64,000 nt of DNA from Chlorokybus atmophyticus (Eukaryota > Plantae > Mesostigma and Chlorokybus algae). Positions 1 through 64,000 of the stretch are shown here, piece after piece. The DNA is taken from the NCBI GenBank assembly GCA_009103225.1, contig RHPI01001965.1, positions 201,114-265,113 of the forward strand, written 5' to 3'. Below the pieces are notes generated by a model. It did no database searches. It saw nothing but the letters and a program-made list of their open reading frames with translations, and had not been told where the DNA came from. The position numbers and the translations under genes are program-made. Position 1 is the stretch's first letter, and each line of letters opens with the position of its first letter.

Positions 1-302
<302 letters not shown>

Positions 303-303
303 N

Positions 304-1827
304 AAGAAAATCGACGCTGAGTTTGGCTACAGCGGGGGCGTACTGCAAGAGGTGACGCTCGTGTCTTATTGTTCTTCGTGATAGACACACGTGCGGGTGC
401 ACGCTATTTTGCTTCCTACAAGCTCGGATGCGTGTGTGTCTACATGCGTACATGCTCGCGCGCAGACAGCGCACACGTGTATGCTCCCACAAGAAGAAGT
501 GTGTGGTTTCACACAGAGCATAAACCCGCAGCCTGGCAGATAGCGGGTGAGGAGTTTGGAGTGCTGCCAGCTGTGGACACTGCGGTGGCCCTGGGCGCGC
601 TGGAGTCTCTCGTGGGCGTGCTCGGCGAGGACCTCGGCCCCTTGGACATGCGCGTCGGCGGCGACGTTCCCAGGAAGTACGACGTGGTGGTGTACGACGG
701 GAGTGGCAACAACGACACGCTGCGGCTGTTTGGCGCCCCCGAGCGCACGCGCTGGTACGTTAATAGGTTGAAGGGTCTGGCGGAGAAGACGGACGCGGGG
801 CGCGTGCTGCTGCCGAGTGCGAGGGACGCCATCGAACGAGCGCTAGGAAGATCGATCACGGCACCCGACGCATCAGCACGCGGACCATCAGCACTCTTCG
901 AACGGGTGCGTGCCTGCACGTGCATGAGTGCACGCCGTCCAGCATGCACACGCGCACGAGTGCACTGAGCTCTGTGGTAAGTACTTACCGATGCATTGAC
1001 TATCGGTGAGCAGGTGGACGGCATCCTGGAGCGCGCAGCTCGGTTCTTTGCGGACCCGGCGCGCTTTGCGGCGTACGTGGTGGCGGGCACGGGCTCCCCG
1101 CACCACGCCGCTACTGCGCACAGGCTTTGGGGCTATGCAACCCACGCTGGCATCCATGTTGGAGGTACGCACCCTCTCGTGCTCACTTGCATGCGTGTGC
1201 ACGCATGCATGCGCGCATGTGCGCATTGTTGGTTCACATGTCTACCTTCAGGGGTGTTGAGTTTCGGTGGTCTGGGCGAGGGCAGCCCGAGCTTTGACCC
1301 TCTGGCGCAGATCAAGCTGGACAGTTTCGACAGGGTTCGAGCGGACTGGGCAGGCGCCGCGGAGGCAATGCCGGGCGACCTGGACGAGCTGTCCTTCAGG
1401 AGGTGAGCAGAGTGGAGTGCACTAGTCATGCCGATGAACAGGTGTTGATCGGTGCTTATGTCGTGTGCAATGGCAGTCGGCCCGCCAACACGCCATTTAG
1501 GATAGACCTGGCGTCGAGGCAGGTGGAGGTGTTCCTTCCCGGCTTCGACCGCTCCGAAGTGAAGCTGTCGCAGTACAGAGGCAACTCGGAGCTGCTGATT
1601 GACGCAGGTCTGGTGGTTGTTTGATGTTGACTTTGGATGTCAAGTACATTCAGATTGGAGTGTTTTACAGCATGCACGAGTTTGCAGCATGCGTTCATGG
1701 ACTCATGTGTGCGTGCGCAGGTGACCAGCGACGCAATATCATTCTGCCGCCCAGCATGCGGGGCAAAGTAAAAGCCGCGAAGTTCTCAAGCAATACTCTC
1801 GTCATCACTATTGGCCCGGCCAAGTGA
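304..1827 (+). CDS. GET3d: Get3d/At1g26090-like ArsA/Get3-family ATPase with C-terminal alpha-crystallin-like domain; 5'-partial, 6 visible exons
   Basis: Exons 304-351, 540-905, 1014-1164, 1252-1402, 1477-1607, 1721-1827. All introns are GT-AG with matching phases (0,0,1,2,1). Motifs [87 protein letters not shown] match the plant At1g26090-type protein as I recall it. The N-terminal P-loop is not in the window. Confidence 0.88.
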
Positions 1828-2697
1828 CAATGTTTATAGAGGTAGTGTAGTAATTTAAGCGGAAGACCATTGATGGCGTTTGGCATTGCAGGTTGGCATC
1901 TACCTTACAAGTAGGTGGTTTGCAATTGCAGGTTGCCATAATTCAAGCCAGTATGAGAACGGCAATTGTTGGCTGCTCAACTGCCCATACATGTCCGCAG
2001 ATGAGCCACCACGAGTGTAACGTATCGTCACGGCTTTATTACTTTCCAGTCACTTGAAAACTGTGAGCCACACCAATTAATTGTGCTAAGGCTGCACATG
2101 TGATATGCCTGTTGGTCATCTGTATCCCGAAGCTTTCTTTGCATGACACTGTCATTGTGGATGTGACATTTACTGCAGCTACTAAGAAAACTTGCTGAGA
2201 TCTCACTGCCAATGGCTTTGCGAAGATTCGTGTAATCTTCGTATTGGAAAAGTTCTTGGATATATATCACCAAAACGCTTTTATGCTAGCATGTACTCAG
2301 GCTGAAAACTGCTGATGAACATCTCCCATAGCTAGAACGCAATGCTTATGAGCTCACATCACCTATACAGCAGTGAAAGCAGAGTAAGTATACGAATCGC
2401 TAAGATGACCATGCTACTGTGAAACCTACCATTAAACGTTGCATGTCCGAAAATGTGACTGTGTACATTCCAAAATAACTTCACACTGACATGCCATGGG
2501 CAGTCAGCACCGTGCGAGATGGAAGACCAGCAGAGTGCACAGCATATGGAGACATATCATCTAACGTATGTTACAGAATCTCAAACGCCCACAGGTGCGG
2601 GTCACCATTGTATATCCCAACAATTGTGCCTATCTGCAACCGCAGTTGCACAGCGATATTACATTCCAGACGAGCGGAAACCTGTGCTGAAGCTAAT

Positions 2698-3599
2698 CTA
2701 ATTTCTCCACCATGCTTCAAGCTGGTCGTGCAGGCACATGCCGTTGCATTGTGCTTTGCAGAGTGTGAAGCGTGTGCAAACTGCGGATGTACCCACTGGG
2801 CGTGTGGTGGTGGTGGACAGCATATAGCAGTCGTGGTCTCCAGGCTGCTTGCGGGTGGGGGACTGCACCACAATACCCCACACCTTGGTGGCGCCCAACA
2901 ATGCTCTAGCCCCACGCTGCCTGGCGCCTGCGGTGCTGCCGGAGAAGAGTGCGCCCTCGTTCTTGAGGGAGGCGTTGGGGTCGTTGAGGTCGAGCTCGTG
3001 CACCAGGATGATGCCGTCGGGCATGGCCTCCTTGACCTCGCCCTTGATCTGGTCCCACCCGTCCGGCCTAGCGAAGATCGCCTCCGAGATCTGCTGCAGT
3101 TTTGACTTGCCCGGAGATTTGGAGTACAAAAATTTCAAGAAGGGTGCCTGCGGCAGCTGCCTCACAATCTGAAGAACCACAACCAGAAACAGACCGTCAG
3201 CAGAGGTTGACACACAGGCGAGATGACAATGCAGATCTACAATACAAGACAAAAGTTCTTGTACAATGCACACTTGGAGCAAAGCCTTACCTCAACAACC
3301 ATCTGCTGGAGCCAGTCGTCGGCGCCAATGGAAGGGCCGCGCTCAAAGGTGAGTTCCGCCAGGGACACCGACGCCTGGCTGCTGTGCATCCGCGTCTGCC
3401 GCCGGCTGACACCGCCGGTGCTGTGAACCGTGGGACCAACGGCCCGCAAGAGACCTGGTGTGCAGCACTTCCTCGACCGCAATGCCCCGACCGCCTCTCC
3501 TGACCGGGAGGACGCCAGGGACGGCGAAGCGCGCCGCGCAGCCAAGCTAGCCGAGACGGCCGTAGCTGATGCTGACGCCATCGCTACCAACGACGCCAT
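2698..3599 (-). CDS. Conserved plant protein of unknown function, 259 aa, 2 exons, Ala/Ser-rich transit-peptide-like N-terminus
   Basis: Exons 3599-3291 and 3168-2698; phase-0 intron GTAAGG...CAG at 3290-3169. The spliced product reads DDWLQQMVVE|IVRQLPQAPFL...PDGIILVHEL...WGIVVQ...CYMLSTT...CTRFTL...QLEAWW, the pattern of a land-plant uncharacterised family. An in-frame stop lies upstream of the ATG; an extra upstream exon cannot be excluded. Confidence 0.78.
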
Positions 3600-4760
3600 C
3601 GCTACCACCGATCACAGCGATCCAGCCGCCCAGGACACCCTCCCCACCCCTCCCCACGAATGCCGCCGAGGTAACAACCCTTGTACCACTTCACCTTCTT
3701 CGCCCGTAGGGTTTGCACACAGTCTGCACTAGATCCTGATGAGCCCCAACACCAAGCCTGATGTACGCCGATCGCCTCCAATGCACCTCCTCAGCCTCCG
3801 CCGCCACCTCCACCGCCGTCTCCGCCCACGATGCCACCTAACTCAATCACAACCGCAGAGCAAAGCGCCGCAAACACAATAGGAAGGCGCGGATTGCGGA
3901 CGCATTCTATTGACGATTTGCAGCAACCCTAATTGGGGGGGGTCTGCTGAGGTATGTCTCGGTCAGCGTCGACGCAGCGCATCTCGCAGCAGGGCTCTGT
4001 GAGTGCTGCGTGGCTTACGCTCAGTCATAGGATGATGTGATCGGACGACTCTACATACTGAGGCGTGGCAGTGATAGCTAATTCGCGGCGTGCGCTGCCC
4101 GCCCGCGGACGTCAGCTTCGGACGTGTTGACTGAGCAGGCCTCGTGCTCGTGCAACATCGCGGCCGTCGGTGTCATCAAATCGACGGCGTTGTTCAAAGG
4201 GAGATCCGGGCACAGGCATAGCGTACGCTCGAAACAGGGGGGCGTGTGCCGGGCGCGAGGTGGCGCGGCGCTTGGGCGGGGCGGGACCACGGCAGACACA
4301 CGTCCAGCGTGGACATGTCAGAGGAGGGCTGCTGATGTGGACAGTGAGCAAAAAGTGACAATCGCGGGTGTCGGAGTTCCAGCCAGCGGGGGGCCCATCC
4401 ATTGCATTGTGCAGATTGGCGAAACCAGCCAATGCCAAACTTTAGGTGACGGCGGAAATTCATCATAACACTCAGTGAGATGGTCAATGGTCAACGGTAC
4501 ATTGTTGTTATTGTTGAATGGTAAGTCATGAATGGTAAGTCATGAAGAGGAGAACAACGTGAGTCATGAAGAAGTTAATAATGTGATAGTTGTGACGTTA
4601 ATCATTATGTACAATTATATTAAATCCATATATATGAAAAATATTTTATTATATTATATTAAAGCTATTGCAATTGAAATTACGTGATTATACTTTATAT
4701 GTACTCTTCCGATTGTATTGTCGAATACATCCCCTCTTTGCAAACCACCCCCCCCCCCCC

Positions 4761-4971
4761 NNNNNNNNNNNNNNNNNNNNNNNNNNNNNNNNNNNNNNNN
4801 NNNNNNNNNNNNNNNNNNNNNNNNNNNNNNNNNNNNNNNNNNNNNNNNNNNNNNNNNNNNNNNNNNNNNNNNNNNNNNNNNNNNNNNNNNNNNNNNNNNN
4901 NNNNNNNNNNNNNNNNNNNNNNNNNNNNNNNNNNNNNNNNNNNNNNNNNNNNNNNNNNNNNNNNNNNNNNN
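4761..4971. other. Assembly gap
   Basis: N run flanked by C/G-rich tracts. Confidence 0.99.
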
Positions 4972-5162
4972 AGAGGGGGTGCTCCCTCCTCCCTTAAATC
5001 CCCTCCACCTCCACCCACACCACCACCCACCACAAATGGAAACAAGAAGCCCACATCCCTAGAGCAGCCTAACATGTACATGCACGTACAAGCGCATGGC
5101 AGCATGCACGCAAGCATGCAAACGTAAGTTGGAGCAAGTGTACACATCTGCCGACGTCTGCC

Positions 5163-5232
5163 CACCACCCACCACCACCACCACCACCACCACACACACA
5201 CACATACACACACGCACACACACACACACACT
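5163..5232. repeat. (CAC)n/(CA)n microsatellite
   Basis: CCACCACCA run followed by CACACA run. Confidence 0.9.
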
Positions 5233-5884
5233 CACACCACAAAACAAATTAATGCGGGGTGTTATTACTATCAACTTCATATTTAATGTTTGAAAAGACT
5301 GTAGACTCGAGTTGCATGCTAATCATAATCGGCATGTACCACAACCGGAAATGCATGAATACGCTAATGCGCAACACATGCTGGTAGACATCATTTGCAA
5401 CAAGACTGTTGAGCATGACAAACCTTGACCAGCGTGTGCCACATGAATAAAGACACAGTATTGTAACGTATAGCAACGTACGTGCAATGCACTGCTATTG
5501 CAGGTACGTTGCTATACGTTACAATACAATAGACCAGTATACTCACTAACCTGCAATGCACTGCTGCACCCAACAAATATGCTAACTGTGCAAGCCCTTT
5601 ATTATTATGTCGTCTAAGACAGGCAGCCCACCCGGGACATGTTTATCTGAACACGCTCTGGAGCCCGTTTAAGTGGCGAGCTCAACTGAGCACGTTATGA
5701 AAAAGTGTTGCACATTCTTAGGTAAGATTGTTAGCGACAACCCTGTTCCCACAAACGGATTCGCCGCTTCTCCAACTCCTACATCCGCGAAAGCCCAACA
5801 CCGCCTACGCCTCCGCCCCTGCCAACGCCGCTAACGCCAACGCCAACTAACCTCGCCAATGCGCCCCTGAACATTAGGGTTCTT

Positions 5885-6056
5885 GGCTATGGCCTCCGAG
5901 GTCAAAAACCCTCAGTGGCTTGGCGTTACCTCTCATACTGCGAGAGCTACTCCGACATAGTTGCGCTGTGGCTGCCGAGGCCAAAAACCTTAAGTGGCTG
6001 GGCGCTACCTTTCATACCGCGAGAGCTACTCCGTTAAAGTTGCTCTCGCGGTATGA
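5885..6056. repeat. Two ~80-bp imperfect tandem units ending in a 15-bp-stem hairpin
   Basis: Unit GGCC.CCGAGG.CAAAAACC...CATAC.GCGAGAGCTACTCCG occurs twice. TCATACCGCGAGAGC (6012-6026) pairs with GCTCTCGCGGTATGA (6042-6056). Confidence 0.75.
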
Positions 6057-8159
6057 GTGGTATCATATCTCGAAAAACACGAATTAAGCACCTAATATTA
6101 ATTGATGATTACATACATGATTGCCGGTATTGGTCACTGTAGGTTTACGGTCTCATCTGATGGTGCATAAACTGCAAACTACCCAGCCTTTGCGCGAGGC
6201 AGTATGCAAGGCCGTGATCTGTAATATACTATATTGCCGTGTTGCTACATTTATTGTTCTTTTCATACTCTTGGTGTTGATATTTTTTTACAAATTACAA
6301 CCAACTACTACCTCTACACAATTTTATATCATCATACACCGTGCTGTAGACTCATGCACAATAAAATCTTGCAGCTTACATGTATACTTATTATTGAGCC
6401 GTATGTGTAAATGTTATTGCGACACAATGTGACGATAAGCTTTTGCGCGTATATTCACATGGTACGGTTACAAGTGGAAATGGTATACACACTCGGTATT
6501 TCCTTACGCATGAAGTATACATAAATTCAATAATAAGCTATGATGACTATAATGATAAGAATATAATATATGTACAATATTCAGATTTAAATCATACCAT
6601 TGCAACTTGGCATGTATGTTAATAAGTTATGGTTACAACCACACGTACTACATACTACTGCAAGTTTGGTGCATACTCATGCATGCAATGATGAGTACTC
6701 CTCATCGTACATTATGATTGATATCGCTATTTATGAGAAATGATATTTCGAGCCATACAATGCCTTGTGAAATTTGTACACATGTGTTTATATGATGTGA
6801 TTATGGTACCCCTCGTAATGCAAATGGAAGACCAAGAACTGATGCTCATCATTTTTATAGCTAATCATAGGTTATACTTAAATGAATATAAATGTACAAA
6901 TATTGAAGTAAACGGTATCAGCTGAGCTTATGAATTGAAAGTTTCACATGTATGTACGCAATCCTTGTCCATTGAATCCAGTATCTGTTGTAATGCATTG
7001 AAGCAAAGGTGCAAAGGCTGAATGAAGTGCCAATTTTATTAAAGTTATAAATACATGCCTCAATTGTCACATGACTTTGGCCAGATTACCCGCAATAAGC
7101 AACGTTGCAAACAGTGTCAATGCAATGTATTGGAGTGTCCCTCGCTGATCTTGTGCGCTCAACATGGAAATGAGTGATTTGTAGCAGCTAGCATCATGTT
7201 GTAGCATGTAGCTAGCAAACCCTATTGCAAACCCTAATTCGTATGCTATGTTCAATGCCGCAGTGCAGCTGGTCGGCGGTGTGGCGATGGTGTAGTGGTT
7301 GTTGGCGGCGGCGGTTGTGTTTCAGCCGCTAGTGCTTTTCAGAAGTTGGCACTGTTTAGAGTTTAGCTGAAGCTTGCAATCGTTATGTTGCAAGTTAAAA
7401 AGTTAGGTGCGGTAGGTGGTAAGTGAGTTCTGGCTTTGGGCGGGGGTATGTGCGGGGATGTGAGGGGCATAGTTGGTGGCGTGAGTGAGCCAAGTCCGTC
7501 GAAGCTTGGTGCTTTGTTGACTGCAACGACGCCTTTTTAGGTGAGTTTTAACCACAGCATCTCATGCTGCCAATGACATGAAGTCATGCAGTGAGGGTTG
7601 GGCTGTCCCAGTGCTGCTGCCGGAGGGTTCAACCGGCGGGGTTGCATATGGCGCCACATAGCAGGTAACAACATCCGTGCGTTACAATCTTGTAGATGTT
7701 TGAAAACGGTTGCACATTAATATTGCTGTAATGAATTCACGCGCTGGTTACTGCAGCAGTAGGATCGTGTGCTTGCAGTCAGTACCTAAACGTCGCAACA
7801 CAAAATTGTATGCACACAGTGCAGCAAGTCAAGACACTGGCATACACATACCCATATTGTTGTGTGTTGCGTCCGTGCATGATAAGCACAGTGAACTGTA
7901 GGGAAGCTGCCATTTGTCAAATCAACATGTGGCATTTCCTGTCACACACCCATAGTAATATTGAATCCACATGCGAGAGCACACGCATGCATATACACAT
8001 AGGTGTGACCTCGTTACTGTGTAGTTCTTGCAGTTGCATTACTATTGAAATGATACTGTCACAACCGCACCCAAAGCCCTTCAGCTCAGAGGTGTTGAAG
8101 TTCCCAATCTGCAAGACTGATTACCGGCATTTTTAGCTCCATTGCATGCCAGGCCGCAT

Positions 8160-8355
8160 GCCTGAGATTTTGGAGGCTTAGTCACCTTACTCGCTATGTG
8201 TTACTCAACCTCCATAATCTTGGGTCGTCAATACCCTTGACCTCGACGTCTGAGATCTTGGAGGTTTAATAACCTCACTCGCTGTGCGTTGCTTAACTTC
8301 CAAGATCTCAAGTTGGCAGTACTTATCACTCCCCGATGTTCAAGATGTTGGAGGT
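8160..8355. repeat. Array of degenerate CCAAGATCTTGG-like palindromic motifs, ~40-50 bp spacing
   Basis: Cores at ~8164, 8214, 8252, 8303, 8342; successive units are inverted relative to one another. Confidence 0.65.
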
Positions 8356-8519
8356 CCGGTACCTCAGTTATTGTGGGCTTAGGTGGAATCTGAGTTTTCA
8401 TCATGATAAACCCTTACTATAGCATTTTAGCTGCTGGTGGACTGTTTGTCGTGTATCAAGCGGCTTAGCCAAGAACATTGTCAGAGTCTGTGGCAATGCA
8501 ACCGAGGCAATATCGCTGA

Positions 8520-9213
8520 TACTTATAGATCTTTTTACTGCAAGCTGCCATCCAACAAGATGAAGACCTTCAGGCTGTTGCCAATGCCCCAGCCCTTCGC
8601 ACCATTGCCAAAAGTGTATCAAAAAGCTTTTTAAGAAGTCAAGGAAGCAAGAACAGAAGCTTATCATCATGCACGAGCCGTGCTTGTTAAAACCGGTAGC
8701 AGTGTGTTATTAAAAGTCGCGCATGACATACGTGTCCCACAAAAGGTGATGTACTTCTTAAAATCAATCGTCATGGGTTCCATCAGCCGACATCCATCCG
8801 GCATGACATGAGCCTGAAGCAGCGTAGCAAACGCAAAGACAGCTTGCGTGTGGCCGTACGGAACTTGATCCCATAGTTTTGGCATGAGAACACTGGAATG
8901 TTTGCATCCAACCATAATCAAGTTCACGCTCGAAATGAAGTTACTAACAAAAGGCTGCGTAATACTAAAATCTCCAAAAAATATCTGGAAGGCACCACGC
9001 ACACGAAGCTGTTTCTGATATTAAGAGCAGCACCCGAAAATTGAAGTATAGCATCGCACATTTAAGCAGAATTCCTTTTATATTGGAGGGCGGGACGTTC
9101 GGCATGTTTATGTTTGTTTAGCATATAGAGAGAACAAGGAGATGTGGGACGCCCTTACTAATTCTATGCGCCTATGGCACAATGATAATTGTCATTGTCC
9201 CTGCGATTATTAC
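8520..9213 (+). pseudogene. 5' part of a decayed DNA-transposon (Sola2-like DDE) transposase
   Basis: Frameshifted translation KYLEGTTHTKLF...HPKIEV*HRTFK...ENKEMWDALTNSMRLWHNDNCHCPCDY resembles the Cys-rich region upstream of the catalytic core seen at 12410-13650. Confidence 0.5.
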
Positions 9214-9897
9214 TGTGAAGTAAGCAAGCTGATTATGACGGTGCTCGTGCCTTGCCACCTGTGAGTTGATCTAAGCAACAAACCTCTCACTAAGGCACAG
9301 TATTCACACCGAAACCTTGCCCCCTCTGCCAAGCACACACGCGCGCCCCGCCACTCGCGCACGCACGCGCATGTGCTGCAAGCTACACACCGACTTGTGT
9401 AGCGCCTTGGATCGTCACACAAGCAAGCACACACCAGTGGACACTCACTAGCAACCCTGCTAACCACCACCAAGCTTGCACACCAAAAATTAGGGAGTAA
9501 AGGTTGTATTGCGTATTGTAAAAATGTCACTTTTATACCTACCAATTTGCACATGCTACTGTCTAGACGATTTTAGCGCTAGAAATAGAAGCTAAGATTT
9601 TCTTGCAAAATCTTGTAGTACACTTTTAAACCTTTCCGACGCACCAAAGATATCCTCATTTGCAACTCATATGGTCAAATTACACTACTTGGCGCCAGGC
9701 CCTTCCGGAAATCTGGTCGAGCCCTTCTCGACTGGCCCTCCGTTTTCTGCGTCTCCCAGACTTGCCCTGGGCCGGTCGATGTCTGCGGCAGACTCGCAAC
9801 TCGCCAATATCCGCCACAAGTCATGAAAAACATGATATCTCACAAATAAGGCCTGAAATGGCCATGAAAATCACGAAACTTGGCCTTGGCTGTTACA
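9214..9897 (-). repeat. Probable 3' LTR of the gypsy element
   Basis: On the minus strand it starts TGTAACA right after the PPT AGGGGGGGAGGAG (9910-9898), has a TATAAAAG-like box near 9530-9538 and ends TTCACA at 9214. There is no partner LTR to confirm the distal boundary. Confidence 0.6.
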
Positions 9898-12300
9898 CTC
9901 CTCCCCCCCTAGGTGAGCTTCGTCCTCGAAGCTCGCGAGGTTGTCGTCAAGAAAGATAGTCACGCACAACATCTCAAGCATTAGCCAAGTGTGCCTCTGG
10001 CTCCCAAGATGCTTCATGCACAGATAGCCCTTTTATTTCACTAAGAACTTGCGCACGCCATGCACAAACTTCTCATTCATGATGTCTTCTACCTCCCACT
10101 CTGGTTCACCATCCGTGTCAACTTCAAGGGGCGGCCTTTCTGGCGGTTGTCCTCGATATGCCTTCAGAAGGGAGACGTGAAAAACGGGGTGCACACGCAT
10201 GGTGTCGGGTAGCTCCAGCTTGTATGCCACGTCCGAAATAACTTTGTTGATCGTACATGGTCCCAACCTGCGTTCATTCAACTTGCAAACTCCCGTACGC
10301 ACCTGTATATGCTTTGCGGAGAGTAACACAATGTCGCCTTCTTAATTTGTGAGGTGTCGGCGAAGCGCGTCCGCGTACTGCTTCTGCCTGCTTTGTGCCA
10401 CCAATAGCGCCTCCCTAGCTGCCTTATTAATGTCGGCGCACTTTGTGAGCAAGTCATTAGCTGCCTCCACATGCACGTCATGTTGTTGCGGTGTCCATGC
10501 TGTCAACGGTGTCACTGGATGTTGCCCGTAGTTCATAAGGAAGGAAGTGACACCTGTGCTTGCGTAATGGTGGTTGTTATTTGCAAACTCTACCAACTCA
10601 AGCAGCTCCGCCCGACTGTCTTGTCGTGCGTTAATGTAGCAACGCAGCATGTCCTCGATCACACGGTTGGCCCGTTCCATTTGCCCATCAATGTGCGGGT
10701 GAAATGCCGTGCTAAACTTCATTGTGGTACGCAGTGCACTATGCAGCGCCTCCTAAAACTTACTTGTAAAGCGCGGGTCGCGAGCACTCACAATGCTTTG
10801 TGGTAATCCATGAGATCGAAACACATGCTTCACGAACAAGCGTGCTGCCTCCGGAACCGTGCATGACACACCACACGGTGCCAAGCGTACCATTTTGCTG
10901 GTTTTGTCGACGAACACAAGCATAGCGTCGTACCCTTCTTTTGTCTATGGTAGCCTCGTGATATATTCCATGGTAACTTGCTCCCACTTGGACAATGGCA
11001 CAGGGAGAGGTTGCAGCAACCCACCTGGCTTTTCATTGCTTGCCTTCACCCTTTAGCATGCGTCGCACAACGCCATGTAGTCGCGCACATCGCGATGCAT
11101 CTCTTGCCAGTAAAAACGCTGCTTCAAGCTTGCCAAAGTCCTCTCTAACCCTTGGTGACCAGCAATGGGCAAGTCATGAGCTTCCTTCAGCAACTTCACA
11201 CGGATATGCGCGACGTTGGGGATGTTCAATCGCCCGTGGTGCCATAGCAGCCCGTCGCGCATTGACCAATGCCCACTTGTGTCCGTAGCTGCACCTTCCA
11301 GCTCTTGCAACACTTTCATACCCTCCGTGTCTTTACGAAGCACTTGCCGAACCTGGCCGGTCCACTCGGGCTGCACTTGAGCGAGTGCCTCAATTGCATT
11401 AATCCGGCTCAGCGCGTCAGCAACACCATTTGATGTGCCGGGCTTGTATTTGATATCGAAGTCGTAAAGTTGAAAAAAGTTGCAGCCATCGTGCTTGTCT
11501 GCGACTTAGATGAGATTGTATTTGTAAGTACTGCAGTGGAGAGTGATCCGTCTCTACCACGAACTTTTTGCCTTCTAGAAAACAATGCCATTGTCGTAGC
11601 GCCATTACTTGCGCCAAAAGATCCTTCTCGTGCATGAAGTAATTCAGCTCCGCACCACTCAGCTTCTTGCTGAAAAATGCTACTGGTTGAAGGCCGCTGC
11701 CATGGTCTTGCTGCAAAACAGCTTTTACGGCTGTGTCGGACGCGTTGTAAGCCAAAATAAATGTCTTTTCCATGTCGGGGTGAGCCAGGACTGGTGCCTC
11801 CGTCAGCGCCTTCTTCAACGCAGCAAATGCATGTTCCTTGGTTGCTGACCAGCTCCAAGGCTTTCCCTTCTTGAGTAGGGCAGTCAAGGGAGAAGCTATG
11901 CGCGAAAACCCTATGATAAACTTGCAATAACACCCCGCAAGGCCTGAAAAGGACATCACCTCCTTAACGTTGGTCGGGGAAGCCCACTCGCGCACCACCT
12001 GCACTTTGCTGGGGTCTGGCTTGATGCCTTCATGCGACACAATGTGGCCTAGGCACTCCACCTCTCAAAGGCAGAATTTGCACTTTTGTAGCTGGGCGTA
12101 CAACTTGTGTTCACGCAAACGCTGCAACACGCGCCGTAGAAGTGCCACGTGCTCCTTCTTTGTCTTCACGTACACCAAGATGTCGTTGAGGTACATGGGA
12201 ACTCCCTTACCAATCAAGTCAGCGAACATGTTGTTACATTGATAGTTACTCGACCTCCAACATTTGACAAGCCGCCTGCCGCTTACACATTCATTCACAG
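9214..12300 (-). mobile_element. Ty3/gypsy chromovirus-type LTR retrotransposon, 5'-truncated and decayed
   Basis: RT (YLND, from YLDD), RNase H (LAYNASD...PVAFFSKKL...EKDLLA...TDHSPL), integrase Zn finger (GHQG...FYW...CDAC), integrase core (FSTAFHPHIDGQMERANR), GPF motif, chromodomain (EWEVEDI), PPT and one LTR. No gag or protease. Confidence 0.93.
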
Positions 12301-12409
12301 TTACAGAAGATCTGCGGCTGCGATGGTCATTGCGATCATATCATAAGTGTTTAGCGGCTCGCAAAGGGTTGTTGAGCCATATATAAAACAATGTGAACTC
12401 TATCATGTG

Positions 12410-14040
12410 CTTACAGGAACCTGGTGAAGAGTATCACAAGAAGCGCTGTGTCAAAGGGGAATGCAGTCGGTGTGGCTAGGACAAGCTTTTTATAAACTCT
12501 ACAGATTTGCGAGACATCACTACGCAACTATGTGCGTTCCTAAACGAAAAGCAAAAGCAGAGAGGGCGCGCTGCTGGTGGTTCTGTCAAGGAGTACGAAC
12601 GCGTGGATTGTACCAAGCAGTCGCCTTCGTATTTGGCACTTCGCGTGCAATACTGATCTATGCTGGAGGACTTTTGCCGGCATGCGTTTCGGGGTTCGTG
12701 GCAAACTTCTCGACAACCACAATGCTTACAGATGTTCAATTGCGGCCATTGCTATGAATAAAGACTTTTCAAAAAACCACACCATTTGCACTTTCAATCC
12801 GCACATGTAGTGATTCATGTCATGATAATGCATTGGTATGCGCAGATTGGGATCGATGGCATCGAGCCTACAGATGAGGAGCCTGTACGCATAAAAGAGG
12901 TAAAGTAGCATGTGTTACATTGATACACCTATTATAGCTGACTTGCCCACTGACCAGGTTTGACTCAGCCATAGTTCATGCTGGTGCACTTCTTCATAAC
13001 GAATAATACTAGCAAAAACAGCTTCATGTGCATCATTGCATCAGAAGACTCCTGAGGTGGTATCGGCGCAAAGACATTGATGTACACAACATTGTCAATT
13101 GAATTGCTTACCGCAGCGTACAATTCAAGTGCGCAGACGAAATTTAACAGATAGCAAAGTTTGGAGTGCCTGTTCCCACGACCTCTGCATCGACTGTTGA
13201 ATGCGAAGACGACCCTGCGGATCATTATCACATTAAAGCTTGAGTGGCATTATCCTTACCCTCCGCACGGTAAAAGAGAACACGATGGCCAGAGAGGAAC
13301 ATTAAAGCACCTTTTCGATTCGATAGTGCTGCAGGGAGAACAGATAATGAATGCTGAGTCCGCAACGCATTACGCAATTGAGCACTTGAGCCGAGAAGCT
13401 GTATCCACGTATGTATCTCAAGAAGGCGAGGTGTGTGTGCAGAGCGCCTTTTCCACTTTCTGAACATTGCCAAGGTTGTGCATAAACTGAAGGGAAGCAA
13501 TTATTGGACAGTGCCAGGCACTATGAAGTTTCAAGCCGTGCGAGCAATGGGTAAAGATAACCGCTTCATGTCCCTTGCGCTTTCTTGCTTCTGTGCACCA
13601 TGTGTTGAGGAGCTGCATTTTAGCTGCGTCAACAAGGAGTGTGCGGGCAAGTGAAAGCAGTAGGTGCTCGTGGCCAGAGATGTAGAAAGTAAATATTTGT
13701 TTGCACATGTGCTGAAAATCATGTGAGACAGTGCTAAGCTTGCAAGTTAATGAATGAAGGTTCAGTATCCTGCATTGCTTGCTGTCTTTGCACCCTGGTA
13801 TATGAACATCATGAGAGACATTGCTGAGCTTGCAAGTTAATTACCATCCAGCATCTTGCACTGCGTGCCGATGCAAGCATGATATTGCAGTTCTATACTT
13901 TAAATGCTTGCTGTCTTGCAGACGCTAATGCTAGACGAAGAGACGCTGGCATTAACCTTTAACAAGGGGAATCCCTACGTTGTATCTTTAGACAGAAGCG
14001 CTGAAGATTACGACAAAGATGCGCACTTAAGGTCACATTA
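12410..14040 (+). pseudogene. Intron-containing, decayed Sola2-like DDE transposase (catalytic and C-terminal part)
   Basis: Broken frames give HKKRCVKGECSRCG, DFSKNHT (cf. DFAENY), HFFITNN (cf. ISDD), VHHC...VQFK (cf. SDGCxxQFK), HGKREHDG (cf. HGKGEHDG), GTMKFQAV, LSCFCAPC...C. GT-AG intron 12901-12957. The Sola2 label is from motif recall. Confidence 0.7.
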
Positions 14041-14819
14041 GAGCGGGAGTACAAGAGTAAACGTCTTACCCGCAGTAAGTCCAAGCTGAAGACATGGAAA
14101 GGTATAAGGGAGTCGATGCTTTACACATGGACGAGCTGCATGAGGCCATTTTAAGGTAATGTGAAGTAGATTAGCTAGGGTTATATAGTTACAATTTTGG
14201 CTAAGCATTGATTGTATACCAAGGTAATGCAAGTTGCTGTAGTAGGTGTGAAATCATGTTTTCAGTGTATAATGTGCTGCTGTGGATGTCGCTTCATATT
14301 AAAGTTGCAAATAGTGTAAATATCATCATGTCATCATGTCCTCAATGGTTATTATGAGTATTATGCATTTGAGACAAATCTCGTGCAAATTGCAATGACA
14401 GCTGTTATCAGCCTAGCCGAGGCCTGTTGGTACAACTCCGAAGCGCCCAAGCCCTTTGCAAAAAATGCCCCCCCGGATCTTGCTACACACCCTTAGCCTT
14501 CGCTATGGGCATATCAGTGCTGGTATCGATAGTGAACAAGTAATACAAGAGGCGGAAGTCCTCCATTAACCATCAGTAATTACGACACATCCGCTGAATA
14601 GTTAACTTTATACGTGCTTTCAATGGTTAACACCCTCAAACACATGGGTAAGTGCATGTTCTATTACTGCTAATGTGGTAGCATCCTCTCCTTTGGCCTA
14701 TAACCTTGGTCATGCGCCTTTCAGGTACAGGCTGCAGTACCTCTTAGGTTTAATGACAACAGAGTCACTGCACTTGCTTTGTTGGCAAGCAACATGCCAC
14801 CCACTGACACACGAAGAGC

Positions 14820-15142
14820 TGTTAAAGGTACTTTGCTAGGCGCCTTAGCTAAACTTCTACGATCATCTTCACCTTGAGAGTTACGGTCAACTGCCGTTAT
14901 GGGAGTTACAGTCCACTATGGTCAACGTTGACTTTGACCTTTGACTTTGACCATTGACTTTGACTTTGACCGTTGACTAGTGTTGATCAGTATTGACTTT
15001 GACTAGCGTTGACTAGTGTTGACTAGCACTCACTAGTGTACTATATAAGACACTGTATGTTGTGCAATACTGTAAGATCCACCTGCTCCATTGTCAGCGC
15101 CACACTTGTGCTTGTTGTTGTTGCTACTGTGCAATCTCAATA
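14820..15142 (+). repeat. 5' LTR of copia A1 (TGTT...AATA)
   Basis: About 13 substitutions and 1 indel versus the 3' LTR by eye (~96% identity); TATATAA at 15042. Confidence 0.97.
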
Positions 15143-15156
15143 GGTTATGGGCCCAC
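15143..15156 (+). promoter_or_regulatory. Primer-binding site complementary to the anticodon region of initiator tRNA-Met (half-tRNA priming)
   Basis: GGTTATGGGCCCAC directly after the LTR is the reverse complement of GUGGGCCCAUAACC in plant tRNAi-Met. Confidence 0.9.
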
Positions 15157-15233
15157 ACTAGCGCTAGCATAGCAAGTACAAGTTGGTGTAGCTTGGGGAG
15201 GCGCCGTCTTCATTGCAGGCTAGCAAAGGAAGC

Positions 15234-18200
15234 ATGGCGACCAGCTATGACAAGGTCAACATCGAGCCACTGGACCTCGACAAATTTGGGACATGGAGCA
15301 TCCGGATGCAGATGCTACTCATGCACAAGGATTTATGGTCGGTGGTGGATCCCACGGAGCGCCCTCTCGACTTGGAGGACGCACCCACAAAGAAAGAGTC
15401 CAATCTGGCACTTGCGTTGATAGGATTGAATGTGGTACAGCATTGCTTAGCGCTTGTTGCACGTTGTAAGTCTGCTAGAGAGTTGTGGCAGAAGTTCGTT
15501 GAGGTTTATAAGGCTAAGAACAATGCTAGGAAGTTGCAGTTGAGGAAGCAGTTGAATGCTTTGAGGAAGGATGTTGCTGAACCTGTCATCAAGTTCATCT
15601 CACGAGCCAGGCAGCTGTGGGACGACTTGCTTGCCATTGGACATGAAGTGAAGGAGGTGGAGGTGGTCTGGGTCATCCTTGCTGGCTTGCCCAAGGAGTT
15701 CGAGATGACTGTCACCATTATGGAGTCAACCAGTGATGAGCTCACCCTCGAGGCCATCACCCCACGCCTACTTCAAGTCGAGCAACGAGCATCCACTTCA
15801 CGCCAGGACGAGGCTGAAGCTGTGGCATTCGCGGCACAATTCAATCCACGCCCCAACAACAACAACGGTGGTGGGAAGAAGGAGACGCGTACGTGCCACT
15901 ATTGCGACAAGAAGGGACACCTGAAGAAGGACTGTCGAAAGTTGAAGCGCGATCAGCAACAGAAACAAGGTTCTGATAGACAAGCTGTAGCACTTGCTGC
16001 TAGCACCACTGCTATCGAGAGCGCTTGGTTGTTCGATTCTGCGTGCACACAGCATATGACCCCACACAAACATGAGTTCCAGGAATATCATGCTCTGAGC
16101 GATGCTGCTGGTGTGAAAGTGAGCTTTGGCAACAAGCTGCACTTGCAAGCTGTGGGAGTGGGCACCGTCATCCTACACACGGTGGTGGCGGGCGCTACAC
16201 ACGAAGTGGCCCTGAAGGAGGTGATCCACGTGCTAGGATTAGCTTCCAGCCTGTTCTCCGTTCGAAGAGCTACAAGCGCAGGCGCCAAAGTTGACTTCAC
16301 TGCTCAGAAGTGTCAAGTCAAGGTGAACAACATTGTTGTTGTGGAGGGCACATTGCGAGAGAGCTTGTACTGCATCACACTGGATCGGCAGCATGCGTTG
16401 TCTGCGACAGTCATTGCATTGGACACAGCTCATCTTAGGCACCGAAGACTTAGACATCTTGGATGGGACAACCTGGCAAGACTGGTGGTTGAGGACATGG
16501 TGGAAGGGATCAACATCGAAGCGGAGGACATCAAGGCAGTAAAAGGTGATCTATGCGAGACGTGCGTGCTGAGCAAGATGCCAAGGCAGCCTTTTCCTAC
16601 CTCTTCCCGCACCAGTACAACACCCTTGCAGCTCGTGCACATGGATGTGTGCGGTCCCATGCCAGTTGCGTCCACTGGAGGGAGTTGGTACGTTGCCACT
16701 TTTATAGATGACTTCAGCAAGCTGTCTGCTATCATTCCAGTTGCTGCGAAGTCGGATGTTGCTGATGTAGTCAAGAGGAGACTCACTCAGCTGGCTACAC
16801 AAGCAAAAACAAAGGTGCTGACGTTGAGAAGTGATCGAGGCTCTGAGTACCTCAACCACACCTTGAAGAGCTACCTGGATAAGCACGGCATCAAGCATGA
16901 GACTACTGCACCCTACACCCCTGAGCAAAACGGTGCTGCAGAGCGTCTCAACCGCACGCTTGTGGAGCGCGTGCGTGCCATGCTTACAGATACAAAGCTG
17001 GACAAAGCTTTGTGGGCTGAGGCGTTCGTCACGGCCAATTACATCCGCAACAGGTCACCTACAAGCAACAAAGCCAAGACCCCGTGGGAGTTGTTCTACG
17101 GTGCGAAGCCTGATGTGACGCACATGCGTGTGTTTGGAGCCAAGGCGTATGCACACATCTCCAAGCAGCTGAGAAGGAAGCTTGAGAACGTGAGGGAGAT
17201 GGGTGTCTTTGTCGGGTACGAGCCAAACTCCAAGGCATACAGGATCTTGCTTGAGGACAGCAAGAAGATTGTGGTTCGAAGGGATGTTGTCTTCAACGAG
17301 AAGATGGTGGCGACTTCACCAACAACACATTTTACGCCTGTGAACAATGACCTTGCTGAGGAGCCAGAGGTCATCACCACACCACCTGCCATCGTGGAGG
17401 TTCCTAATGGTGCGCCACACCTTGAGGAGGACGAGATTGCACCTGTGGATGAGCAGGAGAGGCGCTACCCTGTGAGAAACAGAGCGCCACCTCAGTTCTA
17501 CCAAAGGTTCCAGGCCATGAGCGCTGAAACCACTGAGGAGAAGGAGCCGAGCACCTACCATGAGGCCAATACAGCTCCCGATGCTGAGTTGTGGCGCAAG
17601 GCCATGGATGAGGAGATTGCTTCGCTACACGCCAACAAGACTTAGGTACTTGAGCAGGTTCCACAAGGCGTCAAGCCTATACCTGTCAAGTGGGTGTACA
17701 AGATCAAGCGTGACGGCAAGGGCAACATCGAGCGCTACAAGGCGCGACTTGTGGCAAAGGGCTTCCTACAGAAGGAGGGCTTTGACTACAAGGAGGTGTT
17801 TGCGCCTGTCAGTAAGCACACAACCTTCAGGGCGCTGCTTGCAAAGGTTGCTGTAGAGGACTTGGAGCTGCACCACCTGGACGTGAAGACTGCTTTTCTC
17901 TATGGAGAGTTGGATGAGCAGATCTACGTGCAGCAGCCTCAAGGTTACGAGGAGGGAGGCTTAGGAAAGGCTTGCTTGCTACACAAGGCTCTTTATGGGC
18001 TTATGCAAGCGCCAAGAGTCTGGCACATTCGGCTCAGCAAGGAGCTAGAGAAGATGGGCGTTCAGCAGTCATCATCAGATCCCGGGCTCTTCATCAGTGA
18101 ATACGGCCAAGTGTGGTTGCTGGTGTACGTGAACGACATCATCTTGGCATCAAACGACACTGCAGCGATGTCACACATCAAAGTGACACTGCAATCTGCT

Positions 18201-19082
18201 TTTGAGATTCGAGATCTTGGCGATGCACGCTTGTTTTTCGGCATTGTCATCACCAGAGAGAGAGTTGCTTGGACAATCAAGATCACCCAGAAGCAGATGA
18301 TCCTGAATGTACTCAAGAAGTTCAAGTTGCAAGACGCCAAGGGCAAGGCAACACCACTAAGCGTGGGAGTACATTTACTCAAGGCACAGGACACTACCAC
18401 TGTGCTTGACAAGGCTACATATTCATACGGTGAGCTGGTTGGGAGCCTCATCTACTTGTCCATCAGCACGAGGCCCGACATCGCACAAGCCGTGGGAGTC
18501 TTGGCGAGACACATGTCAGCACCAACCATGGAGCACTGAAAGGCGGCAAAAGGAGTTCTTCGCTACCTTGGCAGCACCTTGGACGTGGGTATCACTTTGG
18601 GGAGGACAAAAGACATTACATTACAGGGTTATTCTGATGCGGACTATGCGGGGGACCTCGACACGAGGAGGTCTACCACAGGATACACTTTCCTGATGGG
18701 AGGAGGCGTCGTCAGCTGGAACAGCCGACTACAGCCCACTGTTGCTGCATCAACCACTGAGGCCGAGTACATGGCGGCTTCATCTGCGGTGCAAGAAGCA
18801 CTATGGCTTCGCAAGTTGGTCACTGACTTGGGACATGCACTGAGCCGGTTCACTATCATGTGTGACAACCAAGGAGCGCTCAAGTTGAGCATGCACCCTA
18901 TCACATCTCCCAGGTCGAAGCACATTGACATCATGCACCACCTGGTGAGAGAGAGAGTTGCACGAGGTGAGGTGGAGTTCAGGTACTGTAGCACGGAGGA
19001 CATGCTCGCGGACTACATGACCAAGCCACTACCATCAACCAAGTTCCAGACTTGTTGCCTGGAGCTCGGAGTTGAAGGCTAA
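15234..19082 (+). pseudogene. Copia A1 gag-pol, in one frame but with two premature stops
   Basis: Gag (EPLDLDKFGTWS), Zn knuckle CHYCDKKGHLKKDC, protease (WLFDSACTQHM), integrase (HMDVCGP, RSDRGSEY, PEQNGAAER), RT ([22 protein letters not shown]), RH (YSDADYAG, STTEAEY, CDNQGA, KHIDI). Stops at 17643-17645 and 18537-18539, both at Trp positions. Confidence 0.95.
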
Positions 19083-19099
19083 AGATGCTCGCGTGGGAG

Positions 19100-19423
19100 T
19101 GTTAAAGGTACTTTGCTAGGCGCCTTAGCTAAACTTCTACGAACATCTTCACCTTGGGAGTTACGGTCAACTGCCGTTATGGGAGTTACAGTCCATTATG
19201 GTCAACGTTAACTTTGACCTTTGACTTTGACCATTGACTTTGACTTTGACCATTGACTAGTGTTGATTAGTGTTGACTTTGACTAGCGTTGACTAGTGTT
19301 GACTAGCACTCACTAGTGTACTATATAAGACACTGTGTGTTGTGCAATACAGTAAGATCCACTCTACTCTATTGTCAGCGCCACACTTGTGCTTGTCGCT
19401 GTTGCTACTGTGCAATCTCAATA
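19100..19423 (+). repeat. 3' LTR of copia A1
   Basis: Direct repeat of 14820-15142, preceded by CTCGCGTGGGAG at the PPT position. Confidence 0.97.
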
Positions 19424-20827
19424 AGAGCACGCTTGCCATTGGACAGTCAGTTGAGCAACTGCGTGCCCACGTCCTTTTGCAAATAGCAAAGCCAGAGAAA
19501 CATTTTCTCCATGGCAGCAAGGATTAGATGATTATAGTGGTTGCCACCATTGCAAGCTCCTCCACGTGACGAGCTTGCATAGCATTTATATTCTAATCGG
19601 CGCATACAGCCAGGGAAGCCGGCACTTTCGTTGGGTTAAATAGTTTGTTGTTAGCCATGTCTGCTGCAACATAGACTAGTAGCGGAAGTGTAATGCACAG
19701 CACGAAGCATTGCCTATGTCACAAGACAAACCAGTGGGTGCAGTAACACAACGCATGCTCGTTAGCTATTCTATGCAATAGCAACACTATGCTATGCATA
19801 TCCCGAACTTGAACCAGGCGCCAATATCAAGTGTAAGGCTGACCACCCTGGGCTGAGCCTTTTGCAACATATTTGCTAACTAATCCGCAACTAAGCGCAC
19901 GGTTCATATATTGTCAAACATGTGACATCATATGCAACACAGCACCACTTTGCTATGGGATGAAACCAGCAGGGATTGGTCTCAAGTGCCTTCTCTTCAA
20001 GGCAGGCTCCCAAACACACACCCTTCAAAGAGTTTATCTACCAGGCTGCCTTTGAATATCGCTCCCAACACAGCACAAAGCCCACTTGGTCATAAAGCTT
20101 TGGGAAGGCCCCTTGTACAACTACTGCTCAGCGCCCCTCGCATAGGTTGGAAGCACGATTATGAGGAGCCCAACATTTGTGATTGTATGGACACTGCCAG
20201 CAACCTCCGTATATACCATGGTGCCGCAAAGTGTGCGTGAAAAATAATGTGGGACTGGCCGCTTTACGAAATTTCTACACATCTATTCAAAATATTTTGC
20301 AGTTTGATGGTTTACAATCAAATGGCATGGGCTAGCGCAATTTTAAAGTAAAACCAACTTTCTAACAGCTACGTTTTACAAAGATTTTGCGGCACTACGG
20401 TACTTATGTCTGCTGCCTTCCCACTCGGCCCTTATGCATCGGGTTGCATTATTACCCAACTAGCTAAGTGCTCCTTGCTTAGCATGGGCTGACTTCATTG
20501 ATATGCTCCGCCACCTTAAGCTGTACAACTACTAGTTGAGCACAGTGCCTGCTAGTTACAGCAGAGCACCCACTTGTGGATGATGATACCAACACGAGAT
20601 TATCTTTAATTGAGGCGACAGCGAATGTCACATCATGTCATGTGACAGCGCGTCATATGGCCCTAGATTGGCTTCTCACTGTTTTGGTACAATTCCTTGC
20701 CTAACGCTCTTTGGCTCAGAGGCACATCGCACTGCCACCCAGCATGAATTGTATTACATATAATGGGAGAGGCATCTGGAGTCTTATCGTCAAACTATGC
20801 TAATTATGAGTACAGCATTGCCTTGCA

Positions 20828-22870
20828 GGCGTGACCCAGCACGTGTGGCAGCAGTTTGGGTGCTCGAAGTCTTTCATTGCGACTGAAGGCTATGCGCGTA
20901 AGGCGTTACCTGAGTTACACACACTTATGGGGAGCCTGTGCTTGAGTGGTACGCGCTCTGCTTTATCCATCTATTGAACCATAAAGGACCCCAAGCATGC
21001 GCTCTATGTATATCGTATATAGCAAATATAAACTTGTGTGGTGGTGACTTGTGTTCATAAAGCGCGTAAAGTGCGCGCCCATGAACTTAAGAACTTGTTA
21101 TTGAGTTATGAGATTGTGGTGCCCCTAGTGCTCTAGGCATTATAGGCATAGGCATTCAGTAGTATGTGGAAAGTTGGCAAGTCACAATTATAGGATGTAA
21201 ATGACTGTAAAGTGTGTCACTCACTGTAGCAAATGGGGTTTTGTGTTATGTGGCAGTTCAAGACTGTCAACAACAGGGGTGTGCGAAATGGTGTTGATAA
21301 CACCTCGTCCAGCTGACAGATGAGGTTTTGGCGTGTGTGGCAGGACAAATGTGCGTGGTAAGTGTGTGTTAGTTTATGACAATGAGAACTACTTTTCTAC
21401 CGCATAAAATGCTGGCTGTGCATTGTGGAAGCTACGAACAGTTGAAAGCTTGTATTTATATTAGCCGTTGATGCAATACGTGCATTCTATCGGATGCAAT
21501 GAGTGGTTGGTAATGGCAGCAAGCGGGGGCGGGGGCGGGAAAGCGAAGGCGGCCCCACGCTTTGGCTCCGAAAGGCCTGGAACCAGCAATATTTGCAGGT
21601 CTGACAACGGCTGCGGCGGGGGCGGCGGCGGGGGCAGGGGGGCGTACACAGCACCTGCAAGGCCTCCGCCCCCTCCGTATCGCTCTAGCCCGACTTACTT
21701 GGGGCTGTTGGTCCCGTCCCCACTTAGCTGCAATAAGAAAGAGCCAAGGTGTGTGTCTGCGTGCATGTGCATACCTGCGTGTTTGCAGGTGTGCGTGTGC
21801 GCACACGGCTTGAGAGTTGTTGGGCTTTTGTGTATTGTTTGTGCGCGAGTGCGCACTGACGCGTGCAGGCTTTTTCACACACTCATACACACACACGTAT
21901 TGCATGTGACTAGCGCTATACACAAGTTGAGGTGGTGCCATTGCATTGCAGATCATGCAAAGGCGGCCGTAGCTTGCACGCTAAAATGAAACCAAGTTGT
22001 TGCAACGAGTGTACTTGTTGTTGGATATCCAGTTGAGCTTGTTTGGTAATCTAGCAGGTAAGCCTCAAGTTGTGCTCTTAATGCTAGGCGTAGCAGTATA
22101 TGTGTTGCGAGACCATTATGGTGTGATGCTAAGCTTGGTTGCACATACATACATGTTACTATGATGTCGAATATAATATAAAATATATTGATGGTTAGCA
22201 CAATTGCAAACTAGTTAGCCACAATGCGTATAGCTGTTATACACGGTTTGTACCAGCAATTTGCCAATTGCTGACATCATTCACCTAAGGCTATTATTGT
22301 GTAGTTGTTGAACAAGAATGTAGCCACCACCAACAGTTTAATGATTGTCATTGGTGCAGGTGTCTAACATCACTCACTCAATAAAACATATTGTGGCACT
22401 GATGTCGCATGACACGCAAAGGGTATGCAATATGACATCCCTGATGCAGCATAATTGTCAAATCCTGCAAGCCACAGTTATGAATGTATTTGGCTATTAA
22501 GCAAATGTCTTACTACTTTCCCAAATGAGGATTGAGTTGTAAGTCACAACCTCTTAATTTAGTCACTTGAAACCATGCCATGGCGGCGCTATCCTTAGCA
22601 CAAGTGCCGAGGGTGCTCTGCTATGCAAGTGTACAGGCTTTTCAGGCTTTAATCTCGGCATTGGCAGCAATGGCGCCGTTGATGAGCAAAAGACCGAAGA
22701 AGTTCGTGACTTTTGCACGTGAAGAAGCAGTAGCTGCTGTAATTGTAGCATAGTACGTTATGCAATCCTTATATATCAGCCGATATGTATGCACCTACAC
22801 ACTTGTGTTGTTATGCACTTGGGTGCTGGGCATAGCCACCGTGGTATCAACGCATGGCCACCCCTGAGTT
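20828..22870 (+). mobile_element. Decayed 3' end of a DIRS-order element, split by an unrelated ~1.3-kb segment
   Basis: YR C-terminus QQFGCSKSFIATEGYARKALPELHTL (20828-20960), repeat B1, and the first half of repeat A to ~21190. Repeat A resumes at ~22530, followed by the spacer. Confidence 0.75.
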
Positions 22871-23329
22871 TGAGACATGCGGTGAAGCCACCCTCTAACC
22901 AAAAACAGTAATTATGGACGCTTCACTCAATTGTTGGGAAGGTCATATCGCTCATATACACTTTTTAGGGCTGGTTTGGGGGATGCAGCAGCTGCGGAGG
23001 CTAGCTCGAGACCCATCCATAAAAGGCTTTGAACCATCAACAAACTCAGGCTCCATCTTAACCCAGCAACAGCCTCATTTGCTGTTGAGGTGAGCCGATT
23101 TTCGTTTGCAACATTTCCTCCTCGACCATACCCACACGCCTATCGCCACACGTGCTGCATGCATGTACAGCCAATTTTAGTTTAAAATAAAATGGGGCAG
23201 TTGGAGCGCATATAATAAGTGGATGAGCACAATCACCAGTTTTAAACAGCTTTTGTATCTTTTTGACCCTTCGCACCTTGTGTTGAAGCATGGTTGAACA
23301 CCCAAATGCATTGGTGTGGGACTTTGTGG

Positions 23330-24330
23330 TCAAACTATAAATGGTGGCCGTGCTGCTGAGGTTTGCGGGTGTGATACGGTATTTCAACTTGGCAAAAGTC
23401 GATGCGCAGCACATTATCTGTCAACCGGATCGCATAGATTTTGTCATTTCGCGCAGGTAACGGACCAACATGGTGTGGGCGCGACAGCGCACACAGCTGC
23501 TGTCGGGGGTGATTTGTGCCGTGTGATGCACACCAAGAAGTTGTTGTTTAGTTCGGGCTACAAGCAAGCCGGGCCTGGCATGTTGCTGCGCTCCATCAAG
23601 CGGGTGGGGGGAACGTGAATCATACGCGACACCGTTGTACCATTTGGCACCTTTCCCGGTTGGAAAAATGCAGCCAGTTAAGGCGACGGGGGAGGAACCC
23701 ACACGTGTTGGCACACACTCTGCCCGTTCGGGTGCTGCAACCCAAGCGAGCAGGCTGGTGTGCCCCGGCACGTGTGGCAGAATTTTGGACGTTGAAAATC
23801 TTCCACTGCGGCTGAGGGCTACGTGCGTGCGGTGTTGCATGAGTTGCACACACTCACGAGAAGCCTCGGCATAAATGGGACGTGCTCATACTGTTTTTAT
23901 CCATTTATCGACCCATAGCGACCCCCCAACATGAGCTGTGTGTCGCATATGATTGATGTGTGAGTTATATGAGTTTAGCAAGCGCATGAAATGCGCGCCT
24001 ATAAACTCAAAAACTCGTTAATGAGCTGCTATGACACTCTTATGCCCCTAGTGCCCTAGGCACTTTGGGGCACAAGCACTCATTAGAGTGAGTTGTGAGT
24101 CACAAGCTCCTCATTTAGTTGCTTGAAACTCTAGCAAAGCGGCGCCACCCTTGGCGCGGGTGGCGAGTGTGGTTTACACTGCGTGTGAACAGGCTTCTCA
24201 GGCTTCGACCTCTGCATTGGCAGCCATAGCACCATCACCAAGTTAAAAATCACAGAAGCGCATGACTTTCGCACCTGAAGTGAAGAAGCAGTAGTTCTCA
24301 ATAGTTGTAGCCTAGCACCCAAGTGCAGAT
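23330..24330 (+). mobile_element. DIRS-order 3' fragment: YR catalytic domain, B1, A2 and spacer
   Basis: FAGVIRY (catalytic R), TDQHGVG, THSARSGAAT (HxxR, 23716-23727), EGYVR (Tyr 23820-23822); B1 ~23905-23965; A2 23966-24173. Confidence 0.9.
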
Positions 24331-27249
24331 GTTGTATATAGGTCAACCTATGTCCGTATATAGGTCAACCTATGTCCTTAATTTATTGCTAATGTACTAT
24401 ATGTTCCATAAAATGGAACATGTAGTACGTTAGCAGTCCATTAAGTTAAGCTCCATCTTATCATAATACGGATAACACATTGCTAAGATTGTAACATGAG
24501 CAGGAGCTAGTAACAAACAATTCAATGCCTGACATGCGCATTGGTACATATACCATTATCATTACCTTTGGTGGCCTCATACATAAACGGTCACTTGCAT
24601 GTACAAGACATATATTCGGTACACAGAGGCCACGTTTTTACATATGCGCATATGAACATGTGATAACATGTGGTGGTGGTGGTATACATGCATATATGTG
24701 CCAATGCGGCATGTCGATGTGCACATGCTCACAAATGCAATCGCTCTCATGCATGCTCGCATAGCCAATGGAACTTAATCCCGCATTGTTTGCCTATGAC
24801 CCTATTGTGCCCCATTTGGTAGGCTCACCAATTGGCTGCATAAAGCCACTCACACTGGTTTATGTGTGCAGCTCGTGTAGATTGGCGCCAGCTGTGGGCC
24901 CCGTATGGAGCGGCCCAAGCAAATATTCTGGCACTTATTTTAGCCAAGCTTAACATGGTATGCTTATTTATACGACCATAAGAAAGTGTGACCGCATGGG
25001 TGACCATAACACCGTCATAATTACTACCGAGCTTACCTCTTCTTCATTATAAAAACCATAAAAAGCACGACTACTTCACACATTTCTTAGTCTTCGCGGG
25101 ATTCTATTTAAGCTAAGCAGTACGCAATTATACAATCAATGTACCGCGTTCATTGTAAGCTTTGCGCATTTTTAACTGTATGCCGCTGCAATTGTGGTCC
25201 CACACTCGCTACCCTGTATGTTGGAATCGACTTACTCACTATTAGAATTGGCCCACTCTTGCAAAAAGTTTGGACGTGGTGCAGAAGAGTACACAGTAGC
25301 AAATCTTTGTGATAAAACACACAATCGCACAAACCATTGTTACCGTTATAAATAATCATATGGCCGTAATACACGGGTCTGCAAATAACTTGCATATGCA
25401 TGATACATGGTTACACTATAGGCTAGCACGCTAATGCTACTGGGCTCTCTAATAGTTAGCAGCCCCAAGATTTTTGTGGACTGCTTGTGAGACCCCATAT
25501 GTTTGCGTTACAATACAGCAAACGTCTTATGACTTGCTGCAATTGAACAATGACCTCAACATAGTAACTGGTGGTATAAATTAACACTTTTTGTGTAAGT
25601 AACACGTTTATAATGCGTGGCAAAGCGGGCTTCAATTCAAGTTTTTGCTTGCGGGCTAGCGGATCTCAAGTGGTTGCAATTTTCGATGATGTGCATATCA
25701 AAGTGCATCTGCCACATTAAATACCATTTCTCGTAACAACTACTGCCCCAAACTAGTGCTGCATGTATTTGCAAGCAAACGCCAAATGATGCGGTACACC
25801 ACTTAATGTCACGCTTTGCAATATTGCCACCTTTAATACTGAAAGGTGTATTACATTATAAGCGCATCATAACCATGTTCTGCTATCATAGCACAACATG
25901 GTGCGCCAGTGACGGTCTATGCTAATCAATGCGAGCTCCGATTTTAAGAGATTTTTTTTGTGAATGAGGTCATGTGTTACTGTGTTTACAACAACCGAGG
26001 TTGTCACCCTGGTGCTTGAAGCACCTGGTGCCATTGGCATTTTACTGCATCAATGACCTTATCATTGTCACATCATCAAGTTTTTGATTTGCACCTGCAA
26101 CTATAACACCTCGTTAAATACGCCACTTTAAATTATACGGGTGGCATAGCGGATCTTTAAGCGCAGCAATACAAAATAATGATGTGATGGGTTCTTACAG
26201 CATGCAACAATGCATACTAAGTATACAAGTAAAGGTATATGCAGTATAAATAACATTCTTATATAAGATGATTGGATTGTATGATATCCACCATGATTAA
26301 TAAATACTTTAGACAATCGCAATCCGATTAAAATTACAACCCTGCTTGCTTGCTTTTGTGGTAATGAGCAATGCCTACAATGTCGAGGCATATTTGCATA
26401 TAACGAGCTATTAATCGCATTTGGCACTAACATCAACTTGTGTATGATTGCTTGGGGTAATCATTGGTGATAATCAATAGAATGTAGCTTGACTTAAACT
26501 TAAATAAAAATTTATTCATCGATCTGTGTTGAACAATCTCTCAGCATGATACACAACTTGTTTCACACGATATGACAACCAAAAACACTTTTTTGCAGTT
26601 GAAGTTAAAGGTTAATTAATATGACTGTCATGATGGCCTGCAATTGTGTACGGATTATTAAAATACCATGTCATGTATACATGTGCTTATTATACGCATT
26701 ATGGACATAGAGATGTGCAACATGAATTACGTTTAGCTTACTTAACATATAATTGTGTTTTATACCTTATAGCAAGTTGATACCACACGCAACACAACAA
26801 TTCAAATATTATGCACTACTGTAACAATACCACTACTTACTTGCTGGTCCGGGCTTGGCAAACCGATGCACAAGCACCAAGGACTTACAGCGGAAGTCTC
26901 AGCAGCACCATGGTGGACGGGAAGTTGCAAAAGCGCACCAAGGGAGGATAACAAAATAAGTTCTATTTTGCTCAGCACAACGCTATCGGGGTCATTGTAA
27001 TGTTCGTAAGTTGTCCCCCGTAACAAGTCCCCCATTTCAAGGTGTTGTCTGAGATCCCCAGCAAAAGTTTACAAGCAACATAGCGATGTTCCGAGTATTG
27101 GATTATGAAGCCAACACTATCATTCACCAGGATTAGCTCAAAGGTTGATTTACTAAAGCAGCTGTTGCAAACGCAAAAAAAGCCCCGCAGAGCTATAGCA
27201 TCAACGAATGCAAGTGTACAGCAACTAGGCTGTCACAGTAGCTACAAGG

Positions 27250-28140
27250 CTGCGCTACCAAAGTAGTGGGCGCCACATCATGCTGAGGGCTTGCGGCGCC
27301 GCAGTAGGCACGCAAGTGCCCCGTTTCTCCATAGTTATAGCAAGTGCAAGAGTCGTGTTGCCCCCCCGTGGAAGCGGCCTAAGACTGCATAGGAGCGGTC
27401 CTGTAGCTGGTATGCCCCGCACCAAATGAGACTGCATAGGATCCACAGTAGCAGGGGGGTACTGGCCCCGCCCCTTGTTGGGAGTGTAGGCCGCCTTTGC
27501 CTTGGGCTTGGGCTGCGCCGCAGCCGCCTCCTGAATTGCCTTTTTAAGGCGCTTTGCCTCTGCATTGTACGTAGCTAGAGGGTCTATCGTGAGCTCCTCC
27601 ACCACCTTCCAACTGTTCTTGTTGGTAATTTCCACATGGTGGAACTGCTGACACACCTCATCCAATGCTAATGCACAGAGCACATCCGAGCAATACTGGT
27701 TGCCGGCATTCATGCAGAGGCTTAGAGCCCCTGGGTTTAGCGCCAAGCGCACCCACATTAACGTTACCAGCTTCCACATGCAAGTGCAAATGCAAACCTG
27801 TTGTACCTTTTACCTTGCTGTGAATAGTCATGATGTATATACAGAGGTGGACATGCAAGGGTGCAGAGGTGGACATGCAAGGGCCCTCCCCCCCACCGGA
27901 TACGGGGAGAGGAGGGATGCAGAACAATGGTATGCAAATACTTGCATGGGTTTTTACATAGATGCCTCTATGTAGCTGGCGAGCCCGCATTTTCGTAAGG
28001 CCAATGATGCACACATGTGCATGTTTGCGTGAGTCAAGTCCGCACCCTCATGCTTGTCCTACATGTGTGCTCGTATAAGTGGCCGTGCTCCACAAACAAT
28101 GAGCCCACCTTTCATGTTTTCATTGCGGCCTTGTAGTAAT
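27250..28140 (-). mobile_element. DIRS-order ORF1 (gag) fragment with two introns
   Basis: Homologous to 37848-38420 and 42790-43420. Exon 3 reads ALDEVCQQFHHVEITNKNSWKVVEELTIDPLATYNAEAKRLKKAI, followed by a decayed Zn knuckle. Confidence 0.85.
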
Positions 28141-28642
28141 AGCCCAGATGCTGTATATGCTGGTTGTGTTGATGGTAATAGCCTATATGGGCCCCGCTCT
28201 ATAAATGAGACATCTCAATTAAATGATTGATGAGTTGTAAAAACACCGTTCTTGTTCACTAACTTACGCTACCGATCCCAGGTGAAACTCGATACAATTA
28301 ACAATATACATCTTAATGACAAAAGTTGCATCATGCTGAGCACATTAAGTTCAGCTTTTGATAGCATTTACAGTGGATATGGACGATGTAATGGCTGCAT
28401 TGTAGAATGAAGCTCTTAATTAATCTCTATAATTGCTAGAACTTTGGTAGTCTTTATAAGAGACATAGTGCTTAAAACCGAGCCCGTGTGTTTTAGTTGT
28501 GGACACCGTGTGAAAAGTAATGGCCGCTATTGCATTGTAGTGCACACCCGCAGCGTGCACTACAACGTGCAAGAATGCAAGCATGCACCCATAATAATAG
28601 CAGCGGTTGTATGCAATTGCATACACCATTACAACAGAGGAC

Positions 28643-29013
28643 TGTTGAAAACTAGTGATGCGCCTAGTGTGTGTGTATTTGCCTCTTACATACAAGTGTG
28701 CACACACTAAGGACAAGTGCAGCAAGCACGCCAACTATAGAGACAATGTGCGACCCACTATATTAAGCAGTATACAGTGTCTTATATACTATGCTACTAA
28801 GCACTAGTCAACTCTAGTCAACTGTGGTAAAAGCCAACACTAGTTAACACTAGTCAATGGTCAAAATCAACGGTCAAAGTCAAAGTTGATCATGGTTAAC
28901 AATAACTCCCGTAACTCTTGTAACTCCCGTAGCTATATTGATTAAGCTGATCGTGCCAACTACATGTAGGCGCCGCCTATACATGTACTTTCGACAAGCT
29001 ATACCATTTAACA
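28643..29013 (-). repeat. Isolated family-B copia LTR
   Basis: Matches 52758-53155 in reverse complement; TG...CA termini; no matching TSD seen. Confidence 0.88.
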
Positions 29014-29324
29014 CATTCACCATTATTAGGGTACACATGAGTTTGCGGACTACACTATAGCTGCTATTGTCCACCTAGTGGATACTGGGGCCACACAAGA
29101 GTGTGTAACACTTCATTCATATGAGCCCACTTAATGTGCTTAATGTAGTTACAAGCTGCGTCTCATGTTGCAGTTGCGTTATGTCAATTCCTACTTGGTG
29201 AACTTACCATTCATTATGAGGATGTACGCATCTCGGACTTGTTATGGTTTAAGAGTTGGGTAACGGACTTGAAGTTGAAATGCCATTAAGTGGACATGTA
29301 CTCCGCCCACCAAGGTTACATTGG

Positions 29325-30310
29325 GTCTCATTAATGGGCAAAGTGTACGACTTTTGCTCGTTGGCATCAGGCTTGAGCACGGCGTGCCTTGTGTTCACCA
29401 AAGTGATAAAGCATTTGGTGCGCAATTATTGTGCACAAGGCATCCGTGCCTTGCCAAATATTGAGGACTTTAAAGGCATTTACTGAACGCTCAAAAGCTG
29501 CGCATGCCTCCACCCTAGCAATGGTGCAAGTGGATGCCACATGGTGCGGAATGATAATGAGCACCGAGGCATGAATGGGGCTCACCCACGTCTTTGTCAT
29601 TTTGAGCATGGCATGAGATATATACGCTAGCATTGTGCGTGTTTTGGGGCTAAAATGTGATGGTTTATTGCGATATCTTTGGTGCGCACATGGTGATAGG
29701 CGCCATGTGCTAGGTATTGGTCGGACCATGTGGCAAGCTACACTTAGTGTTCCCACATTGGTCTTTGTGGTCAAGCATGACATATGAATGTATGGAGCTT
29801 ATGAAAAATGCGCGCCCATGAACTCAAGAGAACTCGTTAATAAGTGATGAGACTGTAGTGCCCATAATGCCTTGGGCACTAGAGGGCACAAGCACTCCTG
29901 TAGTGTGAGTTGTGTGTCACAAACTCCTTATCTGGTCGCTTGAAACCCTAGCAAGGCGGTGCCATTCTTGATGAAGGTGGTAAGTGTGCTATATAATGCA
30001 GGTGTTCAGTAAGCTCAAGCTTTTACAACGATGTCAGCACAGTGAGTGGCGCTATTAACAAGCTGAACACCGAGAAAGCGTGGCTTTTGCACATGCCGTG
30101 GCGGAAGTTCCCATACTTATAGCCTGAAAACCTAGTGCAGACCTTGTGTATAAGCCAGCTGATACCTACACACTTGCACATTGGTGTTGTATTGCACTTG
30201 GGTGATGGGCGTAGCTGCCGTGCTCAAAACCCATAACAACCCCTTAATAATGTAATGACCCCCAGCGACCCCCCAGCATGAGATGTGTGTTGCATATAAC
30301 TTGTGTGGGA
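29325..30310 (+). mobile_element. Internally deleted DIRS-order copy: RT fragment joined to A, spacer and B
   Basis: GKVYDFCSLASGLSTACLVFTKVIKHLV (RT); repeat A ~29790-29985; spacer; B ending ATAACTTGTGTGGGAG at ~30312. Confidence 0.82.
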
Positions 30311-30619
30311 GTTTTTCAAACCCTCCACTTTAACTTCTGATTGTGACGGTGTGCTATTTCGGATAGCCATGCATCCTTTATATTAATTGTGGACTAGGTT
30401 TGTACCATCTCGGCCTCTACAGTCGTGACACTAGCTTCGCGCCTCTTCTTATTAGCTAAAAGCATGGTGTCGTGTAGCTTATTGGCACACCATGCACCTC
30501 ACACACATGCGGTGTATTACTAGCAGCTGCAATGCAACTCATACGCTCATTAACCAAATAGTCACCACGTAAAGAGGCACCCAACCAAGTTATAACCATA
30601 CCACCACCTTCCGGGGCAG

Positions 30620-31040
30620 CAATTAGGCGCTTCCTTTAGTCGATGGCGGGGTTGCGCGTCCAAAGGCAAGGCAGCCCAGCAATGCAATTGAAGCTTTTAC
30701 CTAGCTCAATGCAGCAAGAGGGTAGGCTATCCTTCATCATCCCCATATGGACTTCAAGCTTTTTGCTCAGCTTCATAATGCCGGTCAACACATGGCCATC
30801 CGTGAAAGTCGTGGAGCCGGCATGTGCTCACGAGAGCCACTTATGTTGACACGCAACGTCCCAACTCATGAGATCGTGTTCTGCATCGTTATTCACAAGC
30901 TATTTTTACTCTACCTAAGAACCAAAACCTTCACGCATCATGGTCATCATGTCAGTAGCTGCCTCGCCTCAGCGGGCACACAAACCGTACCATATTACCG
31001 TTACGCACATTCCGCCAATAGTCACCAGTGCAAAGTGTGA
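30620..31040 (-). pseudogene. Relic of a KDZ (Kyakuja-Dileera-Zisupton)-like transposase
   Basis: Broken frames give YGLCAR*G (cf. CARH), MSWDVACQH (cf. YDIACQ) and a downstream GMM...C...G segment in the expected order. Confidence 0.45.
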
Positions 31041-31391
31041 AATTATATCTTGAAGAGCTCAAGCTTGTAGGTGTCCTTCTTTCGCATGTTCAATGGTAGC
31101 AGCCTGGCAGCGGCCTGCCGCACCACCGCGATGAATGCGTGCGCGGTGGGAGAGGCCTGGCCTGCCATGGTATGCGCAGCGTGTATGGCGGGAGATACAT
31201 GTTTCGCAGGTGCCGGGGTGGTGGAATCCACCAACACCTTGGCTAAAAATAGGGCCACTGTGCCAGGGTGCGCCGGCAAGGCAGCCCAAACACGAGGCGT
31301 GCAAAGCTCCACAAAGCAATGCAAGTAGCCCTCATGGCCTCGCAAGGTGCTAGAAGCACGTGATGCCGCGGCTACTGCCGGGTATAAGGTG

Positions 31392-33706
31392 TGTTGAGAA
31401 CTAGTGATGCGCCTAGTGTGTGTGTATATGCCTCTTACATACAAGTGTGCATACACTAAGGATAAGTGCAGCAAGCACACCAACTATAGAGATAATGTGC
31501 GACCCACTGTATTAAGCAGTATACAGTGTCTTATATACTATGCTACTAAGTACTAGTCAACTCAAGTCAACTCTAGTCAAAGTCAACACTAGTCAATGGT
31601 CGAAGTCAACGACTAAAGTCAAAGTTGACCATGGTTGACCATAACTGCCGTAACTGCCGTCCTTCTCCTAACTCTGGTAACTCCCGTATCTATAAAGGTT
31701 AAGCTGATCGTACCAACTACATGTAGGCGCCACCTATACATGTACTTTCAACAAGCTATAACATTTAACACTCCCATGCGAGCAGCTTGACCTTGAACTC
31801 CAAGTTCTTCTCGCAAGCTTACCCACATTAACTTACTCCATTGAACACTCCTACGTATGTGTTGCTCCCACGGACTTGATGCTTGTCTCCGTGACACCAT
31901 CCTTCTCCTCGTGTTGCCAGCACAACTACAAGGTTCCAATACTCCTTGTTTCCTCCTCGTAGTTGTCGCATCAAGTTCCACCACGCCACGCCTGACCTTG
32001 CTCAGGTGATTTTGAAGACTCCCTCGATGGCAAACTATGCTATAATCTATACTGAGTTCTCTACCTTACCAGTGCTGTACCAGAGTGTAGGCCGTGCAAG
32101 GGTTGAGCAGACCCTTTTACCAAGGAAAGTACCCCTCCCATCTCCTGTTCGCTAGCTATACAACTCAGTCCTTGCATGCCAATCAGTTGAAGTCTTCAAT
32201 ATAGTACCGCACACCTGTGCTACCAAAAAAACAACTCCACAGCAATGCAACCTCTAGTGTATGCAGCTCAACACCAGCAACTACTCATAGGCTAGCAGTA
32301 ACTCTCACAGACCTTTGTGTCTGCGATCTCCGTCTACGCATGTCCTTCACGCGCCCCTGCAGTGGGAGAGGACGGACGAACACCATCCACTGCAACTCCT
32401 TGAGGTCCTCACCAGTGCTAGAAAGCAATCGCCATCATGGCGTGCTCCTCCTTGGTTGCCTCATCGTGGATCCTCTTCTGGCACTCACGAATGAAGTGGC
32501 CCTTCATCTTGCAGTAGTGACACTCTTTGTCACGTGATGGCTTCCCGCCACCTGCTGTGCTCCTGCTTCGTGTGTGTTGAGAAGATGAGGCAGCAAGTGC
32601 GATAGGTTCTCCACCATTCTCTATCTCCTAAACATCCAACTTGCCTTCCACAACTAGCAGCTTAGGCACTACATCAGCAAACTTCAAAACCACATTTGAG
32701 GACTCCAACACAGTCACTAGCATAGCAAAGCTCTTTCCTAAGCCAGCTAAGACTGCCCACATCACCTCCTCTTCCTTCACATCGTGGCCCATTGCTGCAA
32801 GTTCTTGCCAAAGCTCCCTTGCACGCGAGATGTACTTCTGATTGGCTCTTTGTGCTCCATCTTTAGAAGTGTCAGCTTGCGTCTCAGCTGCAACTTGCGC
32901 GAGTTGCTGTTGGCCTTGAAGAGGGTATCGAAGACCTCGCACGCCTCACGTCCAGTCTTGCAATCCGCAACAAGAGGGAGATAAAAGTCTTTGACGTGCA
33001 AGCCTACCAGCGCAAAAGTTGATTGTGAGTTCTTTGTGAGGTACCAGTGTCACTTGTTCTTGGCCGCAATAATGTGGAGGAAGTGGGATCGATAAAACTC
33101 CAGAGCTTCTTGCGGATTAGCACCAACTTCATCTGCAGCGACCATGAAGCGTAGTTGTGCAAATCAAGGGACTCAATGGGCATCCTATTTGTGTCAGCAA
33201 TTGCTTGCTACACAATAGTAGAACTCACCCTCTCCCCAAGAACACTCTACTAGTAGGCGCCTATGCTCAACACTTTCTCTCACTAGCACAAGCGATCACA
33301 CAAGCGAGTGTGGGCCCATAACCTGTTGAGAACTAGTGATGCGCCTAGTGTGTGTGTATTTGCCTCTTACATACAAGTGTGCACACACTAAGGACAACAA
33401 GTGCAGCAAGCACGCCAACTATAAAGACAATGTGCGACCCACTGTATTAAGCAGTATACAGTATCTTATATACTATGCTACTAAGCACTAGTCAACTCTA
33501 GTCAACTCTGGTCAAAGTCAATATTAGTCAACACTAATCAATGGTCAAAGTCAACGGTTAAAGTCAAAGATGACCATGGTTGACCGTAACTGCCGTAACT
33601 CTCCAAATGCTCGTAACTCCCGTAATTATAAAGGTTAACCTGATCGTATCAACTACATGTAGGCGCCACCTATACATGTACTTTCAACAAGCTATAACAT
33701 TTAATA
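31392..33706 (-). mobile_element. Non-autonomous copia, family B copy 1, inserted in the DIRS YR gene
   Basis: LTRs 33324-33706 and 31392-31770; PBS 33310-33323; decayed gag; PPT; TSD AGGTG/GGGTG (4 of 5 match); no IN or RT. Confidence 0.93.
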
Positions 33707-35454
33707 GGGTGCGCAGGCGCTCAATCTTATAGTCTGCGGGGACATTGGGCATCATCGATTGTAAGCTACGCTCGACAGCATCTGTACACATCATGTGTCA
33801 ATGGCCAAGACGCAAGTCAATTCGCGATGCCCACATGCGAGTGTTTGGCAAGCCCGCTTGGAGTTTCGTGACTTGTGGGCTAGGCCACAAGCAGGCTGGG
33901 TTGTTAGGCAGGCATACAACATCTGTATTAAATGGTGCCCACACTCCCGGGCAGAGAACGGGCCACCAATTTTTTTTTGGGGGGGGGGGTGGTCCATTTA
34001 AGTACGATAAGGCACATGCGAGCCTTGCAGTTGCAAGCATGTTGCAAGACAATACCAACACGGTGTGGAGGGGGGGGGGCGGGGGGGCGCATTAGTTGTT
34101 GCAGCCAGCCTCCAATCCTAGTGAAAGGCATTGCCAAACGAGCCTGTACATGGCAATGCCGAGTTGAAGGCCACACAATGCTGGCATTTGTGGCAAAGCG
34201 GTCCACACTTAAGGGGCCCCACTTGCGGGCGAGCGGGCCCAAGGTGTTTTGAGAGTCCAACCAATCCGATCTGGTGCCCTAGAGAGCGCGTCCACCTCCT
34301 CAATAAGCTCGCGTGGCAACCACTTTATGTGCAAGCAGATGCAATGGCGGTGGCAATGTAATAACGCAATATGCACTTGCTGCACGTGTGCGGCCTCACT
34401 GCCCCTTTTGCGCATGATGTAGTACACATTGCGGGCATCACCATAGCACAGCACAGTCCGCCCATATAGCTCCGCCTCTACAGTTAACATTGCTCGCTCA
34501 AGGCCTAAAAGCTCATATTATGTTAATAAAGTTAGGCACTCCTCATGTGTAAATGTGCCTTTTGCTACTGGGGTAGCCATGCCATGGCGCACTAGTCCCC
34601 AACCAGTGCCGCTAGCGTCCACATAATACACAATGTTCGGCCGTACTGTGGGCCATATAGGCGCAACATAAAGCTCCTTAATGTGGTCCCGCAGCGTGAG
34701 CTCATCAATTTCCGCCTTGTGTAGCACCATGTGTGAGTTCGGAGTGGCGCGTCTCAACCAAGCGGCATGTATGCCAAGTCATGAGTTTGATGGCAGGGCC
34801 CAACACCATGAACATGGATTGCAGCTTGCTATAAACGCCAGCAACTTCACTAGCACATGGCGCCTATTACCACATGCGCGCTGCAAGTATCCAAGCAAAC
34901 CATTGCGCTTCTTGCCGGGGATACGAAAAGTGCCAGTGTGTGTATCCCGCACAAAGCCGAGGCAAATGATGACTCTGCTGAGCACCACCTGTGCATTAGT
35001 GTCAATCACCAGCCCGCACCATGCTGCATCTGCTTGCACAATGAGTAGAGTGGAGGCATGCTCAGCCTTGGAGCGAGCAGCAATGGGAAGTCGTCAATGT
35101 ATGGCAATACACGCACGCCCTGCACTTGCCAACGGTGCACCAATTGCTTCATCACTTTTGTGAACACAAAGCACGCCATGCTCAACCCAAATGGTAACGA
35201 GCAGAAGTTGTACACTTTTCCAGCGAATGAGCACCCCAAGTACTCTAAGATGCGTGGTGTATGTCCACATGATAATAACCGGACTTCAAATTCGCGGAGA
35301 ACAACCAGTCCTCGGGCTGCAGTAAGTTTGGGATGCTGAGCACATCCTCATACTTGAATGGCGTGTTCACCAAGTCGGAGTTGACAGCGCGCAAGTTCAT
35401 GACGAGGCACAGCTTGTGGCCATCATTAATCACATTGAGTGAGCTCATAAAGGG

Positions 35455-35699
35455 NNNNNNNNNNNNNNNNNNNNNNNNNNNNNNNNNNNNNNNNNNNNNN
35501 NNNNNNNNNNNNNNNNNNNNNNNNNNNNNNNNNNNNNNNNNNNNNNNNNNNNNNNNNNNNNNNNNNNNNNNNNNNNNNNNNNNNNNNNNNNNNNNNNNNN
35601 NNNNNNNNNNNNNNNNNNNNNNNNNNNNNNNNNNNNNNNNNNNNNNNNNNNNNNNNNNNNNNNNNNNNNNNNNNNNNNNNNNNNNNNNNNNNNNNNNNN
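35455..35699. other. Assembly gap inside the DIRS RT
   Basis: N run. Confidence 0.99.
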
Positions 35700-36691
35700 G
35701 GAGGGGGCGGGGGGGGACACTCTTGTGCGGCCCCACTATGCACTAGGTTGGCGATAGCAGCCGAGTGAAGTCCGCAAACTCATGCACACCCTCGTAGCTG
35801 GTGAATGCCCATTCGGGGGGAGGGTCAGCCGCCCATGGTAGCTTATACCCGTACTCCACTCAGGACAGGACCATAGTAGAGTTGTAAAATTGCCGCCATG
35901 CTGATAAGGCCTTTCGTAAGCGGTGTGTTATGTATGGACCTTTCACAACCAAGTTGCTAGGTGTGTGTGCATTTTATGCATTTTGCTTTGAAACTCATGG
36001 TGTTTCTTGTAGTCCTCCACCAACTTTTACTCAATCAAAGTGTGGTTAAGGGCCACCGTGCACACTGCCTCCGTTTTTACCCTTCATATGTGCAACAAGT
36101 GAGTGCAAGCACTCCCATATTGTAACGGTCACCACTTTTGTAAACAATGCCTAATTAGGACGTTCAAGGTGTTGACAGAAAGCGTTGCTCAGCACTCAAA
36201 CCGAACAGCGGCTGCAAGTAATAGGCAGTTGCATCTAGCCGAGGCCTTCCATGAGCCCAATAATGTGCAAAAATAGTAAACCGTGTTTAAATCTCACATT
36301 TATTAGCTCTGCACAAGCGTCATTATGTCACAATAATAAATTCAAAGTCTCATGCCTTTTGGAGGTAATCTAAGACTTTAAAATGAATTCATAGGCATTA
36401 CATGCGCACAAGTATTTAGCTACTAGACGGTTATGATACAGCTATGGGGCTTTGCTACCAAACTAGTGGCCGCCACGGCCTACAAAGGGCTTACGATAAT
36501 ACGCACGCAGGTGCCCTGGCTTCCCGTGATTGTAGCAAGTGCGGGAGTTACATTGACCCCCAGTGGAAGCGGCCTGAGGCTGCATAGGAGTGGTCCTTCA
36601 ATTGGTAACTGGGTCCCGCATCATATGCATACAACCCAGAGTAAAAGGGGGGGTACTAGCCCCGCCCCTTGTTGGGATGGTAGGCAGGCTT

Positions 36692-39600
36692 TATTGAGAT
36701 TGCATAGTAGCAACAATGACAAACACAAGTGTGGCGCTGACAATAGAGCAGAGTGGATCTTATTGTCTTGCACAACATACAGTGTCTTATATAGTACACT
36801 AGTGAGCGCTAGTCAACACTAGTCAACGCTAGTCAAAGTCAACACTAGTCAACACTAGTCAACGGTCAACATTAAAGATCAAAGTCAACGTTGACCATAG
36901 TGGACTGTAACTCCTATAACGGCAGCTGACCGTAACTCCCAAGGTGAAGATGATCGTAGAAGTTTAGCTAAGGCGCCTAGCAAAGTACCTTTAACACTCC
37001 CACGCGAGCATCTTTAGCCTTCAACTCCGAGCTCCAGGCAACAAGTCTGGAACTTGGTTGATGGTAGTGGCTTGGTCATGCAGTCCGCGAGCATGTCCTC
37101 CGTGCTACAGTACTGAACTCCACCTCACCGCGTGCAACTCTCTCTCTCACCAGGTGGTGCATGATGTCGATGTGCTTCGACCTGGGAGATGTGATAGGGT
37201 GCATGCTCAACTTGAGCGCTCCTTGGTTGTCACACATGATAGTGACCCGGCTCAGTGCATGTCCCAAGTAAGTGACCAACTTGCGAAGCCATAGTGCTTC
37301 TTTCACCGCAGATGAAGCCGCCATGTACTCGGCCTCAGTGGTTGATGCAGCAACAGTGGGCTGTAGTCGGCTGTTCCAGCTGACGACGCCTCCTCCCATC
37401 AGGAAAGTGTCCTGTGGTAGACCTCCTCGTGTCGAGGTCCCCCGCATATTCTGCATCAGAATAACCCTGTAATGTAATGTCTTTTGTCCTCCCCAAAGTG
37501 ATACCCACGTCCAAGGTGCTGCCAAGGTAGCGAAGAACTCCTTTTGCCGCCTTCCAGTGCTCCATGGTTGGTGCTGACATGTGTCTCGCCAAGATTCCAC
37601 GGCTTGTGCGATGTCGGGCCTCGTGCTGATGGACAAGTAGATGAGGCTCCCAACCAGCTCACCGTATGAATGTGTAGCCTTGTCAAGCACGGTGGTAGTG
37701 TCCTGCCTTGAGTAGATGTACTCCCACGCTCAGTGGTGTTGCCTTGCCCTTGGCGTCTTGCAACTTGAACTTCTTGAGTACATTCAGGATCATCTGCTTC
37801 TTGGTGATCTTGATTGTCCTTGCAACTCTGTCTCTGGTGATGACAATCCTTGATTGCCTTCTTAAGGCGCTTCGCCTCGGCGTCATCCGCGGCCAGAGGA
37901 TGTCCCTTGAGCTCCTCCATCACTTTCCAGTTGTGTTTGTTGGCTACTTCTAAGTAGTGAAACTGTTTGAATACCTCCTCAAACGCTGCGCACAAAGCAC
38001 ATGTAAGCAACACGAGTTGCATCAGCACACTGGCTCAAAGCCATAGGGTCCAGCGCCAAGCGCACCCACATCCCACCCTCAACTTTACATACCACATGCC
38101 CTGCGGATTCGGATGCATATGATGTGCCCTGTTGTGCTTGTTACCTTGCTGTGAGGTAGTCATAATGTGAATACAGGGGTGAGCATGCAAAGATGTTAAG
38201 TGCGGGCCCTCCCCCCCCGCCGGACATGGGGGGAGGAGGGATGCGGAACAAATGCATCTCGTGCATCTATGTTGATCAGGGAAGCGCCTTTATAAGGCCC
38301 ATAGCGCACGCATGTGCAAGTGGGCATGGACCAAGTCCGCACCCACATGATGATGTTTGTATGGACGCTCGTGCACATGACGCTACAAAGAATGAGCCCA
38401 CCTTTGATGTTCTCCCGGCGACCATGAGCGAAGTGAAGATCGAGAAAGTGAGCGGGCACACGGTCGAAGGAGCTCGCCGCCGCGCCGATGTGAGCCGCCA
38501 CATCCACATGTTGCCGAGCCCGCTTCTTCAAGTTCTCCTTCCAAGGGGTCGCGGGCTCGGTGTAGCGGTTGCACATCGCCGCCACCCGAGCATTAGGAGT
38601 GTAGGAGTCGCTCTCGCGGCGAAAGATGCTCACAAGTAGTGGATGGTTGGGCTCGTCCATGGGTTCATCAAGAGGGATGGCGGGCGCTTTTCCACGCTTG
38701 AGGCGGATGTTTTCCGCTTCCAACTCCTCCAACCTCCTCGCCATGGCCTCCGTGGGTGTGGTGGAGGCGTTGGAAACCGGGCTTGCCGCCCTCTTTCTAC
38801 GCTTGTAAGTGACCGCGGGCGGGTCGTCGTCGTCATGATCATCCTCATCATCACCATCACCATCCTTGTTCACCTCCTCCCCATCCACCACGAGGGGGTG
38901 CTTTCTTTTCTCCTCACTCTCCGCTCGCCTCTCCTCCTCCTCACTGAAGGTCTGGCAACACGGACTTCTCGCCTTTGCCAAGCGGTTGGAGGCCATGAGA
39001 GCCGCCGCCGCCGAGGCTTCCACGTCCTCGCCTTGCCCTTGGGCGCTTGCTTGCGCCCGCGTCAACCTCTTGTCCATGGTGAAGGTCCCCCTTCCCCCTC
39101 ACCACACTCGCCACCCTCGCCAAGGATGGCGCCGCCGTGCTAGGGTTTCAAGCGACTAGATAAGGAGCTTGTGGCTCACACTCACGCCTAGTGAGTGCTT
39201 GTGCCCCCTAGTGCCCGAGGCACTAGGGGCACAAGAGTCTCATAACTCATTAACGAGTTCTTGAGTTCATGGGCGCGCATTTCATGCGCTTCATGAACTC
39301 ATATACTTCTTGAGTACATTCAGGTTCATCTGCTTCTTGGTGATCTCGATTGTCCTTGCAACTCTGTCTCTGGTGATGACAATGCCGAGAAACAAGCGTG
39401 CATCGCCAAGATCTCGAATCTCAAAAGCAGATTGCAGTGTCACCTTGATATGTGACGTTGCAACAGTGTCGTTTGATGCCAAGATAATGTCGTCCACGTA
39501 CACCAGCAACCACACTTGGCCGTATTCACTGATGAAGAGCCCGGGATCTGATGATGACTGCTGAACGCCCATTTCTTTAGCTCCTTGCTGAGCCGAATGG

Positions 39601-42600
39601 GCCAGACTCTTGGCGCTTGCTTAAGCCCATAAAGAGCTTTATATAGCAAGCAAGCCTTTCCTGAGCCTCCCTCCTCGTAACCTTGAGGCTGCTGCACGTA
39701 GATCTGCTCATCCAACTCTCCATAGAGAAAAGCAGTCTTCACGTCCAGGTGGTGCAGCTCCAAGTCCTCTACAGCAACCTTTGCAAGCAGCGCCCTGAAG
39801 GTTGTGTGCTTACTGGCAGGCGCAAACACCTCCTTGTCGTCAAAGCCCTCCTCCTGTAGGAAGCCCTTTGCCACAAGTCGCGCCTTGTAGCGCTCGATGT
39901 TGCCCTTGCCGTCACGCTTCATCTTGTACACCCACTTGACAGGTATAGGCTTGACGCCTTGTGGAACCTGCTCAAGTACTCAAGTCTTGTTGGCGTGTAG
40001 CGAAGCAATCTCCTCATCCATGGCCTTGCGCCACAACTCAGCATCTGGAGCTGTATTGGCCTCATGGTAAGTGCTTAGCTCCTTCTCCTCAGTGGTTTCA
40101 GCGCTCATGGCCTGGAACCTTTGGTAGAATTGAGGTGGCGCTCTGTTTCTCACAGGTGAGCGCCTCTCCTGCTCATCCACAGGTGCAATCTCGTCCTCCT
40201 CAAGGTGTGGCGCACCATTAAGAACCTTTATGTTGGCAGATGGTGTGGTGATGACCTCTGGCTCCTCAGCAAGGTCATTGTTCACAGGCGTAGAAGGTGT
40301 TGTTGGTGAAGTCGCCACCATCTTCTCGTCGAAGACAACATCCCTTCGAACCACAATCTTCTTGCGGTCCTCAAGCAAGATCCTGTATGCCTTGGAGTTT
40401 GGCTCGTACCCGACAAAGACACCCATCTCCCTCACGTTCTCAAGCTTCCTTCTCAGCTGCTTGGGGATGTGTGGATACGCCTTGGCTCCAAACACACGCA
40501 TGTGCGTCACATCAGGCTTCGCACCGTAGAACAACTCCCACGGGGTCTTGGCTTTATTGCTCGTAGGTGACCTGTTGCGGATGTAATTGGCCGTGACAAA
40601 TGCCTCAGCCCACAAAGCTTTGTCCAGCTTTGTATTTATAAGCATGGCACGCACGCGCTCCACAAGCGTGCGGTTGAGACGCTCTGCAGCACCGTTTTGC
40701 TCAGGGGTGTAGGGTGCAGTAGTCTCATGCTTGATGCCATGCTCATTCAGGTAGCTCTTCAAGGTGTGGTTGAGATACTCAGAGCCTTGATCACTTCTCA
40801 ACGCCAACACCTTTGTCTTTGCTTGTGTAGCCAGCTGAGTGAGTGTCCTCTTGACTACATCAGCAACATCCGACTTCGCAGCAACTGGAATAATAGCAGA
40901 CAGCTTGCTGAAGTCATCTATGAAAGTGGCAACGTACCAACTCCCTCCAGTGGACGCAACTGGCATGGGACCGCACACATCCATGTGCACGAGATGCAAG
41001 GGTGCTGTACTGGTGCGGGAAGAGGTAGGAAAAGGCTGCCTAGGCATCTTGCTCAGCACGCACGTCTCGCATAGATCATCTTTTACTGCGTTGATGTCCT
41101 CCGCTTTGATGTTGATCCCATTCACCATGTCCTCAGCCACCAGTCTTGCCAGGTAGTCCCATTCAAGTCTTCGGTGCCAATGACGAGCTGTGTCCGATGC
41201 AGTGACTATCGCAGACAACGCAGGCTGCCGATCCAGTGTGATGCAGTACAAGCTCTCTCGCAATGTGCCCTCCACAACAACAATGTTGTTCACCTTGACT
41301 TGACACTTTTGAGCATTGAAGTTAACTTTGGCGCCTGCGCTTGTAGCTCTTCGAACGGAGAACCGGCTGGAAGCTAATCCTGGCACGTGGATCACCTCTT
41401 TCAGGGCCACTTCATGTGTAGCGCCCGCCACCACAGTGTGTAGGATGACGGTGCCCACTCCCACAGCTTGCAAGTGCAGCTTGTTGCCAAAGCTCACTTT
41501 CACACCAACAGCATCGCTCAGAGCATGATATTCATGGAACTCATATCTGTGTGGGGTCATATGCTGTGTGCACGCAAAATCAAACAACCAAGCGCTTTCG
41601 ATAGCAGTGGTGCTAGCAGCAAGTGCTACAGCTTGTCTATCAGAACCTTGTTTCTGTTGCTGATCGCGCTTCAACTTTCGACTGTCCTTCTTTAGGTGTC
41701 CCTTCTTGTCGCAGTAGTGGCAGGTACGCGTCTCCTTCTTCCCACCACCGTTATTGTTGTTGGGGCGTGAATTGGATTGTGCCGCGAATGCCACAGCTTC
41801 AGCCTCGTCCTGGCGTCCTGGTGAAGTGGATGCTCGTTGCTCGACTTGAAGTAGGCGTGGGGTGATGGCCTCGAGGGAGCTCCTCACTGGTTGACTCCAT
41901 AATGGTGACAGTCATCTCGAACTCCTTGGGCAAGCCAGCAAGGATGACCCAGACCACCTCCACCTCCTTCACTTCGTGTCCAATGGCAAGCAAGTCGTCC
42001 CACAGCTGCCTGGCTTGTGAGATGAACTTGATGACAGGTTCAGCAACATCCTTCCTCAAAGCATTCATCTGCTTCCTCAACTGCAACTTCTTAGCATTGT
42101 TTTTAGCCTTATAAACCTCAGCAAACTTCTGCCACAACTCTCTAGCAGACTTGCAACGTGCAACAAGCGCTAAGTGATGCTGTACCACTGTCAACGCAAG
42201 TGCCTGATTGGACTTTTTCTTCATGGGTGCGTCCTCTAAGTCGAGAGGGCGCTCCGTGGGATCCACCACCGACCATAAATCCTTGTGCATGAGTAGCATC
42301 TGCATCCGGATGCTCCATGTCCCATAATTGTCGAGGTTCAATGGCTCGATGTTGACCTTATCATAGCTGGTCGCCATGCTTCCTTTGCTAGTCTGCAATG
42401 AAGACGGCGCCTCCCCAAGCTACATTAACTTGTACTTGCTATACTAGCGCTAGTGTGGGCCCATAACCTATTGAGATTGCACAGTAGCAACAACGACAAA
42501 AGTGTGGCGTTGACAATTAAGCAGAGTGGATCTTACTGTATTGCACAACATACAGTGTCTTATATGGTACACTAGTGAGTGCTAGTCAACACAAGTCAAC

Positions 42601-42788
42601 GCTAGTCAAAGTCAACACTAGTCAACACTAATCAACGGTCAAAGTCAAAGTCAATGGTCAAAGTCAAAGGTTAAAGTTAACGTTGACCATAGTGGACTAT
42701 AACTCTCATATCGGCAGTTGACCGTAACTCCCAAGGTGAAGATGATCATAGAAGTTTAGCTAAGGCGCCTAGCAAAGTACCTTCAACA
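36692..42788 (-). mobile_element. Full-length copia, family A copy 2, inserted in DIRS ORF1 and carrying a nested DIRS piece
   Basis: LTRs 42469-42788 and 36692-36996; perfect TSD GGCTT (36687-36691 and 42789-42793); PBS 42455-42468; frameshifted gag-pol colinear with A1; YVDD intact near 39490. Confidence 0.96.
37848..39304 (-). mobile_element. 5' piece of a DIRS-order element (A1 plus ORF1) nested in the RT of copia A2
   Basis: A1 39304-39101; ATG at 39077; exons 39077-38402, 38128-38093, 37985-37848 splice into one open frame; flanked by a 79-bp duplication of copia sequence. Confidence 0.92.
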
Positions 42789-43182
42789 GGCTTTACCTTG
42801 GGCTTGGGCTGCGCCGCAACCACATCCTTCAACGCCTTTCAGTAGCCGCTTTGCCTCATCATCAACCATTGTGAGGGGGTTGCGCACCAGCTCGTCCACA
42901 ACCTTCTAATCATGCTCGTTAGCCACTTCCACATAGTGGAATTGCTTACACACCTCATCAAATGCTGCGCACAGAGCACACATGAGCAACACGCATTGCA
43001 TGTTCATGCGGGCAAAGCCAATGAGTTTAGCGCCAAGCGCACCCCAAATCCATTCCCATACCTATCATGTGCATATGCGCATGCAAATGCGGATATTATG
43101 CCCTGTTGTGCTCGTTCCCTTACTGTGGGGTAGTCATATGTGAATATAGGGTGAGCGTACAATGGTGTTAAGTATGGGCCCC

Positions 43183-43183
<1 letters not shown>

Positions 43184-43277
<94 letters not shown>
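43184..43277. repeat. Poly-C tract in intron 1 of element D (length unreliable, next to an N)
   Basis: Homopolymer run; shorter C/G runs occur at the same intron position in other copies. Confidence 0.9.
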
Positions 43278-44354
43278 NTAGACATCGGGCTAGCGCCTTC
43301 ATAAGGCCCATCATGAACGCATGTGCAAGTGTATGTGGGCCTAATCTGCACCCACATATTCATGTACCTACATGCGCGTGTATGTGGCTTAACAAAGAAT
43401 GAGCCCACCTTTCATGATAACTTTGCGGCCTTTAACAAAGTGGGGGTCTTCGGCGAGGTGGGCGGGCACACGATCAAAGGAGGATGCCGCCGAGCAGAGC
43501 AGAGCCGCAACCTTGAGGTGTTATCGAGCCCGCTTTTTCAAGTCCTTCCTTCAAGGGGTGACGGGCTCGCTGAAGCGGGTGGCCATGGCTCCCACTCGAG
43601 CGTTGGGGTTGGTGGAGTCGCCGCTATCACAACAAAAGATGCTCACAAGTAAGGGGTGGTTGGGCTCGTCAATGGGCTCATTACACGGGATGGAGGGCGC
43701 CTTCTCACGCTTGAGGCGCATATTGTCCGCGTTCAACCTCCACATCATTGCCTCTGTGGGTGTCATGGGTGGGGTAGAAGCATTGGAGAGCAGGCTGGCC
43801 TCCCTCTTCCCACGCTTGTAAGTGACGAAGGGCGGGTTCACATCGTCCTCATCCTCCTCACCACCACCATTACTCTCCTTGTTCACCTCCTCCTCTCCCC
43901 TCCCCACGGGGGGGGCGCACCTCTCCCTCCTCCCTCGTCACTCTCCTCTCCTCCTCCTCACTCAAAGTGTGGCGATACGAACTCTTAGCCCGCGACAAGC
44001 GATTGGCGGATACCATCGCCGCCGCGGCTGTGGCCGCCACCTCCATCATTTTGGGCACTTGCTTGTGACCATGTAACCATGGTACAGGTCCTCCGCTCAC
44101 ACCTCCTCACCACACTCGCCACCCACGCAAAGGGTGGCGCCGCCGTGCCAGGGTTTCAAGTGACTAGATGAGGAGCATGTGACTCATAACTCACTCTATA
44201 GAGTGCTTGTGCCCCCAAGTGCCTAGGGCACTAGGGGCACAAGAGTCTCATAACTCATTAACGAAATTTCGAGCTCATGAGAGCGCATTTTATGCGCTTC
44301 ATGAAGTCATATATCGTTATGTGAAGCTATAGGTTGCTGTTATGTTCCAATTTA

Positions 44355-44726
44355 TGTTAAATGTTACTAATTGTTGAATGTACATGTATGAGCGGCGCCA
44401 ACATGTAGTTGGTACGAACAGCCTAACCTTCATAGTTACGGGAGTTACGAGAGTTATGAGAGTTACGGCAATTATGGTCAATTGTGGTCAACTTTGATGT
44501 TGACCGTTAACTTTGACCGCTAATTGGTGTTGATTTCTACTAGAGTTGACTAGAGTTAATTAGTACTTAGTAGCATCGTATATGAGACACTGATTACTGC
44601 TTAATACAAAGGGTCGCATATTGTCTCGATAGTTGGCGTGCTTGCTGCACTTGTCCTTAGTGTGTGCACGCTTGTATGTAAGAGGCACATATACACACAC
44701 ACTAGATGCATTACTAGTTCTCACTA
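44355..44726 (+). repeat. Diverged solo LTR, copia family B-like
   Basis: TGTTAAATGTTA start, GAGTTAC and TTGAC arrays, AGACACTG, CTAGTTCTCA end; flanks ATTTA/GTTTG could be a decayed TSD. Confidence 0.85.
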
Positions 44727-44869
44727 GTTTGTTAATAAAGAGATGTATTTGATATCGTTGTTTGCATAAAACGCGCAATTGGCCAAATGCTGGCGCTGGT
44801 TGTAATGCGGTTGGTTAATTAAACGCGCACAAGCGCGCGACCTAAGTCAGTTGTTGGTTGATTTGTTTT

Positions 44870-45560
44870 TGCATCAATTGCGCTAGTTTAAGATTACGTC
44901 GCCAACCATTGCAAAATTAATGTTAGTATATAACTTTTGGATCGTCACGGTCATCGCTAATTTCCTTATAGGTAAACGTGCATTTCATTCTGTAACATGT
45001 TGTAAAAGTTATAACATGCGCAGGTGCTGCACGCGTGCCCACCCGTTTGGATACTTGGGTCATATTACCCATGGGCAATGCATAGTTATGCGGGGCATGT
45101 ACCACAATATGCAAACTATTGTGTATGATAATGAAGCTCCCACCTAGCAACAACATATTATGTTTTGTCTTGTTGTCGCAGAACCATGTGCTTGCTTTAA
45201 CCTTCTCATAACGTGCTTGTCGCACAACCCCATCAGGGAGGTCTGGCAATATGAGAGGCACAACGAGTACATGGTTGGATTTTGCACAATATAAGCGCGC
45301 AAGCCCGCAAGTGAGGCCCTCACACTGTTGACCGATTTATAAACTCAAGGCAAATATGGGTGCAAGGCGTTCATCTTTGCACTGCCATGTTCGAGCTTCT
45401 CTACTGCTGCTATGCAATGTGCTTGATAGCTCCCAAAGAGCCACCTTTGCGGGGTAATTACCTTGTGCCGTACTCGCAAGTACCAAACATGTATGTGCGT
45501 AAGCTCATACCAAAAACCACGCGATGAGCAATGCTTGGCCTCATTCATATGTGCCCATCC
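44870..45560 (-). pseudogene. Possible second Sola2-like transposase relic
   Basis: Patches ELTHIHVWYLRVRHKVITPQRWLF, VVRQARYEKV, NYALPMGNMTQ, EISDDRDD fall in the same order as motifs in 8520-13650; very decayed. Confidence 0.4.
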
Positions 45561-46949
45561 TACTCGATAAATGTTTTTAGCCTACCACATAGTGACGCAC
45601 TTATGGCAAGCCTGACTGGCTCCGGCTCCCCAAGTGTGGGCAATGCATGTAATTGCTGGTTTCAACCGACCGTGCACACGACGGCCCAATGACATGATGT
45701 ATGAGTTCAGTTTCTACTAACAGCCGTGACCCGGCTAGTTAACCTGGTTGGGTCCAACATACAAGTGGCGCATAGCAGGCAATGAGCGGCCGCTTGGTTA
45801 CATCATATAGTTAAGTTGTTCATGAATGGCACTTAAGCCAATTGCAAACCGCGCAAATGCGCTTTCTATTACCAATGATAAAACCGTGTTTTGTATATAT
45901 ATATATATATATATGGATCCACTTGTGTGCACGGCCGTTGAACCCAGGAGTAACCGGTATTTTGAGAAAAATGTTAAGGTGTCTATAGTTGCAATGGAGT
46001 GAAGGTGCGTGTCGTTGTTGCAAACCAACGGTGCCTCACCATAAAAACAAGACTAGTATTGCACAAGTTGCTTGCTTCACATGAAGACATGGCTGCACAC
46101 AATACCGCGACAGTTAACAAGATTGTGGCCAAATACATAGTTGATACGCTAGGTTGTAACATTTTTCAATTGTGTGGGAGTGTGCAGAGTCTGCAGACCT
46201 AGTAGCCTTTGCATGGTCAAGCTACTCATGTCTTGCAAGGCACATATGTGTAATTACCCCACGCCGCAAGGTAGCATGATGTGAGCTTATGATAGTCGGC
46301 GCTGCACTGAGTGATACATTGTGTCTATGAATGCACACTAACAACCTCGCATTGTGAGTGCACCTAGGCGGACCTTGTAAGCTAGCATGCCGTTACTCGT
46401 GCAAGAGGTACATGTGGCATAGTGAGAAGCATTATGCTATTTGCATGTGGGTGAAAGTTGTAAAAGGAAATAGGCATGGGCCCAGCATGCTTTAATACCC
46501 ACTATAGGCAATTGGGTGGGGCCACCTTAATACAAACAAGAAGTGTGCTTTTAGCACTGCCGTGCGTGTTCCAAGTCCGCAGCCATAGTCACTGAAAAGT
46601 AGAGGGATAAGCGCGTATAATGGCATTATTGGCGAATAAATGTCCCCAATGGTGAAGCCTAATGCAAAGTAGTAGTGGCCTTATGCTTCCATAGCCTGAG
46701 TGGGTCAATACATTGGCCGTTAAAAGGCTGGCAGCAAATGGCCGACTTCCTCCATGTGCATCCCATTGAACTATATGACAACTTACACGCTAATGAGGCA
46801 GTATCAATGGTAATACATAGCCGCCACTTCCGATATAATGCGCAATAGCAAAGGCAGTTGGCAATTAGTAGTTGTGGCGGCGGTGGCGGTGGTGGCGGCG
46901 GTTCTTAGCAGTAATGACCCAGCGGCGACACCCACAATAGCAGCGGCAA

Positions 46950-47260
46950 TAGTCTCCTCTGCCCGCCCCACCATCTTTTGATGTGTTGGCTACATGCCAA
47001 GGTGCAAGTTCGCCCCCTCCCCCTCCGCCCTCTTGCTTATGGCTTGCACACAATTGGCGCCCCTTTGCAGCTAACGCGTCAGGTTGCTCTTCATAGCTCG
47101 CCCCCACCCTTTCTGGCAGTGGCGAGAATCCCCCTCCTCCCTCCCCACCATCTTCTGGTGTGTTGCTGCATGCCAGGGTGCAAGACCGCCCCCTTCCCCT
47201 CCAACCTCTTGTATGTGGATTGCACACATGTGGCGGCCTCTTGCAGCAGCAGCTGTGTCA
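46950..47260. repeat. Two imperfect ~110-bp direct repeats, period ~180 bp
   Basis: CCCCACCATCTT...CATGCCA.GGTGCAAG..CGCCCCCT...CTCTTG...TTGCACACA at ~46965 and ~47143. Confidence 0.65.
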
Positions 47261-47490
47261 GGCAGCTCACCATTGCCCTCCCCCACCCGCTATTGGTTAG
47301 TATGCGGTTAGTCTAATTGTTTGCCTGCAAGTTTGCCGCCACTACCTGCTTACCAAGCACTCTTTCGCAACCCCTGAGCAGGAGATAACAGTGCAAGCAA
47401 GATGTTAAATGTTATAGCTTGTTGAAAGTACATGTATAGGTGGCGCCTACATGTAGTTGATACGATCAGGTTAACCGTTATAGTTGCGGG

Positions 47491-50400
47491 TGTCATGCGC
47501 GTGCGTGTTGGTGGCGCAACGCATCGATTATGAGGGCTTTTGAGGTCATATTTCATGAGATAGAGCTGAGTTACGGTCATCACATCGAGGTGTAACTCAA
47601 TTACGCTGGTAGGACTCACACTGTGACTGAAAATCGCTGGTTATGACTGATTTGGGTTGTATGGTAGTTGTGGCAGCCAAAGTGGTTAAAACGGTTGTCG
47701 AGGCGTGGTAGGAGGGTATGTAAGTGTTCTTGACTTGTGTTGCAGCTAGTTGAGCGCAAGTCCCTTGTTCTATTGGGAGTATACAGCTACTTGGAGAGGC
47801 TTCAAGACTTGGTTGGTCGTTGCCTTGGTTGTGTGCTTGCCTTGAGTGTGCACGTGCTTGGATACGCTTGTGTGAAGTGTATGAGCGTGTGCCACACCTT
47901 GCGAACGGACTTAGCCTCATCTCCCCGTGCATCACATGCCAATTGCAAGTATAGAAGGCCGTGCTTGAGTCTAGGTTGGCTAAGACACGCGCTTGTTATT
48001 TGCGCTCAACTCATTGGCATAAAGGTGTGCGGGTGTTTGTGGTTGTGGTGGACGTGGAATGCCCGTGGAAACAAGGTCAGGAGCTGGTCTGAAGGAGCTT
48101 GAAGTCCCCTTGAAGGAGAGAGAAGAGTTGCCCGAGAAAGAGGTGCCTACTTCCCCGAGCGAAGGAGACTACGAGAACGAGCCAGCCGGTGACAAGGAAG
48201 ACCACGAGGAGGTTGAAGAGGTTGAAGAGGAGGAGCCAGATCTGATGGACACCTTGTTGAAAACGGAGATGGAGGGTGCGCGCACGCGTTTCAGCGGTCG
48301 GCCCAGCACATTGGAGCTACAAGACTTCAAGGGTAGGTTTGAGTGTCGCATGATTAGCTGGTCGGCACGTGATAGGTCATGGAATGAGCACAAAGCATTC
48401 AAGATGATGCCCGAGTTCTTGGAGGATGAAGCTTTGAGCACGTGGAGGGAGTTCAAGAGGAAGTTGGAGGCACGAGAAGAGGTGTGTAGAGCTGAACATG
48501 GAGCTGAGTTTGAGAAGGAGTGGGCGAAGGTGCAGCCCGTGAAGGAGTTCATGGTGGTGTTGACGTCGACGTATCCACAATCGACGCCGGCAAAGATGAT
48601 GGAGCTGATGTATTTCAAGCGCAAGGATAGTGAGACACCACGCATGATGTACACAAGGATGGTGAAGTTGTTAGAGTACACGGAGCATGAGGTTGTGTCC
48701 AACAAGATGGCGGCGGTGCTGTACTTGCGTGCGTTAGAGGATGGCTTGAGGGAGGCGGTGCAAACCGTGTTGCGAGGAGCGCATCAAGGCGCAAGCTACA
48801 CGCTTCGTGATGTCTTCGTTGCAGCCGAGAACGCTCAATGGCAGCAAGAGTATGAGAAGAGCATTGGTTCGATGGCGGAGGGCATGGCGACGCAGCTGTC
48901 GGGAGCTACCAAGCGCACCGATGCTGGTCGGCGCGATGGAGGGCAAGCTACAGTCATCAAGTCAGCTCCGGTGAGGAGTGTAATGGCTGCAAATGGTGTT
49001 CCTATGGATGCACGGCATGAGGAGCAGCAAACGGGAGTGTGTTGGAGGTGTGGAGAGGTCGGACACATCGCAAAGTATTGTCCGAAGAGGCAAGGCCTTG
49101 TGTGTTCATATTGTGGGAAGATGGGCCATGATGACAATGCGTGTTGGAGCAAGCATCCGCACTTGCGCGCGGAGGTGCTGAGCGGCAAGACGGTGACCAA
49201 GCAAGCACATTCAGCTCATGCGGGAAGCTCACAAAGCCATGCGGAGCTGGCGCGAGCAAGCAAGGTGTCCGCGCTCGTTGCCGAGGTGGCCGAGTTGAAG
49301 GCGGCGCTAGCGGGGCTGCGCACGCAGCCGAAAGGCAAGCAAAAGGGTGTCCGACAGGAGAAGGCTGATGATGATGGAGGTGCGTACGCATACTTGGCGT
49401 ATAGCGCGGCGTGGTGCAGCCCGATGGCGGCTACGGCAGCTACGGGGAGTGCGCGCGCAGCACCTACGACGGCGGTATCGCCCTACATGCGAGGCAAGGG
49501 GGTCCGCGCTGCAGCCTCGGAGGTTTGTAAAGTTGCTGGGGGTTATGAGGAACTGTTTGCACCAGCTGATGCGCGTTCACGCGCGATATTGGCACCGTTG
49601 ACGGCGACGGCGGGAGGCCATGCGCCTGCGCCAGCCATGGAGGTGTCGGCGTCGTCGGTGTCGACATTGCCTTCGGTGAGGAGAGTTGTGAGTGTGGAGC
49701 AGCATGACGGCATGCGTATTAGTGTGAAGAACGATGTGAATGAGGTGAAGGTGCAGTCCGCGAAGGGTCTGGCATTGTTGTTGGAGACGGCGAGTGCACA
49801 AGTCAGCCCTACATGTGCGCGCGAGTTGAAGGTGCCAACGGCGGCGCATGCGGATGCAAGTGCAGTCCATGAGCTGGCGGGAACGCTTCTTCATCAGCCC
49901 ATGTTGACGCTGAAGGATGTTGGTTGCACTTTGGAGCGTTTGGAGTGCGTGTTGGGGCAGATGTCGAAGCCCGCGACAGCCTACGCAGCTACGCAAGTCA
50001 CTTTGGATTTCGAGGCAGCTGTGCCGAGTGAGGAGGTGTATGGAACAGTCATATATGAAGAAAAGGAGCTCAATGCAGTGCCGGATGGTAAGCAAGAGCT
50101 GGAGGGGGATGTGCCTATCGTGGAGTTAGCAAACGGCATGCACACGAAGGTGATGGAAGAGCCGGTGCAGCTGGACTTGTCGGCGGCGTTGTCGAGACCG
50201 GCGGAGAGGCTTGATGTTATGGCGACGGTGGCAACGGTGGACAACAAGCATGGTCATGTGCAGCTGAACGGGTACACACCAGAGCGCGTGCTCGTGGATA
50301 CATGTGCGGAGCCAGTGATACTTGGAGCGAGAGCGGCGGCGCGCATGGGATTGCAGCCGAAGGATTGGGGGCCATGTCCGTGGCATCTCAAGACTGCTGG

Positions 50401-50963
50401 AGGAGGGATGGAGGCCGTGTTTGCGGTGACATTAGAGCCCGTGCAGATCCAATTGACTGCACATGGTGGAGGGCGAACCACTCTTGGTGTTCATTGCCTT
50501 ATCACCGAGGGGGGGAGCTATGATGTGCTATTGGGGCAGGAGTTCTTGTATCCAGTGGGAGGAGGAGTGGACAACTGGTTGGAGCAGGGCTTTTTCAGAC
50601 CGGGATGGGAGCATGGTGATGGTGAGAAGGCATTCTTTCCGTTACGCGTGAGAGAGGTTGAGGAGGCTCGAAGCGAGGGGGTGGACGGATGCGATGGTGC
50701 GTGTGGATGAAGGCGCGTGAGGAGGTCAGCTGGCATTCTCGGGTCGTGAACACCAGCTGAAGGGGGTGTAATACGCGCTTGTTGTGAGTGTTGTGTCATG
50801 TGTATGAGTATGTACACTAGTGGGGCAGCTTCGGGAGGATCCTGAGCTAGCAGACATGCATGGAGGAAGCTACAACATGTGAAGGTGGAAAAGGTGCAGC
50901 ATGATGAGGCCATGACGAGCTGGTGGACGACATCCTCGCGCAACAATAGGATTTGGCACGACA
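47491..50963 (+). mobile_element. Element G: 3.47-kb gag-protease-only insertion
   Basis: Termini TGTCATG...CACGACA (6 of 7 inverted match); 4-bp TSD CGGG (47487-47490 and 50964-50967); removing it restores the family-B LTR. Confidence 0.85.
48059..50710 (+). CDS. Intact 883-aa retroelement Gag-aspartic protease polyprotein
   Basis: Capsid-like region (RFSGRPSTLELQDFKGRFE...YLRALEDGLREAV), two Zn knuckles (CWRCGEVGHIAKYC, CSYCGKMGHDDNAC), retropepsin-like VLVDTCAEPVILG...YDVLLGQEFL; no RT, RH or IN. Confidence 0.85.
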   Translation: MPVETRSGAGLKELEVPLKEREELPEKEVPTSPSEGDYENEPAGDKEDHEEVEEVEEEEPDLMDTLLKTEMEGARTRFSGRPSTLELQDFKGRFECRMISWSARDRSWNEHKAFKMMPEFLEDEALSTWREFKRKLEAREEVCRAEHGAEFEKEWAKVQPVKEFMVVLTSTYPQSTPAKMMELMYFKRKDSETPRMMYTRMVKLLEYTEHEVVSNKMAAVLYLRALEDGLREAVQTVLRGAHQGASYTLRDVFVAAENAQWQQEYEKSIGSMAEGMATQLSGATKRTDAGRRDGGQATVIKSAPVRSVMAANGVPMDARHEEQQTGVCWRCGEVGHIAKYCPKRQGLVCSYCGKMGHDDNACWSKHPHLRAEVLSGKTVTKQAHSAHAGSSQSHAELARASKVSALVAEVAELKAALAGLRTQPKGKQKGVRQEKADDDGGAYAYLAYSAAWCSPMAATAATGSARAAPTTAVSPYMRGKGVRAAASEVCKVAGGYEELFAPADARSRAILAPLTATAGGHAPAPAMEVSASSVSTLPSVRRVVSVEQHDGMRISVKNDVNEVKVQSAKGLALLLETASAQVSPTCARELKVPTAAHADASAVHELAGTLLHQPMLTLKDVGCTLERLECVLGQMSKPATAYAATQVTLDFEAAVPSEEVYGTVIYEEKELNAVPDGKQELEGDVPIVELANGMHTKVMEEPVQLDLSAALSRPAERLDVMATVATVDNKHGHVQLNGYTPERVLVDTCAEPVILGARAAARMGLQPKDWGPCPWHLKTAGGGMEAVFAVTLEPVQIQLTAHGGGRTTLGVHCLITEGGSYDVLLGQEFLYPVGGGVDNWLEQGFFRPGWEHGDGEKAFFPLRVREVEEARSEGVDGCDGACG

Positions 50964-53900
50964 CGGGAGTTATAAGAGTTACGAGAGGTACGGGAGTTAC
51001 AGGAGTTATAGTCAACCATGGTCAACTTTGACTTTGACCGTTGACTTTGACCATTGACTAGTGTTAACTTTAACCAAAGTTGACTAGAGTTGATTAGTGC
51101 TTAATAGCATTAAATATAAGACACTGTACACTGCTTAATACAGTGGGTCGCACATTGTCTTTATAGTTGGCGCGCTTGCTGCACTTGTCCTTAGTGTGTG
51201 CACACTTGTATTAAAGGGGCAAATACACACGCTCTAGGCGCATCACTAGTTCTCATTAGGTTATGGGCCCACACTCGCTTGTCTGATCGCTTGTGCTAGT
51301 GAAAGAAAGTGTTGAGCATAGGCGCCTACTAGTAGAGTGTTCTTGGGGAGAGGGTGAATTGTATTATTGTGTAGCAAGTAATGGTTGACACGGATATGAT
51401 GCCCATCGAGTCCCTTGATCTGCACAGCTACGCTTCATGGTCGCTGAAGATGAAGTTAGTGCTGATCCGCAAGAACAGGTGACACTGGTACCTGGACAGG
51501 AAACTCACAATCAGCTTTTGCGCTAATAGGTTTGCACGTTTAAGACTTCCATCTCCCTCTTATTGCGGATTGCAAGACTGGACGTGAGGCGTGGGAGGTC
51601 TTCGACACCCTCTTCAAGGCCAACAGCAATTCGCGCAAGTTGCAACTGAGACGCAAGCTAACACTTCTGAAGATGGAGCACAAAGAGCCAATCCAGAAGT
51701 ACATCTCACGTGCAAGGGAGCTTTGGCAAGACCTTGCATCAGTAGGCCACGATGTGAAGGAAGAGGAGGTGATGTGGGCAATCTTAGGCTGGCTTAGGAA
51801 AGAGCTTTGCTACGCTAGTAACTGTATTGGAGTCCTCAGATGTGGTATTGAAGTTTGCTGATGTAGTGCCTAAGCTGCTAGATGTGGAAGGCAAGTTGGA
51901 TGTTCAGGAGATAGAGAATGGTGGAGAATCTTTCGCATTCGCTGCCTCATCTTCTCAACACACACGAAGCAGGAGCAAAGCAGGTGATGGGAAGCCCTCA
52001 TGCAACAAAGAGTGTCACCATTGCAAGATGAAGGGCCACTTCATTCGCGAGTGCTAGAAGAGAACCACAATGAGGCAACCAAGGAGGAGCACGCCACGAT
52101 GGCGATTGCTTTCTAACATTGGTGAGGACCTCAAGGAGTTGCAGTGGATGGTGTTCGTCCGTCCTCTCCCACTGCAAGGGCGCGTGAAGGACATGCGTAG
52201 ATGGAGATCGCAGACACAAAGGATTGTGAGAGTTACTGCTAGCCTATGAGTAATTGCTGGTGTTGAGCTGCATACACTAGAGGTTGCATTGCTGTGGAGT
52301 TGTTTTTTTGGTAGCACACAGGTGTGCGGTACTGGATAGAACATTTCATTTGATTGCAAGGACTGAGTTGTGTAGCTAGCGAACAGGAGATGGGAGGGGT
52401 GCTTTCCTTGGTAGAAGGGTCTGATCAACCCTTGCACGGCCTACACTCTGGTACAGCATTGCTAAGGTAGAGAACTCAGTGTAGTTTATAGCATGGTTTG
52501 CCATTGAGGGAGTCCTCGAAACCTGAGCAAGGTCAGGCGTGGCGTGGTGGAACCTGATGCGACAACTATGAGGAGGAAACAAGGAGTATTGGAACCTTGT
52601 AGTCCTGGTGGCAGCATGAGGAGAATGATGGTGTCATGGAGACAAGCATCAAGTCCGTGGGAGCAACAGATTCGTAGGAGTGTTTAATGGAGTAAGTTAA
52701 TGTGGGTAAGCTTGCAAGAAGAACTTGGAGTTCAAGGTCAAGCTGCTCGCGTGGGAGTGTTAAATGTTATAGCTTGTTGAAAGTACATGTATAGGTGGCG
52801 CCTACATGTAGTTGGTACGATCAGCTTAACCTTTATAGTTACGGGAGTTACGAGAGTTACGAGAGTTACGGGAGTTACGGGAGTTATGGCAGTTATGGTC
52901 AACCATGGTCAACTTTGACTTTGACCGTTAACTTTGACCATTAACTAGTGTTGACTAGTGTTGACTTTGACCAGAGTTGACTAGAATTGACTAGTGCTTA
53001 ATAGCATAGTATATAAGACACTGTATACTGCTTAATACAGTGGGTCGCACATTGTCTCTATAGTTGGCGTGCTTGCTGCACTTGACCTTAGTGTGTGCAC
53101 ACTTGTAAGTAAGAGGCAAATACACACACACTAGGCGCATCACTAGTTCTCAACACAAGATATTTGAAGTAGCAGTCTTCTTCCCACCGCACTCACTGTT
53201 GGCAAGCACGTGCATAGCTTGCCTACCTGTTTACAAGCACCCTCATCACACGCTCACTATCTGCTTGTATGTAAACCTACGCAGTGGTGGCTGCGGATGG
53301 AGTCAGTGGAGAGCAGCAGTGAATAAACCACCCCAATCTATAGCGTATGCAACTGACTCTGCCTCCTCTCCCCGCTAGTGGCTGTCCTCTTAAACGTTTC
53401 CACGCTCTGTAGCCCCCCTCCCTTCCTCTTACACTATGTCTGTAGGAAGTTGGTAGTTTGTAATCGTGTTGTGTATATAAAAGCCATCTATATGTATGTG
53501 GTAAACGTAGCGGTAGGGGTAAACATGCATGCGTGCATTTTTATGAATTAATAATATTATAACTTATAATTGATCATTCATCTTCTGCAGCAGTTGTTAG
53601 TTTTTCACCTGTTGGCATGTAACAAGCAGTGTCCATAAGTGAGCGTCAAATGTACAACTATGACAGTTGAGCGATAATGACTTTAATATCAATGTTTAAA
53701 AGGTATGTAGCACTTGTGCAGTACATGCGCGTATTCATGTGCATGCAGTGACCGAGCATGGTTGAGCGTGTGCAGTATATCAAAAAAGACTTTGAAGAGA
53801 TCAAAGAGAAATGGGCTGGCTGACACAGGCTGCGGCTTTGGCTTTACATTAACATCAATTGCATGTGGTATTGCTCAACATTTTACCTACTGTTCTCCTC

Positions 53901-54911
53901 CTTAAAAGATTGCGCCATGGGTCCGTCCTTTTCATGTGGTGTGTAATAAGTTACGGCATAGTGGGAGGTTGCACGGGTAGTTGGAAGCTACTATTAGCCG
54001 TGAGCACAAGTATTTGCCAACTATACAAGTATACTATAAGAGCTTGTTCTCTTTAATGTATGCTGGCTCTACGTGCACGGTCTAGGAAGTTGGCAGTGGA
54101 AGTTTGGAACCTTGATGTAGCATTGGCCGAAGCCTTAGCAAAATGTGACAAGTATTGTGTTGAAGCAGCTTAACCACGAGTTGCTTGCTGACAAGCATTT
54201 CCAAGAAAAGATTATGTATTGTAAGCGCAAAAAGTGGTTGGCTGATGGTTTGATTGTGAAAAAGACAAATGCGGAGCTTGCCGAAGGTGCAAAGTGTGCG
54301 TCCTTTTGCGTATACCACAGCATGTTTTAGGTTGTAAACGGGGTAGTGAGTGTAATGGTGCCAACCTGTTGATAGAAGTGGAAGAAGTTGTTATACCTTT
54401 AAATATTGTTAAAAATGCTTTGTATGAGGTGTACACGGATGCATATGCATAAATACAAGTGGGTGGTGACATTTGGACTATGGCCAATGGCAATAAGAGT
54501 GAGCATTGCAAGCTTGCAAGTGTAGCTCAACAACATCAACAACGTCCCGAAGAGCACTGAGCACTGATCACTGGCAGCAACCGATTGCAGCATCATTGCG
54601 AGCATTATTGGATTGGTGTGCAAGAGAGATTTTGCATGGTTGAGATTTTAGTTTAGCCCACTCGGCTAGTTTGCATTCCTAATAAAAGGTGGGGCCCTGT
54701 GTGTGGCCCGGTCGGCTAAGACCTTTTTTGTTCACCTCCCCCTGCGCCATGCAGTGGCCTGTCCCTAGCTCCCTTGTGCTTGGCGCGCGATTGCCTTCGT
54801 CCCTAGCTTTTCTCTTTCGACGAGCAAGTGAGCTACTGAGGCGGCTTCCCTGACCGCACCGGAGCAGTGCCAAAATTAGGCTTTTTTGTACTACAATTGA
54901 TTGTAGTGCGT

Positions 54912-55407
54912 CATATGAGTTCATGAAGCGCATGAAATGCGCGCCCATGAACTCAAGATCTCGTTAATGAGTTATGAGACTCTTGTGCCCTTCGTGCCTC
55001 GGGCACTTGGGGGCACAAGCACTCACTAGATGTGAATTGTGAGTCACGACTCCTTATCTAGTCGCTTGAAACCCTAGCTTAAAGGCGCCATCCTTGGCGA
55101 CGGTGGCGAGGGTGGTATGCTTTGCAAGTGTACACGCTCCACAAGCTTCAACCTCGGCGTTGGCAGCAGTGGCGCCATCAACGAGTCAAAAACTGAAGAA
55201 ACGCGTGACTTTCACACCTGGCGTGAATATGTAGGTCCCGTAGTTATAGCCTAGCGCCCTAGTGCAGAATTGTATATAGATCAGCCTATATCTGTACACT
55301 TGTACACTTGTATAGTAATGCACTTGGGTGCTGGGCATAGCCACCGTGCTATTGACCCATAGCGACCCCCCAGCACAAGCTGTGTCGCATATAACTTGTG
55401 TGTGAGT
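54912..55407 (+). mobile_element. Solo-type DIRS remnant: A, spacer, B only
   Basis: A 54912-55116; spacer; B 55349-55407; no B1 or YR upstream. Confidence 0.85.
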
Positions 55408-55847
55408 GTAGTGGGACTCGAACTCAGGTCGCTAGGGCCCGACATTTTGTTCAGAATCCGGATTAGCCCACTTGGCTAGCCTCGCACGAGCTATTGCGGC
55501 GGCTATTAGGTATGCTTGGCGTGCAGTTGCCTCCGCTATTGACTGTTTTACAACGAGCGTATGGATTATTGCGGCGGCTTCCCGTACTGCGCCGAAGTAG
55601 TGCCATAACATTGGGCTCTTCTTACTGCTGTTATTCACCGTGCGTCCGTTAAGACTTAAACTCAAGTCACTAGGGCCTAACCTTTTGCGCCAGAGCAGTG
55701 CCAACAAATAAACTCTTGCTTCAATACCATTTTCTTATGCTTTTGAACTAGCCTACTCGGCTAGCCTTGTGCAATGCTACCCCAGTGGGGTAATCCGAAT
55801 CTTCAACCGAAGGTCGGGGCCTTAGCGACCCAAGTTCAAGTCACCAA

Positions 55848-58800
55848 ACTTACACATGAGTTATATGCGATACATAGCTCATGCTGGGGGATCGACATGG
55901 GTCAATAGATATGCCCAGCACCCAAGTGCATTATCATACAAATGTACAAGTGCATAGATACGGGTTGATGTGTACACAAGTCTGCTCTATGGTGCTAGGC
56001 TACAACTATGGGAACTATTTGCACGTTATGTGCGAAAGTGACGCGCCTCTTTAATTTTTGACTTAGTGACGGCGCCATCGCCGCTGAAGCAGTGGTTGAA
56101 GCCTGAAAAGCCTGTACACCTGCAAAGTAAACCACCCTTGCCGCCCATGCCAAGGATGGCGCCGCCGTGCTAAGGTTTCAAGTGACTAGATAAGGAGCAT
56201 GAGACTCGCAACGCATGCTTAGCGAGTGCTTGTGCCCTCAAGTGCCCAAGGCACTAGGGGCACAAGAGTTTCATAACTGATTAACGGGTTCTTGAGTTCA
56301 TGGGCGCGCACTTCATGCGCTTCATGAACTCATATAACTCACACACGAGTTATATGCGACACACAGCTCATGCTGGGGGGTCGCTACGAGTTAATAGATG
56401 TATAAAACAGTGAGAGCACGTACCACCCAAGCCGAGGCTCTGCGGTAGTGTGTGCAACTCAGGCAATGCGGCGCGCACATGGCTATCAATTGCAGTGGAA
56501 GACTTCCAAAGCCAAAACTGCTACCACAGGTACCAGGGCACACCTGCCTTCATGGCTTGGGTCGCGGCTCTTAAACGGGCAAAGCGTGTGCCAAAACGCG
56601 TGGGGTCCTCCCTCGCCGCGTTAAAGGGCTGCCTTCTCCCAACCCAGCATGGTGCCATATGGCACCAAGGCGTTGCATATGACGCACGTTCCCCACGCTC
56701 GTATAATGGAGCGCAGCAACTTGCCCAGGTCTGCATGCCGATACCCCGAGGCGCATAACAACTTTTTGGTGCGCATCACAGGGCACAAGTTACCGCCCAC
56801 CGCAGCTATATTGTGACGCCCACACTATGTTGATCGGTTTTGCTGCACAGAATAATGAGATTCATGCAGCCTGGGCGAAAGTGTCATGCGTGTTGCCCTC
56901 CGCTAGGTCGGAATATCGCATCATACTCGCAAACTTCAGCAGCACCGCCACCGTTTACAACCTGGCCACCACGTCCCACCCATTGCGAGCAAAGTATGAG
57001 ACCATGGCTCGCAGGAGCTCATGTGGGCGTCCTTTTTTTGCGTGTTCAATGGTAGCAGCCTGGCAGCGGCCTGGCGCTTCACCGCAAAGAGTGCATGCGC
57101 AGTGGGAGAGGCCTGGTCTACCATGGTATGCGCAGCATGTATGGCCGAAGAGGCATGTTTCACAGTTGCCGGGGTGGTGGAATCCACCAACACCTTGGTC
57201 AGGCAAAGGGCCATTGTGCCAGGGGCTGCTGGCAGGGCAGCCCAGCTACGAGGCGTGCAGGACTCCATAAAGCGGCACCAGTAGCTCTCATGGCCACGCA
57301 GGATGCTAATAGCACGTGAGGCTGCTACCACTGCCGGGTATAAGGTGCGCATGCGCTCGATCAATTTTATGATCTTCGGGGACATTAGGCATGAGCAACT
57401 GTAAGCTACACTTAATAGCAGCTACACACAGCATGTGTCAATGGCCAGGACGCAGGTCAATGCGCACTGCCCACATGCGACTATTGGGCAAGCCCCTTAA
57501 AAGTTCCGTTGCTTGAGGGCTAGGCCACAAGCAGGCTGGGCCTCTGCCTAGGCTCACAACATCTGTAACAGATAGTGTCCACACCCCACCGGGGCAAAGC
57601 ACAGGCCAACAGTTTTGGGTTGTCCACTCGGGTACAATGAGGCAAATGCGAGCCTTGCGTTTGCGGGCATGGCGCAGAACAGTGCCAATACGGTGTGGTG
57701 GGGGATGGCACCAATTGTTGCAACCACTCCAGTTACCATGCAATGCATTGTCAGACGATCCCAAATATGGCAACACCGAGTTGAAGGCCACACATACAGT
57801 GTTGGCATCCATGGCGAAGCGGTCTACAATAAAGGTGCCCCACTTGCGGGCAAGCAAGTGGACCCATGGGTTTTGCAAGGTCCAACCATTCCAATCTGGT
57901 GCTTTGGAGAGCGCGTATGCCTTCTTATTGAGCTCATGTGGTAACCACTCCACATGCAAGCGGATGCAACGGCAGTAGCAATGGAAAAGAATACGGCATG
58001 CCACTTGCTGCAAATGCTTGGCCTCACTGCGCCCTGTACACATAATGTTGTACACATTGTGGGCATCACCATAACACAGCACCGTGCGTCCATGTAGCTC
58101 CTCCTCAATAGTGAGCAGGGCACGCTCAAGTCCCAGTTACTCGCGGTATGTTAATAAAGTCAAGCATCCATCCAGCATAAATGTGCCCTTCACCATGGGG
58201 GTAGCTGTGCCATGGCGCATTAATCCCCAACCAGTGTTGCTAGCATTGATGAATTGCACTATGTCCGGCTGCACAGTAGGCCAAGTGGGTGCCATTAAGC
58301 TGCTCCAAATGGTCTCTCAGCCACATTAATTCTGTGATCGTAGATTGGCGTAGCACCATGTGAGAGCTTCATGAGCGGCGGGTGTCACTCAGCGGCGCGT
58401 ATGCCAAGTCATGAGTTTGATGGCAGGACCCAACACCATGAACATGAATTGTAGCTTGCCACAGATTGCGAGCAACTTCATCGGCATATGGCGCCTATTA
58501 CCAATTGCGCGTTGCAAGTCTCTGAGCAAACCATTGCGCTTCTTGCCGGGGACACGAAGAGTACCAGCATATGTATTCCACACAAAGCCGAGGAAAATGA
58601 CGACATTGCAGAGCACAATAAGTGCCTTGGTGTTGATCACTGGCCCGCACCATGCTGCATCTACTTGCACCATAGACAGGGTGGAGGCATGCTCCGCCTT
58701 GGAGCGAGCAGCAAAGAGGAAGTCGTCGATGTATGGCAATACCTGAATGCCTTGCACACGCCAGCGTCGCACCAATTGTTTCATAACCTTTGCGAACACG

Positions 58801-59380
58801 AAGCACGCCGTGCTCAACCCAAAGGGCAACGCGCAAAAGTTGTACACTTTGCCCGCAAACGAGAACCCCAAGTAGCCCCAAAAGGCGGGGTAAATGTCCA
58901 CATAATGGTAGCCAAAATTCAAGTCCATGAAAAACAACCGGTCCTCAAGTTGCAACAAGTCCGGGATGCTGCGTACATCCTCATACTTGAACGGCGTGTG
59001 CACCTTGTAGGAATTGACATAGCGCAAGTTCATAGTGAGGCGCAACTCGCGGCCGTCATCGACCACATTGAGTGGGCTCACCACGAGGGGGGTTGTCACA
59101 GACTCTTGTGCGGCCCCACTATGCACTAGGTTGGTAATGATAGCTGTAGCGAGGCCTGCAAACTCGTGCACACCCTTGTGGGTGGTGAATGCCCATGGTG
59201 GTGGTGGGTTTTAAGCCCATGGTAGCTTGTACCCATACTCCACCCATGAGAGCACCATAGTAGACTCCCAAAATTCACGCCATGCTGGCAGGGCATCACG
59301 CAGTTGATAACGCATGTAGGGCCCCTTGTCGGTGAGGTTGGCAGGGACGCGAGCAAACTCATGGTGCTTCATTTAGTCAT
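55848..59380 (-). mobile_element. DIRS-order (PAT-like) element, 5'-truncated: RT, RH, Dam-like, YR, B1-A2-spacer-B2
   Basis: RT 59171-58389 (ALPFGLSTACFVFAKV, YIDD); RH; Dam-like VDRFA...FNS...NNWCHPP...LIVPEW (~57900-57470); YR 57385-~56420 (frameshifted); B1 56397-56337; A2 56336-56131; B2 55908-55848. Confidence 0.95.
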
Positions 59381-59699
59381 GAACGAGGTCCTCCTCCGTG
59401 CTAATATATAGGCCACTGCACACGACCACAAACTTTCCTCAACAATGGAGCCTAGCAAAAGCCTCAACGGCATGGGAACCGTAAAACAACCACAACTTGT
59501 GCCAACAGTGTCCACCAACCTCCTTTCACACAGCTCCAGCCCCAGGCACACACATGCCCAACACATCCACATGCACACACACAACACCACACCCCACAAG
59601 GGATGAGGGGGAGAGCCCCTTCAACAGCTACAACAAGGCACCCCACACACGAGTGGCTCTCAAATGGTGAACACACTCTGATCCCTACTCAAGGTAGCA

Positions 59700-60200
59700 A
59701 TTGAGCTTTTATACCACTTGCCGCTCTCCCAACCTGGCACACAACATTTCCAAGGTCCAAGGCCTTGTTACTGTGTGTTGAGCAATTAGCACAAGCTGAC
59801 CTTGTCCAACGCAAGACAACAACCTCGGGAATATCAAACTCCATTGGTTTTCCACAGGACAAACAATCATACCTCGGAACCACAAACCTAGGCTCTCCTA
59901 GTACAAGAGTACTTACGGATTGCCCACACGCATCACTTAGCCTTGCGACTGTCATCACATTGGCAAATCGCACTACCATAGTATGATCCTGTGGTTTGCT
60001 AACTTGGCTTTCTTTATAAGAGTTGTCACATCCTGTGGCAACTCATAGGTTAGGCGAAAGGCCTCAGGCACTGACCAGCTCTGTGTTAGCCCTCATCAAT
60101 GCCTTGTGTAGTTCATCACACTCAGGGCCATATAGGCTCAAGAGTAGACCTACATGAGAGCACACCCCAAAAGCACTATACATGCTTATGGAATGGAAAA
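59700..60200 (-). pseudogene. Very decayed retrotransposon gag with Zn-knuckle remnants
   Basis: Patches GLSPNL and PQDVTTLIKKAKLA, then a Cys/His-spaced segment. Confidence 0.35.
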
Positions 60201-61037
60201 CCCACTTAATCTCTTCTTACTACATAAGTAAGGGACAAAGAATGACTTCTGCAAGCCTTATAGGCGTAACAACTAGTTTAAACAGTACTCGATCATCGCA
60301 ACATCAAGTTTCATAACATTGTAGAAGGCCACATGTGTGGCGCAAAACTTGTGCACAAGGCCGCTTATTGCGACATATATTGAGCGAGCCACGCTACTCG
60401 GCAGCATCACGTCACGTGACGTTGCCTAACGTGCGTCACCTTCACAATGACCAGTGCAATGCGAGCGCGTCAGTGATCGGTCCTTTTACGTCATTTGAGG
60501 CAAATGGCGTACATAGGCGTTGATTGTACTGCCCTCATAATGATACGAGGCTCACATATAGAACAGAGTTCCCCAAACCCTAACAGATTCCCCTCCTGCA
60601 AATAGTCCCCCGCAGCAGGTTAAAAAGGGGGACTTTATAGAATTCGCGGGATTCTACTGGGGTAAATACGATAATGTTGCGTTGATGGTTATTGTAATAA
60701 GTGGGCTGCGACCACTAGGCTACGGTAGCAAAAGACGCTACCATTAATGAGGCCTGTCACAATTTATCCCATATTGTGACATTCTTCTCCAATTTACTCT
60801 ATGCGTTCCTCATTATCTAATGAAGCACTTACTAGCCCAAGTTGCCGTGGTCACGGCCATACCACGACCGGTCCGCCCGCAGCATTTTGGATTCGGCCAT
60901 CCTCACAGCGCGACCTGCCATCGTGGCGCGACCGCTCATAGGTCAAACTAGCTCGGCGCATAGGTTGCGAACCTGCGCCTAGCCTAGGGCAAGCCGCCCT
61001 TATTGATTTTTTTTGCTCTTTGATCTGCCTAGTTCCT

Positions 61038-61071
61038 GTAGGGGACTAAGGCAGCTGCCTTAGTCCCCTAC
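61038..61071. repeat. Perfect 34-bp palindrome
   Basis: GTAGGGGACTAAGGCAG|CTGCCTTAGTCCCCTAC. Confidence 0.95.
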
Positions 61072-61136
61072 GGGAATTAAACTTGAGACGTCAAGCTTCA
61101 TTACCATTGTAACAAGTGGGCTCAGTTAAGATTAAG

Positions 61137-62200
61137 CATATGAGGGTTGCTAGTAGGGTATGCTTATAGTACAGCCAGCTTGTTGTAACTCCCATAGCAT
61201 AACCGCCGCACATGGCCCCAGTAACATCAACAAGCTGACTGTACTATTAGCATACTTTGCTAGCAACCTCATATGCTTAACTTAATTTTCAACACTCCCA
61301 CGCACGCAGCTCGTCCGCATTTGCACATCAGCATGCACAAGCTCCCACGCCTTCATTGCTTTGAGATACCTGGAACTTCTTGCCCCACACCATGATACTA
61401 GCACCAACCTCGAGCTGCTCACTTGTATTGCTTATCATCGTCTTTGCAACCTGCTCGCTTGCATACAATGTACCTCGAGCACAATACCATGCTCGCAGAG
61501 TGTAACCTCTACGGTTCTCGTGCTCAGCTACTCCTCTCCTATCCATGTCCAGGCGTCACACTTGAACACCATGCTGCTGAGTAGGCAGCTCCCACGCGCT
61601 CTCGGCACGCCCTGCAAGTACTTCACGCACTGCAACACTCAAGCTAGAATACACCAGCTCCCACGCTTAAAGAACGCCTCCTCCACCAAGCATTGCTCGC
61701 ACTCGGCACCAAGCTAGATTCACTCAGCTTCCACATATAGCGGACGCCTCCTCGACCAAGTACTGCTCACACTCGGCACCAACCTAGGTCCACCTAGCTT
61801 CCAACATTACCAGGAGATTCCACCATCTCCTCCTCCTTCCCTGAAGGCACTTCCTCCTCGGGGTCTACATACTTCCACATGTCCTTGTGTACAAGCAACA
61901 ACTCCATGTTGACGCTCCATGTATTGTAGTTGTCCACGTTCAATGGCTCGACAATGACCTTTATACTGTCCATGCCTCCGCTTTAGTTGCCCCTCCACTT
62001 CACGCAGAACTTGCAACCTACGCCCCTACCCGCAACCTCAACTTCACACGCTCCTAAGTATGTGTGGGCCCATAACCTGTTAAGAGCTAGCTTCAGTGCA
62101 GTCAATACTAGCTTAGTATAAAAGTCACTGTATGTGGCATATACAGGTGGGACTGCAATACTTTTCTCTTTTGTGATAACATGCTTCTATGTTACACTTG
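61137..62200 (-). mobile_element. Copia family C deletion relic (outer boundaries uncertain)
   Basis: PBS GGTTATGGGCCCAC (62077-62064) after ...CTTAACA; gag start VIVEPLNVDNYNTWSV; GCGTGGGAG then TGTTGAAAA at 61294; only ~780 bp between PBS and PPT; matching full LTR pair not recovered. Confidence 0.75.
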
Positions 62201-62934
62201 GTGTTCCCCTAATGTGAGCGCATGTATGAGGTAGGGCGCATACATGCACACCAATTCTTAATAGGCTCCGACTACTAGGCTATGGTAGCAAAAGACGCTA
62301 ACATAAGTGGAGGTCTGTCTCGATGTATCTCAATTGTGATAGTTAGAAACGCGGCAAGAGCCCTTACGCATCAATTAAGAAATTGCAGTCACACGTAGCT
62401 CTAACTATGCATTGTTTAGTGTGGCCGCATCCACCTCAAGTTGCCTCGTGTGCTACCTTCATGAGACAATGCTTTCTTCTGTAGTATTGCATTATGGTTT
62501 ATACAAATACATAGCATGATTACCCAACAATGTGCACTGTACTTATTGATGACAAGTTCATCGATGTTTTTATGTAGGCTTTCGTCTTAATTAAGATTAG
62601 CTCAATTATTATTACATTATACTGTGTACGAGTGACAAGATACGTGGCACACGACACAAATAACCCATATGATACAATAGCAGATAGCCAACTCGATTGT
62701 ATATACATTAGCATAGCGTTTGAGCGTGGGCGGCAGGGGTCGATGCAGAGCGTGGGCGTGCAGCAGCATGGGGGGATTAAAGCGCAAGTCGACCAATTTC
62801 ATGTTGTGATTTGGGGTGGTATTTGTTATTGCAATGCTTGCTTCTGACTGCTGCTGCTGCCGTCGCTGTTGCTGCCGCTGCTGATTGTTACTGCTATAGC
62901 AGCAGCAGCACCAGCACTATGTTCACATTGTAGT

Positions 62935-63165
62935 TGAGTGCTGTGCACAGCAACTTGTGTGCGCAGCGATTAACTGGTCGCTGAAATGCTGCGTGATGTG
63001 TCTAGTTGCTATTGTTACTAGTTGTGGTTAATTGCTGCGCACCGCAACTTGTTTGCGCAGCAATCGACCGGTTGCCGATGTAATATTGCTGCTAATTATT
63101 GATTGCAGACGATTGCTGCGCACAGCCACTTCAGTGCGCAGCAATTAATGCGTCGCTGTAGTGCA
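62935..63165. repeat. Three ~90-bp imperfect tandem units, each with a CTGCGCAC...GTGCGCAG hairpin
   Basis: Units at ~62941, 63035, 63116. Confidence 0.7.
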
Positions 63166-63539
63166 ACTCTCCGCGCAATAACTTGGTTACTAATTATTCT
63201 TGAGTGTTGCGCATAGAATTTGCTATGTGCTGCGCTTTTACTATATTGCTGTGTTGAAGTTGCGACTAGTTACTATTGTAGTTGCTGTACCTTGATTGTT
63301 GTTGTACATTGCTGGTGGCTGTATCTTGCTGTCAGCACAGCCACCAGCAACACCTTGTCGATAACGGATGTAGACAATGGAATCACATGATGTATATTGC
63401 TATGCAGTGCAAACAAGAACACTCCAGAGGGGAGAAGTACATGAGAACACTACTCCGCGCCAATCGAAGTGTTCACGTCTGCCCCCACCATTGCAGTACG
63501 CCTCCGGTTGCTCCTTGTTCTGCTGCCAACATCTTCAAG

Positions 63540-63725
63540 TTCCAACATCTTGGACCCCCCTTAGCTGCCTGCTCTTAGAGGTTTAAGATCTTAAACCTCT
63601 TCGAGCTATATGTTCCTGGAGGTTTATAATCTTGGACCTGCATTCACTTTGAGGTAAGAGAGTCCAAGATCTTGGACCATCGTTTAGCTGTATGCTCTTG
63701 AAGGTTTAATAAGTTAAACCTCCCT
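63540..63725. repeat. Array of AAGATCTT-centred palindromes, ~40-bp spacing
   Basis: Perfect palindromes at 63577-63600 (24 bp) and 63662-63677 (16 bp); degenerate cores at ~63546, 63627, 63708. Confidence 0.75.
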
Positions 63726-64000
63726 TTGCTGCCTGCTATTGGAGTTCTCCAGTAATGCAATTGCTTCTTATGAACTTACTACTTTGTAAACTGCAGACAA
63801 CGCTTGGCAAATGTTAGCCCTGGTCAAGGATTGCAACAAAAGCCTGCAGGCACGCAGCAAAAATAAAGTGTCAGTAAGAAGAAGCAAGATAAGATTCCTC
63901 CACTTGAAAGTTCCCCAAAGTTGAAGACATCGGTCGTATCTCTTCCAATGATGACGAGCAGAACAACAAGCGAGCAGATAGCAGTGACAATCAGCCCGAC

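Follow-up and report, generated by a model that had tools for sequence, protein, structure and literature searches.

A DIRS-order retrotransposon family whose gag-like gene is broken by a conserved, apparently spliceosomal intron

Because retroelements copy themselves from RNA, an intron that is spliced out of their transcripts is expected to be lost, so an element that appears to keep one raises the question of how the RNA that is translated and the RNA that is copied are held apart. A preliminary description of a 64,000-nucleotide stretch of the Chlorokybus atmophyticus genome (hereafter, the window) proposed such a case, namely, a reverse-transcribing element in which ORF1 retains two spliceosomal introns, with the unspliced RNA serving as the template and the spliced RNA encoding Gag. 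Our analysis supports this interpretation in part. We favor, with a probability of about 0.58, a DIRS-order family with 205-bp inverted terminal repeats in which the gag-like ORF1 is broken by a single conserved, phase-1 GT...AG sequence of approximately 416-444 nt that is spliced.

Within the window, a blastn comparison revealed sequences of this kind at three places only, and the relationship among the three diverged copies of ORF1 is one of true homology, with 51-58% of the columns of the interruption invariant in all three. The features to which we refer are the following.

37848..39305, minus strand: copy A, a 1458-bp 5' DIRS fragment with the repeat (39305-39101), an open exon 1 (39077-38402, 225 codons), the interruption (38401-37986, 416 nt) and part of exon 3 (37985-37848, 46 codons).
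27240..28150, minus strand: copy B, an internal fragment with ~14 codons from the end of exon 1, followed by the interruption (28108-27668, 441 nt) and by exon 3 as far as ORF1 extends.
42790..44313, minus strand: copy C, the 5' part of the sole full-length element, with the 205-bp left repeat (44313-44109), a decayed exon 1 (ATG at 44080, to 43409), the interruption (43408-42965, 444 nt) and the first part of exon 3 (42964-42790).
29782..36692, minus strand: element D, which continues copy C and comprises the ORF1 tail with its knuckle (36692-36440), RT (35937-35087), RNase H/MT (34973-34248), a foreign LTR-element insertion (33704-31391), the recombinase N-terminal domain (31483-31043) and the right inverted terminal repeat (29988-29782).
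36677..42789, minus strand: a Copia element within ORF1 exon 3 of element C/D, with a 5-bp target duplication (AAGCC); it carries copy A.
54906..59333, minus strand: the paralogous reference element, with RT, RNase H, Dam-like MT, recombinase (N-terminal domain 57385-56936, catalytic remnant 56880-56428) and 3' repeats.
38093..38128 (A), 27797-27768 (B) and 43102-43062 (C), minus strand: the middle segment of 36, 30 and 41 nt, respectively, sizes that agree with the preliminary description; doubtful as an exon.

Copy C and element D belong to one element, which the Copia insertion has divided in two, as shown by the AAGCC duplication and by the match of D to copy B (27498-27240). The physical linkage of ORF1 to the reverse transcriptase, RNase H and tyrosine recombinase that had been attributed to element D stands, but D is the same element as copy C rather than a separate one. 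The inserted Copia, which is 94-95% identical to an intact Copia at 14819-19439 and encodes Copia gag, integrase and related Pfam domains, harbors copy A between the two arms of a 79-bp duplication of Copia sequence (corresponding to 18243-18321 of the intact Copia). None of the copies in the window is intact. Exon 1 of copy C is disrupted by frameshifts and by two in-frame stops, and exon 3 of this copy by a further stop (43553-43551, 43523-43521 and 42908-42906); the length of the first of the two introns proposed for copy C is unreliable because it holds a poly-G run of ~110 bases that includes an N (43278). The ORF1 of copy B contains a degenerate CCHC-type knuckle, and no RT was found downstream of it; apart from the ~14 codons in this copy, exon 1 is present in copies A and C only. 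Between ORF1 and the RT lies another non-coding spacer, ~550 nt long. The RT of element D includes an assembly gap (35455-35699), with the nearest intron ~2.3 kb upstream of it; the paralogous sequence 58930-59240 aligns to both flanks of this gap with zero bases in between, so the flanks are collinear and the gap hides few bases, if any. With the 245 N in the gap, the two RT frames of element D lie one base apart.

The family is a DIRS-order, that is, tyrosine-recombinase, retrotransposon. Pfam and tblastn searches yielded an RT, an RNase H, a Dam-like methyltransferase and a tyrosine recombinase, a domain set that differs from that of a Penelope-like element, with its PLE-type RT, GIY-YIG endonuclease and pseudo-LTRs. 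In the paralogous element, the RT is followed by the RNase H and the Dam-like methyltransferase, with an E-value of 6e-12 for RVT_1 and of 2e-6 for the Dam family, the latter at 27.9 bits, just below the 28.1 cut-off; the RNase H-methyltransferase region of a relative, for which tblastn gave E 8e-40, has a match in this element too. The recombinase is of the tyrosine type and not a DDE integrase: the recombinases of the relatives contain the catalytic domain typical of DIRS and match the window at 56880-56428 (E 2e-6) and 23460-23888 (E 7e-9) in tblastn searches. Element D itself retains only the N-terminal domain of the recombinase; a comparison of this domain with PDB sequences produced chance matches only, and no Pfam domain was detected in the decayed recombinase ORFs. 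The terminal repeats are also of the inverted, split kind with an internal copy: the 205-bp repeat is located at the left end of copies A and C, in inverted orientation at the right ends 29782-29988 and 54913-55116, and once internally at 56131-56336. The same gene set (gag, RT-RNase H-MT and tyrosine recombinase), together with terminal repeats, is found in Dictyostelium DIRS-1 and related DIRS elements.

The sequence that breaks ORF1 looks like a retained spliceosomal intron. When the minus strands of the three copies were read and aligned, every intron boundary that had been proposed was found in place: in copy A, AAG/GT at 38402/38401, AG/G at 38129/38128, G/GT at 38093/38092 and AG/C at 37986/37985; in copy B, the intervals 28108-27798 and 27767-27668; and in copy C, 43408-43103 and 43061-42965. 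None of the three copies departs from the outer GT and AG, and the donor is flanked by some of the best-conserved blocks of the region (12 of 15 columns invariant on each side). In copy A, the frame of exon 1 is uninterrupted from its ATG (39077) to a phase-1 end, and exon 3 begins in the same phase, so that removal of the interruption restores one reading frame, as judged by coordinate arithmetic with the exons handled separately. Read-through past the donor encounters a stop after 68, 6 and 16 codons in the three copies, and therefore, there is no conserved coding tail beyond the donor. The outer acceptor is preceded by a T-rich tract and reads GCAG, with a possible branch-point motif of the yUnAy type in copies A and C that is absent in B; the donor, GTGGGC, matches the general consensus weakly. 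T makes up 25% of the interruption and 15-19% of the exons. Models of catalytic RNAs (group II and other self-splicing introns) had no Rfam match at E-values up to 1 across 27000-44500, and the predicted folding of the interruption is modest (z = -2.35). A candidate ORF inside the interruption was rejected: its apparent peptide similarity is not accompanied by a third-position excess, and copy B contains a stop.

The position of the interruption within gag is defined by homology on one side only. The exon 3 block is the C-terminal half of a DIRS gag: it aligns to residues ~141-215 of the continuous, 271-301-aa gag of the relatives (blastp E 2e-4; hhalign E 1.2e-5). In these elements, the nearest relatives found, gag is one uninterrupted ORF, unlike in the present family, so the interruption has to be bypassed, for which splicing is the simplest way. 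For exon 1, a word search was empty, an exhaustive HMMER search of 1.84 billion proteins returned a single repetitive, spurious match, and the comparison with the N-terminal half of the relatives' gag was not significant (E 0.17); given this lack of a detectable relative, the assignment of exon 1 to the same protein as exon 3 is inferred from phase and position. The 46 residues of exon 3 likewise had no match in the word search, protein atlas scores (0.82 or lower) were at noise level, and no Pfam domain was detected in ORF1. An AlphaFold model of a relative's gag places the position equivalent to the intron in a predicted helix but, with a mean pLDDT of 52, is too uncertain to use.

Comparison of the copies indicates that constraint of different kinds acts on the exons and on the interruption. 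The differences between copies A and C in exon 1 are distributed 31/26/56 over the three codon positions (p 0.001), and the three pairwise comparisons of exon 3 give 13/4/21 (p 0.003), 12/8/31 (p 1e-4) and 16/9/20 (p 0.13, not significant); such periodicity is absent from the interruption. Hence, selection on the protein was acting on the blocks on both sides at a time when the interruption was already in place. The interruption differs between copies at 0.23-0.31 of its positions, compared with 0.44-0.69 of third codon positions (Fisher p 0.04, 4e-9 and 0.09) and, being more conserved than these, it probably carries a cis-acting function. A search of public runs yielded a single run (X1), of unknown type and in contig form, and no RNA run; X1 contains the unspliced form only, with no intronless copy among 80 of its contigs. 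Contigs of paralogues harbor deletions corresponding to 38064-38204 and 38548-38613, neither of them at a splice site.

Whether the interruption is one intron or two hinges on the middle segment. The proposal of two introns flanking a true coding micro-exon of 30-36 nt draws on the inner AG (ACAACAG/G), which is invariant in all three copies, on the GGTA at the inner donor of each, and on the fact that the segment is stop-free and a multiple of three in copies A and B. However, the encoded peptide differs between these copies (GHIICIRIRRAC in A versus GLHLHLHVEA in B), the segment is 41 nt long in copy C and missing altogether from the paralogous contig that lacks 38064-38204, and the inner acceptor, without a yUnAy-type motif or a pyrimidine tract, is preceded by an A-rich stretch. 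Furthermore, with both outer junctions in phase 1, a single intron keeps the frame as well as two, that is, when the middle segment is skipped. We therefore consider the two-intron arrangement unsupported and unlikely; the 30-41-nt segment is at most an optional, alternative exon.

Two further explanations dispense with splicing. Under the first, somewhat less likely still, the unspliced ORF1 comprises two cistrons, one for an orphan N-terminal protein and the other for a C-terminal half-gag with the knuckle, and the conserved spacer is an internal promoter or an internal ribosome entry element serving the second of them. This would fit the constraint on the spacer, the lack of homology between exon 1 and the N-terminus of the relatives' gag, the in-frame ATG that every copy has 13-17 codons before exon 3, and the non-coding spacer before the RT, given which the family needs some way to express internal ORFs anyway. 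These ATGs, however, occupy non-homologous positions, in a region where frame-shifting indels set copy B apart from A and C; the putative first cistron has no conserved stop; the relatives produce gag from one ORF; and the match of phases and the conserved GT and AG at the exact edges of the coding constraint would have to be a coincidence. The other explanation, which we regard as highly improbable, is that the interruption goes back to an ancient, disabling insertion; the lineage would be dead and non-autonomous and mobilized in trans by other elements, the GT and AG would be incidental, and an introner-type transposon would be a possible source. All three copies are indeed truncated or decayed, and transposons that generate introns when they insert are known from algae as well as other lineages (PMC12130899). 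Nevertheless, codon-position constraint on both flanks persisted during the divergence of the interruption-bearing copies, which implies that the blocks were still expressed, and neither a search of the window, where the sequence of the interruption occurs nowhere else, nor its contig depth, which is no higher than that of the exons, shows the many copies expected of an introner. Moreover, an introner origin would still yield a functioning intron. A single spliced intron in gag thus remains our preferred reading.

Retention of an intron by a spliced retrotransposon is not new, and the notion that Penelope-like elements are the exception is not borne out, given that Ogre, BARE1, copia and CRR are also spliced retrotransposons that retain introns (PMC3735527). 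According to work cited in PMC3735527 (reference 20), genomic copies of Ogre (Ty3/gypsy, legumes) keep a spliceosomal intron, the translatable message requires splicing and the unspliced RNA is the template. Ogre, however, is an LTR/integrase element with the intron between ORFs and with splicing shown experimentally, whereas in the DIRS-order family described here the interruption is inside gag and we infer splicing. In BARE1 and Drosophila copia (Ty1/copia), a spliced sub-genomic RNA yields Gag, the unspliced RNA is replicated, and spliced DNA copies are absent from the genome (PMC3735527); in these elements, optional splicing removes pol and raises the Gag output, and gag is readable without splicing, whereas here gag is unreadable unless the interruption is removed. 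Penelope-like elements retain introns after retrotransposition, and in Penelope and Chlamys-3, the intron overlaps the internal promoter (PMC8557442), but these elements represent another RT clade and possess a GIY-YIG endonuclease, pseudo-LTRs and a 5' UTR intron, all absent here. Among DIRS elements, replication in Dictyostelium is able to carry an intron; a natural intron is not mentioned in the overview papers PMC3266345 and PMC3783388.

On our preferred reading, the host spliceosome would take the interruption out of part of the transcripts, yielding the mRNA for full-length Gag, while the unspliced RNA would be reverse-transcribed, such that the intron would be inherited by every new copy. 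Candidate cis signals within the interruption are a mark of the genomic RNA or an internal promoter, and such a signal would account for the failure of spliced copies to spread. By analogy with the retroviral packaging signal, which lies downstream of the major splice donor, it is possible, albeit doubtful, that the gag intron is a switch between messenger and genomic RNA, with its conserved blocks marking the RNA for reverse transcription, so that only intron-containing RNA would be copied. If so, the family would offer the first example of a natural, obligatory intron of this sort in a tyrosine-recombinase retrotransposon.

A retained intron forces an element to keep the RNA that is translated apart from the RNA that is copied. 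How this is achieved is understood for retroviruses and a small number of LTR elements, and the replication cycle of DIRS elements is poorly known. On the practical side, ORF-based annotation tools would call such a family dead, on account of the broken gag, even if it were active. An obligatory, sequence-constrained gag intron would provide DIRS biology with a natural marker of the pool of RNA that is reverse-transcribed.

The window is made up of transposable elements nested in one another. Self-comparison and Pfam scans delineate a Copia family, one member of which (14819-19439) is intact, and a DIRS-order family in which a Dam-like methyltransferase domain comes after a reverse transcriptase (RT; RVT_1, E 6e-12). 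The RT relatives on public contigs, 43-53% identical to the RT of the window, have a tyrosine recombinase whose catalytic domain is of textbook DIRS type and has matches in the window at 56880-56428 and at 23460-23888, and a 205-bp repeat forms the left end of the element, recurs inverted at the right end and has one internal copy. The RT, the Dam-like methyltransferase, the recombinase matches of the relatives and the terminal repeats therefore establish membership in the DIRS order. The window also contains an apparently young gypsy-type element with an open 883-aa gag-protease ORF (48059-50710) and two CCHC knuckles. In one related DIRS element, gag is preceded at a distance of 257 nt by an additional ORF of 121 aa (L002 1183-1548, equivalent to L003 671-1036), which weakly matches the SAM domain and is missing from the other relatives.

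The best reading of the interrupted, gag-like ORF1 of this family, as judged from the sequence, is that the gag of a DIRS element contains a retained intron. Three diverged copies of ORF1 bear on this.

Copies of ORF1 in the window
Copy A, 39305 to 37848, minus strand: 1458-bp 5' fragment inside the Copia element that splits C and D
Copy B, 28150 to 27240, minus strand: internal fragment, not followed by an RT
Copy C, 44313 to 42790, minus strand: 5' part of the same element as D, the RT-bearing stretch

Copy C and element D comprise a single element split within ORF1 by the Copia insertion, which duplicated 5 bp (AAGCC); with the Copia taken out, the C and D flanks align base for base with copy B, which physically links ORF1 to the RT, the RNase H/methyltransferase region and the N-terminal domain of the recombinase. 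The linkage proposed in the preliminary description is thus borne out, with the recombinase represented by its N-terminal domain only; its catalytic part is not detectable in element D. D contains a further, foreign insertion, an LTR element (33704-31391), and ends at the inverted repeat 29988-29782. The assembly gap at 35455-35699 falls within the RT of D, but is irrelevant to the intron question: a paralogue (58930-59240) runs unbroken across it, aligning to both flanks with zero residues between, so the flanks are collinear, with probably very little missing, at a C-run. At 245 N, which is only the estimated gap length, the RT frames on the two sides differ by one base. Copy A begins exactly where the terminal repeat does, breaks off partway through exon 3 and lies between the two copies of a 79-bp Copia duplication; with its flanks (37769-39383), it is a chimeric insertion in sense orientation within the Copia. 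This structure would result if the RT switched templates from Copia to DIRS RNA and then returned, or if an incomplete linear DIRS cDNA was captured at a break, and by either route the source is an intron-containing DIRS nucleic acid.

The donor and acceptor positions and the middle-segment lengths (36, 30 and 41 nt) originally proposed for copies A, B and C are all correct. In copy A, exon 1 consists of 225 open codons from the ATG at 39077, and the single span from the outer donor to the outer acceptor is 416 nt (38401 to 37986), compared to 441 in B and 444 in C. In C, about 110 bases of poly-G (43190-43290), including an N at 43278, take the place of the C-run/G-run hairpin common to A and B (38240-38207 in A); this run has the look of an artefact of assembly or sequencing, which makes the intron length in C unreliable. 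Reading through the donor reaches a stop after 68 (A), 6 (C) or 16 (B) codons, and accordingly there is no conserved coding tail.

In both flanking blocks, differences between copies fall mainly at third codon positions.

Differences by codon position (first/second/third)
Exon 1, A-C: 31/26/56 over 156 codons, p 0.001
Exon 3, A-B: 13/4/21, p 0.003
Exon 3, A-C: 12/8/31, p 1e-4
Exon 3, B-C: 16/9/20, p 0.13

There is no such periodicity within the interruption. Since the interruption is common to all three copies, protein-level constraint acted while it was present, and because of this, a dead lineage with a broken gag appears unlikely.

The related DIRS elements encode gag in a single uninterrupted ORF (271-301 aa), which ends with a canonical CCHC knuckle. 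Exon 3 aligns to residues ~141-215 of these proteins (blastp E 2e-4; profile comparison E 1.2e-5, probability 81%) and, as in the relatives, a basic region and a motif resembling a knuckle come after it, so exon 3 alone is half a gag. Protein homologue searches detected no relative of exon 1 anywhere, and its alignment with the N-terminal half of gag in the relatives, though collinear, is not significant (E 0.17); its position and phase and the conserved GT and AG suggest that exon 1 supplies the missing half. In the gag-end knuckle (27300-27350; 36500-36545), the second Cys of CX2CX4HX4C is replaced by Tyr in B and by His in D. A non-coding spacer of ~550 nt (35937-36450) separates the gag end from the start of the RT ORF, compared to 280-540 nt in the relatives (L001 7458-8001, L002 2620-2899, L007 7600-8001), and a further splice there is possible.

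The preliminary description envisaged two introns around a coding micro-exon. That portion of the proposal fares less well than the retained intron itself: the reading frame is in phase 1 at both the end of exon 1 and the start of exon 3, so removal of one intron restores the frame as well as removal of two, and a single intron appears more likely. In favour of the micro-exon, the inner AG is invariant and the segment length is divisible by three in A as well as in B, but the encoded peptide is not conserved, the segment is 41 nt long in C, and the sequence before its upstream acceptor is A-rich, whereas the outer acceptor has a T-rich tract and a GCAG end. Moreover, 38064-38204, 141 bases that include the micro-exon and both inner splice sites, is absent from one paralogous contig of X1, the single public sequencing run found; the ends of this deletion (AC..CG) are not splice sites. 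The micro-exon thus seems at best optional.

The interruption (37986-38401; 27668-28108; 42965-43408) is more conserved than the third codon positions of the flanking exons: pairwise divergence is 0.23-0.31 in its alignable parts, compared to 0.44-0.69 at third positions of exon 3 (Fisher p 0.04, 4e-9 and 0.09) and 0.36 at those of exon 1. Its T content is 25%, against 15-19% in the exons. Near-invariant blocks include 30 bases around the donor (38412-38383), 38067-38052, and 38170-38129 before the inner acceptor. Together, the low divergence and these blocks suggest that the interruption probably carries a cis-acting function; retroviruses and Penelope/Chlamys elements (PMC8557442) offer the models for the two obvious candidates, a signal of the packaging type and an internal promoter.

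The assembled contigs of X1, a run of unknown type, cover the interruption in unspliced form and contain no joint at any proposed splice site, although a negative result from contigs is no proof of absence. They include no genomic copy that lacks the intron, which weakly fits the retained-intron model. With a probability of about 0.6, the outer sites would be real splice sites.

Retention of introns in retrotransposons is not without parallel. Ogre RNA is spliced while genomic copies keep the intron, and the same holds for env-bearing gypsy elements, BARE1, copia and CRR (PMC3735527); Penelope-like elements retain introns as well (PMC8557442). In the literature searched, with its partial coverage, no natural DIRS intron was found, and two DIRS overviews are silent on introns. 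In Dictyostelium DIRS-1, an artificial intron near the 5' end is partly unspliced in cDNA (PMC7192593), which demonstrates that an intron so placed can pass through replication. An intron kept within DIRS gag would introduce no new principle, retrotransposons with retained introns being already known.
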